A stretch of 60,000 bases of DNA, taken from contig CM119372.1 in assembly GCA_051294905.1 (NCBI GenBank), forward strand, positions 21,206,001-21,266,000, given 5' to 3'. The first letter of the stretch is position 1. Each line of letters starts with the position of its first letter. Positions 1 to 60,000 of the stretch are shown here, piece after piece. The notes beneath the pieces were generated by a model. That model worked only from the letters and a program-made list of their open reading frames with translations. It ran no database searches and was not told the DNA's origin. The position numbers were made by a program, and so were the translations under genes. The DNA comes from Botryllus schlosseri. Its lineage: Eukaryota.

Positions 1-60
1 GAAAATGTGTGGAGTCGGAGCCGGAGTCGATGGTAAAATTTACCGACTCCACAGCCCTGG

Positions 61-512
61 TTATAAGGGACCTATCCCGTGACATATCGGATTCCGAATT
101 GTTAGAGGAATTGAACTCTTTCCATGTCACGTTCATGAAGCGACGTAAAAGGAGGTCTAATAAGGAGCTTGTGGCCAGCATGACTTGCACAAAATGCGGG
201 GGTCGAGATCACAGATACGAATCTTGTGCGAATGATAAGAAATGCCTTAATTGTCATCAATCGCACAGTGCCGCCTACGCAGGCTAACCGACGTATCGAG
301 AAGAGGCCAAGATTCAGTGCGTGAGAGTACGCTCGAACATAACATATGGCGAAGCTAGGACTGTCATTCGCACGCAAACAGCAAATATTCAAAGTGAAAA
401 CATTGCAGTCTCGTACGCTCACAACTCAGCCTCTACCCCGAATAGTAATAAAGTTCGCGGCCCTGGTGCGCGTCCAGCGCAAAACGATGGCGATCTTAGA
501 CGTCTTCAATGA
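61..512 (+). pseudogene. Decayed LINE ORF1 (gag-like, zinc knuckles), element A
   Basis: ORF 9-287 contains CTKCGGRDH...C and CLNCHQSHSA CCHC knuckles, and the next ORF has an ITYGEAR motif typical of I/Jockey-group ORF1; broken by a stop. Confidence 0.75.
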
Positions 513-799
513 AGAAATATATCACCATCTCCACAAGTGTCATTGAACCCTGTGAGCAGTGTACCCTAAAGCGGTGAGTGTAAAGTACTGAAACTCGACA
601 CCGTGCCACTGCTAGCAATGATTGCACAAATTGTTCAGATTACAATATCTGCGTCCAAGTGGGGAAACACTGATATATAGAGGCAAAAGTGTCCAGTAGC
701 TATTTAGGACACCAGATCTCCCCTACCGCGCTCCAGAGCTCATCAAATTTGGTGGACCAATATCAGCAGGAAGAAGATATACTGGCATTTCCAGCAGTC

Positions 800-1600
800 A
801 TGACGCATAAACAACTTACAGTGCTACAATGAAATTGCCGCGGGATTTACCGCAAATTATACGAGTTCAAAAATTTCCTGACATTCCTTGATCATAAACC
901 AGACGTAATAGTACTTCCGGAACCCCATTTCATTGCTAAATACACGCCAAAATTAAGAGGATACAAACTATTTAGGATGGACAATACCGTCCATAAAGGT
1001 GGTCTCGCAACATTCGCCTCCGAAGCACTGAGCTCAGTTGAGGAGCCATCTATAATATCGCGATGTTTCGAACTACTGTGTGTAGAAGTTGGGACCACGG
1101 CGATATTCAACGTCTATGTGTCTCCGGAGTGCCGATTAGAAACGAATGCTTTGTCATTTCTCGACTGTCTGCCATCTCGCAGTTTCGTATGCAGGGATTT
1201 CAATGCCCACCATTGCTCGTGGAGTCATAGAAATAATCAGCGTGGTAGTCGTCTTTGCGAAGCTATCGAAAGAAACAACATCGTTGCAGTGAACACCTCT
1301 CAACCAACCAGGGTCAATCTGTCCGTAAACGCCGAGCATCGATGGTCACTTATTATTGATCTGACGCTGGCTTCACCAAGAATCGCCCACAAATGCCACA
1401 CTACGGTCTCACAACACCTTTTAGTAAACGACCACTAGGTGGTTTTCGCCTAGTGTAATGGAGGTCAAAACCGAAGTGAAGCCAGGCCAACAAAGTGGTG
1501 CCTGCAACAAGCAAAATGGTCGGAATTCTCAAAATCTGTGGGCAACATGATGGGTGAATCTATGTCGGGTGATGTGGAAGAACTTAACAGTGCGATTACA
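800..1600 (+). pseudogene. Decayed LINE ORF2 apurinic-endonuclease domain, element A
   Basis: VLQ*NCRG start, KGGLATF, NVYVSP, CRDFNAHH..W, IIDLTLAS and NDH motifs of the APE/EEP domain; internal stops. Confidence 0.85.
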
Positions 1601-1605
1601 AATTC

Positions 1606-3780
1606 ATCATCATCATTGGTTTATTAGCAATTTTATCAGTTCAATACACCACAAAAAATGCGATACAATGAAAAGACAGGAAGATGTCGAAGCGACAAGG
1701 AGTAGTCTATGGAATCTGACACCCACCTTGGCCTAGGCGATGTAAAGAGGAGGCATGCACACCTAATGAAAGTAAAGAAGATAGTATAGAAAAAGAAAGC
1801 GACAATAAATAGGGCGGCATGTCATGGGAAGAGAGATCGATAGGTCAGTCGTGGTCCGGTAATCTTGAGGATGGACTGTATTTATTTAGTAGTAATTGCT
1901 TGTATTTCGACTTGAATGTGGACATGCTCGTCGACTGTCGGATGGCCGGCGGGATACTGTTCCACACATCAGGTCCGGCATATTTGATAGAGCGATGATC
2001 TTTTCGGTCGATCATATGATATTTGGACGACGTGGACGCGCGTGTGTTGTAGCCTACTTGTGCGCTTTTGATTCCGAGGTAAAGAAGTCATTGAAATATT
2101 CGGGGCAACGACCGCAGTGGAACTGATACATAAACTTGGCGATTTCTAGTTTCCGCATATCTTCTATGTTTAGGACGCCGAATCTCTTCAGCAGCGACTT
2201 GTTGGATGGGCAGCCAGGCCCCTTTGGGGCCCTAGCTGTGATTCGGAGTACTTTATGTTGTAGTTTTTGTAGTGGCTTGAGTGCAGTTTTACTGGCAGCC
2301 CCCCAACAGAGGATGCCATAGTGTAACTTCGATTGGATTAAGGATTTAAAGAGTATCAGAAGAACCCATGCTGGCATGAAGCGCCTAAGGCTGTAGAACA
2401 GGCCGCACTTCGGCGATAACTTAGTTTCTAGGGACTGAATATGACTCTTCCAGGACATGTTCGAGTCCAGTAAAACCCCGAAATATTTGGCATTATCTGT
2501 GTTGGAAACGGGCTGACCAGCGATATTAACGGTTAGGTTATTTTTTTGAATTTACTGTCAGCAATTGCGATTTCGAGGCGTTTAGGCAAAGGTTGTTCTG
2601 GGCCGTCCACTCATGGACTTTGGGCATTTGGTCACCAGTCAGGGCATCCAGCTCTGCCGTCGAAGATGCGGAAGAGAGGAGGTGAGTATCATCAGCGAAC
2701 AGTGTGGTGTTCAATGAGGAGGTTTCAAAAATGTCGTTGACATATAAGGTGAAAAGGACCGGTCCAAGTACTGAGCCTTGGGGCACACCACAGGTCACCA
2801 GGTGAGGAGAGGACAAGGTGTCTGAGATCGCAACCATTTGTTGGCGTCCAGTGAGGTAACTTTTCATGAGCTCAAGTTGTGGGCCCCGAAGTCCGTAACG
2901 CGCCAATTTCGAGATGAGAATTTTATGATCTACGCAGTCAAACGCTTTTTTTAGATCGAGAAAAATGCTACATCCCACATTTCGCTTCTCTGAGATATCA
3001 TAAATAATACTGTTCGGCCACTGTTAGGAGGGCATGTGCGGTTTGGTGTTTGTTTCGGAAGCCAAATTGTTGAGGGGAAATGACAGACATTTTGGCGAGG
3101 AATGAGGACAGGCGGGAGAGGAGCAACTTTTCGAATACAACCCCGATGCACGGGAGAACGGATATCGGACGGTAGTTGGTGACATTAGTTCTATCCCCAG
3201 CTTTGTGTACAGGGACTACTCTGGCTTTTTTTTAGATAGCTTGGGTAGACTCCATTTTCTATCATGAAGTTGAAAAAAAGGGCCATATATTGACCGATAT
3301 GCATGCTTATCATTTTTAAAAACCATGATGGGATTTGGTCATAGCCGTCGGCCTTGCGCGATTTCAGTTTGTGGATGGCTACTTCTACTTCGTATTTGGT
3401 CGTAGGTTCAAGCACAATTGACTGGGATATCGATCTCACCTCTGACCTGGCCGACACAGGTTTTGTAATAGAAGAAGCAATATTTGGGCCTACGTTACAA
3501 AAATATTCATTGAAGTGATTCGCGATGGCCGCCGGGTCTGAAAGTTTGTTTCCGGTATCCGACTTCACAATTTCCGAAACAGACTTATGGCCTTTTTTTT
3601 CGATGTAGGAGAGAGTTAAGTCCTGACCATGTTTTTCGAGTGTACTTTATGTGTCTGTTGAAAAATCTCTCATTGTACTTTGCTTTTGCCTTGGAAATGA
3701 GATGCACGGTGCGATTCCTGAAACATCGAAATCTTTCTCGTTCACGTTCTGGGCAGTTCTTGGTGTCTAATCGGTGGCGA
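1606..3780 (-). mobile_element. 5'-truncated LINE (CR1/L2/Crack-like RT), element B, inserted into element A
   Basis: Minus ORFs give IANHFNEYF, FLDLKKAFDCVDH, GVPQGSVLGPVLF, FADDT, KYFGVLLDSNMSWKSHI; frameshifted; 3' end has AATAAA plus an (ATG)n tail at about 1606-1625. Confidence 0.9.
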
Positions 3781-4147
3781 AATGGCAGCGCAAATTTCAG
3801 TACCTCGATCGCGCGCTTCTGCTAAGATACCGGTCCCATGGTGGAACGAAGACTGCGCCCGGGCAGTACGCCGCAAGAAAGCAGCCTTTCAAAAAATGAA
3901 GAGAACGTTTGCCATGACGGAGGTGGTACCTTTCAAGTAAGTGCGATCAGAATGCCGCAAAATTATATCATCAGCTTAACGAAAATGCTGGGAGGATTTC
4001 TGTGATTCGATCAATCTGAAAACGAGCTCTTCTAGGATCTGGAAAACAATTGCAGCCGTGTGCGGTTCCACGACACACCGCACCATGCCGACGATACACT
4101 CCGGGGACAACAGTTACCATGACGACAAATCTAAAGCACCTATTTTC

Positions 4148-5641
4148 CAGTGTCGAGTCACCTTTTTCGTGTGACTTGACTTGACTCTAGTCACTTTGCA
4201 AAAATGAGTTGACTTGACTTGACTCGGCGCTTCAGAAATGTGGATTGACTCGTGACTCGGAGCAAAATTCACGAGTCAATTTCAAGTCATTAAGTAAACT
4301 GTGTCGATTAAATAACCATATCTTGTTTATGTTTGGGTTGTTCGCGATACGCCGGTGTCACTTGTGAAAGCAACTAGTCATTCGCTGATTGTACGTTTCA
4401 CTGATTCTCCATTGTCACATCACAAATAATTTGACCGCTAACGAAACAATCACAGCTTACGTTATCGTAGTAGCAATAGATTAATCTAATAGCAACGTGT
4501 ATCCTTGTTTCTAAGACGGCTCAGAGCTTACATTGCGGATGTGCTCACCTTTACCAACCATCTTGTTTGATATATAACGAACGAATATAGTTTACGCGTT
4601 TATATTCTCACGGATGTGTATTTGGGCAGTGTATTGTACCACATCAATTTCTTCAACTTCTCGAGGATTCGTATTCGATACTCAATATTGGCCGATAAAA
4701 TCAGACTGTAGATGTAACTATAAAATTATTCGCATATTTTATTAGCAGTTCTACGTTTGCGTGAGTGCTGCAACATCGTTTTGCATGTATATTTATCTTT
4801 ATATTCGTTATTTGATTCAAGATAAATGGCCAATTCATCTGTCCTTAATCTAGTTAGCAAAATGTAATCATCATCATCATCATTGGTTTATTAGCAATTT
4901 TATCAGTTCAATACACCACAAAAAATGCGATACAATGAATAGACAGGAAGATTTCGAAGCGACTTGGATTTGTCAATGGAATCGGACACCCACCTTGGCC
5001 TAGGCGTAGTAAAGAGGAGGCATGCACACTGAATGAAAGTAAAGAATACAGTATAGAAAAAGAAAGCGACAAGAAATAGGGCGGCATGTCATGGGAAGCG
5101 AGATCGATAGGTCAGTCGTGGTCCGGTAATCTTGAGGATGGACTGTATTTATTTAGTAGTAATTGCTTGTATTTCGACTTGAATGTGGACATGCTCGTCG
5201 ACTGTCGGATGGCCGGCGGGATACTGTTCCACACATCAGGTCCGGCATATTTGATGGAGCGATGATCTTTTCGGTCGATCATATGATATTTGGACGACGT
5301 GGACGCGCGTGTGTTGTACTTGTGCGCTTTTGATTCCGAGGTAAAGAAGTCATTGAAATATTCGGGGCAACGACCGCAGTGAAACTGATACATAAACTTG
5401 GCGATTTCTAGTTTTGCATCATCACTCATACTTCGAAATTTCAATTTGACTTGAATCGTGACTTGACTCGTGACTTGACTTGACTTGACTCGACTTGACT
5501 CGAGTCACCTCCAAGAAACGAGTGACTTGACTTGACTCGAGTCACCTTTGAAAATCGATTGACTTGACTTGACTCGAGTCAAAATGTGCAATGACTCGAG
5601 ATGACTCGTGACTCGAAGGTAGTGACTTGATCCCAACACTG
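4148..5641. mobile_element. hAT-type non-autonomous element with GACTT/GACTC subterminal repeats
   Basis: CAGTG...CACTG ends with an exact 8-bp TSD CTATTTTC (4140-4147 and 5642-5649). Confidence 0.85.
4868..5415 (-). mobile_element. Second, shorter 3' fragment of LINE B inside the hAT element
   Basis: Near-identical to 1606-2150 (same C-terminal peptide LEIAKFMYQFHCGRCPEY and 3' UTR); flanked by CATCATCA on both sides. Confidence 0.9.
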
Positions 5642-6792
5642 CTATTTTCTCATCAGTGTTTTCCAGCGTCTCTATAGTAATCATAATTATTCGGCAAAGT
5701 TCCATTCAAAGCAGTCGGAGTTTCTGAAGAGTAATGATCCGATACCAGGACTCGAAAGTGGTAACGAACTTTCAATCAACATACATGCCTTTCAGCCTTG
5801 CCGAATTAAGTTCTGTTGTACATAGCCGTCGCGACTCGTGCCCGGGAGAGGATTCGATATGCTATACGCCATGCTGAAGAACTTGTATTGCCTATCCACG
5901 TCGCGGCTACAGAATCTGTTCAATGAATCCTGGTTAAAAGGCCAGATTCCCCGTGATTGGAAACACTCTGTTGTGATTCCAATACTGAAACCTGGTAAGG
6001 ATGCGTCGAATCCTAAATATTACCGTCCAATATCGCCTACGAGTCGTCTTCGAATGTGTTCGAAGTAATGATGGCCTGCAGATTGCGCTGGCTCCTAGAA
6101 TCACGAAGTCTTCTCCGTCACTCTCAATCTGGTTTCCGGGAAGGACGTAGCACCCTCGATCACATTATGCGAATGCATGATACACTGATACAGCTTACAA
6201 AGCGATAAATAACAAGCGTTCAACAGTGGCCGTGTATTTGGATTTCGAGTGTGCGTATGACATGGTGTGGGGTCGTGGATTATTGTACTGAATTTTGATT
6301 CATTGCCTTGGGCCAAGTTTGCAGACCTGGAGGGTTTGGGGTATGGTATTTGATTTGTTTTATGAACTATCGCTTTGTTGTTTAGCTCTTTGCGGAAATA
6401 TTTTCGGTTATGTTATGTTGCGTATGTAAATTTGACGGTCTCGCCAGGCCGTCCGTGAAATGGGGAAGTATCTAATTTGATGGTTCTGCAGGCGCTGACG
6501 GCGAAAGGCTGTCACGGGGGTTTCAAACCTAAAGAACGTGAAAATGCACGCATGATCGATTGAATATAGCGAAGAAAGAAATGAAACAAGCAGATACTTT
6601 GCAAATGTAATACTGTTGGGTTATACAACGGAGCCTTTCGAGTGTTTCATACCCAAGCAATTCAAAAAATATATAAATGCAACTTTTTACTGCAACTTTT
6701 GTTGAAATGAAGTGCGACGTTCACATGATTTATAGTGCAACAAAAACTTGCCGTAGTGATCACCCTATTCAAATCTCCTGTATGATCTAAAG

Positions 6793-8140
6793 CAGTGGTT
6801 CTCAACCGCCGGTCCGCGGACCGGTGCCGGTCCGCGACGATATTTTTGCCGGTCCGCGAGGTAAATTAGGATTTTATACCTAAATTTCAAGATGCAATGT
6901 GTTAAAGGCTTTATCACTCATCAAATTGTAAACTCATTCAGAACTGCGTGAGGTAACATTAGGCATCGAAACATGTTCGATTTTACTTGAAGTTCGAGAT
7001 CGCTGGTGACGACATATACGAGCGGACTCGTTAAACCGCTTAGTTTGCACGATCATTCGTTTTCGATTCATTCATTTTGTGGATGACCAGGTATCGATGC
7101 TGCCTGCTGTTTTACTCTCGGCAACGCAATTTTACCTGACTCAGCAGACACACTACCGTAAAATCACATGAATACCATCATGAACATATTTAATTACGAA
7201 AAAAAACCTCGAATTGTCGCTCTCTAGTGCAGGGGTGGCCAACCTGCGGCCGTAGCAGAAAATTTGTGAGGAAGTCGACACGTATTTCAATGAGAACGTG
7301 TTGGCGGCCGTCGACAAGAAAATTGAATTTACGAATTGACTCCCGATTAAACCCGCGATTCAATGCGATTTCGTTTCTCGATTTTAATATCATAGCGCCC
7401 CCTTTGCAATCTGAGCCCCACAGTACAGATGTGAATATTAAAGGAAAATGGTGCGCCCTAACAACTTGGAATCGTGTGCTCCTGACGAAAGATTTTTGTT
7501 TCTGTCGCGTTTGGGTGATTTCAATATCTTTTCACTTTGACCGACAATCCTGATGGAAGGTCAAGTAAAGTAATAACAGGAAAAAAGTCACTGTACTAGC
7601 AATAGGCCTATCAGTAGATGCATCATCATTTATAATTTGCCCTACATTTTTGAAAACACTCTCTCAATCAACTCTACTGTTGAATCTGATTACATGGGCT
7701 GAAAACGGATAAATATTTCATAGTAATATGTACAACTGCTTATATAGGACGAAATGCATTCGTGGATCTGAAAAATATTTCGCGCCTCGCGCGACCAAAG
7801 CCGTGTACGTATAGTAAGGCCGATATGAAAAACTAGATTAATCCGGAGTTCAACAGAAATGGACATGAACACTGCATGGTGGGCAGTTAACATGAGTATT
7901 TGGCGTCCAGTTACCTCACTACGGATATGCCCAGGTATGCGGCCGTAGGCTAGATAAGTAATGTAAATGCGGCCGCCAATAGCAAAAAGGTTGTCCACCG
8001 CTGCTCTAGTACAATATTTGCAAAAAACGGTTGCATACCTTACATTACGGGTTTATTTCAATTTTTGAAGGGCCGCCGGTCCGCCAAATATTTTTTGAAA
8101 TTTTACCGGTCCGCGAGGCCAAAAAGGTTGAGAACCACTG
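6793..8140. mobile_element. hAT (Charlie-like) MITE
   Basis: TIR CAGTGGTTCTCAACC / GGTTGAGAACCACTG; 8-bp TSD ATCTAAAG. Confidence 0.9.
7230..8003. mobile_element. hAT MITE nested in the previous element
   Basis: CAGGGGTGGCCAACC / GGTTGTCCACCGCTG ends; TSD CTCTAGTG/CTCTAGTA; its left end matches the end of 46433-48904. Confidence 0.8.
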
Positions 8141-8148
8141 ATCTAAAG

Positions 8149-9370
8149 CAGTGCTTCTCAACCTTTTTCAGTTCGCGACCCACTTTTCATCCAAATTTCA
8201 TTGCGCGACCCACTAGATGCCCTTTCGCGATTAACGTTTAAACCACTGCTCGTGGGTGCCCGTTTTTATGTTGTAAGTGTGTTACAGTTATCTGGTCGCA
8301 CCTAGCGTGAATATTTTCCGGAATTCATGATGGCATTTGGTCCATGATATTGCCAATTACATATACTACTATGAATTTTTGGCGACAGCGATATTCGGAG
8401 ACAGCCATTTAGGCGCCTACCGTATATAGTCCATGGACAATTCGGCATACATATACCGAAGGTTTAGATCCTTTTCGGCAGAGGTTTTCTCACTGTCGAC
8501 CTTTTTTGCTGCACAATTCACGGAGTCGCATGTTGGCCGAAACTTCATATGTCTTTGTGTGTCGTGGCGCGGTAATGGCCGACACCGAAAGGTCTATTTC
8601 TATAAATTATGCGTATTATTCTATTAGATAGATGGGCATACCGCCGCTATTAAAACCAAGATATCTAACGATGCCAATTGGCGACACGCGCTAAGAAAAT
8701 TTGAAAGAAGTTTAATAACTCTCCAAACAAATACTCTATAATTTATGTTGATTCATGAGATTATTTTGTCCCCTCTTCAAGCTCGATGCACCAATTGGGG
8801 GATTAGGGTGGGGCAGTTAAAATTCTGCTCGGCCTGGTGTAAATGACCATTGTAGTAGAAAAACACCATGAATACCACAAACAACAACAGACGAGCAAAC
8901 GCGTATCTAATCAGCCATTCGTGTTTACGTCTAACACAAAGGCCAAAGGGGTTATGAGTAACTTGCGTTGCTGCAATTGTTTGCTGACTACAACGACAAA
9001 TCGGGCTGGATTTCTGCATTTCCATATCAACGTTAACAAAGCCTTTGGAGGAAAGAATGAATTTCAATCTCAAGCATACACAATTACGCACGGTCGGATT
9101 TCACGCAGCAACCAATATGACTGTGACGAAAATCTGGCTCACGAATTATTGTTAGCACGGCAACGTGGTTTGTAGCGATTATGGGCGCAAAACAATTTAA
9201 TTTGGAGGAGAATGTGCATTAACTCTTCTAATCTTGACAATGTAAAGTGTCTAGATTGAATAGTTGGAAAATTGAATACGAAAGTGTAACAGTTAAAACG
9301 TCTTCGCGGCCCACCTAAAACAGCTTCGCGGCTCACTGGTGGGTCGCGACCCACCGGATGAGAAGCACTG
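8149..9370. mobile_element. hAT (Charlie-like) MITE abutting the previous one
   Basis: TIR CAGTGCTTCTCA / TGAGAAGCACTG; flanked by ATCTAAAG on both sides. Confidence 0.9.
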
Positions 9371-9624
9371 ATCTAAAGTTTATATTACCAGTCAAGCATT
9401 GACGCAAGCTTAAATTGCATCCCATTGATATGTAGTGGGGGATGTATCATATCAATTCGTTTCCCCTATCCGAGATATCGTATTCTGTACTCCAACTTGG
9501 CGGATAATTAAAGACTGAGGGTAGGCTTATACAGAAGTCGCGATTTCAAATAAATGGCGACTCAATATGAATTTCAAACAGCTAGCAAAATGCAATTACT
9601 TAATCATGTCTGGTACTTCGAAAA

Positions 9625-9799
9625 GACAACTTGACTTGAATTGTGACTTGACTCGAGTCACTTCCAAAAATCGATTGACTTGACTTGACTCGACTCGAGT
9701 CACTTTCAAATATCGATTGACTTGACTTGACTCGAGTCAAATTATGCAATGACTCGAGATGACTTGTGACTCGACGGGAGCGACTTTATCCCAACACTG
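9625..9799. repeat. End fragment of the GACTT-repeat hAT family
   Basis: GACTTGACTTGACTCGAG arrays ending in ATCCCAACACTG, as at 5450-5641; an inverted-orientation end occurs at 14958-15110. Confidence 0.75.
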
Positions 9800-10012
9800 G
9801 TTGGTACTGAGTGAATACAGCACGTTTTGTGACTTCTGATAGACAAGAAAGACCAAACTAAAACGTTTTACATGGTTAATTCTAGACTAGAAATATCAAT
9901 TCATGACTCTGCTAAAATTAAATTACTTTTGACTTATGCAAAAAATCACTATGTCTGTTATGGGTGATGAGCGCCATTACATTTTTACAATACTAATCGC
10001 AAATATTGTTAA

Positions 10013-10083
10013 GGAGACGCGAGGGATTGAACCAAGGACCTCTCGACCTGCGGCCGAGCGCTCTACCACTGAGCTACGTCCCC
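10013..10083 (-). pseudogene. tRNA-Ala-derived pseudogene or SINE head
   Basis: Reverse complement GGGGACG TA GCTC AGTGGTA GAGC G CTCGG CCGCAGG TCGAG AGGTC CTTGG TTCAATC CCTCG CGTCTCC folds as a cloverleaf with G3:U70 and A/B boxes, but the T-stem has two mismatches and U33 is missing. Confidence 0.7.
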
Positions 10084-12209
10084 ACCATCCCGAGTTCTTA
10101 TAAAACGTAATATTTTACTTGAGGCCATTTAGCATTCGGTAGGCTAATTTACGATGCTTGGTTGCTGTGAAAGTTATTCAAAGGTAACGAAGTAGGCTAC
10201 GTATACTTCCCCGAAGTACTAAATCAGTTTATCTATAACTGTAGTATTTACTCAAGTAGATCTAATTTGCAGCTACCTACTTCGTCATATTTTGTGATTT
10301 ACTAACTTTTCGCTATTGATATTTTTGTCAAGTAGAAGTATTATGTTCTTCCAATAAGCAGGCTTGTAATGACTCGAGTCGCGATTTTTTCTTGACTCGA
10401 CTTGACTCGAGCAAATTTTTGAAATGGGCAATTGGGCATACTCACTCGACTCGACCACGTCGCAAATCGTCCGAAGGCTCACTCTACTTAGTATCAGTAT
10501 CAGTATATACATATTTTCATCATTTCAAAACACCTCAAAACTGCGATACAAAGATAGGAAGGTGTCGAAACGATTATGAGATAATTATACAGCTTATGAA
10601 ATCGCATTTGAATAAAACATTGTTCAAACACCTCTTGTTTTAAACGCAGCTCAAGTTATAACTGTTGGGTTGCATTGGCATCACATCCGATCGATGTCGC
10701 TCTTCCGCTGTCATCTTTCTAATTCAATCCAGTCTGAAATGAAAAGAAAGCAATCCGATCGCGTGTTGCAAAATGACTGGCAAACTCGGTGTACTACTAC
10801 ATTACTGCTGTTACTCAGGAAAAATTCGGAGCGAGGAACCGAGGTGTATAGTAACTCATCAGTGTGCTGAGAAAGCGTTTAGAAGTTATCTTAATGCAAC
10901 GAGTTAGTCAACCATAATCGGCCAGTTCAATTACATTTTGAATGGATTTTTTTTGCCTTTTCGAAATAGTTCTTCTCGGCGAAACTTTGCGGGTTTCCGT
11001 TACACTCCCCCTTTTGCAACATAGAATACCAGTCCTACTGTCTGAGTCCGTTATAGTGATACGCAAGTGAACCTAATGTGGGTTGAACTTCCCCCGTCGA
11101 TTATTGTACGTCAACAGCGCTATATAGCGGCGCCAAATAGAAACGGAACCATGGTGTCTGTGATAGCCTACATCACTTCGCGACCGCTAAAAGTTCGACT
11201 TGTTGGGACTGATATGTCTTGTATTATCATTAATATCATTGTACAATATCAAACATATAATGCTGCAAATGCCATTGTCGCTGTATCCCGAGTTGCAGAA
11301 AATCAGCAGGATACGCACGGCATGTTGGAATGTGTGTAAGGCAATTGAGCACATCCTGACTCATTTTCAATGCCTGTTTGCTGAGTAAGATTTGTTACAA
11401 TCGGAAAGCTAAAAAAGGAAGCAAGAGTTTTCGTGCCTTATCGAAGGAGTTTGTACGACTGAGATAGGAAGGGATCGAAAGGATTTCGAATCGGCACCGC
11501 CGTTTTTCCACTCCGCGCTATGCCGAGTACCGAGCTCATTACTTGAACATGATGACTCGAAAGTAGCTCAGTTACTCGAATCCACAACTTAATGACTAAG
11601 AAATCGAACACTCTTATAGCACTGAGATAACTAGATGTAGGCAGTTGCTGTTGCTTTTATTGAGTAACTATCGTTTATGCGCGTCCGCTATATATATATA
11701 CTGTTTTTACTGTTTTGATTATTAATTGAAATGAGACTTTTCCAACCAAGAGGTGGTGACTGGTCAGTGGTCATGATACCTTTCCAGTAATATAGTAAAT
11801 TGCACGGCACGTCAACCCAACAGCGAGACATCATTATTTCATCGAAATGTCAACCAAGTTGGTTAAGGGTATGCGGTCGGAAGTGTATATGATGCCGATG
11901 GAAGGAAAAAGGTAGGAATAAGATTGCTAAGAAGAAACTAAGAAGAAATATTTTAAAGGACATGTGCAGGAATATAAAGTATAGCTGAATAATTTTAATG
12001 TTATGACTCGCAACCAGCAGCATGGAGTTGCGTGCAACAGAAAGCGCGATGATTCTCGACTGCAATTTCTTTCGCAGAGGAATTTTTTTATTACCTTTGG
12101 ATCCGATAAGGAAGCAGTATAGACCCCACTGAGAAGTATAAATAGTTCATGGATACCTCTAGTAACGATTTAGGCACATCATCGTCACGAGCTAATCAAA
12201 ACACATGAC

Positions 12210-12389
12210 ATGGATATGAATAGCTTTCCACCAAAACTGCATTCCGGGCAGGAACAAGAATTGAAGTCGAATGCAAGTTATAGTCGTAACGAAACTAAGG
12301 ACGAAGCGGGAACGAACGTTCCGGATAAACAGCAAGTGAATGAAATGCACGTGCGGTCTATATGGAACAGATTTGTAAATATGGTTCGG
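12210..12389 (+). CDS. CNG channel putative first coding exon
   Basis: ATG-initiated open frame ending at a strong donor CGG|GTAAGT, phase 0; no homology motif. Confidence 0.6.
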
Positions 12390-15300
12390 GTAAGTAGATT
12401 ATTTTGGGATGCTTCAGAGAAAAAGATTGTCGTGTAGTTCTGAAGCTGTTTGTTTGTGGTAGGCTATTTATGGTGTCTGTCAACTACAGTGGTCATTTAC
12501 ACCGGGTCGATTTTCCGCATTTTGATTCCACATCTGCCGACTTGTAGCACGGCCCATAGGCTTTTTAAGACACCGCTTACGCGGGTGACATGGCGAGGGG
12601 GAGCCTAGATAAACCTCCAACATTTAAGGGAGGAATTCTGGACTTAACCTCGGTCAGCCTCGAACCCACAACTCATTGCTGTCGCAACTGTGGATTATGC
12701 CACTATCTCTCCAGTCTCCACACTTCCGAAACCGTGATTCTAGCGGCAGTTCATATCGAGACCATCATATTTTGTGAAGTCGACAAGACATTTTTATTAT
12801 GCTTCTTATAGTTACTTGAGTATATATTGAGCAGGGATTTCGATGTAGGCCTATGTCCTTACCGTTACAGTATTTCAACACCTAGCAGTCCAATGTTCCC
12901 TCTAATTTTTCACGAGTCTACGCACACTCGCCAACTCACTGCGTGGTCCCTTGGACAACAGTGCATAACGACTAAAACAAAAGGTCATCACTCCGGATTT
13001 TTTGTGCGCAGCTTAGATTTTCTGTGCGCAGAGACCGTGTCAGCATTGTGCACTTGCGCAGCTTAGAGGGAACATTGCCTAGCACGACCCAAGGTATTTG
13101 ATAGCGATTTCACCATTTCAACATCGAAGAATCAATTCGTAAACGATGCTTAGCTTATAACGCAGATAATTTTCTGTAGCGTAAGGCAGAGCGCGCGCGC
13201 TGCACAGATATAATATGAATTTTTCTCCTAACCGTCTATATGTCATGCAAAGTGTACGGGCGGACGGATAGTTATCGTGGTATTTGATACTACCGACTAT
13301 ACCACAATACAATGAATAATTCACGCCTATTCGACGGGAAAGTCCTTGTAATGTGGATTCTTTATTAGTTCTGATTGTATAAGAAGCGATCGATTGTGCC
13401 GCCGAATTCGTCTGACTGACGAGACATCTTGAAGTTCAACTGCATCACGGGTAGCCAGAGATGAGCGAATTTTCCAATTTCGTAATCCGAATTATCCCAG
13501 CTCAAGTTGGCAGTTTGAAATGAAAAGTCTGAAAAAATCCGGCAAAATCATATGTAACAATTTTTTATATTTCAGTAGAAAAATCCTGCTAAAACTCGAA
13601 TTGCAAATAGAAAAATTCAAAGTCCCAATCCAGTTCCGCTACGGTAAAAATCCATAAAATCTCGCTCCGGTCTCGACTCCTGAACCGGATCGTGATCACC
13701 TCTGCCTGTCGCAGCGCTGTCAATTATGATGCGATATTCGGTATAGGTTAGACTAGTAATATTCTCACATCACGACAACGCAAATAGCTATTCTATTCTG
13801 TGCGATTCAATAGATGGCTAATAAAATCATGCCGAAAAGAATGGAAGGCGACGAGGAGTCCGTCAAAGGAAGGCCATTTCCTGTGCGAACCGTACCAATC
13901 CAACAAGAATATATCAGGAAACAATCCAGTCCAGCTGCATTTCAAATCGGAACGGATATGATTAGACCGTGGTAAGCCGCAATCGTGACGCAGTAGCATA
14001 TCGCCGAACTGCACCAATATAGTTGTACTGGAAGTTTAGTTTAAACAGTGGCTTAAGAGACATTTCCGTTGAACAGTAGTGGGAACTCGCCCTCGGGTAT
14101 AAACCCCAACTCGTTTAAAGACAAGATTTATTGGCAAGCTCTGGGAAGTGGGTTAATCAAAGGTTAATTAATCTCTATCACGCGGTTACAGCGTTCATTC
14201 ATTTATTGTAATGTGCAGTGCGCATTTTGCCCCGACTGTTTCAATTTGATCTACTTATAGCTGCTGTGACTTGGAACGTTTATATAAATATATTCATATA
14301 TTTGTTGGCTGAAACGTCTCCGATGTAGTTGCAGCGTCAGTGTAATCGACCCGGAGGGATCACTGTTATACGCGTGGTTGGCTTTAGTGACTTTATGCTG
14401 GACATATTCTATATGGATGCTAATCGTGCGCCAGGCGTTTGTTGAGCTGCAAAAAGATAGCCAGGTAAGAATCATACTCCAGACTCTCCTAAGAGTATGT
14501 CAAATATGATACTAACTTAGCTTTCTGACTCCTTTAAATCCACGAGAGGCGCACTGGTAAGCATGTTTCTGACTATGAATCCCATGTTCAACCGTTCGAC
14601 TTCAATTCCTGCGCCCCGGTTCGTCTGTCTTGAGTAACCGATGAACGGTCTTACATGAAAAGTATAGATTTCAGCATCGCATCATAAGCTTAGCATTTTA
14701 ATGGCACATTTGATGTAGTAATCGGCTTTCTGTTATAACTGGGAACATTTTTGTTCGTTCCCCGTATCCCTTTTTCCCGCTTCGATTATAAAACTTTTAT
14801 CGATATATTTCAGTCAAGTTACTCTAGATACAGAGAGCAACCATGCCGTAATGTCCGCCCAAATCCCAATAACATGCATACCGTACCGTGATGCCGCCAC
14901 TGTTTTTGAATGAAAATTTTAAGATAGAATTGTGTCACAGCTCAAGGTGTAGAGAACAGTGTTGGGATCAAGTCCCTACCTTCGAGTCACAAGTCATCTC
15001 GAGTCATTGCACATTTTGCCTCGACTCAAGTCAAGTCAATCGATTTTTGAAGGTGACTCGAGTTAAGTCGAGTCAAGTCAAGTCAAGTCAAGTCAAGTCA
15101 CGAGTCAAGTAATAATTCAAGTCTTTTCGAAGTACGAGGTATGGTTAAGTGATGGCATTCGCCATCGAGGACCGAAAATAGAATTAAATAGACATGCAAG
15201 AAGGCGTTGTATAGCTCATGCATTCGTAGAATTGCTAAACTACGTAAGTAACTGTCTATAATTACACTGAGTGCCAACGATATTTTAACGGTTTCTAGGT

Positions 15301-18300
15301 ATGTTTGGGCTGCTGAGTCCGAAAATGACATCCGATTCTTTGAATTGGCTGAGAGTTTTGGCCCTGAAGTGAAATTCTATTCTGAAAGTATTGAAAAATT
15401 TATGCGTCACAGAATAAATCCAAGTTTGCCAACCTGAGAAAGATGGACATGAAACCACTGTTCCCTTTAATCTGCGCGCGTGCGCAATTGCGCAGTGCTG
15501 GCATGATCTCAGCGCACAGAAAATCTAAGCTGCGCACGCGCAAAAGAAAAGCCGAAGTGATGACCTTTTTTTAAGTCGTTACGTACTGTTGTCCAAGGGA
15601 CCACGCTATGAGTTGGTGAGTGCGCGCAAGCTCGTGAAAAATTAGAAGGAACATTACATGAAACTACTTGCTCTGTTCTCGTCTACATACATTTTCGACC
15701 ATGAACAATTGAACATTATTGCGCAAAGACTGCGTTCCAAAATAACTGATGTCCACGTGCAGTGCAGGGTTTCTACATACGACATGCAGCCAGAGCTCAA
15801 AGAACTTGGTGACAACTTTGACCGACCACAGCTGTCTGATTGATTCATTAAACACTGTTTTTGGTCTCTATACTTAAACTTGAATATATAAATTAAATAC
15901 GATTTATTCCTTGTATAGGTGAATAAATACGCGATGAATGGATATATTCTGTAATTCGGGCCGCCAAGTATTCCATATTCACATATATGGCCCGCCGACC
16001 GGAGAAGTTGCCCGCCCGCTTCATTTATTCGTTAAGACTTGCGATCTATCGGTGATGTCCTCCAAGAGACCACGACATCGACTAAAATTGGGTATAAAAC
16101 TGGTAGAGCGCTCAACCCTTGTCTGGTTTCTAGACAGCAATACATTAAGAATGCGTCAATCACAAGCCTCGTGTAAGACCTTTGCGTCTGCAGAATAATG
16201 GGATGCTAGCATAACATAACATTTTGAAAACGGTGCAATCGGTTTTGCAAGCGCGTCGCAAATAGAAATGTACAGGCTGCGTAAATCCAGGTTAATCTGG
16301 TCCAGAGTATTTCTATTTCAGACGGTGTGGCTGATACTGGATTACTCGGCCGATTTCATTTACGTCATGGACTTCGGGGTGCAGCTCCGGACCGGATACT
16401 TGGAGAACGGCCTTCTTGTGTACGACAGCTCGAAGCTCGCTCGGAATTATATCTTTTCAAGATGGTTCATCGTGGACCTTCTTTCTCTCACTCCGCTGGA
16501 CATTTACTTTCTCATCACTGGGACGGTTTATCCTATTTTTAGATTTCCGCGCTTCCTAAAGATTTACCGTGCCAAAGCATTCGCAAGGTTAGAATCGCTG
16601 CTACGTACATGTGTGATGATGATTGTTGATTAATACGAAGGGGATTGGCAAAATCAAGCCAAATCCGATTCGAATTGTACTCCAATAATCAGACTTGTAT
16701 CGAATCCATTCAGTGATTTAATACCCGAGAGAGAGAGAGAGTCACCCGATCAATATAAATTTTGCGGATATGTCATTTTAAAAGTGGTCTGGTGCACGAA
16801 GACCATAGTAGTCAAGCAACATCAACCCCGCATGCAACGACCCAAGATAGAATACCAATTTACTCCTTCAGAATAACAATGTAGCATGCATGTCCCATCG
16901 CAATGGACTCGCGCAGACCAGTTAACATGGTTATTGTGAGCTTCGAATCAAAACAGAAAACAACACAGATTTTAAAATTTTGAAAGCTTTTTTTCATGTC
17001 TCATAGCCACGCTCACCTACAAATGAAAATAGCATTCAAGGTTGCAATATTTTGGCGTACTACATTGCTGAAATTCTTCGAACCTATACTGTGCGTGTTG
17101 CTATTGTACTTGAGTAGCCATCGTGTTTCATGTACTTGTACCATTTGCAAAGTGTAATCAGCTATTGATAAACTTGAAATGCAAATGCGTATGTTATTTC
17201 TTACGCCGTTCGTGTCAAACAGCATTTGCTACTCGATCATCCAAATGTCTCTCATCGAACAGGCGTGCCGAATCCCGTACGTCATATCCAAACATGTTAC
17301 GGGTCGCGAATCTGTGTCACATGCTGCTGTTGCTCATGCATTGGTTTGCATGCTTTTATTACATGATCAGCGAATCGGAGGGATTTTTAGTCCCAGAGGG
17401 TACGTTATGTTGAAATATTGCTATGATTAATGATGCGTATCTAAGGCAGTGCTTCTCAGCCAACCTGTTTCAATTCCCGACGCACTTTTAATGCAAATTG
17501 AATTGTGCGACCCACAATCAGATATAGGCAATCGAATGAAAATCAAATTAATGAGAAAACATATCCAATTTACTATCAATGCGAATATTGAGCGTGCATC
17601 TTAGGCATTATCAGATAAATACTCGGCTCGATTGGAGAAAATCGCACAAGCAACGTATCATTAAGTCATTTAGGGAGCGTCCGTTTTCAGGCTGTTCCGA
17701 GCCTTGCATTTGGTTACTGCAGCAGTTGAGAAGCCGGACTCACAAAAGGTATATACACTATGCAGTGGTGAAAGGCAAGAGAAAATTGATGGCGCTCTCT
17801 ACGGTATAGGCTATTGAATAGATAACTAACATCCAGAAATTATTCGCGACCCATCGGAAGTTGCTTAACGACCCACCGATGGGTCGCGACCCACTGGCTG
17901 GGAAGCACTGTGTTAAGCGTAAAATTATGCCTATGCTTATAGATGTGGGGTCTAGAAGGGTACATGCCGAGGTATAGGTGTTTATGCTACTCATAATTTT
18001 GTATCAAAGATTTTTTAAATTTCTTGAAAACTGAGTTGCGTATTTGATTAGGAGACGTCGCGAAGTCATTTCAACTGCATTCTTCCTATTTATTTTCATA
18101 TAATCGATATTGTGTTGCTCTCTCAGGTCACGGTAATTATTTAATGATTACGCGTGATAGTTGAGCATTAGGGCTCTTCAAAAATGACTTTTTTTTCTCA
18201 AATCGCACTGGCTACTTGATAAAATTGTTAGGTTACCTAATTTAAGCCTGCACATCAAATTTGGTTCAATTCCAACCAGTAGCCGCATTGCTACATGAGA

Positions 18301-21300
18301 ATGAAGTTTCCATTTATTGTATAAAAGGAATAACAAAAAATATGAAATTTTTCTGAAAGTGTTAGGTTGTCTATAGAAACGATGTTCACCAAGTTTGGTT
18401 CAATTCCAACCAGTGGAAGCGGAGTTATCGCCGTCTAAAAATTTGGATTATGAATAAAATAGTATTTACGGTGACCAATTCTTTACGGTGCCCACCGTAA
18501 ATACTATTTTATTCTAATCCAAATTTTTCGACGGCAATAACTCTGCTTGTACTGGTTGGTATTCAACCAACTTTGGTGAACACCGTTTCTATAGACAACC
18601 TAACACTTTCACGGGGTGAACAGGAAATTTTCAAATTTTTTGTTATTTAATTTTATATATTAAATAGAAACTTTCTTCTCCTGTAGCAATGCGGCTACTG
18701 GTGGGAATTGAACCAAATTTGGTGTGTAGGCTTAAATTAGGTAACCTAACAATTTTATCAAGTAGCCAGTGCGATTCTAGAAAAACAGTCATTTTTGAAG
18801 AGCCCTATTGAGCATAGCTATTGAAGCATAGCTGTAAAATATCATGCACAATGCCTTCTCAGTTTTATATTAGCACCATGGGCCTCGATACCAATGTTTT
18901 AAAAAGGCTGCCATTACAACCCTTAGTAATTTAATTATTTTAAAATGTTATTCATGGATCCAAACTTTTCCCTATGAAATGGCCATAATGTACCACACAC
19001 GTTATATTACTATTTTATTGCTTATGGAATCACCGACTTATCTCCAGGACCACTACCTCAGATCTACTTGCCGGAGTCGAGAATACAAAATCATTATCGA
19101 GCAATACTTATACGTTTTAGAATCATATTACCGCAATGACTCATACGGTAGATTGTAATAAAATATCTTTTCCGCAGGGACAGTCCGTGGATGGGCGTAC
19201 CCTCTACAGTTCAATGCATCAGTTGGGTCACAATGGACCAGGCTTCGACGGAAGTACCTCCATTCGGTATACTGGTCATGTCTTACATTAACCACGATCG
19301 GCGAAAAGCAATCACCCGATACCGACATTCAGTACGATTCATTCCTGCTACTTCTGACAAGTTTTACACCGCGGTGCCGAATTTCCTCTGCATAGCAGAT
19401 ATGAACGAACCTAACACATCCAAATCCTGTTCCGAGTTTCACATTCAATCCAAGTCTACCATCCGAATAATTCATTATAAATTAACTCCTATCTTAAACG
19501 GACTAAATTCTTCAAAGGCGTTTAAAAAATGTAAAAGTTAATAACAATCTTATGCTGATCGACGTCAAGATCTCGATCACGATACCTGCTGTCCAGCCAG
19601 AGAAGGTTAAAGTAATCATACTACTCGTGTAGATATGGCGTAGATATAGCGATTTCCGACATAGTTTCGATAAACAAGTCATTAGTTGCGTTATCCGAAA
19701 TAATCAGAGATACAGATGCTTAATCCATATTTTCCACGAAATCACTTTGACAACAAACACTTCAGTTTATGCATACGATACAATGTGACAATAGCTTAGG
19801 TCTGCAACACATCTTTACTTGTTTTTCTTAATCGCCCATAGACACATTTTCGATGAGCGTTCGATAACGAAGATGCTATGAGTACAGTGTCCCCACTCGA
19901 CGGAGCTTTTGATTCGTTTATGTTGTGTTATTACGCATTGTATATATCTCCGTAACATCATGCATATTCAGGACCATATGCCCAGGTTTCCGAAAAGGTC
20001 AATTACGACAAAGGTCATGTTGTAATCTGATGACTGTCCGGTAACCGTACCATACTTTTGAACTTGAAGGGCGAAATAAGACCTTAACAGACGCAACTTA
20101 TCGTATACGATCATTACGACGTTCTAATGCTAGCTAACGCGATGTAATACACGTGATTGCTCATGCTTACGTTGGACTTATCGATTGTCATTGGCCGTAA
20201 TTTAATGAAATTTATATCTCACAGATACGTTTGCACGCTCTTCGCCTACTTTCTTGGCATATTCGTTTTCGCAACTGTCGTTGGTGAGTATCGTCTATTC
20301 AATCATTTTCAATCTCTGTCGGAAGATGGGGACATCCTTATTCTAGGTCCGTTCATCAAACTTTGAATATTAACTCATACTGACGTATACTAGATATAGC
20401 AACAATGGTTCGTTCGCATGCGCATTGCGAATTGCATGAACCAGATGTTAGTTAGGATGACATCAGTGTTATTCTATAAATGTCTTTACGAAACAGTATT
20501 TTGTACCAACCACAGATAATAATGATTACGAAACGTGGCAGGTGCCGTGGTCGCAATCCGTTTCTGTTTTGACAAGCGTGCCGATCCAGCGTTTCCGTTG
20601 TCTGGAAATGTGATTTTTACCGATCGATTTTTCGGTTCAATTCCACAATTACGCTGACCTTACCCTTCTAAATCCGTAACGTACTTGCGAGGTATTGATC
20701 GCGGTATTGTACGATGAAATCATAACACCTTGGTGGGTCTCCGCTAAAAGCAATTCTCACATTGTGACTTTCGAGCTTGCAATTTTGGCTTCTCAAGTGC
20801 TCATATATACCTCAACCCGGGGCCTACGATATTATCGATAATATCGTAGGCCCCGCTCAACCGTATCACAGGCATTAAATTTTACTTTGACTTGAGTTCA
20901 TCGATATGCATCGACATGCTATTGCTCATTTGTACATTATCTTATCCGTATAAATGATTGAAATCTGATTGTAATTTCAACCAAGCGCCTGGAAGGAGAC
21001 TTGAGAGGCAAGCCTCATAACCCCTGTCGCATTTGTATGAGAAAAGGCTAAGAAGGGTTACCATATTTTGGGACACCAATTCCGGACGCTCTTTAGCGTC
21101 CACTAGTGGATTTTAAAATGAGGTATGAGCCCATTGTCGATCAATATGATGTCACACCAGCAACACCTTGTCTATCGACTAGAGGTGGTCACGATCCAGT
21201 TCAGGAGTAGGCTATGGATTTTGGGTCCACCATAGGGTAATCGATGCGACTTCTGGGGGCTTACTATAGGTGTCTGGTCGTTAAATGATTTGAGTGAATT

Positions 21301-24300
21301 ATGTCAATAATATTGGTTCTTCCATAAATTACTGTATAATTTTGATCCTCTCTCCGCCCACATGACCAGAGTTAGCGATAGAGCTGGTGAACGATGATGA
21401 CTTTGAAAATGCAAGGAGGTTAATCGTTCATCGTTAAGTCATGTTCATATCACATCGATAAAATTATTTATCAGCCTAATGCCGGTGCGCACTGAATCAC
21501 TGAGATATATAAACACCGCACATCCAGTGGTTTCCAACCTTTTATGGTCGCGAGTCCATTTCCAATTTGCCGTGGCCCAGCTCCAAATTTGACAAGCTGA
21601 TTACTAGATTAAGGTCGGCAAATTTGCCCAGACTTAGTCACAGCCTATTTTGGAAGCTGACTACGTTCAACATATTCGCGAATCCCAGAATAAAGGCAAA
21701 CTACCGCCAGGTTTAGAACCACCATCATTGAATAAAGCATCCAAACGGTCTACACCAGGGGTGGGCAAACTACGGCCCGCGGGCCGCATGCGGCCCGCGA
21801 GAGTCTAAAGAAACTTATTGAAAATATTGATCAAATGCGTACTAAAAATCGAATTAATGCATAAACTTTTCCTTAGTATATTTCACCATGGTAAATCTAA
21901 GGAAGTGGGTCTCAGCCTCGGGGCCGCGTGCCCCTTGGGGTCATGAAAACATCTGAAATTGGATCGCAAAGCTGAACTTAACTGAAAATTTTTTCGCGCT
22001 TCGCGCGATTTCTTCCAATTCCTGGTTAGTGCTCTGTATTTAGTATGAATTTCATATTTAAAAATCTCTCATCAATAGTCGTAACCTTCCATGCCACCAA
22101 ACAATCCGTTAGGTTTGCTATAGCATCCTGATTGCGTTTTGTGATATGACGATAAGGGGGCGGGAAATCTACACATATAGTAGAAGCGTGTTTGAAGCTA
22201 ACATGGGTATGATGCTGTCAGCATTGTGTGTCCTGGAACTGAACCCAAAGCGGAATTAGTAAATCTATGAACTGATCACTTCTCACAGATTTAAATTTCA
22301 ATCCTGTTCTAACAATCGGGACAACTGACTTTCATCTCTATAGTTTTGACAAATTGGTTATTGAGGTCGACCAGCCTATGAAATCTCGCAATTGTTTCTG
22401 GTGCGTGTACGATATCATAGCAATATGTTTGGTTTGTTTCAAATAAGCATATATATTATCTCCCTGTCCTCACTATATAATCAATTACCAGCAATATGCC
22501 GTTTTGGTCTATGGTCCCAATTTTATGTAGTGCGGCCCGCGAATGGATTCAGATGTTGAATGCGGCCCGCGAGCTCAAAAGTTTGCCCACCCCTGGTCTA
22601 CACCGACTCTATGAATATACCGTTATCTTGTAATTGCGATTACAATTAGACATATTTCTGTAAATGAATGCTATTTTTATTTAATTTTGATCGCGGTTTT
22701 TGCGAGGCTGATAGTCCCCATATTAAAACTAATATATCTGATGCTAAATCGCGCGCTGCGCGAAGAAAAATTGCATGTAACATAAATCTGCCCAATAATA
22801 ATATTGTTTTTTTTGATTCATGAAAAGAATTATGAGCTTACTTCAAGCCTTCAAAATTCCGGACATTTGGGCATATTTTAGAAATTCCTCCCGGACGCAG
22901 TTGTAATGGTGAAATTCCGGACATGTCCGGGAAATTCCGGACGTATGGCAACCCTAGGCTAAGTGGCATTCTTCCGTTCCGTCAGACAAATTATTATCTT
23001 AGACCAGTGCTTTTCAACCTTTTTGAGCTCCGTTCGCACTTTTTTTGTAAAATAAATTTCATTCGCACAAACTAATCGAAAATTGTTATACAAAAAGAAG
23101 ATGAAGATAGGAGTAGTGAGGCTAAGGAACTTTGTTACCGTCCAATCAGAGAGCGCCACGTCATCCTAATTGCCACGCCCATTTTCATGCCCTAAGGGTA
23201 CATTCATCTGCTACGTCATCTGTGCCACATCATCAAGCGCCACGCCTATAGTGCCACATCATCCATCCATTGCTATATCATCGCTGCATTGATTGCCGCA
23301 TCTTGATACTTTTCTCAGATATTGTATTATGTGTATTTAGGACTAATATCATCCGTCCATATTTTTTAAACTTTATTTTATGTGTACAAGTTACGGTTTC
23401 TGCAGTTTCCACATTTTACGACTTATGATTGCCGCGTCAAATCTTACCTTAGCTAGAATCGACAGATTTTCTATTATGTGTATTTAGGACTATGTATTTA
23501 AATTCCTATTCAGATTATACATAAATGCGAAAACTATGATGTCTATGCAAGGCTATATTCTCCGGATAATATTATTAATATCAAAATTCTACACATCATC
23601 ACTAATTACTTAATATAAAATCCGATTTTGAGCGCTGCGACTTGATAATATGAATCCCTACGCTTCTGATGCATGATTTTTTGCGATAAGGACCCAGGTA
23701 ACATTCAGAGTCTGCAACGATTGTTTGGATATACATTATAGCAATACCCCACTAAACTATAGGCGGTTATATTACTCTATTGGTCAGAGATAACTCATCC
23801 TTCCATATTTTTAAACTTGATTTTATGTATACAAGTTACGCTCTCTGCAGCCCCACATTTTACGAATTATTTTCATTAGACGCAGGCAAGCGATTCTCCA
23901 GTTCGGAGGTACGGAAACAAATCACTCGCATGTGCGCGTTCCGAATAGTCTTGCAGAATTTTCTAAAGTCGTAACAGCTTAGTAGCATATACGCGAATCC
24001 CAAGGTGAAAATAATCGAACGAGCTATAGCCGCAGGCGTGCGATTCGCAGGGCTTTATTTATACAAACACTTTCGATGCCTGTACGCGAACCCCAGCGTT
24101 ATAACGATTAGGTCTAATTAGCACGTTCTGAAGCCGTAAATTTAGTCAACATCATTGAGATGTCCATGATTTAAATATGGTGATCGAGTGTGACAATAGC
24201 ACTCGTCAAGGTTAGACAAACATAACCTTAAACTACTCTCTACTTCACAAAATATAAAGAACGAACACCTTCGCCGCAGGTACGCGATCCTCGACGTTAT

Positions 24301-27300
24301 AATGATAGTGCCAAATTAGCCGCATGAAAGCGAGTCTAATGAATATAACGACAGACACCAAGTTAGTTGAAAAGTAAAACTAATCGTGACCGATGCAAGA
24401 CGGATTGAAACAGCGCTTTCGCTCGATTCTTGTAGTGACCACATTTCATACGGTTCAGTCCTTTTCATGTCACTAGAATAAGGGTGAATAAACCGACAGT
24501 GAAACGCCGCCGACGTCTTATAACGTAATAATGTAAGCTGCGTCGGGTGCTGCTATAATGTTAGGAGCGAATATAGTAGAAAGTCCACGTCTGGACACCT
24601 GTAAGCAGCTGCGCATACTACCGTAGTAAAACGCATAGCAGAATTCACGAAAAAGTCGATATTGCTTTGTGATGATTTTGATGTTGTTCCATACCGATTG
24701 GGAATATAGGACTCCTAATTCCTTAACTAACTACATAATCCCTAGTAACGTAGTCAGACGCATAACGGAATTTACGCAAATCGGTATTGCTCTGCGATAA
24801 TTTTGACCACTATGTTTTGATAATAACTTGCTTCCGAGAAATAGATAACATTCATTATACGTTAGATGATACTTTTCCTTTATATTCTATTATGTGTATT
24901 TAGGGCTAATGCGACATCACTATTGATCTTTTTCCTTTATATTCTATTATGTGTATTTAGGGCTAATGCGACATCACTATGTTGGCGACAGGCCTGATTT
25001 GAACACGCTAATTTTGCAAATTAAACTTATCACCCACCACGAACACTCAATGAAGAGCACCCTGGAGCACTCACATAAATGCTCCACAATTTGTGACGTA
25101 TAATATACTGAGCATATAATAAGCTGACAAAACTGATACTTGAGTACTCCGAAATGAACAAGTATTTTACCTTTACACGACGTTTTTGTAAAATGAATAC
25201 TAATGGTACGCGAATGATCATAGACTAAGCTTGCTTTCAGAGTTGGAAACTAAATGCATATGAAAATTTAACTATGTTTTCCCCTCACGCATCAGATGTA
25301 GGCCTACTCAAGTGTTTATGAGGCGGCGAAGAGTTCGAAGGTTGTTGGTATGCAAGGACGTCACATAGAATTGTGGAGTTTTCTGTAAACTATAATCCAG
25401 TGATCTATTTTCAATCACTATACTTTTATTAATCTAAACTAAGTACTGTTAGTAGGCAAATCCTAGAAAAGTATCCTCTGATAAAAGCAGGAGTAATTCG
25501 TTATCTGTGAAATAAATATATAGCGCGCAATATGAGCGGTGTTACGATGACTGACAAATACTTTGAATTAATGCATAGAAGTAGCGATTTCGAACTACGT
25601 AAAACGTTAGTCGAGCTCACGCATTTTCCATTTTCAAAAGTTGACGTTTTTTGTAAAATGAATAATAATTTTAATAAAAAATAAAAAAGAGCGAAAAATT
25701 ACATTTTATCTCGGAACGCAACAAGAAAAATCGTATGAACTTGTAAACTACTTATTTATGACATAATAATAATTCTACTTGTACACTTATTCACATTTTA
25801 TAACACTTTTAGTAATACTTAACGGTTTCAGTTTTAAATAAAACTCGGAATATAAACTAATCGAAAAATTCGGTAACCAATTTCGCGTAGGCTATGCATA
25901 CAGATGAGGGAAGTTACATCAACGCGTGTTAACTAGTTGTATTATGTAGCTTGTAATTCATGCAAGTTTCGAAACTTCTACACCGAGTCTTTTTAAAGTA
26001 GATAGAAACGAAAAACAATTACGCCTTAGCTATGCATACAAATGAGGAAAGTTCCATCAACGCGTGTTAACTAGTTGTATCGAGTTATCGAATGAGTTTT
26101 TTCCTTACATCAAAACAACTAGAATGTGTAACTACATTAAAAAACGTTCCTAACCCTTAACGCACCCGCGATAAATCGTACAAGCAACAAGTTTCGAGTA
26201 ATCGAAATCGCGCCCCCTGAATTCAAAGCTTATTTCGAGATCTAAGCTACTTTGAAAATGAGGATCCTAGGATTTGCTTGAGTTTCATCTATATTTTACA
26301 ATGCGTTTTCGCGTTCCAGAATGACTTATGTCAATGAAAAATAGCCATTGATCATGGTTTTGTTTTTGAAAGATGTCGCGATGCCGGTGAATTTTATAGT
26401 TCTTGTAAAAAGTTGTTTGTACACAATATATGTTTAAAGTAAGTCCTACGCATTCATGATTTCGTCCGAGTTCGTATTTTAGTAATATATACTAATTTAC
26501 GATAGCGCGTTTGTAACTTGTGCAAGTACAGGAATATCATAGTTCTTGAACCGTGCTCAATGCTTAATAGAGCATTTTTGCTATTTTTCATCGCCATAAG
26601 TCATTCTGGACCGCGTAAACGCATCGTACGATATAGATGAAAGTTATGCAAATCCTAGGATCCTCATTTTCAAAGTAGCTAAGATCTCGAAATAAGCTCT
26701 GACTTGCTATTCTCCTCAAAGCATGGAATTATCAAGAGTATCACCTTCGATCACTAAAGAAACGGATGAAATTATATTCGAAGCATATTCCTTGACCAGG
26801 AATTTTATCATGTACGAACTCGACGGCTCATGCGTTAAGGTAAATACGAAAGCAGAGAGAACCTTACGTCGAGTTGGGGATGAAATATTCGAGCGACATC
26901 GAACTGTCCTAAACGCAGTCTCCAAACGTCTCCGCTATTTGCACTTTTTCACATTTTATAACACCTTAAGTAGTACTTAACAGTTTTAGTTTTAAATAAA
27001 ATACGGAATATAAACTAATCGAAAAATTCGGTTTTTGGGTGCATCTGTTTTGCGGGGGCGTATAGCACGTAGCTATACATAGTCAACTTTAATAACTGAA
27101 TTACCATGCTTAACATTGAATCCCAACTCTAAACTTGATACGTAGATGTAGGACATTATGGCAATGCACCATGCTAAATTTCATCACACATCTAATGATG
27201 GAACACCTTTAAAACTAACGCAGTCGAATACCGACTTTTACGCGTATCTGTTTTGCGTGAACTTAGCATATACCTATACATAGTCAATTTTAATAGCAGA

Positions 27301-30300
27301 ATTACCGTGTTAAACATTGAATTCCCACCTTGAAAGTTGGTACGCGGTTATAGGACATTATAAAAATGCACCATACCAAATCCCATCAGACATTTCATGA
27401 TGGAACAACTTTAAAACTAACGCGGCTCTACATCGACTTTTTGCGTACATCTGTTTTGCGGGAGCGTATAGCACGTACCCATACATAGCCAACTTTAATA
27501 ACGGAATTACCATGCATTGAATCCCAACTCTAAACTTGATACGTAGTTGTAGGGCATTATGGCTATGCACCATGCTAAATTTCATCACACATCTAATGAT
27601 GGAACACCTTTGAAACTATCGCAGTCGAATACCGACTTTTACGCATATCTGTTTTTCGTGAACATAGCATATACCCATACATAGTCAATTTTAATAACAG
27701 AATTAGCATGCTAAACATTAAATTCTCACCTTGAACGTTGGTACGCAGTTGTAGGACATAATAACAATGCACCATACCGAATTTCGTCAGACATTTCATG
27801 ATGTAACACCTTCAAAACCAACGCAGTTCTATACAGACTTTTGGCTAAATCTGTTTTTCCGTAGCGTAGCACGTACCTAAACATAGTCAACTTTATTAAC
27901 GGAATTACCATGTTAATATTCGACTCCCTACCTTGAAACTCGGTACGCAGTTGTAAGACATTATGACAATGCACCATGTCAAATTTTGCAAGTACTTTAT
28001 CTTTACACGACGTTTTTTGTAAAATGAATACTAATTTTATTGAAAAAATAAAAAATAACAAAGAGCGAAAAATAACATTATATCCCGGAACGCAACAAGA
28101 AAAATCGTATGAATTTGTAAACTACTTGTTCATGACATAATAATAATTCTACTTGTACGCTTTTTCACATTTTATAACACTTTAAGTAATACTTAACAGT
28201 TTCAGTTTTAAATAAAAGACGGAATATAAACTAATCGAAAAATTCGGTAACCAATTTCGCGTAGGCTATGCATGCATACAAATGAGGAAAGTTACATCAA
28301 CGCGTGTTAAAGTAGCTGTATCGAGTTATCGAATGATTTTCTCCTTACATCAAAACAACTAGAATGTATAACTAAATTTAAAAACGTACCTAAATGAGCT
28401 CCAGGGCATTGTGATTATGCTGCATACCAAATTTCATCACACATTTCATGATGGAACAACATTAAAACTAACGCAGTTCTATAGCAACTTTTGCCTAAAT
28501 CTGTTTTCGGTAGCGTGTACATATACATAGTCAGAATTATCATGCTAATATGTGACTCCTCACCTTGAAACTTGGTACGTAGTTGTAGGACATTGTGATT
28601 ATGCAGCATACCAAATTTCCTCACGCATTTCATAATGGAACAACTTTAAAACTAACGCGGTTCTACATCGACTTTTTGCGTACATCTGTTTTGCGTGGGG
28701 GCGTATAGCACGTACCTATACATAGTTAACTTTAACAACGGAATTACCATGCTTAACATTAAATCCCAACTCGAAACTTGATACGTAGTTGTAGAACGTT
28801 ATGGCAATGCACCATGCTAAATTTCATCACACATCTAATGATGGAACACCTTTAAAACTAACGCAGTCGAATACCGACTTTTACGCATATCTGTTTTGCG
28901 TGAACATAGCATATACCTATACATAGTCAATTTTAATAGCAGAATTACCGTGTTAAACATTGAATTCCCACCTTGAAAGTTGGTACGCGGTTATAGGAGA
29001 TTATAACAATGCACCATACCAAATCCCATCACACATTTCATGATGGAACAACTTTTAAACTAACGCGGCTCTACATCGACTTTTTGCGTACATCTGTTTT
29101 GTGGGAGCGTATAGCACGTAGCCTACCCATACATAGCCAACTTTAATAACGGAATTACCATGCTTAACATTGAATCCCAACTCGAAACTTGATACGTAGT
29201 TATAGGACATTATGGCAATTCACCATGCTAAATTTCATCACACATCTAATGATGGAACACCTTTGAAACTATCGCAGTCGAATACCAACTTTTACGCATA
29301 TCTGTTTTTCGTGAACATAGCATATACCCATACATAGTCAATTTTAATAACAGAATTAGCATGCTAAACATTAAATTCTCACCTTGAACGTTGATACGCG
29401 GTTGTAGGACATAATAACAATGCACCATACCAAATTTCGTCAGACATTTCATGATGTAACACCCTTAAAACTAACGCAGTTCTATACCAACTTCGCGTGA
29501 ATCTGTTTGCGGGAGCGTAGCACGTACCTATGCGTGATCAACTTTAGTGATGGAATTACATATGTAATTAAGTTTCAACACTTTTACAATGATTCGTCTT
29601 GCTTCCTATAAAATCCCACTCGAGAAAATGCGTCGTAGGATATAGATGAAACTAGCACAACTCATCAAGACCGCTGAAAACAGTACATTTCAACATTTAG
29701 TAGCAGTAAATTTCTAGTAAAGTACAAGACGTGATGATTTCCGAGTGAGTTAAAAAGTAAGTATTGCAGGTATAGTTTACCTGAAAACCGAATACTCTGA
29801 AATAGAAGTAGATGCAGTGTAAATAGTTAATCACTTGATTAAGTTTAGTGCAAGCAGATAAAACCTATACTTGAGTAGTACAAAATGCACGAGTACTTCG
29901 CTATCGCCTCCCTCCACGTAATAAGTGTCTACGGTTTAAGACTGCTTTTACCGATACTCGTCGGTTTCAGTTTTAGATAGAATTCGGAAACCAAATAATT
30001 TCATAAACATAAGCTAATTTAATGAATTTACTCGAATGTACTATGCCGCGCTGATAAGATTAATTATAATATACTTATCATGTTACAGCGATTTTTCTAG
30101 CGTAGAAAATCTTTAAAATGTAGTAAGCAGGCCAAATGAAGATATTCGTTGAGGTGAATAAACATAAAAAATACTCTAGACTACTTTATCGGTACTTTAC
30201 AGTTACAGTTTTAGATAAAATTTGTCCCTTTCACCTATAATTACAACTCCTCGCTATCTAAACATGTTTAGAATATATTATTTGCGATGATACGAACCCG

Positions 30301-33300
30301 TGAAGTACTCAAGTTGCTTTTCGTAGGATATAGATGAAACTGACAACACTCACCAAGACCAGTGATCCACCGAAAAAAGTAAATTGTAGCAGTAAAGTCC
30401 CACTAAAGTACAAGAAGTCATGATTTCCCAGTCAGTTAAAAAGTAAGTATTGAGGTATAGTTTGGTCGAAAAAGCGAAAAACTCTGAAATAGAAGTAGAT
30501 GCAGTGTAAATAGGTAATCACTTCATTAAGTATAGCGCAAGCAGGCCAAACCTATACTTAAGTACTGCAAATGTACAAGTACTTCGCTATGTTCTCCTTC
30601 CACGTAAAAAGTGACTAGGTTTTAGAGTACTTTATCGGTACTCGACAGTTTCAGTGTTAGATAAAATTTGGTAAGACTTTAAATTTTAAAGTAGTTTGAG
30701 CTTACGTTTGTATCACCTTGACAAGTAACATTATCAGACATGAAAATGATACTATCACCGAATATAGAAGTTAACACGCGTCAATGTGTTTCGGAATTCA
30801 CGAGAAATTGCTTACTAAGAGAAGTATATTGTTGTATACATAATAGTGGAGAGAATATTTTAAATGTAGTAAGCAGGCCGATGGGTATTCGTTTAGTTGT
30901 ATAGGCATAAAAAACATTCCCGCGCGCGTCTTAGTATTAGGTGTTTTGTTTAAGAGCGCGCGGGAATGTTTTTTATGCCTATACAACTAAACGAATACCC
31001 ATCGGCCTGCTTACTACATTTTAAATATTCTCTCCACTATTATGTATACAACAATATACTTCTCTTAGTAAGCAATTTCTCGTGAATTCCGAAACACATT
31101 GACGCGTGTTAACTTCTATATTCGGTGATAGTATCATTTTCATGTCTGATAATGTTACTTGTCAAGGTGATACAAACGTAAGCTCAAACTACTTTAAAAT
31201 TTAAAGTCTTACCAAATTTTATCTAACACTGAAACTGTCGAGTACCGATAAAGTACTCTAAAACCTAGTCACTTTTTACGTGGAAGGAGAACATAGCGAA
31301 GTACTTGTACATTTGCAGTACTTAAGTATAGGTTTGGCCTGCTTGCGCTATACTTAATGAAGTGATTACCTATTTACACTGCATCTACTTCTATTTCAGA
31401 GTTTTTCGCTTTTTCGACCAAACTATACCTCAATACTTACTTTTTAACTGACTGGGAAATCATTACTTCTTGTACTTTAGTGGGACTTTACTGCTACAAT
31501 TTACTTTTTTCAGTGGATCACTGGTCTTGGTGAGTGTTGTCAGTTTCATCTATATCCTACGAAAAGCAACTTGAGTACTTCACGGGTTCGTATCATCGCA
31601 AATAATATATTCTAAACATGTTTAGATAGCGAGGAGTTGTAATTATAGGTGAAAGGGACAAATTTTATCTAAAACTGTAACTGTAAAGTACCGATAAAGT
31701 AGTCTAGAGTATTTTTTATGTTTATTCACCTCAACGAATATCTTCATTTGGCCTGCTTACTACATTTTAAAGATTTTCTACGCTAGAAAAATCGCTGTAA
31801 CATGATAAGTATATTATAATTAATCTTATCAGCGCGGCATAGTACATTCGAGTAAATTCATTAAATTAGCTTATGTTTATGAAATTATTTGGTTTCCAAA
31901 TTCTATCTAAAACTGAAACCGACGAGTATCGGTAAAAGCAGTCTTAAACCGTAGACACTTATTACGTGGAGGGAGGCGATAGCGAAGTACTCGTGCATTT
32001 TGTACTACTCAAGTATAGGTTTTATCTGCTTGCACTAAACTTAATCAAGTGATTAACTATTTACACTGCATCTACTTCTATTTCAGAGTATTCGGTTTTC
32101 AGGTAAACTATACCTGCAATACTTACTTTTTAACTCACTCGGAAATCATCACGTCTTGTACTTTACTAGAAATTTACTGCTACTAAATGTTGAAATGTAC
32201 TGTTTTCAGCGGTCTTGATGAGTTGTGCTAGTTTCATCTATATCCTACGACGCATTTTCTCGAGTGGGATGTTATAGGAAGCAAGACGAATCATTGTAAA
32301 AGTGTTGAAACTTAATTACATATGTAATTCCATCACTAAAGTTGATCACGCATAGGTACGTGCTACGCTCCCGCAAACAGATTCACGCGAAGTTGGTATA
32401 GAACTGCGTTAGTTTTAAGGGTGTTACATCATGAAATGTCTGACGAAATTTGGTATGGTGCATTGTTATTATGTCCTACAACCGCGTATCAACGTTCAAG
32501 GTGAGAATTTAATGTTTAGCATGCTAATTCTGTTATTAAAATTGACTATGTATGGGTATATGCTATGTTCACGAAAAACAGATATGCGTAAAAGTTGGTA
32601 TTCGACTGCGATAGTTTCAAAGGTGTTCCATCATTAGATGTGTGATGAAATTTAGCATGGTGAATTGCCATAATGTCCTATAACTACGTATCAAGTTTCG
32701 AGTTGGGATTCAATGTTAAGCATGGTAATTCCGTTATTAAAGTTGGCTATGTATGGGTAGGCTACGTGCTATACGCTCCCACAAAACAGATGTACGCAAA
32801 AAGTCGATGTAGAGCCGCGTTAGTTTAAAAGTTGTTCCATCATGAAATGTGTGATGGGATTTGGTATGGTGCATTGTTATAATCTCCTATAACCGCGTAC
32901 CAACTTTCAAGGTGGGAATTCAATGTTTAACACGGTAATTCTGCTATTAAAATTGACTATGTATAGGTATATGCTATGTTCACGCAAAACAGATATGCGT
33001 AAAAGTCGGTATTCGACTGCGTTAGTTTTAAAGGTGTTCCATCATTAGATGTGTGATGAAATTTAGCATGGTGCATTGCCATAACGTTCTACAACTACGT
33101 ATCAAGTTTCGAGTTGGGATTTAATGTTAAGCATGGTAATTCCGTTGTTAAAGTTAACTATGTATAGGTACGTGCTATACGCCCCCACGCAAAACAGATG
33201 TACGCAAAAAGTCGATGTAGAACCGCGTTAGTTTTAAAGTTGTTCCATTATGAAATGCGTGAGGAAATTTGGTATGCTGCATAATCACAATGTCCTACAA

Positions 33301-36300
33301 CTACGTACCAAGTTTCAAGGTGAGGAGTCACATATTAGCATGATAATTCTGACTATGTATATGTACACGCTACCGAAAACAGATTTAGGCAAAAGTTGCT
33401 ATAGAACTGCGTTAGTTTTAATGTTGTTCCATCATGAAATGTGTGATGAAATTTGGTATGCAGCATAATCACAATGCCCTGGAGCTCATTTAGGTACGTT
33501 TTTTAATTTAGTTATACATTCTAGTTGTTTTGATGTAAGGAGAAAATCATTCGTTAACTCGATACAGCTACTTTAACACGCGTTGATGTAACTTTCCTCA
33601 TTTGTATGCATGCATAGCCTACGCGAAATTGGTTACCGAATTTTTCGATTAGTTTATATTCCGTCTTTTATTTAAAACTGAAACTGTTAAGTATTACTTA
33701 AAGTGTTATAAAATGTGAAAAAGTGTACAAGTAGAATTATTATTATGTCATGAACAAGTAGTTTACAAATTCATACGATTTTTCTTGTTGCGTTCCGGGA
33801 TATAATGTTATTTTTCGCTCTTTGTTATTTTTTATTTTTTCAATAAAATTAGTATTCATTTTACAAAAAACGTCGTGTAAAGATAAAGTACTTGCAAAAT
33901 TTGACATGGTGCATTGTCATAATGTCTTACAACTGCGTACCGAGTTTCAAGGTAGGGAGTCGAATATTAACATGGTAATTCCGTTAATAAAGTTGACTAT
34001 GTTTAGGTACGTGCTACGCTACGGAAAAACAGATTTAGCCAAAAGTCTGTATAGAACTGCGTTGGTTTTGAAGGTGTTACATCATGAAATGTCTGACGAA
34101 ATTCGGTATGGTGCATTGTTATTATGTCCTACCACTGCGTACCAACGTTCAAGGTGAGAATTTAATGTTTAGCATGCTAATTCTGTTATTATTATTGACT
34201 ATGTATGGGTATATGCTATGTTCACGAAAAACAGATATGCGTAAAAGTCGGTATTCGACTGCGATAGTTTCAAAGGTGTTCCATCATTAGATGTGTGATG
34301 AAATTTAGCATGGTGCATAGCCATAATGCCCTACAACTACGTATCAAGTTTAGAGTTGGGATTCAATGCATGGTAATTCCGTTATTAAAGTTGGCTATGT
34401 ATGGGTACGTGCTATACGCTCCCGCAAAACAGATGTACGCAAAAAGTCGATGTAGAGCCGCGTTAGTTTTAAAGTTGTTCCATCATGAAATGTCTGATGG
34501 GATTTGGTATGGTGCATTTTTATAATGTCCTATAACCGCGTACCAACTTTCAAGGTGGGAATTCAATGTTTAACACGGTAATTCTGCTATTAAAATTGAC
34601 TATGTATAGGTATATGCTAAGTTCACGCAAAACAGATACGCGTAAAAGTCGGTATTCGACTGCGTTAGTTTTAAAGGTGTTCCATCATTAGATGTGTGAT
34701 GAAATTTAGCATGGTGCATTGCCATAATGTCCTACATCTACGTATCAAGTTTAGAGTTGGGATTCAATGTTAAGCATGGTAATTCAGTTATTAAAGTTGA
34801 CTATGTATAGCTACGTGCTATACGCCCCCGCAAAACAGATGCACCCAAAAACCGAATTTTTCGATTAGTTTATATTCCGTATTTTATTTAAAACTAAAAC
34901 TGTTAAGTACTACTTAAGGTGTTATAAAATGTGAAAAAGTGCAATTAGCGGAGACGTTTGGAGACTGCGTTTAGGACAGTTCGATGTCGCTCGAATATTT
35001 CATCCCCAACTCGACGTAAGGTTCTCTCTGCTTTCGTATTTACCTTAACGCATGAGCCGTCGAGTTCGTACATGATAAAATTCCTGGTCAAGGAATATGC
35101 TTCGAATATAATTTCATCCGTTTCTTCAGTGATCGAAGGTGATACTCTTGATAATTCCACGCTTTGAGGAGAATAGCAAGTCAGAGCTTATTTCGAGATC
35201 TTAGCTACTTTGAAAATGAGGATCCTAGGATTTGCATAACTTTCATCTATATCGTACGATGCGTTTACGCGGTCCAGAATGACTTATGGCGATGAAAAAT
35301 AGCAAAAATGCTCTATTAAGCATTGAGCACGGTTCAAGAACTATGATATTCCTGTACTTGCACAAGTTACAAACGCGCTATCGTAAATTAGTATATATTA
35401 CTAAAATACGAACTCGGACGAAATCATGAATGCGTAGGACTTACTTTAAACATATATTGTGTACAAACAACTTTTTACAAGAACTATAAAATTCTCCGGC
35501 ATCGCGACATCTTTCAAAAACAAAACCATGATCAATGGCTATTTTTCATTGACATAAGTCATTCTGGAACGCGAAAACGCATTGTAAAATATAGATGAAA
35601 CTCAAGCAAATCCTAGGATCCTCATTTTCAAAGTAGCTTAGATCTCGAAATAAGCTTTGAATTCAGGGGGCGCGATTTCGATTACTCGAAACTTGTTGCT
35701 TGTACGATTTATCGCGGGTGCGTTAAGGGTTAGGAACGTTTTTTTAATGTAGTTACACATTCTAGTTGTTTTGATGTAAGGAAAAAACTCATTCGATAAC
35801 TCGATACAACTAGTTAACACGCGTTGATGGAACTTTCCTCATTTGTATGCATAGCCTAGGCGTAATTGTTTTTCGTTTCTATCTACTTTAAAAAGACTCG
35901 GTGTAGAAGTTTCGAAACTTGCATGAATTACAAGCTACATAATACAACTAGTTAACACGCGTTGATGTAACTTCCCTCATCTGTATGCATAGCCTACGCG
36001 AAATTGGTTACCGAATTTTTCGATTAGTTTATATTCCGAGTTTTATTTAAAACTGAAACCGTTAAGTATTACTAAAAGTGTTATAAAATGTGAATAAGTG
36101 TACAAGTAGAATTATTATTATGTCATAAATAAGTAGTTTACAAGTTCATACGATTTTTCTTGTTGCGTTCCGAGATAAAATGTAATTTTTCGCTCTTTTT
36201 TATTTTTTATTAAAATTATTATTCATTTTACAAAAAACGTCAACTTTTGAAAATGGAAAATGCGTGAGCTCGACTAACTTTTTACGTAGTTCGAAATCGC

Positions 36301-39300
36301 TACTTCTATGCATTAATTCAAAGTATTTGTCAGTCATCGTAACACCGCTCATATTGCGCGCTATCTATTTATTTCACAGATAACGAATTACTCCTGCTTT
36401 TATCAGAGGATACTTTTCTAGGATTTGCCTACTAACAGTACTTAGTTTAGATTAATAAAAGTATAGTGATTGAAAATAGATCACTGGATTATAGTTTACA
36501 GAAAACTCCACAATTCTATGTGACGTCCTTGCATACCAACAACCTTCGAACTATTCGCCGCCTCATAAACACTTGAGTAGGCCTACATCTGATGCGTGAG
36601 GGGAAAACATAGTTAAATTTTCATATGCATCTAGTTTCCAACTCTGAAAGCAAGCTTAGTCTATGATCATTCGCGTACCATTAGTATTCATTTTACAAAA
36701 ACGTCGTGTAAAGGTAAAATACTTGTTCATTTCGGAGTACTCAAGTATCAGTTTTGTCAGCTTATTATATGCTCAGTATATTATACGTCACAAATTGTGG
36801 AGCATTTATGTGAGTGCTCTAGGGTGCTCTTCATTGAGTGTTCGTGGTGGGTGATAAGTTTAATTTGCAAAATTAGCGTGTTCAAATCAGGCCTGTCGCC
36901 AACATAGTGATGTCGCATTAGCCCTAAATACACATAATAGAATATAAAGGAAAAGTATCATCTAACGTATAATGAACGTTATCTATTTCTCGGAAGCAAG
37001 TTATTATCAAAACATAGTGGTCAAAATTATCGCAGAGCAATACCGATTTGCGTAAATTCCGTTATGCGTCTGACTACGTTACTAGGGATTATGTAGTTAG
37101 TTAAGGAATTAGGAGTCCTATATTCCCAATCGGTATGGAACAACATCAAAATCATCACAAAGCAATATCGACTTTTGCGTGAATTCTGCTATGCGTTTTA
37201 CTACGGTAGTATGCGCAGCTGCTTACAGGTGTCCAGACGTGGACTTTCTACTATATTCGCTCCTAACATTATAGCAGCACCCGACGCAGCTTACATTATT
37301 ACGTTATAAGACGTCGGCGGCGTTTCACTGTCGGTTTATTCACCCTTATTCTAGTGACATGAAAAGGACTGAACCGTATGAAATGTGGTCACTACAAGAA
37401 TCGAGCGAAAGCGCTGTTTCAATCCGTCTTGCATCGGTCACGATTAGTTTTACTTTTCAACTAACTTGGTGTCTGTCGTTATATTCATTAGACTCGCTTT
37501 CATGCGGCTAATTTGGCACTATCATTATAACGTCGGGGATCGCGTACCTGCGGCGAAGGTGTTCGTTCTTTATATTTTGTGAAGTAGAGAGTAGTTTAAG
37601 GTTATGTTTGTCTAACCTTGACGAGTGCTATTGTCACACTCGATCACCATATTTAAATCATGGACATCTCAATGATGTTGACTAAATTTACGGCTTCAGA
37701 ACGTGCTAATTAGACCTAATCGTTATAACGCTGGGGTTCGCGTACAGGCATCGAAAGTGTTTGTATAAATAAAGCCCTGCGAATCGCACGCCTGCGGCTA
37801 TAGCTCGTTCGATTATTTTCACCTTGGGATTCGCGTATATGCTACTAAGCTGTTACGACTTTAGAAAATTCTGCAAGACTATTCGGAACGCGCACATGCG
37901 AGTGATTTGTTTCCGTACCTCCGAACTGGAGAATCGCTTGCCTGGGTCTAATGAAAATAATTCGTAAAATGTGGGGCTGCAGAGAGCGTAACTTGTATAC
38001 ATAAAATCAAGTTTAAAAATATGGAAGGATGAGTTATCTCTGACCAATAGAGTAATATAACCGCCTATAGTTTAGTGGGGTATTGCTATAATGTATATCC
38101 AAACAATCGTTGCAGACTCTGAATGTTACCTGGGTCCTTATCGCAAAAAATCATGCATCAGAAGCGTAGGGATTCATATTATCAAGTCGCAGCGCTCAAA
38201 ATCGGATTTTATATTACGTAATTAGTGATGATGTGTAGAATTTTGATATTAATAATATTATCCGGAGAATATAGCCTTGCATAGACATCATAGTTTTCGC
38301 ATTTATGTATAATCTGAATAGGAATTTAAATACATAGTCCTAAATACACATAATAGAAAATCTGTCGATTCTAGCTAAGGTAAGATTTGACGCGGCAATC
38401 ATAAGTCGTAAAATGTGGAAACTGCAGAAACCGTAACTTGTACACATAAAATAAAGTTTAAAAAATATGGACGGATGATATTAGTCCTAAATACACATAA
38501 TACAATATCTGAGAAAAGTATCAAGATGCGGCAATCAATGCAGCGATGATATAGCAATGGATGGATGATGTGGCACTATAGGCGTGGCGCTTGATGATGT
38601 GGCACAGATGACGTAGCAGATGAATGTACCCTTAGGGCATGAAAATGGGCGTGGCAATTAGGATGACGTGGCGCTCTCTGATTGGACGGTAACAAAGTTC
38701 CTTAGCCTCACTACTGATAGGCCTATACTTAACAACATTTTGTTCAGGTATGCAAAAAATTGGCTGCTATGTAGCTTAAGCTATCAAGTGTCTCATTAAA
38801 AAGGCAACTTTTTTCGCTCGTTTTGCTTTCAATTATGTCACTAAAACCCTTCTCGGCCAAACAACGTTGCTGGGAATTTGAACAAAAACGTCTACCAGTG
38901 CTTGGATAACCAGGTCTTAAAATCTGTTCTGCATTCCTATCCAAAATACAGCGTATTTTTCGCGAGTGAAAAATGCTTGCTGGCAGAAATCGTATTTGAG
39001 AGCTGACACAAAGGTCCCGCGAGGCTCCAGTTTGTCGAAAGGATGAAAAACCCACATGTTTGTGTTGAGGCTTCTGCTTTATTTCTTTGTAACATAAGGT
39101 GCAAAACGATCAGGGAGAGTAGGCACATTAGAGCTCGCTACCTCATGATACGTTGCTCCAACTTCTTTCTCGCAAGTTTATGAAAAGAGCAAATAACTCA
39201 CGCTACTCTGTGTTCTACTCTTTAGCTCAATCTAACTTGAGACTTCATGACAGTTTAATAACGGTAAAGAAGCTTTTAGACTACCACCAAAATCTGAGTT

Positions 39301-42300
39301 TTTGTGGCATCTCGCGACCCCAGCCTCACCCATGAAAATGAATTGATTTTTAATATTACAGTTGTATGCTACGATTTTACCGGCATGTATGAAATACGGA
39401 ACGCGCACACCACAATTCTACCCAACACAGCTCTACAAAACATTTTTAAATTTTAAATTTAATTTAAATTTTAAATTAGGGCGAATTCAATTCCTCTGCG
39501 TATCGCTGTTGTACCACTGTCTACTCAGATTGCAAGAACGGGACTATTCCGTGCCGACAACGGAGCATATCCAATCCATCTCGAAAAATTTGACCATCCA
39601 GCATCGGTCATTTTTAGAACGAGGTTTTGTCGCCGCTTATGTTTTTGGCACCGCATTTTATCAGCGGTTTGTTCGCCAAAACTTTACGTCTTCATGTGCC
39701 CCGACGCAGAAGGGGTTGGCCTCGAAATGAATGAGTCACATAGGCCTAAACTCGCTCGTTGCACACCCCTACAGTAACTCGTTCATCCCAACGGTCTTCG
39801 GCCATGTTTTCCAGAAAAAACAGTCGGACAAATCTTATCATGAATTCCCATGATAAAGCCATATTTCATGCGTGGCTCGCTTATTGACTACAGTACCCAA
39901 CACAGTGATCTTCTATATGTAAAAACTATCGCATGCATATTAACAGATAGCTCTGGCACCGTGTCGACCCAAAATTATACCCTTTGCGGTCCACACTTTA
40001 ATAACCCTTGAAGGGGTAAAAATTTGCGTTACAGTAACTCGCAGATGAGAGTCTGTAATGATGGTATTTACTACTATCCTCGTGCCTCGCGCAAATCGAA
40101 CCGTTATTACAAAAATATGATGATTGTTTAGCGAAAGAAAGCAGAAAGTCAATTTGGCGTGATTTTTCTAGCCGGTCGTAGGCTCGGACGAGCTGATATA
40201 CTGTATGTCTGCCACTATAGAGATTGTAGATCTGTACTGCCACTATACACCAGCTTCCAAACCAGGCTTTTGGTTACGTAATAATTTGACTGCGGGAATA
40301 CTAATTCACTACGGCATGTGAGAGGTACGATTAGTGGTGCGTCGTATTAAGTTTTTACAATTGCGTCGCAACTACAAAAGTTACACTGATCTTAAATTTC
40401 CTATTAGGTTTATTTGAATTATTTCGCGTCAGAAAAGTTAACAATTACTCAAGATTTTCATTAGCACTTGATCCGGATTTTCATTCGTACCATTTGCACT
40501 ACCTTTGTCATTCGTTGTTGATCCGGATTTTCATTCGCACTATTCGCACCACCTTCGTCATTCGCACTGTACTTATTTTCATTCGCACTAGTGCGAACCG
40601 TCACACAGGTTGAAAAGCACTGTCTTAGACTATATGTGACGATTTCTGTTTGTGACGTCAATGTGCAACTTTCTCGTTGCGTGATTGAAGAAATCGATAT
40701 TGATCTTTGAAAAACATCGGATGTTACTATTCTGGTTGGATTTATATTCAAGAATACTGCTCAACTGTATTCTACCTGAAACTTACGATTATTTTCGATG
40801 TACACGTCATTTCGTAATTGATTTCAGACATTCGAGTCATTGCCAGACATATGAACTTGAATTTAGGCATGATATCAAATGAATTTGGGATTAATATTTA
40901 CCAGCTCACATGTGCGCACACTGTGGACATTGGACAATCTCAATTTTAGTATTGAGTGTGTCCCCGTATTTGCTGTCCCGCAGGGTCTTAAAACCAGTCC
41001 ATAAAGGCTCCATAAAGGCAACAGCTATGCCTGTTCATATTAAGCATAAGCAGATAAGCATATTACATATCAGTTTACGAGGCAGGGTGTGTTTTGTTCT
41101 TGGCATTACGTGTTTTCTGACATCGTGAGGTGTTGCATATGCTCAAATCCACTCACATATGGCGATCGGGCTATACATATTCGTAACGATGCCTTCATCT
41201 GACAGGCCAAGTCGGTAACGTTATCACTAACCGCAACGTGGATAGACTGGAGTTTGAAAGACTTGTGGTGAGCTGTCGTCGATTGTTTCATGCTGGATAT
41301 AGTAATATCAATCGCAAAATTTTCCTAACAGATTCTTCTTGAGCCTTTGAATCATTGCATATGTTCGAGATTTAGGTGATAATGTCGACATGAAAAAACG
41401 TTATGATTCCATTGTTATATCACTGGCTTCTAGTTCACTAGTTCCAATATATTTTCTTCCATATATCTCATATCTAGGGAGTTTGGAATTAGAATGCAGA
41501 CACCTAGGCATTTGTAGCGATTATTATCCAGACTACAACGATAATTATCCAAACTACAACGCGTTGCACGTAAGTTCGCGACAGAGTTCACGTCTGCTTT
41601 CAGGATAATGCCAAAGTATTCATGAAAACCAAGGGGGTTTCGAAAGATATGCAAAATCGGATATTGCGCTGGTACGACTACTCGTGGTCTCGGGGAATCT
41701 TACGTGGAGCGGCTGATGTCAATGCTCTCGGAATGATACCCGACACTCTGAAAGTGGAGCTAGCCATAAGAGTCAATATGGACACATTGCGAAAAGTACG
41801 TATCCGGATTTGCGAATACGAATACGAAAACATTATGTTAAGCGCTTGATGCAATAATTGTCGGTTGAATTTCGCCATTTTACGTCACGGAAGTTCTAAC
41901 TTGCTAATCAGATTGTTTCGAGACAAATTCGACCATAGTCTAACTTCGAATAAATGATGACCTATATAAAGTGCACGTCTAGATTTCAAGTCACGAAATT
42001 AATTTATTCGCGTGAGCCGACATACATCACACCCCTCGAAATTTGTGATAAACGGTTATAGGTGTAATGCATACATACCGCGTCAATTTGTGGAATTTTG
42101 AACAGTAGTATGGGATCAATGCAGAAAAACCGCTTTGCATTTGAACTGTTGCGAAATTTCTGAGAGCAAATAATATAATGTAGCTAGTAGCGCATCCATC
42201 TCATGTCGGCATTGGTACGCTGTATCTCTTTCAGAGACTTCTACGCACTTAAAAAAACGTTTACATTTCGTCAGGTTTCAATATTCAAGCTGGTACAGCC

Positions 42301-45300
42301 GGAATTTTTGTACGCGCTAGTGTTGAAGATGAAATCGTTCGTATTCACGCCGGGAGATCTGATTTGCAGGAAAGGAGAAGTGGCGAGAGAAATGTTCATA
42401 ATAAATCACGGCGTTCTCAACGTTGTCAAGTGAGGCTAACCTGTTTTCACTATAGAACAGGTTCGAATCGATCATTGTCAATTGCGGGAATACACATCTT
42501 CTCTCCTGTCAACATGTCGATAGAACCGCTAAACAGCGATTGCTTTCGGAAATGACAGTGGATCTATTTGCCTCATGCCCCATTCATTATGTTGGAAATG
42601 AGATGTCATGTAATCTTTTTGTTGAAAGCTTATTGTCATTGTGTATTTCAGTCAGTCGCAATCTCCATGATCTTGATATTCTGTAATAACATTATACAAG
42701 ACAGCAGAGGTGGTTAAAGTAATCAGTGATGATACTCAAATAGAGGTAAAAGTGACGCCGTAAATTTCTACTCAATTAAAAGTAGAAGTAGTGGTTCCGA
42801 AGATATGTCGGAACTATTTCACGTGGAAGTAAAATGAAGGTAAAAAACACTGCGAGAGGTAGAATCACGGAATGTCCTTCGACAAATTACAGACGACTTC
42901 CATGCACGCGCTCTTCCACCATCATCAGTCTCTCTCGCTTTTTATACGCGCGTAAATTGGTCTTAACTGCCGACAGTCTTAGCGCGGCTCACCATCACTC
43001 TGGGCTTTTTGAAACACTGCTAAGGCATAGCGAGGATAGCGAATTTCACTCGTGAAAGTGGGCAAACATATCGCTGAGCTATTTCTTCTTTTTTACAAAA
43101 TCCGATGCATTAAATGTAAGTATAGTTTGCCTAAAATATTAAGTAAAAGTAGTCGTAATATAAAATCGTAAACACTTGAGTAAGTACTGCATAATGGCAA
43201 AAATACAGAAATTACAGAAAAGTAAAGTTACTTCGTTACTGTCCACCTCTGCAACATGGAGCATTAAAGTATACGTGAGGTAGAGTTGCACTTAAAACAA
43301 ACTGTGTTTTAAACAGAGGCCTTTAAAAAATTTGTGTTTTTTTAAGTTGTAAAATTATACCATGATTGTGTAAATACTTTCCAAAAAACAGCATGTTGTA
43401 TTAGTCAACGGACAATTACCACTCGTTATAGCCGCCGTATGTCGATATGGGATGGTTGGAACCCTCAAAATAGTCGGTTTAACATTAATAGTACAGATAT
43501 TTGGTCAAAGGAGCTTTATTTACCCTATATTTTCAATCCACTATGACGTCATGGCTTAAAAAAACAAATAAAACAATTTAAAACATGTTTTAAATTAAGG
43601 CCTTGTTTTAAACACGTTTGCTTTGATTTTTGTTTTAAATGCAACCCCACGTGGTGGCGTTCGATTGATCGTGACGAAGTTTAGGCTACTATTTCGACAA
43701 GGTCCTTGATGTCGATTAGGACGAACCCATATTTCAGTGACAGCGGTCAAGTGGTAGCAAGTCTCGGGGCTGGCGACTTTTTCGGCGAAATAGGCGTGCT
43801 GAATATCGTAAATGGTGTTAACAAGCGTGTCGCTGACGTCGTGTCGGTCGGATATTCCGAAGTCTTCTCGTTGGCCGGAAAAGATGTGCTTAAAGCAATG
43901 GAATACTATCCTGGTAATGGTTATACCTCTCTATATAATTAACATACCTGAAAATGTTTCATCTGTTTGATCACCAGAAGCGAAGAATTTGCTGATGATA
44001 TATGGTCGGCAGAGATTCAATCAAACCCAAAACTCTGATAACCTAGGACCAGCAGAAACTGCCAATGGAATATCTGCCAATGCGAAAAGATTTTCGAGGT
44101 AAAATGTCGTGTTATATTATAATTAATCATCCCTCGCTCAAGCATTCCCTCAAACAGCTCTTCCGGTTCTGAAACATCGCTTTTTAGCGAAAGGATAAGA
44201 AATAGTCTGAATGATGAGAGGGGCGTGCGGAAAAAGGCAAGTGCCAGGTAAATGGGGGTTTCTTCCTTGATAAATCTAAGCGAATTCCAAGTCAGGTTGA
44301 CGCCTTCAAAGTGAGTAAACAAAAGGCCACTTACAAATTGGAAATTAAGAATACTTCTGGGATCCGTGGTTTGAGAAAGACGCGATTCTAAGGACGGAGA
44401 TAATAAAGTTAGCTGATCCGGAAGAATGCTAATCATGTGATTAAGTACTGTTAATCGCGACGCATAAAGTTGGAAAAGGTTAAGCGCGATGATTATAGTC
44501 GAGGTGTCCCGAGTTTTCAATCAAGTGGGGTTATCTGTTGCATCATAATCCAAAAACAATATGTTGAATGAAACAGCAGCTTGCTGATAACGATACTGCA
44601 ACTGTTAATAGGAAAGTACGGTTCAGCTAAGAAACGGATAATAGAATATTCATATCGCTCTGAAATGGTGAGTACATACTTCGTTTATTATTTAGTGAAG
44701 CCATTACCCAGAAGGCAATCAGCACGGTCATTATCGGAAATACTTTCGCGTAGAAAAGGTACACAGTTTTTATAGATAACTAATTGACTATAGTTATCTG
44801 TAGTTAGTTCCGGTTTGTTGAATTATGAGATTAAAACTAACTTTATGCGCTGCGATCAACCGGTTTCCTTAATCCTGGGTTGAAAAATCCTGACGAACGT
44901 GATAATCGACTTTATTGCTAATCCAACTCTATTATCTCCGTCCTTATCTAATCTAGTCCCGCCTCGACAGACTTGGCGCTGTACTGCTATAATGCGAAAT
45001 TCAGATCATTTATAAATCTTCACACCTGTTCAGTTCAGGTTAGGTGGCGAGATAGCGTAGTGGCTTAATCCACAGCTGCAACACCAATGAATGAGTTCGA
45101 GTCCTTCCGAGGTCGACTCCAGTATTCCTACCTAAGCGTTGGAGTTTTATCTAGAATCCTCCTCGCCATCTGATCCGTGTAAGCGGTGTCTAATAAAAAT
45201 AGCCTATAGAAGTGGGCCGTGCTACAAGTCGGCGTAGCTACGGAATAAAAATGAAACAAACACCACGAATACCACAAAACAACATGTTCAGATTACCATT

Positions 45301-48300
45301 CAGATATCGCCTATACCAGGGGTGCGCATTTGTGCGTCTTGTATGGCCCACGATAAAGGGCCAATTTAAAATCAAGTTCGACCCGCGAAATGGGTTTCTA
45401 GTTTAGCTTGGTCTGGTACGTTTGAGCTAAGCTCCGGTGGGCTAAGAGAAGAGCCACAATAACATTAAAATATGCATATGTTGAGTTAGCACATGATTTA
45501 GTTACGATGTTTTAGTTCTTCTCGCCATTTACCTTCACGGCTATAGTGTGTATTACGATCTCGGATTGTATTGTAAATTAATATGTCTCGCCATCGCTGT
45601 ACCAATTTCAGTGAGAGACTGGGCCATGAAACAAATAGAAAGGTTATGCGTGACCCGCTTTTTCACGGCGTTATTTATGTCTGACCACCTTAAAAAACGG
45701 TCACACAAATGCCCACACCTGGCCTGCGGTACATAATATATTTTGATTGATTGAATGATTGATTGATTGATTTTGAGTAGGGCGTGTAATTATACAAATT
45801 TATGACTATAGATAATGCAATTTCACAATAGACATCATGTACTGTATTGTTGGACGAACAAGCTGATGGTGGCCTGGATCTCGCTATCGCGACTATAGGA
45901 ACAATCATTGTATGAAATTTTAAGCAACTGAAAATTAGGGAATCAGCGGTGTGATTATTACCCAGTGCTTAATCTGAATCCAATCAAGTCACACGGTTAC
46001 CGGCTTTGCTGCAGGAGTCGACGATAGGTCCATTTAAAACGAGGCTTTTAGAAGTGGTTCGTTATTGGTTGTTATTCAATAGATCAGAATGTAATCGATT
46101 GCTTCTGCCATCAAAAGTCCGGTACATCCGGTATATCAATGATTATATATTTCATGTTTTGCCATGGTTTTGCTCATTTTATATCTTATTATAGGCAGTG
46201 ATCGGATTCAATTTTTTTCGCGGACGGCGCTATCACATACATCCTATTTTCAGACGGTTCAGTTACAAAAAGCGATTAATAGTGCTAACCGATTTGCTGA
46301 TCTCATAAATGTGAGATGGTGCTGTAGAATCGGCTGAATCCAACCACTGATTTCAACGTGATAATGCGGACTCCATAATTGTAATCATAATAAGAGGTTT
46401 TATTATTTATACCCATTCTAGATACACTAGACCAGTGGTGGCCAACCTTTTTGCCATTCATGGACACATTTCGCCTACTCATGTAGTCTACGACCGCATT
46501 CCAGGGCATAGTCGTAATGAGCTAGCTGGACGTCAATTCCTCATGTTAAAGTGTCCATATTCATTTCCGGTGAACTCCGGACTAATCTATTTAATGACAT
46601 AGGCTCACTATACGCACCGAAATCGCGAGTGATCACTTGTCATGTTATGGGATTGTGCGTAGTCGCGCCAAGCGCGAATTCTGTTTTTTTTTTCAGATTC
46701 GCTTGTGATTTCCGCCATTAATATTAGTAGTTGTACATCTTACTATCAAACATGTATATCCTTTCTCAGTCCATGTGATCAGATTCACCGGTAGAGTTGA
46801 TGGAGGCGGTGGTTTCGAAAATTTAGGGCAAGTTACAAATGATGATGCATCTTCGGGGGGTCAACCGTTTTTAGTCACTTTGTTGCACGCTGTTATTTCT
46901 TGACCTCCCATCAGGATTGTCGGTATAGTGAGGAGCACACGATTACGAGTTGGTATTTCTATATGAGGCTAATCATTGGCGCTTCTTCGATATACGCCCC
47001 AGATCGAAACACTGCTTCACATGTAACCAGCAAGTGTTTCCCATGAACACGATCGAATTTTATAAACGTCAAAATAAATTGTTTTTTTTTGTCTGCGGAT
47101 TGACGGATATTAGGGTTGGATGCGGGTTAGGGTAAAAGTTAGGGTCAGGGTATCCCAAGATTAGGTTTGGGGGAGGGGGTATTAAGGTAGGAGGAGGAGA
47201 GGATATTGGGGTTGGGGGTAGGGGGATATTAGGGTTGGGGAGGGTTGATGTGGGTTGGGGTATTCCGAGATTAGTGTTGGGGAAGGGGGATATAAGGGTT
47301 AGAGGTGGGTTAGGGTCAAAGTTGGGGTTAGGGTATCCAAGATTAGAGTTGGAGGATATTATGGTAGGGAGGGTGTGGGATATTAGGGTGGGATATCGTG
47401 TCCCTCACCCCATACCTAATCTTGGGATACCCTAACCCAGCTCTAACCCTAACTCTAACCTCCTCCCCTAATATCCCCCCCTTCCCAACCCTAATATCCA
47501 TCATTCCTCGAACCCCAATGTCCGCCCTCTCCAACTCTAATATCCACCCTCTCCAACTCTAATATCCCCCTCTCCTGCAACCCTAAAATCGTCCCTCCCC
47601 AGCCCTAATATCCCCCTCTCCTCCAACCATAATATCCCCCCTTCCACAACAAAAGCAAAAAACAATTTATTTTGACGTTTATAAATTTTATTGTGTTCAT
47701 GTGAAACATTTCTTGGTGTCATGGGGAACACTGTTTCGATCTGGGGCGTAAAGATCGAAGAAGCGCCTAATCAATTTCCTCTGCTGTACGCATCCGTACT
47801 GTGAGAGAGAGAGAAAGAGAGAGAGTCTTTATTTTCATCCAACCAAAATACATAACAAACAGACGGCAATGATGGTGGGTGGTACAGAAAATATACGTGC
47901 ACACAGTGCACAGTATTCGGTATCAAATAGGAATGATCTTGTGGCGAAATAGCGTATAGTGGTAGCCTATAATCCACGGCTGCAACACCAATGGGTTGAA
48001 AGTTAGGCTCGACTCCGACGGAGATCGACTCTCTACCTAAGTGTTGGAGGTTTATCTAGGCTCCTCCTCGCCATCTCATCCGTGTGAGCGGTGTCTTATA
48101 TAAGCCTAAGAGTGGGCCGTGCTACAAGTCGGCAGCTACGGAATAATAACAAAGTCAAATTGGCCGGGTGCTATAGAAACGATGCTCACCAAATTTGGTT
48201 CAATTCTAACCAGTGGAAGCGGAGGTATTGCCGTCGAAAAATTTTGATTTGAATAAAATAGTATTTACGGTGAGCACAACTATAATAAATAAACAAAGAA

Positions 48301-51300
48301 TCGGTCACCGTAAATACTATTTTATTCAAATCAAAATTTTTCGATGGCAAGAACTCCGCTTCCACTGGTTGGAATTGAACCAAATTTGGTGAGCATCGTT
48401 TCTATAGACAGCCCAACACTTTCACGGGGTGAACAGAAAATTTTCAAATTTTTTTAATTTATTTATATATAATGAATGGAAACTTTCTTCTCCTGTACCA
48501 AAGCGGTTACTGGCTGGAATTTAACCAAATTTTGTGTGTAGGCTTAAATTAGGTAACCTAACCATTTTATCAAGTAGCCAGTACGATTTGAGAAAAAAAG
48601 TCATTTTTGAAGAGCCCTAATGACCATAGTAATCGACAAAAGGCCATGAATACCACAAACAAACAAACAAACATAGGAATGATCGATAGGACCCTGAAGG
48701 TCATCTAGTCTGATCACACCAGCTACAAAAAGGCACACTTATCTCTATACAATCTGGCTCTGATTGCAATTGAAATCTTTCTAGAAATCGGGAGTCAATT
48801 CGTAAATTCAAAATGCATGTCGACGGCCGCCAACACATACTAATCGAATTACGTGTCCACCGCCGCACAAAATTCCTTCTACGGCCGCAGGTGGGCCACC
48901 CCTGCACTAGACATAGTCAGATGTAATGAATACATACAGGGCAAGGCAGATGTCAAAACGAGTAAGGTCTTTCAATCTAACATCTACCCAGGTCTGTTGA
49001 TATTACCAGTAGTGACCCATGTAACAGTGTTCGATGTTGATCATTCGCTTGTCTTTCATTTGGTGCTTCATTGCTCAGTAGTTCTGGTGCCGATGATGGT
49101 GTTGGATGAGCCAACTGCGCCATCTCCCGCTAACCACGTAAGCTATATAATTGTTCTTTCTGATGGTGTTTTGACATCCGTGTGGCCATTTTACACGATA
49201 TTCTTAACCGTGGGCTGCTGAATGATAGCAAGGCCCGCTTTCTTTCTGGCTAGGCTTTTGTAAGACGCCGCTTGCGCGAATCGGAGCGCGATGAAGAGCC
49301 TAAACTGCCAACAGGTCGACCTCGGTTGAATTCGAATCTGCAACCCATTGGTGTTGCAGTAGCGGATCGTGCTAATACGCTACCCGCCACTAATTTTTCG
49401 ATGGCAATCTCGCACAATTTCGCTATGTCTTACAGAATTTTTAGAAGTGCCGGCACCCGGAAAAGCTCAAAAACAGCAAGATCTGCCGACTTGAAAATGG
49501 GTCGAACGATGAGCTCGTCCACGATGTCCTCGAGGAAGCATCTCAACGAAACCTGCGCTCTGCTTTCTATCAGCGGCGCTGCTACCGCCGTCGCTGCTTC
49601 GATTCCTGATGGACAACATTTTGGTATTTCGTAGCATACGATGTCTAACCGTAAGAAGTTGTTGTTGTGGCCTGATCACGATGTTTCGACATTTGTAATC
49701 ATCTTAGATCAGTTCTATTATTCTTATTGACCTTTCCTTAGCTGCCGTACACTTGCAGCACGGTCCACTTCGGTTTCAGTTATACAAGACACCGCTACCC
49801 TGACGGCAAAAAGGAGCCTGGATAAACCTTCAAGGCTAACGAAAGGATTCTAAAGTTTATAGGACGAGATAGCAAGATAGCATTCGTATCAAATATAGTA
49901 AAGATGCGTAGGCTTACTACCCTATGTGTGACATGAGTAATACTCATTGAGTATCGTTAAAAATCGCCTTGATTCTAGATCAGGTTTAATTTCACCAAGT
50001 TGTTTTCTTCGGCATAGTTTTTTCAACTGGTCGATAATGTAATATACTGATGATATATCTGACATAGTGCGGAGCGGATCGACAAATTCTCTGGTCCGGC
50101 TCCGATCCGGTTGTTCAATTCTCTGGTCCGGCTCCGATCCGACTCCGGCCGTATCAAGAAAAGTACTGATCCGACTCCAATCCGGTCCGGCCAGAAATCC
50201 GGCCCTGCTCGGTACGGAGGTTCCGTGAATTGATAAATATGCCTCGTTTATGTTCACACTGGCTTGGAGGTTACTTACGAGTGGTTGGTTGGTAGTTATA
50301 TAATTATAAAAGTCATGCTTATCCATAAAGATTCTGGCCGGATCAAAAAAGTAGTGATCCGGCTCCGGCCGTAACAGAAAAAGTACTGATCCGGCTCCGA
50401 TCCGGTCCGGCCAAAATCATAAAAATCCGGCCGGATATCCAATCCGGCTCCGGTCCATGCTCCGCACTAGTCTGACAGTGAACGCCTGGTACGCCGCTTG
50501 CAACGTGAGCTAACTGAATTATGGTTATGGGCCTATGTTCCCAAGGGGAGCGCCGGAGCAATAGGACTAGAATAAGCACAATATGAAATGAGCGTATATA
50601 AGGAGACTTTCATGGAAACTGTCCAGTATCGAATCTAGATTACGTTGTAATTTTGGCAGAATGATAGCCTTGCTATCCTGACAAGATAATATCATTATAA
50701 TAACTATAAGACTGAGAAATGGAGCACTTAACTAATTCGATTTCGAATCGAGTATTAAGCTTTCAGTCGAGTCGATTACTCAAGTCCCCATCATGGTAAC
50801 GTTCACGTGAAGTGAAACAATTGAAATATGTAGCTTTTATGAAGGACCAACGAAATGTCAAAATTTATTGTTTGACCCGACCAAGCAGGGGATACGAGAT
50901 GTAGTATGGAATTATATGCTATTCAAGACAAAAAATTACTTCACAAAACAACATAAAGTATATTCTTTTCATCGGTTTTATTAAACACAAAAATTTTCTT
51001 CGCGGGATGATTTCGTGTCTAGCGATTTGGTGCTTTCAATTTGGGTAACATCCCCTCCAACAAAATAATAGATGCACATAATAAAAAAAATAAAGCATAC
51101 AGAAACTTACAGAAAGAAGTCTAGATGTCTCGTTGACTTCAACAGCTATTGAAGCACATTACGTTAATAAATTCATCGAATACTGTTTTGTTCTCTATAA
51201 TTAAAACTAAAAGATTACATTAAATACGACGAATCCTTGTACAGGTTGATAAATACGCGTCTAATGCATCGATTCAGGAATCCGGCCCGCAAGGTACTTC

Positions 51301-54300
51301 ATTTACCATATACGGCCCGCTGACTGGGAGTTGTTGTCCGCCCCTGGTTTTTAAGACATTGGTCGGGAACCTTTTTCGCCAAAGGGTCCCTATTTGCCCT
51401 ATAGTTTCAATTGTAATTCTCAAGGAGCAATATAACAATACCCATCAACTGTGACATCAAAATCGGAGATTCATGACGCCGTGAAAAAACACATATTTTA
51501 AACAGGGGTCGTGTTTTAAACATATACGTTTTAAATTGATTAAATGGAACCCAGGCTCTTTGTGACAATGCAGCGGGTCGTTAATTCACATAGCAGTCGA
51601 CATTTCAACGAGCACGCTTTAGCCTTACGCTCTATGCTGGTAAGAAAGCACCAATACGATAATACTCGTTGTTTAAATAATTCTTAGTTGCAGGGTTACC
51701 TAATTTTAGTACTCGAAAGAATGGACTCGCACTACAAGACTCGAAACATCCTACTTAACACTAGAACGATCAAGTGGCTTTTTTGACGCATTTTCATTTT
51801 TGAAGAGCTGGCATTCAGTCACATCTTACGCTGTTCGGCTGAAACTTCTTGACTTTTATTTATTTTATGTAGGCCACCTTATCCATGATTTTCATCACTC
51901 ATCTAGTACAAATAAAAAAGTTATACACAGAACTACCTAGAACTAGCGAGTGGCTTTTTTGACGCATTACACTTTTTCTACCTTCAGGCATCGCAGTTTC
52001 ATATTCTTGAAAGTGGTTTTGTATCTGATAAACGCAGAAAAGCCGTTTGTAACAACAGAACTTTGTTAATATCGACTCGGTCTAACTGTGTTAGCTACAA
52101 CATCCCTTGTAATAGAAGGCCCAGGATCTTCCTCGTTCTAAGTCACCAAAGCTCTGTAATATTATATTTCTGAAGCTCACATGTTACAGGACATGAAATT
52201 TGAAATGTACCATTAGATCAAGCCGACATCTGTATTGACCATACTAATATACTAGGGTTGTACAAGGGCAAAGGGTCTTTGCTCCGGTCTACGAGATGGA
52301 TCTTCGGGGGGAGAGTGAGCTGAATCTAGTGAATTGAATGCATATGAGGACTGAGGGCATGGGTGCATTATGTTTAGTCAGGCCCTCTCGAAGAACAGAT
52401 TTATGGAAGTCATGATCTTTCCATTGACATAAGGAGTAACAAAAGGTGTGGATTCGATAAAGATAATATGGTTTTCGTTCATTACATGGTCGAAATGCCA
52501 GCAAATAATTGGGGTAAAATGTCAGATGGTGGACGCTGCTGCTACCAAGTATCTGTACAAGGGCGTCTCATATTTAGGCAAGGATAGGACAGGACACCTC
52601 TTCCATAATCTATACATTTGCCAAGCATAGTAATGTGAAGAGTCTGATGTAATCCATCTCGAAACAATGTTACGTGAATGTGGCTGTATACGCTTGGAGA
52701 AGCAAACGAAGTCCTAGTTGACACTATTGTCAAAAGTTGCTTGAAGCTACCCAGGACCAAAAGGAACACAGGCAGCTTCATGTAGCCACACTTTGCAAAG
52801 CTATCATCTTGTTGATAAGCGTAACGGCGAGATGCCAGTGTAGAGATCGAATTTGTACACATATATATTGAGTTCACTGCAACCTGAGGTAACTGTTTCC
52901 TTCAGAAACAACACAAACAAGAAACCAGTGACGGTTAAATGTTATAACGAAACAAAGCCAGGGGGATATTATTGGTCAGGTTGCAAGGCAGTAATCTATG
53001 AGGGTACCAACAAGTCGACGATGGTTCGTGCATGTTTTCTTAGAATGTGAATGATCGTCTACTTGCCAAAATGCCGATACTCTAAAAATATGCAAATCGA
53101 GGATTAGTTGCAAAATTGAATTATGCAAATCTTATCTGATAAGCTTTATGATATGTCAGCAATAACCAACAATGATGATGTGGCTAAGGCCGATCTGGAA
53201 CCTACTCTAAATTTTTAAAGAACGTGCTCAAATACCAAATGCGCACCAGAGCAACACTTATATGTTACACCAAAAAACGGCGATTTGTTTTATAAGTGTT
53301 GACCTAAGGTGTATGTAAAATATTGCAAGTAGCTGTGAGCGCAATAAACAATGGTTTCTGATGCCGTTTGTTGAGATTTGTGCTGATTTTTAGCTCCGGT
53401 AAATGCATTTAATCGAAGTAGATTCAACATGCGTCAAAAAAGCCACATGGTAGTTCTAGGTAGTTCGAAGTTCCGGTAGTTCTAGTGTTAATACTCGATT
53501 CGCGTTCGCGTACTCAAATCATTGTGCTCAACTATAACCTTAACGCATGAGGACGTCACTGAACTGAGTATGCGGTTCCCGGGTATCATAACCTGAAGCG
53601 ATGTGCTTGCTATATAATAATTTATCGAACGATTTTGTTCTGAGGACACGTAAAACCAGCTACGAATCGGGCGGATGAAGATCTCGAAGTGGGTGCTGAA
53701 CGTTCCATGCAAGTGCAATATTCAAATTTATCGGGCAATATCCAGGAGCAAAACATGAGAATCGAAGCGAAGCTTGACTATTTGGTTGGTAACCAGTAAT
53801 ATGGCAACTTCTTTGTAAAGAACACAAACGATTGAAGCGATGTGTGTCAGGTGTATACAATCTGCCACCTGCCAGTCAAATACGGCCTGCATTGAAGAGT
53901 TGTGCGGCCCGCTATAAGTGCCAATGTTGGTTGGTTTGCGCCGCATTGGCATTACAAGTCCTGTTTGATCTCACATCGAATTTTATTGATGTCCGACCAA
54001 TTTTACAATTGATCATTCGTATAGAAATATTGGCCATCATCAGATGAGGTTCTGGCATAACAATATCATTAATATATCGATGTTTTGATCGATTTCCAAT
54101 TGATGATAACGATCCAATTAGCTGCGGACTATAGTTCATTTGTCGTTTTATACTCTTTGCTGATACGGACTCCAAGTCTAATTGTATTATGGTCAATACA
54201 GCGCGCCAAACCCCCCTATTTGTACTAACGCACCTACCATTTAGGTTGCACAAACCCAACATATATAAATGTCATATAGTGGTGGTTCTATGCGGAGTCA

Positions 54301-57300
54301 AAACATAGTTGGATAGAAAGCTGCGTTTGCTTTGTGCTGGCGCGGCACTGAACGAAATGGAAGCATATAAGGCAGGGATGGGCAAACTTTTGAGCTCGCG
54401 GGCCGCATTCAATATTTGAATCCATTCGCAGGTCGCACTATATAAAATTGGCATTATAAACCAAAACGCAATATTGGTATTTGATTATATGGTGAGGACA
54501 AAGGAGATAATATATATGCTCATTTAAAACAATCTAAACATTGCTTTGATGATATCCTACACGCGCCAGAAACAGTGGCGAGATTTCATAGGCTGGACGA
54601 CCTCAATAACCAATTTGTCAAAACTATAGAGTAGGCTTACCATATTTTCGAAATGTAAGAAGAGGACACTTTTTCAGAAATTTCAGACATGCAAAACTGG
54701 AGAAGAATTCTCAAAAACCGGTAAATTTTTCCCACTTCGTGATCGGTTGGTCATCACTTCCGCTCAGAGCTCAAAACAACGGTGTTCTCTCCACATTGCC
54801 AGGTGGATGACTAAAAAAAAAAAAAGGTCTTCTTTTCGCTCAGAGCTAAAATAACCGCTTTTCCCTCCGAAATACCCGCCGGAGCTTCACTTCTGCGCTA
54901 ATTTGCGACATTTCACTCGCAATTTCCTCCAAATCTGACCTAAATTTTCAAAAAAGAGGACAAAATCTCAAAAAAGAGGACAAAAGGGCGTCCTCCGAGG
55001 ACACTTTCAAAAATGTCAAAAAAGAGGACAAATCCTCTTAAAAGAGGACGTATGGTAAGCCTACTATAGAGATGAAGGTAGGTTTTCCCGATTCTTAGAA
55101 CGGGATGGAAATTTAAATCTGTGAGCAGCGATCCGTTCAGATTTACTAATTCCACTTTCGGATCAGTTCCTGGACACACAATGCGGACAGCATCATAACC
55201 ATGTTAGCTTCAAACACGCTTCCACTTCCTTAGATAAAATATAAATACCCTAATTCTGCTCGTACAGAGAACGAATCTACCTAGGGAACGCGCGAATCGT
55301 TTTTTTATAAGCACATCACTGAAATAATTGAAACTGGATTGGCCAATCTGAAATCACACTAGTGATCCGAATTATGAGAATCTCGTTTAGGATTTCTGTG
55401 ATGTCTATCAGTTGAAATCTTTCAACCTGCGCGGGGCCTTGAGATCGGGATGTCGCGCCAGAAATGAAACATAAAAATGATATAGGAAGTATTTACCTTA
55501 GAACAGTGTTCCCAAACTTTTTAAGACACGCCCCCCTTATGATGGTGAAAGATTTCGCACCTCTTATCCTCATATCACAAAACGCAACTAGGATGCCAGC
55601 AAACCTAACGGATAGTTATATGGCATGGAAGGTTACGACTGTGGACGAGAGATTTTTAAATATGAAATCCAGAGTAAAATACAGAGCAACAAGTATGAAT
55701 GGGATGTAGATCGCGCCCATCTTCAGATGCTTTTACCCCTCCCCAAGGGGGTGCGCCCCCAGTTTGAGAACCACTACCTTAGAATTATCATGGTGAAATA
55801 TACTGAGAAACAGTTTAACCAAGTCCCAGCATTAATTCGATTTTTAGTACGCATTTTATCAATATTTTTAATAAGTTTCTTTAGACTCTCACCGGCCGCA
55901 CAGAACAGTGTGGAGGGCCGCATGCGGCCCGCGGGCCGTAGTTTGCCCATCCCTGATATGTTGCGAACAAAAACGCCGGTCCCATTTATACACCTATACT
56001 GTGACTGTTTTCACCAACGGAAAATCATGCAGTCTTGTTTCCGTAGACCGCACTAACGCGACGAAGTGGGGGTTTGGTCCCTGGTAAAGAGCACGACAGT
56101 AGGAACAAGGATGTAAACCTCCGAAAATTGATTGAACAACAGGAAAAGGATATTCTGGAGAAAGACAAAGAAATTGACAGTTTAAAACAAGACATTCATC
56201 TTCTTGTGGTATGTCCAGTGTTCACCTATCACAGAGCGAGATAGTGTAATGGTTATGCGTCCGGCTTCTCGAGCGGTAGGTCGTGGGTTCGATCCCCGGC
56301 CGGGTCATACCAAAGACTCGAAAAATGGCATCCGCAGCTATCCTGCTAGGCGCTCAGCAATCACGGATAGCATGGACGAGAAAAAAACGGGGGCGCAGAC
56401 TAAATGACCTCATGGGGCCGTATCGCAACTCCGTCGACAAAGCATCTCGATGGTGAAGGCGAAAAAGAATATCATATCTCTCTCTCTCTCACACACGTCT
56501 ATATATATAGTCTCAAAATATGCCGAGGAATTAATACTGGGAAATAGATTTGATCATGGAGAAGCCACGTGTTAGCTAGCTTCGTGTATAGTATTGATAT
56601 AGGCACACTAGCCGTCGACAATAATCGGTTAAAAGTAAAAATGATGCTGTGAACTTCCACCCGCGTGTAGAGAAATTCAAGACATATTGAAACCACCTTG
56701 TTGCACAAGTAGTAAATCTTGGATCTGAAATTGTTTTCATGTCGGTCAAATAATGTGAAGAAATATATCGAGGTGACACATCGGAGTCTTGTGTTAGTCT
56801 TGAAAACCATCTTCGCGAATCGCGACTAAAGCAGAATGACTCAATCTCCCACGAATGAGGAAATATATTATATTGCCACGATATATCATCCCTCAATTGC
56901 TTTGACACTTAAACAAGTGATGGAAATCTTTAAAACAGCACTTACTGTAGTTGTAGAACTATTTAAAATATAGGAAACAAATTCCTATGTACACTGCTAC
57001 CGAAAACAGTTCGTTTTATTCTCTAAAATGCGGTAATTTTGCCAATTGGATTGGACTGAGCCTGGAAACGAAATGTTGCACCCGAAATATCGTTCATCTG
57101 ATTTGTACCCAGTTCCGTCCGTGACTATGACTGAAATTGAGCTTGACCGTACAATAATTTATTTACCTTTTCAATAGAATAAACTCACGATGTCAATGTC
57201 CGGCGATGACATGGGTCCGGATGGGTTCGTTCGGTCTTCGTATCCAGAAACGAACCGACGAAAGTCTACAGTCGCCGCCGATATTCGCAAGAGACGCAGC

Positions 57301-57720
57301 AAAGACGACAGCGCGGCAGACGTTCAGAACTTGATGCAGAAATTCAAGTTTCGCAGGCAGACGCACAAGAAATTACCGAAGCGCGGCGGCGGCAAAATCG
57401 CAGAAGGTTCTCGCGACGCGCCTTCTCACAGTTCGCAGCCGGGCGGCGGAAAGTCTGGGATTCGTATGAATAAAAGTTTCCCTTCTGCGAGCGACGTGAT
57501 GACAACGGAGTTCATGATCAACGAGATATCCGAGACCCCGAGAAGACCGGTGCAGAAGTCGCAATCTGAATGCTGCGATTACTTGAAAAACAGTCGAGTG
57601 CAAGACACTACTTTCGATCGGGGAAAATCGCCGCGGACTCGGGGTGAGGGTCGCAATAGTATGGAGGCAGTTGATATCATTTTCGAAAATGATCTTCCGT
57701 CCGCATCTGATATACGGTAG
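12210..57720 (+). CDS. Cyclic nucleotide-gated cation channel subunit (spliced gene, about 15 exons; resembles from memory the invertebrate CG42260-type subfamily)
   Basis: Phase-compatible GT-AG exons give S1 (VIDPEGSLLYAW), S2-S4, S5, pore (TLTTIGE), S6, C-linker (RWYDYSWSRG), CNBD (FTPGDLICRKGEVAREMFII, FFGEIGVL) and a coiled-coil tail. Confidence 0.93.
12890..13078. mobile_element. Short MITE (an inverted copy lies at about 15456-15656)
   Basis: CAATGTTCCCTCTAA...TTAGAGGGAACATTG terminal inverted repeats. Confidence 0.7.
13814..13971 (+). CDS. CNG channel exon 2 (N-terminal cytoplasmic)
   Basis: CAATAG|ATG...CCGTG|GTAAGC; open frame MANKIMPKRMEGDEE...; phase 0 in and phase 2 out bridges its neighbours. 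Confidence 0.65.
14335..14464 (+). CDS. CNG channel exon (S1)
   Basis: VSVIDPEGSLLYAWLALVTLCWTYSIWMLIVRQAFVELQKDSQ|GTAAGA; alternative same-phase acceptors lie 6 nt either side. Confidence 0.88.
16322..16587 (+). CDS. CNG channel exon (S2-S4)
   Basis: [39 protein letters not shown]...RFPRFLKIYR. Confidence 0.95.
17263..17399 (+). CDS. CNG channel exon (S4-S5 linker, S5)
   Basis: RAESRTSYPNMLRVANLCHMLLLLMHWFACFYYMIS; AG/GT boundaries in phase. Confidence 0.95.
17447..17910. mobile_element. hAT-type MITE
   Basis: CAGTGCTTCTCA...GGGAAGCACTG ends with GGGTCGCGACCCA subterminal motif shared with 8149-9370. Confidence 0.65.
18169..18807. mobile_element. Palindromic (foldback) hAT-type MITE
   Basis: TAGGGCTCTTCAAAAATGAC TIRs; whole element is an imperfect palindrome centred near 18490; 8-bp TSD TTGAGCAT; partial copy at about 48170-48619. 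Confidence 0.9.
19178..19331 (+). CDS. CNG channel exon (pore helix and filter)
   Basis: GWAYP...LRRKYLHSVYWSCLTLTTIGEKQSPDTDI. Confidence 0.95.
20225..20283 (+). CDS. CNG channel exon (S6)
   Basis: ACAG|...YVCTLFAYFLGIFVFATVVG|GTGAGT. Confidence 0.93.
20818..20855. mobile_element. 38-bp perfect-palindrome micro-MITE
   Basis: CGGGGCCTACGATATTATCGATAATATCGTAGGCCCCG flanked by the direct repeat CTCAACC. Confidence 0.7.
21756..22595. mobile_element. hAT (Charlie-like) MITE
   Basis: CAGGGGTGGGCAAACT TIRs; 8-bp TSD GTCTACAC; inverted relative at 54373-55955. Confidence 0.9.
26723..26980 (+). pseudogene. Truncated Bcl-2-family (Mcl-1-like) ORF, left arm
   Basis: IIFEAYSLTRNFIMYEL (BH4/alpha1-like) then AERTLRRVGDEIFERHRTVLNAVSKRL, matching the Mcl-1 BH3 pattern TLRRVGDGVQRNH; no BH1/BH2. 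Confidence 0.7.
27040..27990. repeat. ~200-bp tandem array 1, left arm (about 5 units)
   Basis: GATGGAACA..TTTAAAACT recurs at about 27198, 27399, 27598 and 27800. Confidence 0.9.
28400..29560. repeat. ~200-bp tandem array 2, left arm (about 6 units)
   Basis: Same unit at about 28450, 28634, 28840, 29042, 29251 and 29452. Confidence 0.9.
32323..33483. repeat. Mirror of tandem array 2, right arm
   Basis: Reverse complement of 28400-29560. Confidence 0.9.
33893..34843. repeat. Mirror of tandem array 1, right arm
   Basis: Reverse complement of 27040-27990. Confidence 0.9.
34945..35160 (-). pseudogene. Truncated Bcl-2-family ORF, right-arm copy
   Basis: Mirror of 26723-26938, with GTG instead of ATG, a K-to-E change and TAA instead of TAT. 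Confidence 0.7.
41206..41267 (+). CDS. CNG channel exon (end of S6, start of C-linker)
   Basis: GACAG|GQVGNVITNRNVDRLEFERLV|GTGAGC; phase 1 joins the S6 exon across the 20.9-kb intron. Confidence 0.93.
41604..41795 (+). CDS. CNG channel exon (C-linker)
   Basis: DNAKVFMKTKGVSKDMQNRILRWYDYSWSRG...LKVELAIRVNMDTLRK. Confidence 0.95.
42275..42429 (+). CDS. CNG channel exon (CNBD N-terminal part)
   Basis: VSIFKLVQPEFLYALVLKMKSFVFTPGDLICRKGEVAREMFIINHGVLNVV. Confidence 0.95.
42705..43250. mobile_element. hAT-type MITE
   Basis: CAGAGGTGG...CCACCTCTG ends with AAGTA subterminal repeats. Confidence 0.6.
43738..43913 (+). CDS. CNG channel exon (phosphate-binding cassette)
   Basis: VASLGAGDFFGEIGVLNIVNGVNKRVADVVSVGYSEVFSL...MEYYP. 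Confidence 0.95.
43978..44098 (+). CDS. CNG channel exon (C-helix)
   Basis: EAKNLLMIYGRQRF...; 64-bp upstream intron, in phase. Confidence 0.85.
44158..44247 (+). CDS. CNG channel C-terminal exon
   Basis: AACAG|...GCCAG|GTAAAT; open frame, phase 2 in and out; 59-bp upstream intron. Confidence 0.7.
44577..44667 (+). CDS. CNG channel putative C-terminal exon
   Basis: Open frame ending ATG|GTGAGT; converts phase 2 to phase 0 as the next exon requires; weak acceptor. Confidence 0.5.
45044..45250 (+). mobile_element. tRNA-derived SINE (related copies at about 47941-48147 + and 49240-49390 -)
   Basis: GTGGCGAGATAGCGTAGTGG A-box and GTTCGAGTCC B-box head; body shared with 47941 (CCTCCTCGCCATCT...GGGCCGTGCTACAAGTCGGC...CGGAATAA). 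Confidence 0.7.
46433..48904. mobile_element. hAT MITE containing nested foldback, SINE and MITE
   Basis: CAGTGGTGGCCAACC / GGTGGGCCACCCCTG ends; 8-bp TSD CACTAGAC. Confidence 0.85.
46978..47767. mobile_element. Foldback element with telomere-like GGGTTAGGG arms
   Basis: TIR GGCGCTTCTTCGAT...; G-rich left half and C-rich right half; flanks TAATCATT/TAATCAAT. Confidence 0.8.
50065..50469. mobile_element. MITE with TCCGG subterminal repeats
   Basis: TAGTGCGGAGC / GCTCCGCACTA ends; TSD (A/G)TCTGACA. Confidence 0.8.
51759..53487 (+). mobile_element. Degenerate piggyBac transposon
   Basis: TTAA on both sides; CACTAGAAC / GTTCTAGTG TIRs with internal GTGGCTTTTTTGACGCAT repeats; broken transposase remnants GVKCQMVDAAATKYLYKGVSYLGK and KPVTVKCYNETKPG. 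Confidence 0.85.
54373..55955. mobile_element. hAT MITE, inverted relative of 21756-22595
   Basis: CAGGGATGGGCAAACT TIRs; internal sequence is homologous to the reverse complement of 21756-22595. Confidence 0.85.
54632..55063. mobile_element. hAT MITE nested in the previous element
   Basis: TAGGCTTACCATA TIRs; AAAGAGGACA subterminal repeats; 8-bp TSD CTATAGAG. Confidence 0.88.
56047..56208 (+). CDS. CNG channel exon (coiled coil)
   Basis: CCGTAG|TALTRR...LRKLIEQQEKDILEKDKEIDSLKQDIHLLV|GTATGT; 162 nt, phase 0/0; assignment to the CNG gene is inferred from phase continuity. Confidence 0.7.
56232..56490 (+). mobile_element. tRNA-derived SINE with conserved central domain and (TC)n tail
   Basis: TAGTGTAATGG A-box, GGTTCGATCCC B-box, then GGGTCATACCAAAGACT..AAAAATGG...GGCGCTCAGCA. 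Confidence 0.75.
57178..57720 (+). CDS. CNG channel putative last coding exon (low-complexity tail)
   Basis: TTTTCAATAG acceptor in frame with the 176-aa ORF; GC-rich coding-like composition; TAG stop. Confidence 0.7.
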   Translation, partial: NKLTMSMSGDDMGPDGFVRSSYPETNRRKSTVAADIRKRRSKDDSAADVQNLMQKFKFRRQTHKKLPKRGGGKIAEGSRDAPSHSSQPGGGKSGIRMNKSFPSASDVMTTEFMINEISETPRRPVQKSQSECCDYLKNSRVQDTTFDRGKSPRTRGEGRNSMEAVDIIFENDLPSASDIR

Positions 57721-59670
57721 TGCAGGTAGCTGATGGCTAGTCCTGCAAGTGTAATATCGATGGTGATTCGATTCCTAGTCGAGTATGTTACGCCTCGCGA
57801 GTCGGGTCAAGTCAGTCAAGACTATTCGAGTATCCTCTGTTATGACGGCAAAGTATATTTGAAGAGTTAAAATATATATATATATATATATTGCGGTCAC
57901 GCAGGAAAAATGATGCCAGTTGCACTTTACGCGAAATATTCCACAATTATGGATTACCACTTTGTAGCGCTTTGTGACGATTATGAGGGTCGATCACTGC
58001 CGAGTGTGGGGTGGCGCATGAGATGATTTCTCATGGCAAGCTAAATGAATGGACACACGACATGCGTTATATTCATGTTTGCTGTAAAAAATATAACGAA
58101 AGTCTTCAAAATGTAAAACGATGACAGGTGACCAAAATTTATTAGGTAAATCGACATAAAGTAGAGTCTTCTGGGGGAGATTCTATTTATCATGAAAATT
58201 TTCTCCACGCTTCGCGCGATTTAGTAAATTTATTCATTTTAATGTGGGTACCCGAAAAACTTATTTAAAAAAAAGAATGATTAATTTAGAGCAATGACTC
58301 CAAACGTATTAGCAATTATTAGAAAACGGCATGTGCGCTGCTAAAATGATTGGCGCGATGAAACGGTATTGATATGTCGAGATAACCAGCGCCGAATAGT
58401 TATGTGCCCGCATCCCGAGCCGCACGGTGCAAAATGAGGCTTGCGACGAAATGCGAATTTGGAATCGCGTTCGTCTCACGAAAAGAGATATCACTTTAGT
58501 TTTGTCTGGTACGTGTCAGCGATTCCAATGTTTTGAAAAGCGTCAATCTTTACCGTGATCTTTTTAGAGCTTTGTAGACTAACTAGTATCAGACCAACCT
58601 TAGTGTGACATCAAACCGACTTGTATCACGGTTGGAGTCGACACATTTTTCATGATCAAGCCATAATAATCAGCCTTGGTCCGCGTGTCACTTTTTTGCT
58701 ATGATACCGAGCACATCGGAAACGACCAAAGCAACCACAGATGATCGACCTTAGCGCGAATAAATTTTTACAATGATTCAGAGCGGCCAACCTGTGGCCC
58801 ACGAGAAGGTTTCGAGTGGCCCACGAGGTAATTATCGAAATTAGTTATATTATCAAAAAATACCCTGTAATTTATTGTGAAATTGCAACGCCACCCAAAA
58901 ATGTGATTAGCCTGACCGCGAAATACGGGATATTTATGACTGAAATTTCAGCTCCGACGCATTTGGGTAGCCAGGGGCCAGGAATTTAGCGTTACTATCG
59001 AATGTGACTAGTCACATTCGATAGCGTTACACACTTTATTTCGTCGCTACATGCAGACTCATTTCAATACAAACTTTCTTGAAAATCTATCTTTTCAATC
59101 TAGACTTTATTTTTGGCATCTTAAATTTTTATTTTTTGGCAGTTTTGGTTCCCAAAATGCGGATTTTAGCATTAACGGTGGAAACAGGAACCGGATTCCA
59201 TTTTATCGAACAGGGTTGGATCCGGATCCCTAGAAAGCATGATCCGTACATCTCTGCTACGTAGGTTAGTTATCTATAGTATGACATACTCTATACTGGC
59301 ACCTGTCTCCTTATTGTCAATTCCAGAAACCAGGGTGTTGGCTATAAGTGACATTGCTATAGCAGGTAAAAATCGAGATAGTACTATCAATAATACCTGC
59401 ATAAGTGCGTAGTACGGCGTCCGCTATCCCGGTTGTCGAAAACGACAAGGGGCGTGTTCGGGTGTGTGTCAATAGAAACATCAGATACGGCAACAGCAGC
59501 ATCCGAATTGGCAACGAGGGCGCGATCCGATGAACGACTGCACATGTGTAATTTGTGCATAGTACATTACACAAACTGGACAGTACGCAGCCGTCTTTTC
59601 CCTGAATGGCAGTAAGGATACGTTCTTGAGACATTTTCTAGAACTATTCCTTGCGCCATCGTGAAATGAT

Positions 59671-59763
59671 ATGTCGTCGTCTTCCTCTGATGAAGATGAC
59701 GTCACATTGCAGCAAATTCGCGAGGCAGCTTCAGAAGAACTACATCTTGCAATGCAGCCGCAG
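59671..59763 (+). CDS. First coding exon of a downstream gene (possibly CUSTOS/C12orf43-like)
   Basis: MSSSSSDEDDVTLQQIREAASEELHLAMQPQ|GTATAT; the Ser/acidic run followed by REAA recalls the CUSTOS N-terminus (memory only). Confidence 0.45.
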
Positions 59764-60000
59764 GTATATTCTCATAATCGCAATTTAGGAACATTTGCAT
59801 GTCTTCCTTTCAACTGTGGAATTATGCCATGCTTCTAATGGAATCGGTGTCCTGTGCTCACACTCTATTTTATTTTTTAATTATTTTTTATTAAATTGCT
59901 TTGACTTGGAAAATCATCGCTGCTCACCTGATATATCAGGCAAAAAGGCCAGCGATTCCAATCAGGCAGTATAATTAAAACGCCGGACAGTCGACGAGCA

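Follow-up and report, generated by a model that had tools for sequence, protein, structure and literature searches.

The stretch of DNA analysed (hereafter, the window) comprises 60,000 nt of Botryllus schlosseri (GCA_051294905.1, CM119372.1:21,206,001–21,266,000, forward strand), and feature coordinates given below are positions in this window. A 15,604-bp near-perfect palindrome, which starts with AGTAGT and ends with ACTACT, occupies 23112–38715 and is inserted in a host hAT-like element, as listed here with the basis of each assignment.

22998–23005, unstranded: left copy of the 8-bp target-site duplication (TSD) TCTTAGAC of the host hAT-like element (sequence read).
23006–23111, plus strand: left part of the host hAT-like, non-autonomous element, with a TIR beginning CAGTGCTTTTCAACC (multicopy family).
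23106–23111, unstranded: left copy of the 6-bp TSD GATAGG (junction read; empty paralogous sites).
23112–30933, plus strand: left palindrome arm (inverted-repeat search, DNA fold).
23112–23117, plus strand: terminal (AGT)2 motif, also present at both autonomous Maverick ends (sequence read).
23118–23141, plus strand: hypervariable end segment, nt 7–30 of the element (end comparison across copies).
23142–23320, plus strand: conserved subterminal block with CCAATC..., CCACGTC, TAATTGCCACGCC, and repeated CACATCATC-like words, homologous to the autonomous Maverick TIR (alignment, motif search).
24873–24980, plus strand: 57-bp tandem repeat of 1.9 units, whose copy-number difference is the main inter-arm asymmetry (repeat analysis).
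27032–29559, plus strand: degenerate 411/202-bp tandem repeats within the arm, with their mirror image in the right arm at about 32324–34851 (repeat analysis).
30934–30950, unstranded: 17-nt apex loop adjoining the GC-rich stem CCCGCGCGCG (sequence read, DNA fold).
30951–38715, minus strand: right palindrome arm, reverse complement of the left, ending in ACTACT (inverted-repeat search, junction read).
38716–38721, unstranded: right copy of the 6-bp TSD GATAGG (junction read).
38722–40624, plus strand: right part of the host hAT-like element, ending in GGTTGAAAAGCACTG (homologous copies).
40625–40632, unstranded: right copy of the 8-bp TSD TCTTAGAC (sequence read).

The inverted arm segments, 26139–30927/30956–35744 (4,789 nt), 23112–24923/36904–38715 (1,812 nt), and 24924–26144/35740–36960 (1,221 nt), were all reported as 99–100% complementary. 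Given a 1-nt bulge, pairing extends to 30933/30951 and leaves a 17-nt loop, confirming the palindrome of about 15.6 kb with a 17-nt spacer that had been described in the original prediction. The DNA fold of the apex had an energy of −46.8 kcal/mol (z, −16.5), and 0 of 200 shuffles folded as well. The two arms of the window palindrome are not identical, with 20 substitutions in 5,246 compared columns (outer 5.5 kb) and two indels, one being an extra 57-bp tandem-repeat unit in one arm (24873–24980) and the other of 1 nt.

Both junctions were read (...GATAGG/AGTAGT... on the left and ...ACTACT/GATAGG... on the right), bearing out the predicted termini and exact GATAGG duplication. The insertion splits the host element as had been claimed: the TIRs CAGTG.../...CACTG are intact at 23006 and 40624, with the 8-bp TSD on either side, the combination of 8-bp TSD and short TIRs expected of hAT elements. 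This family is multicopy (1,433 first-look candidates, of which the 40 scored are 98–100% identical). The anticipated empty site was found in two other uninterrupted hAT-like copies, in which a single GATAGG is directly followed by the right-flank sequence of the window. No hAT transposase was recognised, since none of the six frames in 38744–40760 reached a Pfam cut-off, and the element measures about 2 kb without its insert; the host hAT-like element is accordingly a non-autonomous copy.

The palindrome itself has little coding capacity. Its arm was predicted to hold no open reading frame above about 110 aa and no Maverick genes; the size limit proved too low, the longest stop-to-stop frame being 131 aa (27726–28121, minus strand), while the absence of genes held, since none of the 45 frames of at least 45 aa reached a Pfam cut-off (best E-value, 0.02). 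No Rfam family was matched in the element. The Maverick/Polinton gene set (protein-primed PolB, rve integrase, ATPase, protease, and capsid) is thus absent, so that the window element can only be a non-autonomous derivative and not a Maverick proper. A transposase of another kind was found in none of the palindromic copies searched. The copy at C2:37884274 carries a 670-aa ORF without a Pfam family, which was set aside as nested foreign DNA because it lies inside a one-sided 3.4-kb insertion.

Matches to a 25-nt subterminal motif numbered 266 (132 forward and 134 reverse) in the 495-Mb genome, against 0 for the control, and the window element is one of roughly 130 copies. The spacing of end pairs has a median of 15.5 kb, with 27 of 37 pairs within 14–18 kb, although this clustering in size may reflect common descent alone. 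Motif pairs spaced by 25.7, 36.2, and 20.1 kb, known from motif spacing only, were also seen. AGTAGT starts all 30 family ends fetched. Other genomic copies with different 6-bp TSDs, foreseen in the original prediction, were indeed found: among 11 end pairs checked, the TSD was perfect in nine, matched at 5 of 6 positions in one, and was lacking in one, and all TSDs differed from each other (chance expectation for a perfect 6-bp flank match, 1/4096 per pair).

Nine further copies of the about 130 were read through, and seven of them were palindromic over most of their length (15.5–24.0 kb). The 24.0-kb copy is a palindrome of a palindrome, containing the window-type apex once in each arm. Because the window apex is common to at least five copies, it is as a palindrome that the element transposes, and the window insertion is not itself the product of a copy-back event. 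At the C8 locus, 262 nt of the family arm are inverted on both sides of the copy without a TSD, an arrangement that resembles a chromosomal rearrangement more than an insertion.

The same genome contains an autonomous Maverick/Polinton of 17,749 bp (C4:11821006–11838754; hereafter, the C4 Maverick), bounded by TATATC/AGTAGT...ACTACT/TATATC. Its domains include A32, a packaging ATPase (E-value, 6.9e-9), rve (1.8e-12) and Chromo (2.7e-8), which mark an rve-chromo integrase, and BIR (1.9e-18). A 1,209-aa ORF is probably polymerase-like, an identity resting on the Atlas feature search, in which PF03175 clusters made up 18 of the 30 nearest matches (top score, 0.97); Pfam gave only a weak match for this ORF (Pox_F12L, E-value 0.0043), and the PDB sequence search and NCBIfam returned nothing relevant. 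Genome-wide, the PF04665 profile search yielded 67 matches to A32-like frames; the PF03175 and PF00770 profile searches gave no matches and were uninformative, as their controls were equally silent.

The ends of the palindromes are related to those of the Mavericks. In alignment, a subterminal block of about 45 nt is near-identical between the C4 Maverick and the window palindrome family. Palindrome end L009 is identical to the left end of the C4 Maverick in its first 21 nt, and palindrome ends of the L013/L022 type resemble the right end of this Maverick. Variants are also common to palindrome ends and nine other Maverick left ends, the shared sequence being a 15-nt block for L030, 16 nt for L029, and again a 15-nt block for L013. 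The variants at the two ends of the C4 Maverick are unlike each other, and some Maverick copies of this genome have (AGT)3 termini. Autonomous and palindromic copies draw on a single pool of variants of the hypervariable nt 7–30. Moreover, a chimeric palindrome of 14,672 bp (C1:28789162–28803833; TSD, CCCTGC) has exactly the window end type, and in its arm, 1.67 kb matching the Maverick left end (95.4% over 1,456 nt) are joined to the arm and apex of the window family (96–98%). The Polinton/Maverick nature of the ends claimed earlier is therefore upheld by the (AGT)2 tips, 6-bp TSD, and homologous subterminal block common to the C4 Maverick, by the shared variants, and by the chimera.

An autonomous Maverick sharing the terminus, which had also been predicted, exists in the C4 copy, whereas no autonomous copy with the exact window variant turned up: the listed pairs of ends of this variant enclose no Maverick gene and not one of the 67 A32 matches, and no helper bearing it was found among the A32-bearing copies and listed end pairs. 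As for an origin of the arm from a parental virus, about 200 nt of the end are shared with the C4 Maverick, the one copy compared; beyond this, the window arm gave no blastn match at E 1e-3 to 20 kb of the C4 locus, suggesting that the arm is not simply half of the C4 helper genome.

Differences between the arms were analysed in five copies (two arms each; 5,246 columns), all from the 15.6-kb group. All 54 left/right differences are private to one arm, none being shared between copies, and each copy carries 3 to 20 of them. In contrast, the 60 columns variable between copies are symmetric, that is, mirrored in both arms, in every copy. The hypervariable end segment varies among copies otherwise 99% identical, yet is the same at both ends of any one copy. 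The window, C29, and C10 copies, for example, agree at about 99%, yet each has an end variant of its own, present in identical form at its two ends.

Several known systems resemble the palindrome family in part. According to PMC8097293, intact vertebrate Mavericks measure 12,723–24,620 bp (mean, 16,862), have the end motif (AG)3 or (AGT)2, and have reported TIRs of 46–1,447 bp. The window element is like autonomous Mavericks (polintoviruses) in its (AGT)2/(ACT)2 ends, perfect 6-bp TSD, size within that range, and homologous subterminal block, and unlike them in lacking polymerase, integrase, ATPase, protease, and capsid genes and in having TIRs that make up the whole element (7.8 kb each). In bioRxiv 10.1101/2025.02.07.637071, butterfly Mavericks have TIRs of about 2 kb that duplicate the hexon and adenain genes, which shows that inverted duplication can enlarge Maverick ends; these elements still code and are not palindromic over their whole length. 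Tlr1 elements of Tetrahymena, according to PMC5499653, are large, have long complex inverted ends, and are sometimes viewed as non-autonomous polintons; they carry many genes, now count as a polinton-like virus family, and are not gene-less palindromes. In the review PMC13506859, snap-back genomes are said to result when reverse-complementary copying spans the entire length, so that the palindrome is highly symmetric, a structure that the window palindrome shares.

Our family differs from snap-back and copy-back defective viral genomes in being integrated, heritable, multicopy DNA, most of which is not recognisably derived from a helper. Such viral genomes, helper-dependent and with the same end on both sides, are formed during infection as free molecules, mostly of RNA viruses; the palindromic incomplete genomes of adenovirus are a nearer parallel. 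Drosophila FB has a 9-bp TSD and foldback arms with degenerate tandem repeats, little or no coding sequence, and a length variable between copies. The present family shares with FB and similar elements the long inverted arms, degenerate tandem repeats, scant coding, and variable copy length, and departs from them in its 6-bp TSD, its ends shared with Mavericks, and its far longer arms of nearly unique sequence. Dada and IS3EU are superfamilies with 6-bp TSDs and were dropped as the source once the Maverick ends had been matched.

We consider it highly probable that the window element is non-autonomous and dependent on Mavericks, and probable that it belongs to a family of gene-less, fold-back Maverick/Polinton satellites palindromic over their whole length. 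A fold-back origin of the palindrome is favoured to a lesser degree and fits the nested palindrome and the mirrored differences between copies. The original prediction of a non-autonomous Maverick satellite with one 7.8-kb half copied back on itself accordingly stands as to the satellite (Maverick ends, no genes, 6-bp TSDs) and agrees with a fold-back origin, but the shared apex and the blastn result speak against this insertion being itself the copy-back product and against its arm being simply half a helper. Presumably, the Maverick integrase, and probably also the protein-primed polymerase, would act in trans on the palindrome ends. A one-ended molecule, either a truncated replication product or a broken copy, could fold back and copy itself into a palindrome, by which the second end, and hence mobility, would be restored; repeated fold-back would give palindromes of palindromes. 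In each transposition cycle, a single strand might snap into a full hairpin, or the nascent strand might turn at the apex; by either route, the first arm would serve as template for rebuilding or correcting the second, and a variant newly gained at one end would become symmetric. That homogenisation of the arms takes place in such a replicative snap-back intermediate, and not through host gene conversion, is a tentative reading, for which the case falls somewhat short of even.

The most serious competitor, itself rather unlikely, accepts Maverick-type ends and integration but has the host make and maintain the palindrome through fold-back break repair and intrachromosomal gene conversion, with no role for the Maverick polymerase and with movement only when the integrase acts on the ends. 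Mirrored differences and nested palindromes are equally expected from these host processes, and the C8 locus has the look of a chromosomal rearrangement. Resting copies nevertheless gather private arm differences, so that conversion is not continuous in place; for the terminal 13–25 nt to be swapped symmetrically in 99%-identical copies, the tip itself must be copied anew, and a free molecule, linear or hairpin, makes this easier; and, since rve integrases are not known to excise DNA, some copying step is needed anyway. A cut-and-paste transposon of the Foldback type from another superfamily, with Maverick-like ends by chance, would account for the classic foldback anatomy of long inverted arms, internal degenerate tandem repeats, and absent genes. 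It is improbable in view of the (AGT)2 tips, 6-bp TSD, subterminal block, shared end variants, and chimera, which tie the palindrome to Mavericks, and of the lack of another transposase in any copy searched.

More doubtful still is a role of the palindromes in supplying long hairpin RNA, whether the host has retained them for it or the effect is incidental; small RNAs from the hairpin would silence Mavericks through the shared ends, and mobility would be secondary. Dicer would find an ideal substrate in a perfect hairpin of 7.8 kb, were it transcribed, and the ends are shared, but only about 200 nt are common to the palindrome and the one Maverick copy compared, and the different TSD at each site shows that spread was by transposition. 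One known way in which long-read assembly fails is the production of long perfect palindromes, and no spanning read was seen among the short contigs. An assembly fold-back artefact is still a negligible prospect, given that a single hAT-like element, cut in two, supplies both flanks, with an exact GATAGG duplication at the junctions and empty sites to match, that 20 substitutions and two indels separate the arms, and that about 130 copies occur on many contigs, the checked pairs with their own TSDs. Contigs from two sequencing studies cover the apex bins; the read contigs are very short, so that no piece shown bridges the apex, and the runs X3 and X14, without cover over the apex bins, count neither for nor against.

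Returning to the Maverick-dependent satellite, a more elaborate version is speculative and, on present evidence, unlikely: hairpin satellites would replicate by turning round at the apex on a protein-primed replicon, each cycle re-making one arm from the other; nt 7–30 would be the trace of an arms race, in which helpers alter the segment read by the terminal protein or integrase and satellites recapture ends by template switching; and a near-helper length would be kept by riding in Maverick capsids as defective interfering particles. That packaging holds the element to its size is, taken separately, a similarly long shot.

In the literature searched, we found no report of non-autonomous palindromic Mavericks, and the link of the palindrome family to Mavericks of the same genome is a new result. 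To our knowledge, Maverick/Polinton replication has been deduced from genes only, and no observation exists of protein priming, of slide-back on terminal repeats, or of a single-stranded 'racket' intermediate. The roughly 130 gene-less palindromes offer natural evidence on how Mavericks are copied, through their Maverick ends, re-symmetrising of arms, swaps of end segments with helpers, and re-folding after truncation. They may show which few hundred bases suffice in cis, and they would point to a fold-back or snap-back step. They also make up a large class of repeats, which genome annotation pipelines will mislabel or break. If the palindromes are packaged or interfere with helpers, they would link the MITE-like parasitism of transposons to viral defective interfering (DI) genomes, and, should the capsid-riding reading be true, they would be the first case of DNA 'DI genomes' becoming fixed as a family of transposons.

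A repeat search of the window resolved positions 23112–38715 into a 15,604-bp palindrome, the arms of which pair as three colinear blocks of 1,812, 1,221, and 4,789 nt with 99–100% complementarity. With a one-base bulge allowed, pairing reached positions 30933 and 30951, leaving a loop of 17 nt, and the central 102 nt, folded as DNA, gave −46.8 kcal/mol against −9.8 ± 2.3 kcal/mol in shuffled sequences. Apart from small numbers, the facts stated in the original prediction all held, among them the 15.6-kb palindrome with a 17-nt centre. The arms are not identical: the 57-bp tandem repeat has one unit more in one of them, and they also differ by a 1-nt indel and, over the outer 5.5 kb, by 20 substitutions in the 5,246 columns that could be compared. 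The expected AGTAGT start, ACTACT end, and GATAGG duplication on both flanks were read at the two junctions. The predicted lack of long open frames held in that none of the 45 arm frames of at least 45 aa reached the Pfam cut-off, the longest frame per arm being 131 aa rather than the ~110 aa stated, and no Rfam family matched the element.

The palindrome interrupts a hAT-like element of ~2 kb, whose ends are intact as had been claimed:

22998–23020 and 40610–40632: intact TIRs (CAGTGCTTTTCAACC... and ...GGTTGAAAAGCACTG) and 8-bp TSD (TCTTAGAC) of the host hAT-like element

In two other copies of this hAT-like family, a lone GATAGG directly abuts the right-flank sequence of the window; they therefore show the empty site. 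The host family (window 23006–23111 and 38722–40624) gave 1,433 first-look candidates, 40 of which were scored and were all 98–100% identical, an abundance and uniformity suggesting recent activity. Further to the right, a plus-strand frame at window 42191–42433 resembles, by eye only, part of a cyclic-nucleotide-binding domain; it is probably exonic sequence from a gene of the host, encoding a channel or a kinase.

Further copies of the palindrome were sought in the 495.5-Mb assembly (219 contigs). Its terminal 300 nt gave 991 first-look candidates, the 40 scored being 96–100% identical, and a 25-nt subterminal motif, with up to two mismatches, matched 132 forward and 134 reverse places in the genome, as compared with none for the reversed control. 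Among the 100 motif places listed, 74 made 37 plus/minus pairs with a median length of 15,520 bp (interquartile range, 14,520–16,783 bp; extremes, 6,998 and 36,242 bp), and 27 of these listed pairs were 14–18 kb long. All 30 family ends fetched start with AGTAGT. As the check proposed beforehand had anticipated, copies with different 6-bp TSDs were found: 9 of the 11 two-ended pairs have a perfect TSD, every one different, and the remaining two comprise one TSD matching at 5/6 positions and one copy, on contig 8, with no TSD.

Palindromy is heritable in this family, as seen in nine copies examined along their sequence besides the window element. Four copies of 15.5–15.6 kb are whole-length palindromes that have the window apex in common and are 99% identical to the window copy, and those of 21.3, 21.5, and 24.0 kb are likewise palindromes, with arms of 8.6 to ~12 kb that are 99.5–100% alike. 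A 17.1-kb copy has palindromic arms with a 3.4-kb insertion interrupting one side, and the copy on contig 8 has undergone rearrangement. Both orientations of the window-type apex region are present within each arm of the 24.0-kb copy, with an inner palindrome centre at ~8003, mirrored at ~16240, and the outer centre at 12120 (copy positions). This copy consists of a truncated palindrome in turn doubled into a palindrome, and fold-back has therefore occurred more than once.

Two copies have additional peculiarities. The one-arm-only 3.4-kb insertion of the 17.1-kb copy, at C2:37884274–37901377 (C, contig), holds a 670-aa frame (L041:3499–5508; L, fetched stretch) with no Pfam family, and exemplifies an arm difference that was not mirrored. 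The copy without TSD, at C8:19518934–19528810 (L012/L019/L050), has on each flank the same 262-nt piece of family-arm sequence (arm positions 2047–2306); because these pieces stand inverted, the palindrome runs past the element ends, a case of same-axis nesting.

The two arms of five copies were compared over 5,246 gap-free columns, these five, each of the 15.6-kb type, being taken from ~130 copies. Left/right differences numbered 20, 6, 17, 3, and 8 per copy, and all 54 columns concerned were private to a single arm, none being common to different copies, whereas in 60 further variable columns the left arm equalled the right in every one of the five copies. Thus, before lineages spread, the mutations that set them apart had been copied across to the opposite arm, whereas resting copies simply decay.

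The ends of the palindrome are those of Mavericks, as predicted, and autonomous partners reside in the same genome. PF04665, the A32-type packaging ATPase, gave 67 genome matches in open frames of 96–274 aa, mostly 205–274 aa, with at least three size classes of frame among them. In the 23 kb examined around one match, the limits of an element were set from the repeat-family boundary and the sequence itself; it spans 17,749 bp (C4:11821006–11838754) and reads TATATC|AGTAGT...ACTACT|TATATC. According to Barreat and Katzourakis (PMC8097293), the (AGT)2 end motif, perfect 6-bp TSDs, and such a size are Maverick traits. One frame, ≥1,209 aa long, had PF03175 clusters as 18 of its 30 nearest Atlas matches (top score, 0.97), and others encode the A32 ATPase, a chromodomain-bearing rve integrase, and a BIR-domain protein; additional frames gave no Pfam families. 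Its ~130-nt TIR aligns with the palindrome end (alignment A1), both showing the order AGTAGT, a variable stretch, and CCAATC..AGA..G.CCACGTC..C.TAATTGCCACGCC. An autonomous Maverick with a polymerase-like frame, an integrase, and homologous ends, proposed as a further check, is thus present. The BIR (inhibitor-of-apoptosis) gene adjoins the left end (L051:4945–5577, minus strand; Pfam E, 1.9e-18). The right third of the Maverick (L052:6764–10000 and L053:1–1560) is filled with long tandem repeats, varying in number between copies; blastn aligned none of them with the 411-bp repeats in the palindrome arms.

After the invariant AGTAGT, ~13–25 nt are hypervariable in both groups, and the next 45 nt are nearly invariant (window 23118–23141; palindrome ends L003–L030; L051:4012–4035). 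Nucleotides 7–30 diverge strongly among palindrome copies otherwise 99% alike, with at least nine variants in 30 ends, which appear modular (e.g., ...GATCC..., ...AATCG..., and ...TTATACGCC...). The two ends of one palindrome copy agree, being identical over 45 nt in 10 of 11 pairs and differing by a single mismatch in the other; the autonomous C4 copy has unlike variants at its two ends. Nine more autonomous left ends (L058–L066) all start with AGTAGT and are equally variable. Two of them (L058 and L065) have three AGT units instead of two, the product expected of slippage in slide-back initiation. Over 21 nt, the left end of the C4 Maverick and palindrome end L009 have the same sequence, and the right end of this Maverick resembles the palindrome L013/L022 type; autonomous end L061 matches palindrome end L030 over 15 nt, L062 and L064 match L029 over 16 nt, and L065 has a 15-nt block in common with L013. 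By sequence comparison, the end variants recur across autonomous Mavericks and palindromes as one common pool.

The exact end variant of the window has 39 genome matches at up to two mismatches and also forms the ends of a 14,672-bp palindrome at C1:28789162–28803833 (TSD, CCCTGC; arms 99.6% alike). At the outer end of each arm lie 1.67 kb of Maverick left-end sequence, with 95.4% identity over 1,456 nt, followed by the palindrome-family repeats and apex at 96–98% identity. Recombination thus takes place between Maverick and palindrome sequences, and it again yields a symmetric product. A 211-aa BIR frame is open in both arms (L054:1054–1686 and L055:5709–6341), so that this chimera holds a possible anti-apoptosis gene in duplicate.

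What excludes an assembly artefact is not read evidence; it is the flanking sequence, the presence of empty sites, the differences between the arms, and the existence of ~130 copies having TSDs of their own. Apex-region words occur in 20 run rows from nine studies, labelled organisms A, B, and C and a seawater metagenome. For organism A, contigs from two studies extend over the apex-holding bins, but among the pieces listed no single one bridged the apex. Contigs labelled organisms B and C (runs X3 and X14) carry arm sequence at ≥95%, so that all or part of the family may be common to related species.

The palindrome behaves as a non-autonomous Maverick; lacking genes, it is no Maverick in the strict sense. 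It looks like a Foldback (FB) element but differs from the FB group in TSD length and ends. It also looks like the snap-back defective genomes defined in PMC13506859. The 2-kb gene-bearing TIRs of butterfly Mavericks, described in bioRxiv 10.1101/2025.02.07.637071, represent a milder end expansion than a whole-length palindrome. Full-text searches, which covered neither subscription papers nor Repbase, brought up no account of gene-less Maverick satellites of any kind, palindromic or not. Element size is the only hint of packaging and may reflect common descent.

A single strand, either displaced or nascent, would snap back at the apex during every cycle, and one arm would thereby serve as template for the other or correct it, which would also render a newly captured end variant symmetric. 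Kapitonov and Jurka reportedly proposed in 2006 a single-stranded 'racket' intermediate for Polintons, and adenovirus ends undergo panhandle repair; both such an intermediate and panhandle-type repair would work best with arms like these. The main alternative is that host fold-back repair and gene conversion take the place of the fold-back self-copying and snap-back steps. The resident Maverick integrase would act on the palindrome ends in trans, as probably would the protein-primed polymerase, and one-ended molecules would fold back for self-copying and in this way recover a second end. Fold-back would thereby select for palindromes among defective derivatives, an end being the sole requirement in cis.

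Follow-up and report, generated by a model that had tools for sequence, protein, structure and literature searches.

The palindromic element and its open reading frames

The window considered here, by which we mean the whole 60,000-nt stretch of Botryllus schlosseri DNA that was analysed, holds a palindromic non-autonomous element, each arm of which carries a short open reading frame (ORF) resembling part of a Bcl-2-family gene (Table 1). The arms are 99.6% complementary; they show about 29 mismatches and a single indel of 57 bp, the latter being also the sole difference in their length. Its 6-bp target duplication and AGTAGT termini identify the palindrome as a genuine transposed insertion. 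AGTAGT ends together with a 6-bp duplication were found in all four palindromic elements checked and also in the one Polinton (Maverick) checked, and a first look through the genome with the terminus of the window's palindrome returned 1022 candidates, 40 of which were scored. Near-perfect arms with a tiny loop might also point to an assembly artefact, namely a fold-back chimera of long reads. However, the target-site duplication on the flanks, the differences between the arms (some 29 sites and one indel) and the occurrence of the same architecture at dozens of independent loci all speak against such a chimera, which we regard as hardly credible. Besides the Bcl-2 remnant, no ORF in the window's palindrome matched a Pfam family, and no tRNA genes were found within the element. 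Other palindromes contain a 149-codon ORF that belongs to no Pfam family and is absent both from the window and from the Polinton. The window's element is flanked by + strand ion-channel exons and, given these exons on either side, it is probably transcribed as an intron.

Table 1. Coordinates of the palindromic element and its component features in the window
Feature	Position	Strand	Remarks
Palindromic non-autonomous element, 15.6 kb	23112..38715		termini 5'-AGTAGTGAGGC...; CCAATCAG motif ~30-40 nt inward from either end
Target-site duplication GATAGG (6 bp), left copy	23106..23111
Target-site duplication GATAGG (6 bp), right copy	38716..38721
Palindrome arms	23112-30927 and 30956-38715		separated by 28 nt
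Palindrome axis	near 30941		unpaired 28-nt centre at 30928-30955
Central palindromic segment	29621..32259		92-94% to full-length Bcl-2-bearing elements
57-bp unit	24867..24980		two copies in left arm, one in right arm (36904-36960)
Upstream region	26389..26722	+	90-96% to Bcl-2-bearing sister elements
Left-arm Bcl-2 remnant, codons 1-72	26723..26938	+	alpha1, BH3 helix (LRRVGDE), alpha3
Read-through tail of left ORF	26939..26980	+	LHFFTFYNTLSST, then stop; DNA joined on by deletion
91-bp repeat module	26942..27032	+	extra copies at 25784-25874 and 28160-28248
Tandem-repeat array, periods ~202 and 411 bp	27032..29559		left arm; mirror copy in right arm
Right-arm Bcl-2 remnant	34945..35160	-	71 codons; GTG start; stop right after KRLR

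The initial annotation had placed an ORF in each arm, the left one starting with ATG and the right one with GTG and ending in a stop just after the homology, and our coordinates agree with it. The remnant is present in both arms simply because the element that carries it is palindromic throughout. The left ORF (26723-26980, + strand) spans 85 codons from its ATG and contains DEIIFEAYSLTRNFIMYELDGSCVKVNTKAERTLRRVGDEIFERHRTVLNAVSKRLRY, while its last 13 codons are unrelated. Past 26938 it runs, as had also been pointed out, into repeat DNA, first the 91-bp module and then the 2.5-kb tandem array; in the closest full-length element this module lies about 285 bp 3' of the Bcl-2 stop. At its 3' end the upstream region has a pyrimidine tract and then an AG that stands one base ahead of the left ATG; tract and AG may constitute a putative (trans-)splice acceptor.

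Full-length relatives and family assignment

Neither of the window's peptides matched any Pfam family at E-values of up to 10, and a word-indexed protein search gave no match for the 71-residue piece or for a 189-residue full copy. The resemblance to Mcl-1 noticed earlier was recovered by phmmer against PDB, where residues 40-70 align to Mcl-1 TLRRVGDGVQRNHET at an E-value of 0.7-1.4, non-significant alone. What upholds it are the longer relatives elsewhere in the genome. First looks for Bcl-2-like loci gave 372 to 576 candidates; at least 150 of the 372 candidates were scored (86-100% identity to the peptide), and the same range of identity holds over 71 residues for copies that continue into BH1/BH2. 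Nearly all of these relatives occur in +/- pairs 3.5-14 kb apart, and convergent pairs of the full-length Bcl-2 gene sit on many sister palindromes. The open frame extends through GGW in 85 of the 150 scored relatives and is the window's 94-codon frame in 33, the other 32 having different lengths. Full-length copies carry NWGR (BH1) and GGW (BH2), and all three tested matched the Pfam Bcl-2 family (PF00452) with E-values from 4e-22 to 6e-21; one full-length example reached 8e-22 and 78 bits, the cut-off being 31.4. Among PDB sequences, a full-length copy matched Mcl-1 at 2.5e-12. The AlphaFold model of the full-length protein (pLDDT 83.8, pTM 0.75) has eight helices, and its top Foldseek matches all belong to the Bcl-2 family: NRZ, Bcl-xL, A1, Mcl-1 and Bcl-2 along with the pro-apoptotic BAX and BAK, at TM-scores of 0.63-0.85 normalised to the target. 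Neither a C-terminal hydrophobic tail nor a predicted membrane anchor was found in the full-length element proteins.

The window's ORF carries LRRVGDE, an L-x-x-x-G-D BH3 motif, at codons 48-54, and the model obtained for the full-length relative has this region as helix 43-58. Full-length tblastn matches are limited to residues 1-72, so that BH1 (NWGR), BH2 (GGW) and the alpha5/alpha6 core are missing from the window. The initial annotation had conceded that LRRVGDE would be a chance match if there were neither a significant Bcl-2 profile hit nor a longer homologue anywhere; full-length relatives do exist, and because of them the resemblance to Bcl-2 is above chance. The proposed search for a Bcl-2 profile, on the other hand, succeeded for the full-length relatives but not for the peptide alone. 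Judged by these relatives, the window's ORF is a genuine fragment of the Bcl-2 family, and the full-length gene product is probably an Mcl-1-like, anti-apoptotic Bcl-2 protein, an activity that we deduce from family membership.

Deletion and decay of the window's copies

Homology to the full-length copies ends at 26938, and relative to locus L013 635 bp are absent. In other words, the window's subfamily lost codons 73 onward through an internal deletion of 635 bp. The identical junction is found in loci L002-L008, which amount to at least five other elements; despite its loss, the deleted subfamily has spread to these other sites. Within the window the two copies diverge independently, the right one being without a start codon and having a new stop. 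When private changes were scored on a 301-bp alignment of the window's two copies with four sister elements, the left copy had a single one (E12K) and the right copy two (ATG>GTG, and TAT>TAA after codon 71). Over 3213 compared positions the window's arms show 16 differences, the corresponding figure for two sister elements being 2.

It might be argued that the truncated ORF is translated as a BH3-only-like alpha1-alpha3 protein, which would antagonise the full-length Bcl-2 of the element or of the host by binding to its groove. The LRRVGDE motif and the helix carrying it are kept, and the frame is open in the window's left arm and in five sister elements. There is also a precedent, MCL-1S, an exon-skipped form of MCL-1 that, according to the relevant passages of PMC11655658, keeps BH3 but is devoid of BH1, BH2 and TM, binds MCL-1L and is pro-apoptotic. 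The window's ORF would similarly encode a BH3 helix without BH1, BH2 or an anchor. However, MCL-1S as described there is a regulated splice product, whereas the window's ORF stems from a deletion in the DNA of a mobile element and is decaying. Moreover, open truncated frames carry little weight because they are expected among young copies that are 99% alike, and in the right copy the ATG is gone and a stop has arisen. AlphaFold, run on the single sequence of the 85-residue ORF, predicts two long helices, yet with a confidence (pLDDT 61.8) too weak to judge folding. A sample of about 6% of the bulk RNA-seq run X23 gave 50 reads on 26719-26952, but these represent full-length-type variants and, on reaching the junction, pass into full-length sequence; none of the X23 reads crosses the window's junction, and depth is 0 at 26953-27050. 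The X1, X2 and X4 contigs, whose RNA or DNA nature is guessed, span the junction without differences and could be transcripts, but given this uncertainty they do not count here as evidence of expression. On balance, a functional BH3-only-like product appears very unlikely, and the truncated product, if produced at all, would be without a role.

Probable origin of the gene from Polintons

The initial annotation had offered two origins for the ORF, a remnant from a parent Maverick or a captured host exon, and it is the former that fits our data. In both Polinton copies examined, a Bcl-2 ORF of 164 codons begins 23 nt inside the left terminal repeat, being the first gene there, and its product is 73% identical in amino acids to that of the palindromic gene. 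Polinton copies L030/L031/L024 have terminal repeats of about 257 bp, AGTAGT ends and the duplication TACGTA. Pfam matches within the Polinton include rve, a retrovirus-like integrase (2e-13, plus a chromodomain), and Pox_A32, an A32/FtsK-type packaging ATPase (1.4e-9), as well as BIR and the ubiquitin-conjugating family UQ_con. The position expected for the protein-primed B-family DNA polymerase is occupied by an ORF of 1314 codons, for which Pfam and PDB sequence searches returned no match; PF03175 had no match over the genome either, but neither had it in control genomes, so this result is little informative. A search for the double jelly-roll capsid protein gave a weak match to DJR-like_dom (E 0.15), and there was no Pfam match to an adenain-like protease. 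Since two Polintons with an integrase and a packaging ATPase hold a 73%-identical gene inside the left terminal repeat, the Bcl-2 gene is, on this gene content, Polinton cargo.

The first nine residues (MELxRVSPx) are also common to the Polinton and palindromic genes. Synonymous divergence between them is considerable (dS 0.54), nucleotide similarity is limited to the coding sequence, and the longest exact run between the sampled Polinton gene and the window's ORF is 19 nt. The terminal repeats of the palindrome and the Polinton have in common only the first 6 nt (AGTAGT) and the CCAATCAG motif, and blastn of the palindrome's 500-bp terminus against two Polintons detected nothing significant. 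We did not find the Polinton lineage that would be the parent of the palindromic gene. As candidates for an autonomous parent, three large elements sharing the palindrome's terminus (24, 18 and 18 kb) were rejected, since each is itself a palindrome that lacks both Polinton genes and Bcl-2. No relative was detected when viral_contigs were scanned with the Polinton Bcl-2 protein.

Among named cellular proteins, the nearest relative comes from the ascidian Styela clava, whose bcl-2-like protein 2 (XP_039252627) is 50% identical over residues 13-161. It has the motifs TLRRVGDE, NWGR and NGGW in common with the element proteins, but it is extended by 57 residues at its N terminus and ends in a hydrophobic tail, whereas the element proteins stop 7-32 residues past GGW and have no tail of the Styela type. 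No near-identical gene was found in this genome, the best match to the Styela protein (C14:19038685) showing 50-52% identity. Bcl-2 homologues are a classic cargo of large DNA viruses. The Bcl-2 proteins of herpes-, pox-, irido- and asfarviruses have the same fold and are presumably put to the same use as in the virus-like element. Nonetheless, the structural match to viral Bcl-2 proteins in BFVD (identity 13-18%, Foldseek E no better than 3.5e-4) is much weaker than that to cellular ones, which fits a separate and later acquisition from an animal. The better fit of cellular structures, the cellular nature of the closest named relative and the lack of any Polinton hallmark gene in the palindrome would also be in line with direct capture of a host Bcl-2 exon by some foldback transposon that has no relation to Polintons. 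Such a capture, however, is highly improbable in view of the Polinton gene in the same genome, which is far closer than the named cellular protein, and of the features common to palindrome and Polinton (the 6-bp duplication, the AGTAGT ends and the nine N-terminal residues).

Interpretation and comparison with known systems

We therefore favour, with a probability of roughly 0.8, the reading of the window's ORF as a dead, 3'-truncated remnant of a Polinton cargo gene for an Mcl-1-like, probably anti-apoptotic Bcl-2 protein. The intact protein would block host-cell death during replication or packaging of Polinton DNA. The palindromic elements might be gene-poor satellites, formed through copy-back of one Polinton end and mobilised in trans by the Polinton integrase.

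A different possibility is that the element acts at the RNA level. Transcription of the convergent arms, or read-through of the intron, might yield a 7.8-kb perfect hairpin, from which small RNAs silencing the Bcl-2 satellites and possibly Polintons would be produced. The complementarity of the arms across their 28-nt loop is compatible with this, as are the probable intronic transcription of the element between + strand ion-channel exons and the near-identical targets, which number in the hundreds. Against it, X23 reads are almost absent from the arm outside its coding parts, although a polyA library would miss such RNA, and the sampled Polinton gene matches the window's ORF over no more than 19 exact nucleotides. 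Furthermore, silencing of this kind, if it occurs, would accompany palindromic elements in general as a side effect and would not be a property of the Bcl-2 fragment. Such a role thus seems unlikely. The more specific idea of siRNAs directed at a host paralogue, as worded in the initial annotation, is likewise unlikely, given that the Styela protein, the nearest named cellular relative, finds no better match in this genome than one with 50-52% amino-acid identity. Small RNAs, if produced, would chiefly correspond to sister copies of the same element family.

The dead-remnant reading concerns the window's ORF, and the full-length gene shows dN/dS values below 1. Between Polinton and palindromic genes dN/dS is 0.24; it rises to 0.46 among 47 palindromic copies and to 0.65 for near-identical pairs, the sample having been drawn from copies with long open frames and hence being biased against nonsense changes. 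Divergence is 0.048 in the coding sequence, compared with 0.171 in the upstream and 0.061 in the downstream flank. It is tempting to speculate that selection keeps the palindromic satellites as a store of several hundred functional anti-apoptotic Bcl-2 genes, which would aid Polinton replication or shape the host's threshold for cell death, with deletion variants serving as regulators (either MCL-1S-like BH3-only antagonists or sources of hairpin small RNAs). We consider this extended scenario quite unlikely.

Homologues of Bcl2 and IAP are known in adintoviruses/Polintons (Starrett et al. 2021, PMC8502044, section 3.2). As far as that section goes, the Botryllus elements are alike in having an anti-apoptotic-type Bcl-2 as accessory cargo alongside an IAP/BIR gene, and differ in that there are also two convergent copies per palindromic element, without Polinton hallmark genes; the copy in the window is, moreover, a remnant with an internal deletion. 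The mention of Bcl-2 in that section takes up a single sentence and is the only one we found in the literature on Polintons/adintoviruses; a search for palindromic or non-autonomous Polintons, or for a Maverick with Bcl-2, returned nothing specific. In this genome the gene can be traced from Polintons with an integrase and a packaging ATPase onto abundant palindromic satellites, most sampled copies of which retain the frame with dN/dS below 1. What had looked like BH3-only cargo in the window is a deletion remnant already in decay. The genome offers a natural system for asking whether virus-like transposons need host-cell death to be held off, and what effect hundreds of extra Bcl-2 genes have on the animal. 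In addition to the copies discussed above, the relatives of the gene include solo lineages with frames of 226/228 codons and paired lineages with frames of 181 codons.

The window ORFs and their Bcl-2 identity

The initial annotation described the two reading frames, one in each arm of the 15.6-kb palindrome, as Bcl-2/Mcl-1-like BH3 cargo, and both sequences are as it described them. On its own, the window ORF shows no significant likeness to Bcl-2: Pfam assigned no family to the peptides alone, and in a phmmer search of the PDB residues 40-70 aligned with the Mcl-1 stretch ...TLRRVGDGVQRNHET... at E-values of only 0.7-1.4, with one cyclin ranking above Mcl-1. What decides the matter is a six-frame search of the same genome, which gave 372 first-look candidates; the 150 that received a score have identities of 86-100% and, with few exceptions, are spread over many contigs as convergent +/- pairs separated by 3.5-14 kb. 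An open frame long enough for the BH2 motif is present in 85 of them, the 94-codon frame of the window in 33 and frames of other lengths in 32. Full copies read MEL.RVSPS...TLRRVGDEMFERH...KENWGRIV...WIVRNGGW..., and three out of three match Pfam Bcl-2 far over the cut-off (E 4e-22 to 6e-21); their closest solved structures by sequence are Mcl-1 proteins (2.5e-12). The AlphaFold model of a full copy (77-sequence alignment; pLDDT 83.8, pTM 0.75) has eight helices, and its Foldseek neighbours are Bcl-2-family throughout, both pro-survival (NRZ, Trichoplax Bcl-2L2, Bcl-xL, A1, Mcl-1, Bcl-2) and pro-apoptotic (BAX, BAK). Because the ORF has such full-length relatives, which belong to Bcl-2 by both profile and fold, its LRRVGDE motif is no chance match and the proposed family identity holds.

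Several palindromic elements also carry, in both arms, a 149-codon ORF (IRVVSPQECDVYF...) for which Pfam gives no family; neither the window nor the Polinton has it. One Bcl-2-bearing palindrome has a tRNA-Leu gene in each arm; the window's element has no tRNA genes.

Features of the window and of related loci in the same genome (L031 and L024, Polinton loci; L009 and L011, palindromic elements)
Feature	Coordinates	Strand	Remark
Left arm	23112-30927		part of palindrome
Right arm	30956-38715		part of palindrome
57-bp unit	24867-24980 vs 36904-36960		tandem duplicate in left arm only; sole length difference between arms
Left-arm ORF	26723-26980	+	85 codons
Right-arm mirror ORF	34945-35160	-	71 codons
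Exon-like frames, ion-channel gene	16220-16633, 17114-17413, 41574-41849, 42253-42555	+	flank palindrome
tRNA-Ala(UGC), tRNA-Pro(UGG)	L031:778-853, L031:1567-1638		just downstream of Polinton Bcl-2
Ubiquitin-conjugating enzyme	L031:908-1378	+	Polinton; UQ_con, 2e-47
BIR/IAP-type protein	L024:5133-5537	+	Polinton, near right end; 8e-11
149-codon ORF	L009:215-661, L009:7888-8334	+, -	also in 24-kb and 18-kb palindromes
tRNA-Leu(UAA)	L011:244-327, L011:9169-9252	+, -	both arms

Polinton copies and the origin of the gene

The two Polinton copies examined lie on the same contig and have terminal repeats of ~257 bp; in both, a 164-codon Bcl-2 gene begins 23 nt inside the left repeat. Each carries tRNA genes, and they also encode an rve integrase with a chromodomain and a Pox_A32-type ATPase; no identity was found for a 1314-codon ORF. 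Carrying Bcl-2 close to one end and BIR close to the other, the Polinton possesses two distinct regulators of cell death. A single sentence in section 3.2 of Starrett et al. 2021 (PMC8502044) mentions Bcl2 and IAP homologues in adintoviruses/Polintons. A BCL2-like domain has also been noted in giant planarian retrotransposons (PMC6431247). Our literature search found no report of Bcl-2 genes on palindromic or non-autonomous Polinton derivatives.

The window palindrome is bordered on both sides by the direct 6-bp repeat GATAGG and both of its ends read AGTAGTGAGG..., so it is an inserted mobile element rather than an assembly fold-back. Its arms, 28 nt apart, differ by ~29 mismatches and one 57-bp indel. 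Each of the four palindromic elements that were checked is marked by a 6-bp duplication, by AGTAGT at its ends and, a few tens of nucleotides further in, by a CCAATCAG motif, and the Polinton has the same features (duplication TACGTA in the one copy whose flanks were read). Beyond these, the terminal repeats of the two kinds of element do not align. Protein identity between their Bcl-2 genes is 73% and DNA identity about 81%; at the DNA level, similarity is limited to coding sequence and stops at the GGW codon. The sampled Polinton lineage is a cousin of the palindromic gene rather than its parent: of 150 loci scored in the genome (418 candidates), 13 match the Polinton protein at 91% identity or higher, and the others reach no more than 75%. 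Further Bcl-2 lineages exist in the genome besides those sampled. Two Polinton-type Bcl-2 genes in inverted orientation (G000:C15:11060026-11060517, +, and 11076841-11077332, -; 16.8 kb apart, 96% identical to the Polinton protein) may represent either a Polinton that bears the gene at its two ends or a palindromic offshoot of the autonomous lineage.

Beyond this genome, exhaustive searching with HMMER gave 323 relatives with E-values of 1e-3 or lower. The only one of them that is both close and full-length, at 50% identity, comes from the ascidian Styela clava: a 241-residue protein named bcl-2-like protein 2, which is extended at its N terminus and has a hydrophobic tail. No near-identical copy of it was found among 576 candidates in the Botryllus genome, where the best matches reach 50-52%; the best of these (G000:C14:19038685-19039188, -; 50%), unpaired and reaching past GGW, is a candidate for a host gene. 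Compared with cellular structures, viral Bcl-2 models are a far poorer match to the fold of the full-copy model. The simplest reading would be that the palindromic derivatives inherited a tunicate Bcl-2 gene that had earlier been captured, and stripped of its anchor, by an ancestral Polinton.

Selection and expression

Selection was estimated pairwise (Nei-Gojobori) on two Polinton copies and on 47 palindromic copies picked for long frames, with a single arm taken from each locus; left out were the second arms, every truncated copy, one copy ending before GGW and two 48-codon fragments. dN/dS is 0.24 between Polinton and palindromic genes (dN 0.131, dS 0.536) and 0.46 across all 1081 palindromic pairs, and by pair distance it is 0.65 (<1.5%), 0.58 (1.5-4%) and 0.46 (4-7%). 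Divergence between subfamilies is 0.048 in coding sequence, 0.171 in the 190 bp upstream, a value possibly inflated by alignment trouble, and 0.061 in the 200 bp downstream. Given pairwise estimates from a biased sample, this pattern fits purifying selection on the multiplying lineages and neutral decay after insertion.

In one bulk RNA-seq run (X23, about 6% read), 50 reads fell on 26719-26952, 2 of them resembling the window at 99% or more, 11 at 95-99% and 37 at 90-95%. All reads covering 26887 have the full-length-type base there. Over half represent a Bcl-2 lineage outside the sampled set, reading ...MYQLDGASVK...RYSDVEVDEK (window 26795-26931); at the junction the dominant variant has the synonymous CTA AGA TAC versus CTC CGC TAT in the window, and then continues ...SDVEVDEK. 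Since the reads carry full-length-type base and sequence, full-length relatives are transcribed. In the same part of the run, no reads lie over 26953-27050, and nothing indicates transcription of the truncated form.

Truncation and decay of the window copy

In the left arm, similarity to full copies breaks off precisely at 26938; in the right arm it does so at 34946. Compared with the closest full copy (locus L013), the window copy lacks 635 bp, from codon 73 through to a 91-bp repeat module 3' of the gene, after which comes a 2.5-kb tandem array. Mapped on the full-copy model, the remnant keeps alpha1-alpha3 and has lost alpha4-alpha8 including the core helices, and is thus predicted to be unable to form the Bcl-2 fold. 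An alpha1-alpha3-only product could be active, by analogy with MCL-1S, for which such activity is described (PMC11655658), but no positive evidence for this was found for the window ORF.

The same deletion junction occurs in five other elements (loci L002-L008), and about sixteen element loci in the genome search combine the 94-codon frame with an identity of at least 96%. Shared by other elements, the deletion variant therefore kept transposing, and the Bcl-2 gene is not needed in cis for transposition. Private changes number one in the left copy (E12K) and two in the right (ATG to GTG, TAT to TAA). The window arms are drifting apart independently, as they differ at 16 positions in a 3.2-kb stretch versus 2 between the arms of two sister elements; such drift is the behaviour of dead sequence. 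The window ORF is an ordinary deletion remnant, and we put the probability of its being a relic at about 0.8. The initial annotation was right in its observation and in part in its interpretation: the family identity stands, and interest lies in the family context rather than in the window fragment.

Beyond the demonstrated gene family, fold, Polinton-end position, transposon signatures, deletion and decay, we propose that the intact protein may hold off cell death during element replication, in the manner of viral Bcl-2 proteins. The palindromes would be satellites mobilised by the Polinton integrase, their mirror layout could stem from copy-back of one Polinton end, and the window's two remnants would have no function.

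Genomic setting

The window comes from a 495-Mb assembly of animal DNA. One flanking exon has an Ion_trans match at 3e-9, and the remaining ones, judged by eye, resemble cyclic-nucleotide-gated channel sequence. Because ion-channel exons lie on the + strand on both sides, the 15.6-kb hairpin-forming element is probably inside an intron of this gene. A hairpin of this length in an intron could supply small-RNA pathways, and its targets would be the sister elements; the longest exact run common to the sampled Polinton gene and the window ORF is at most 19 nt. Positions 1-5500 of the window hold pieces of non-LTR retrotransposons, with an endonuclease (Exo_endo_phos_2, 2e-15) on the + strand and a reverse transcriptase (RVT_1, 5e-23) on the - strand.
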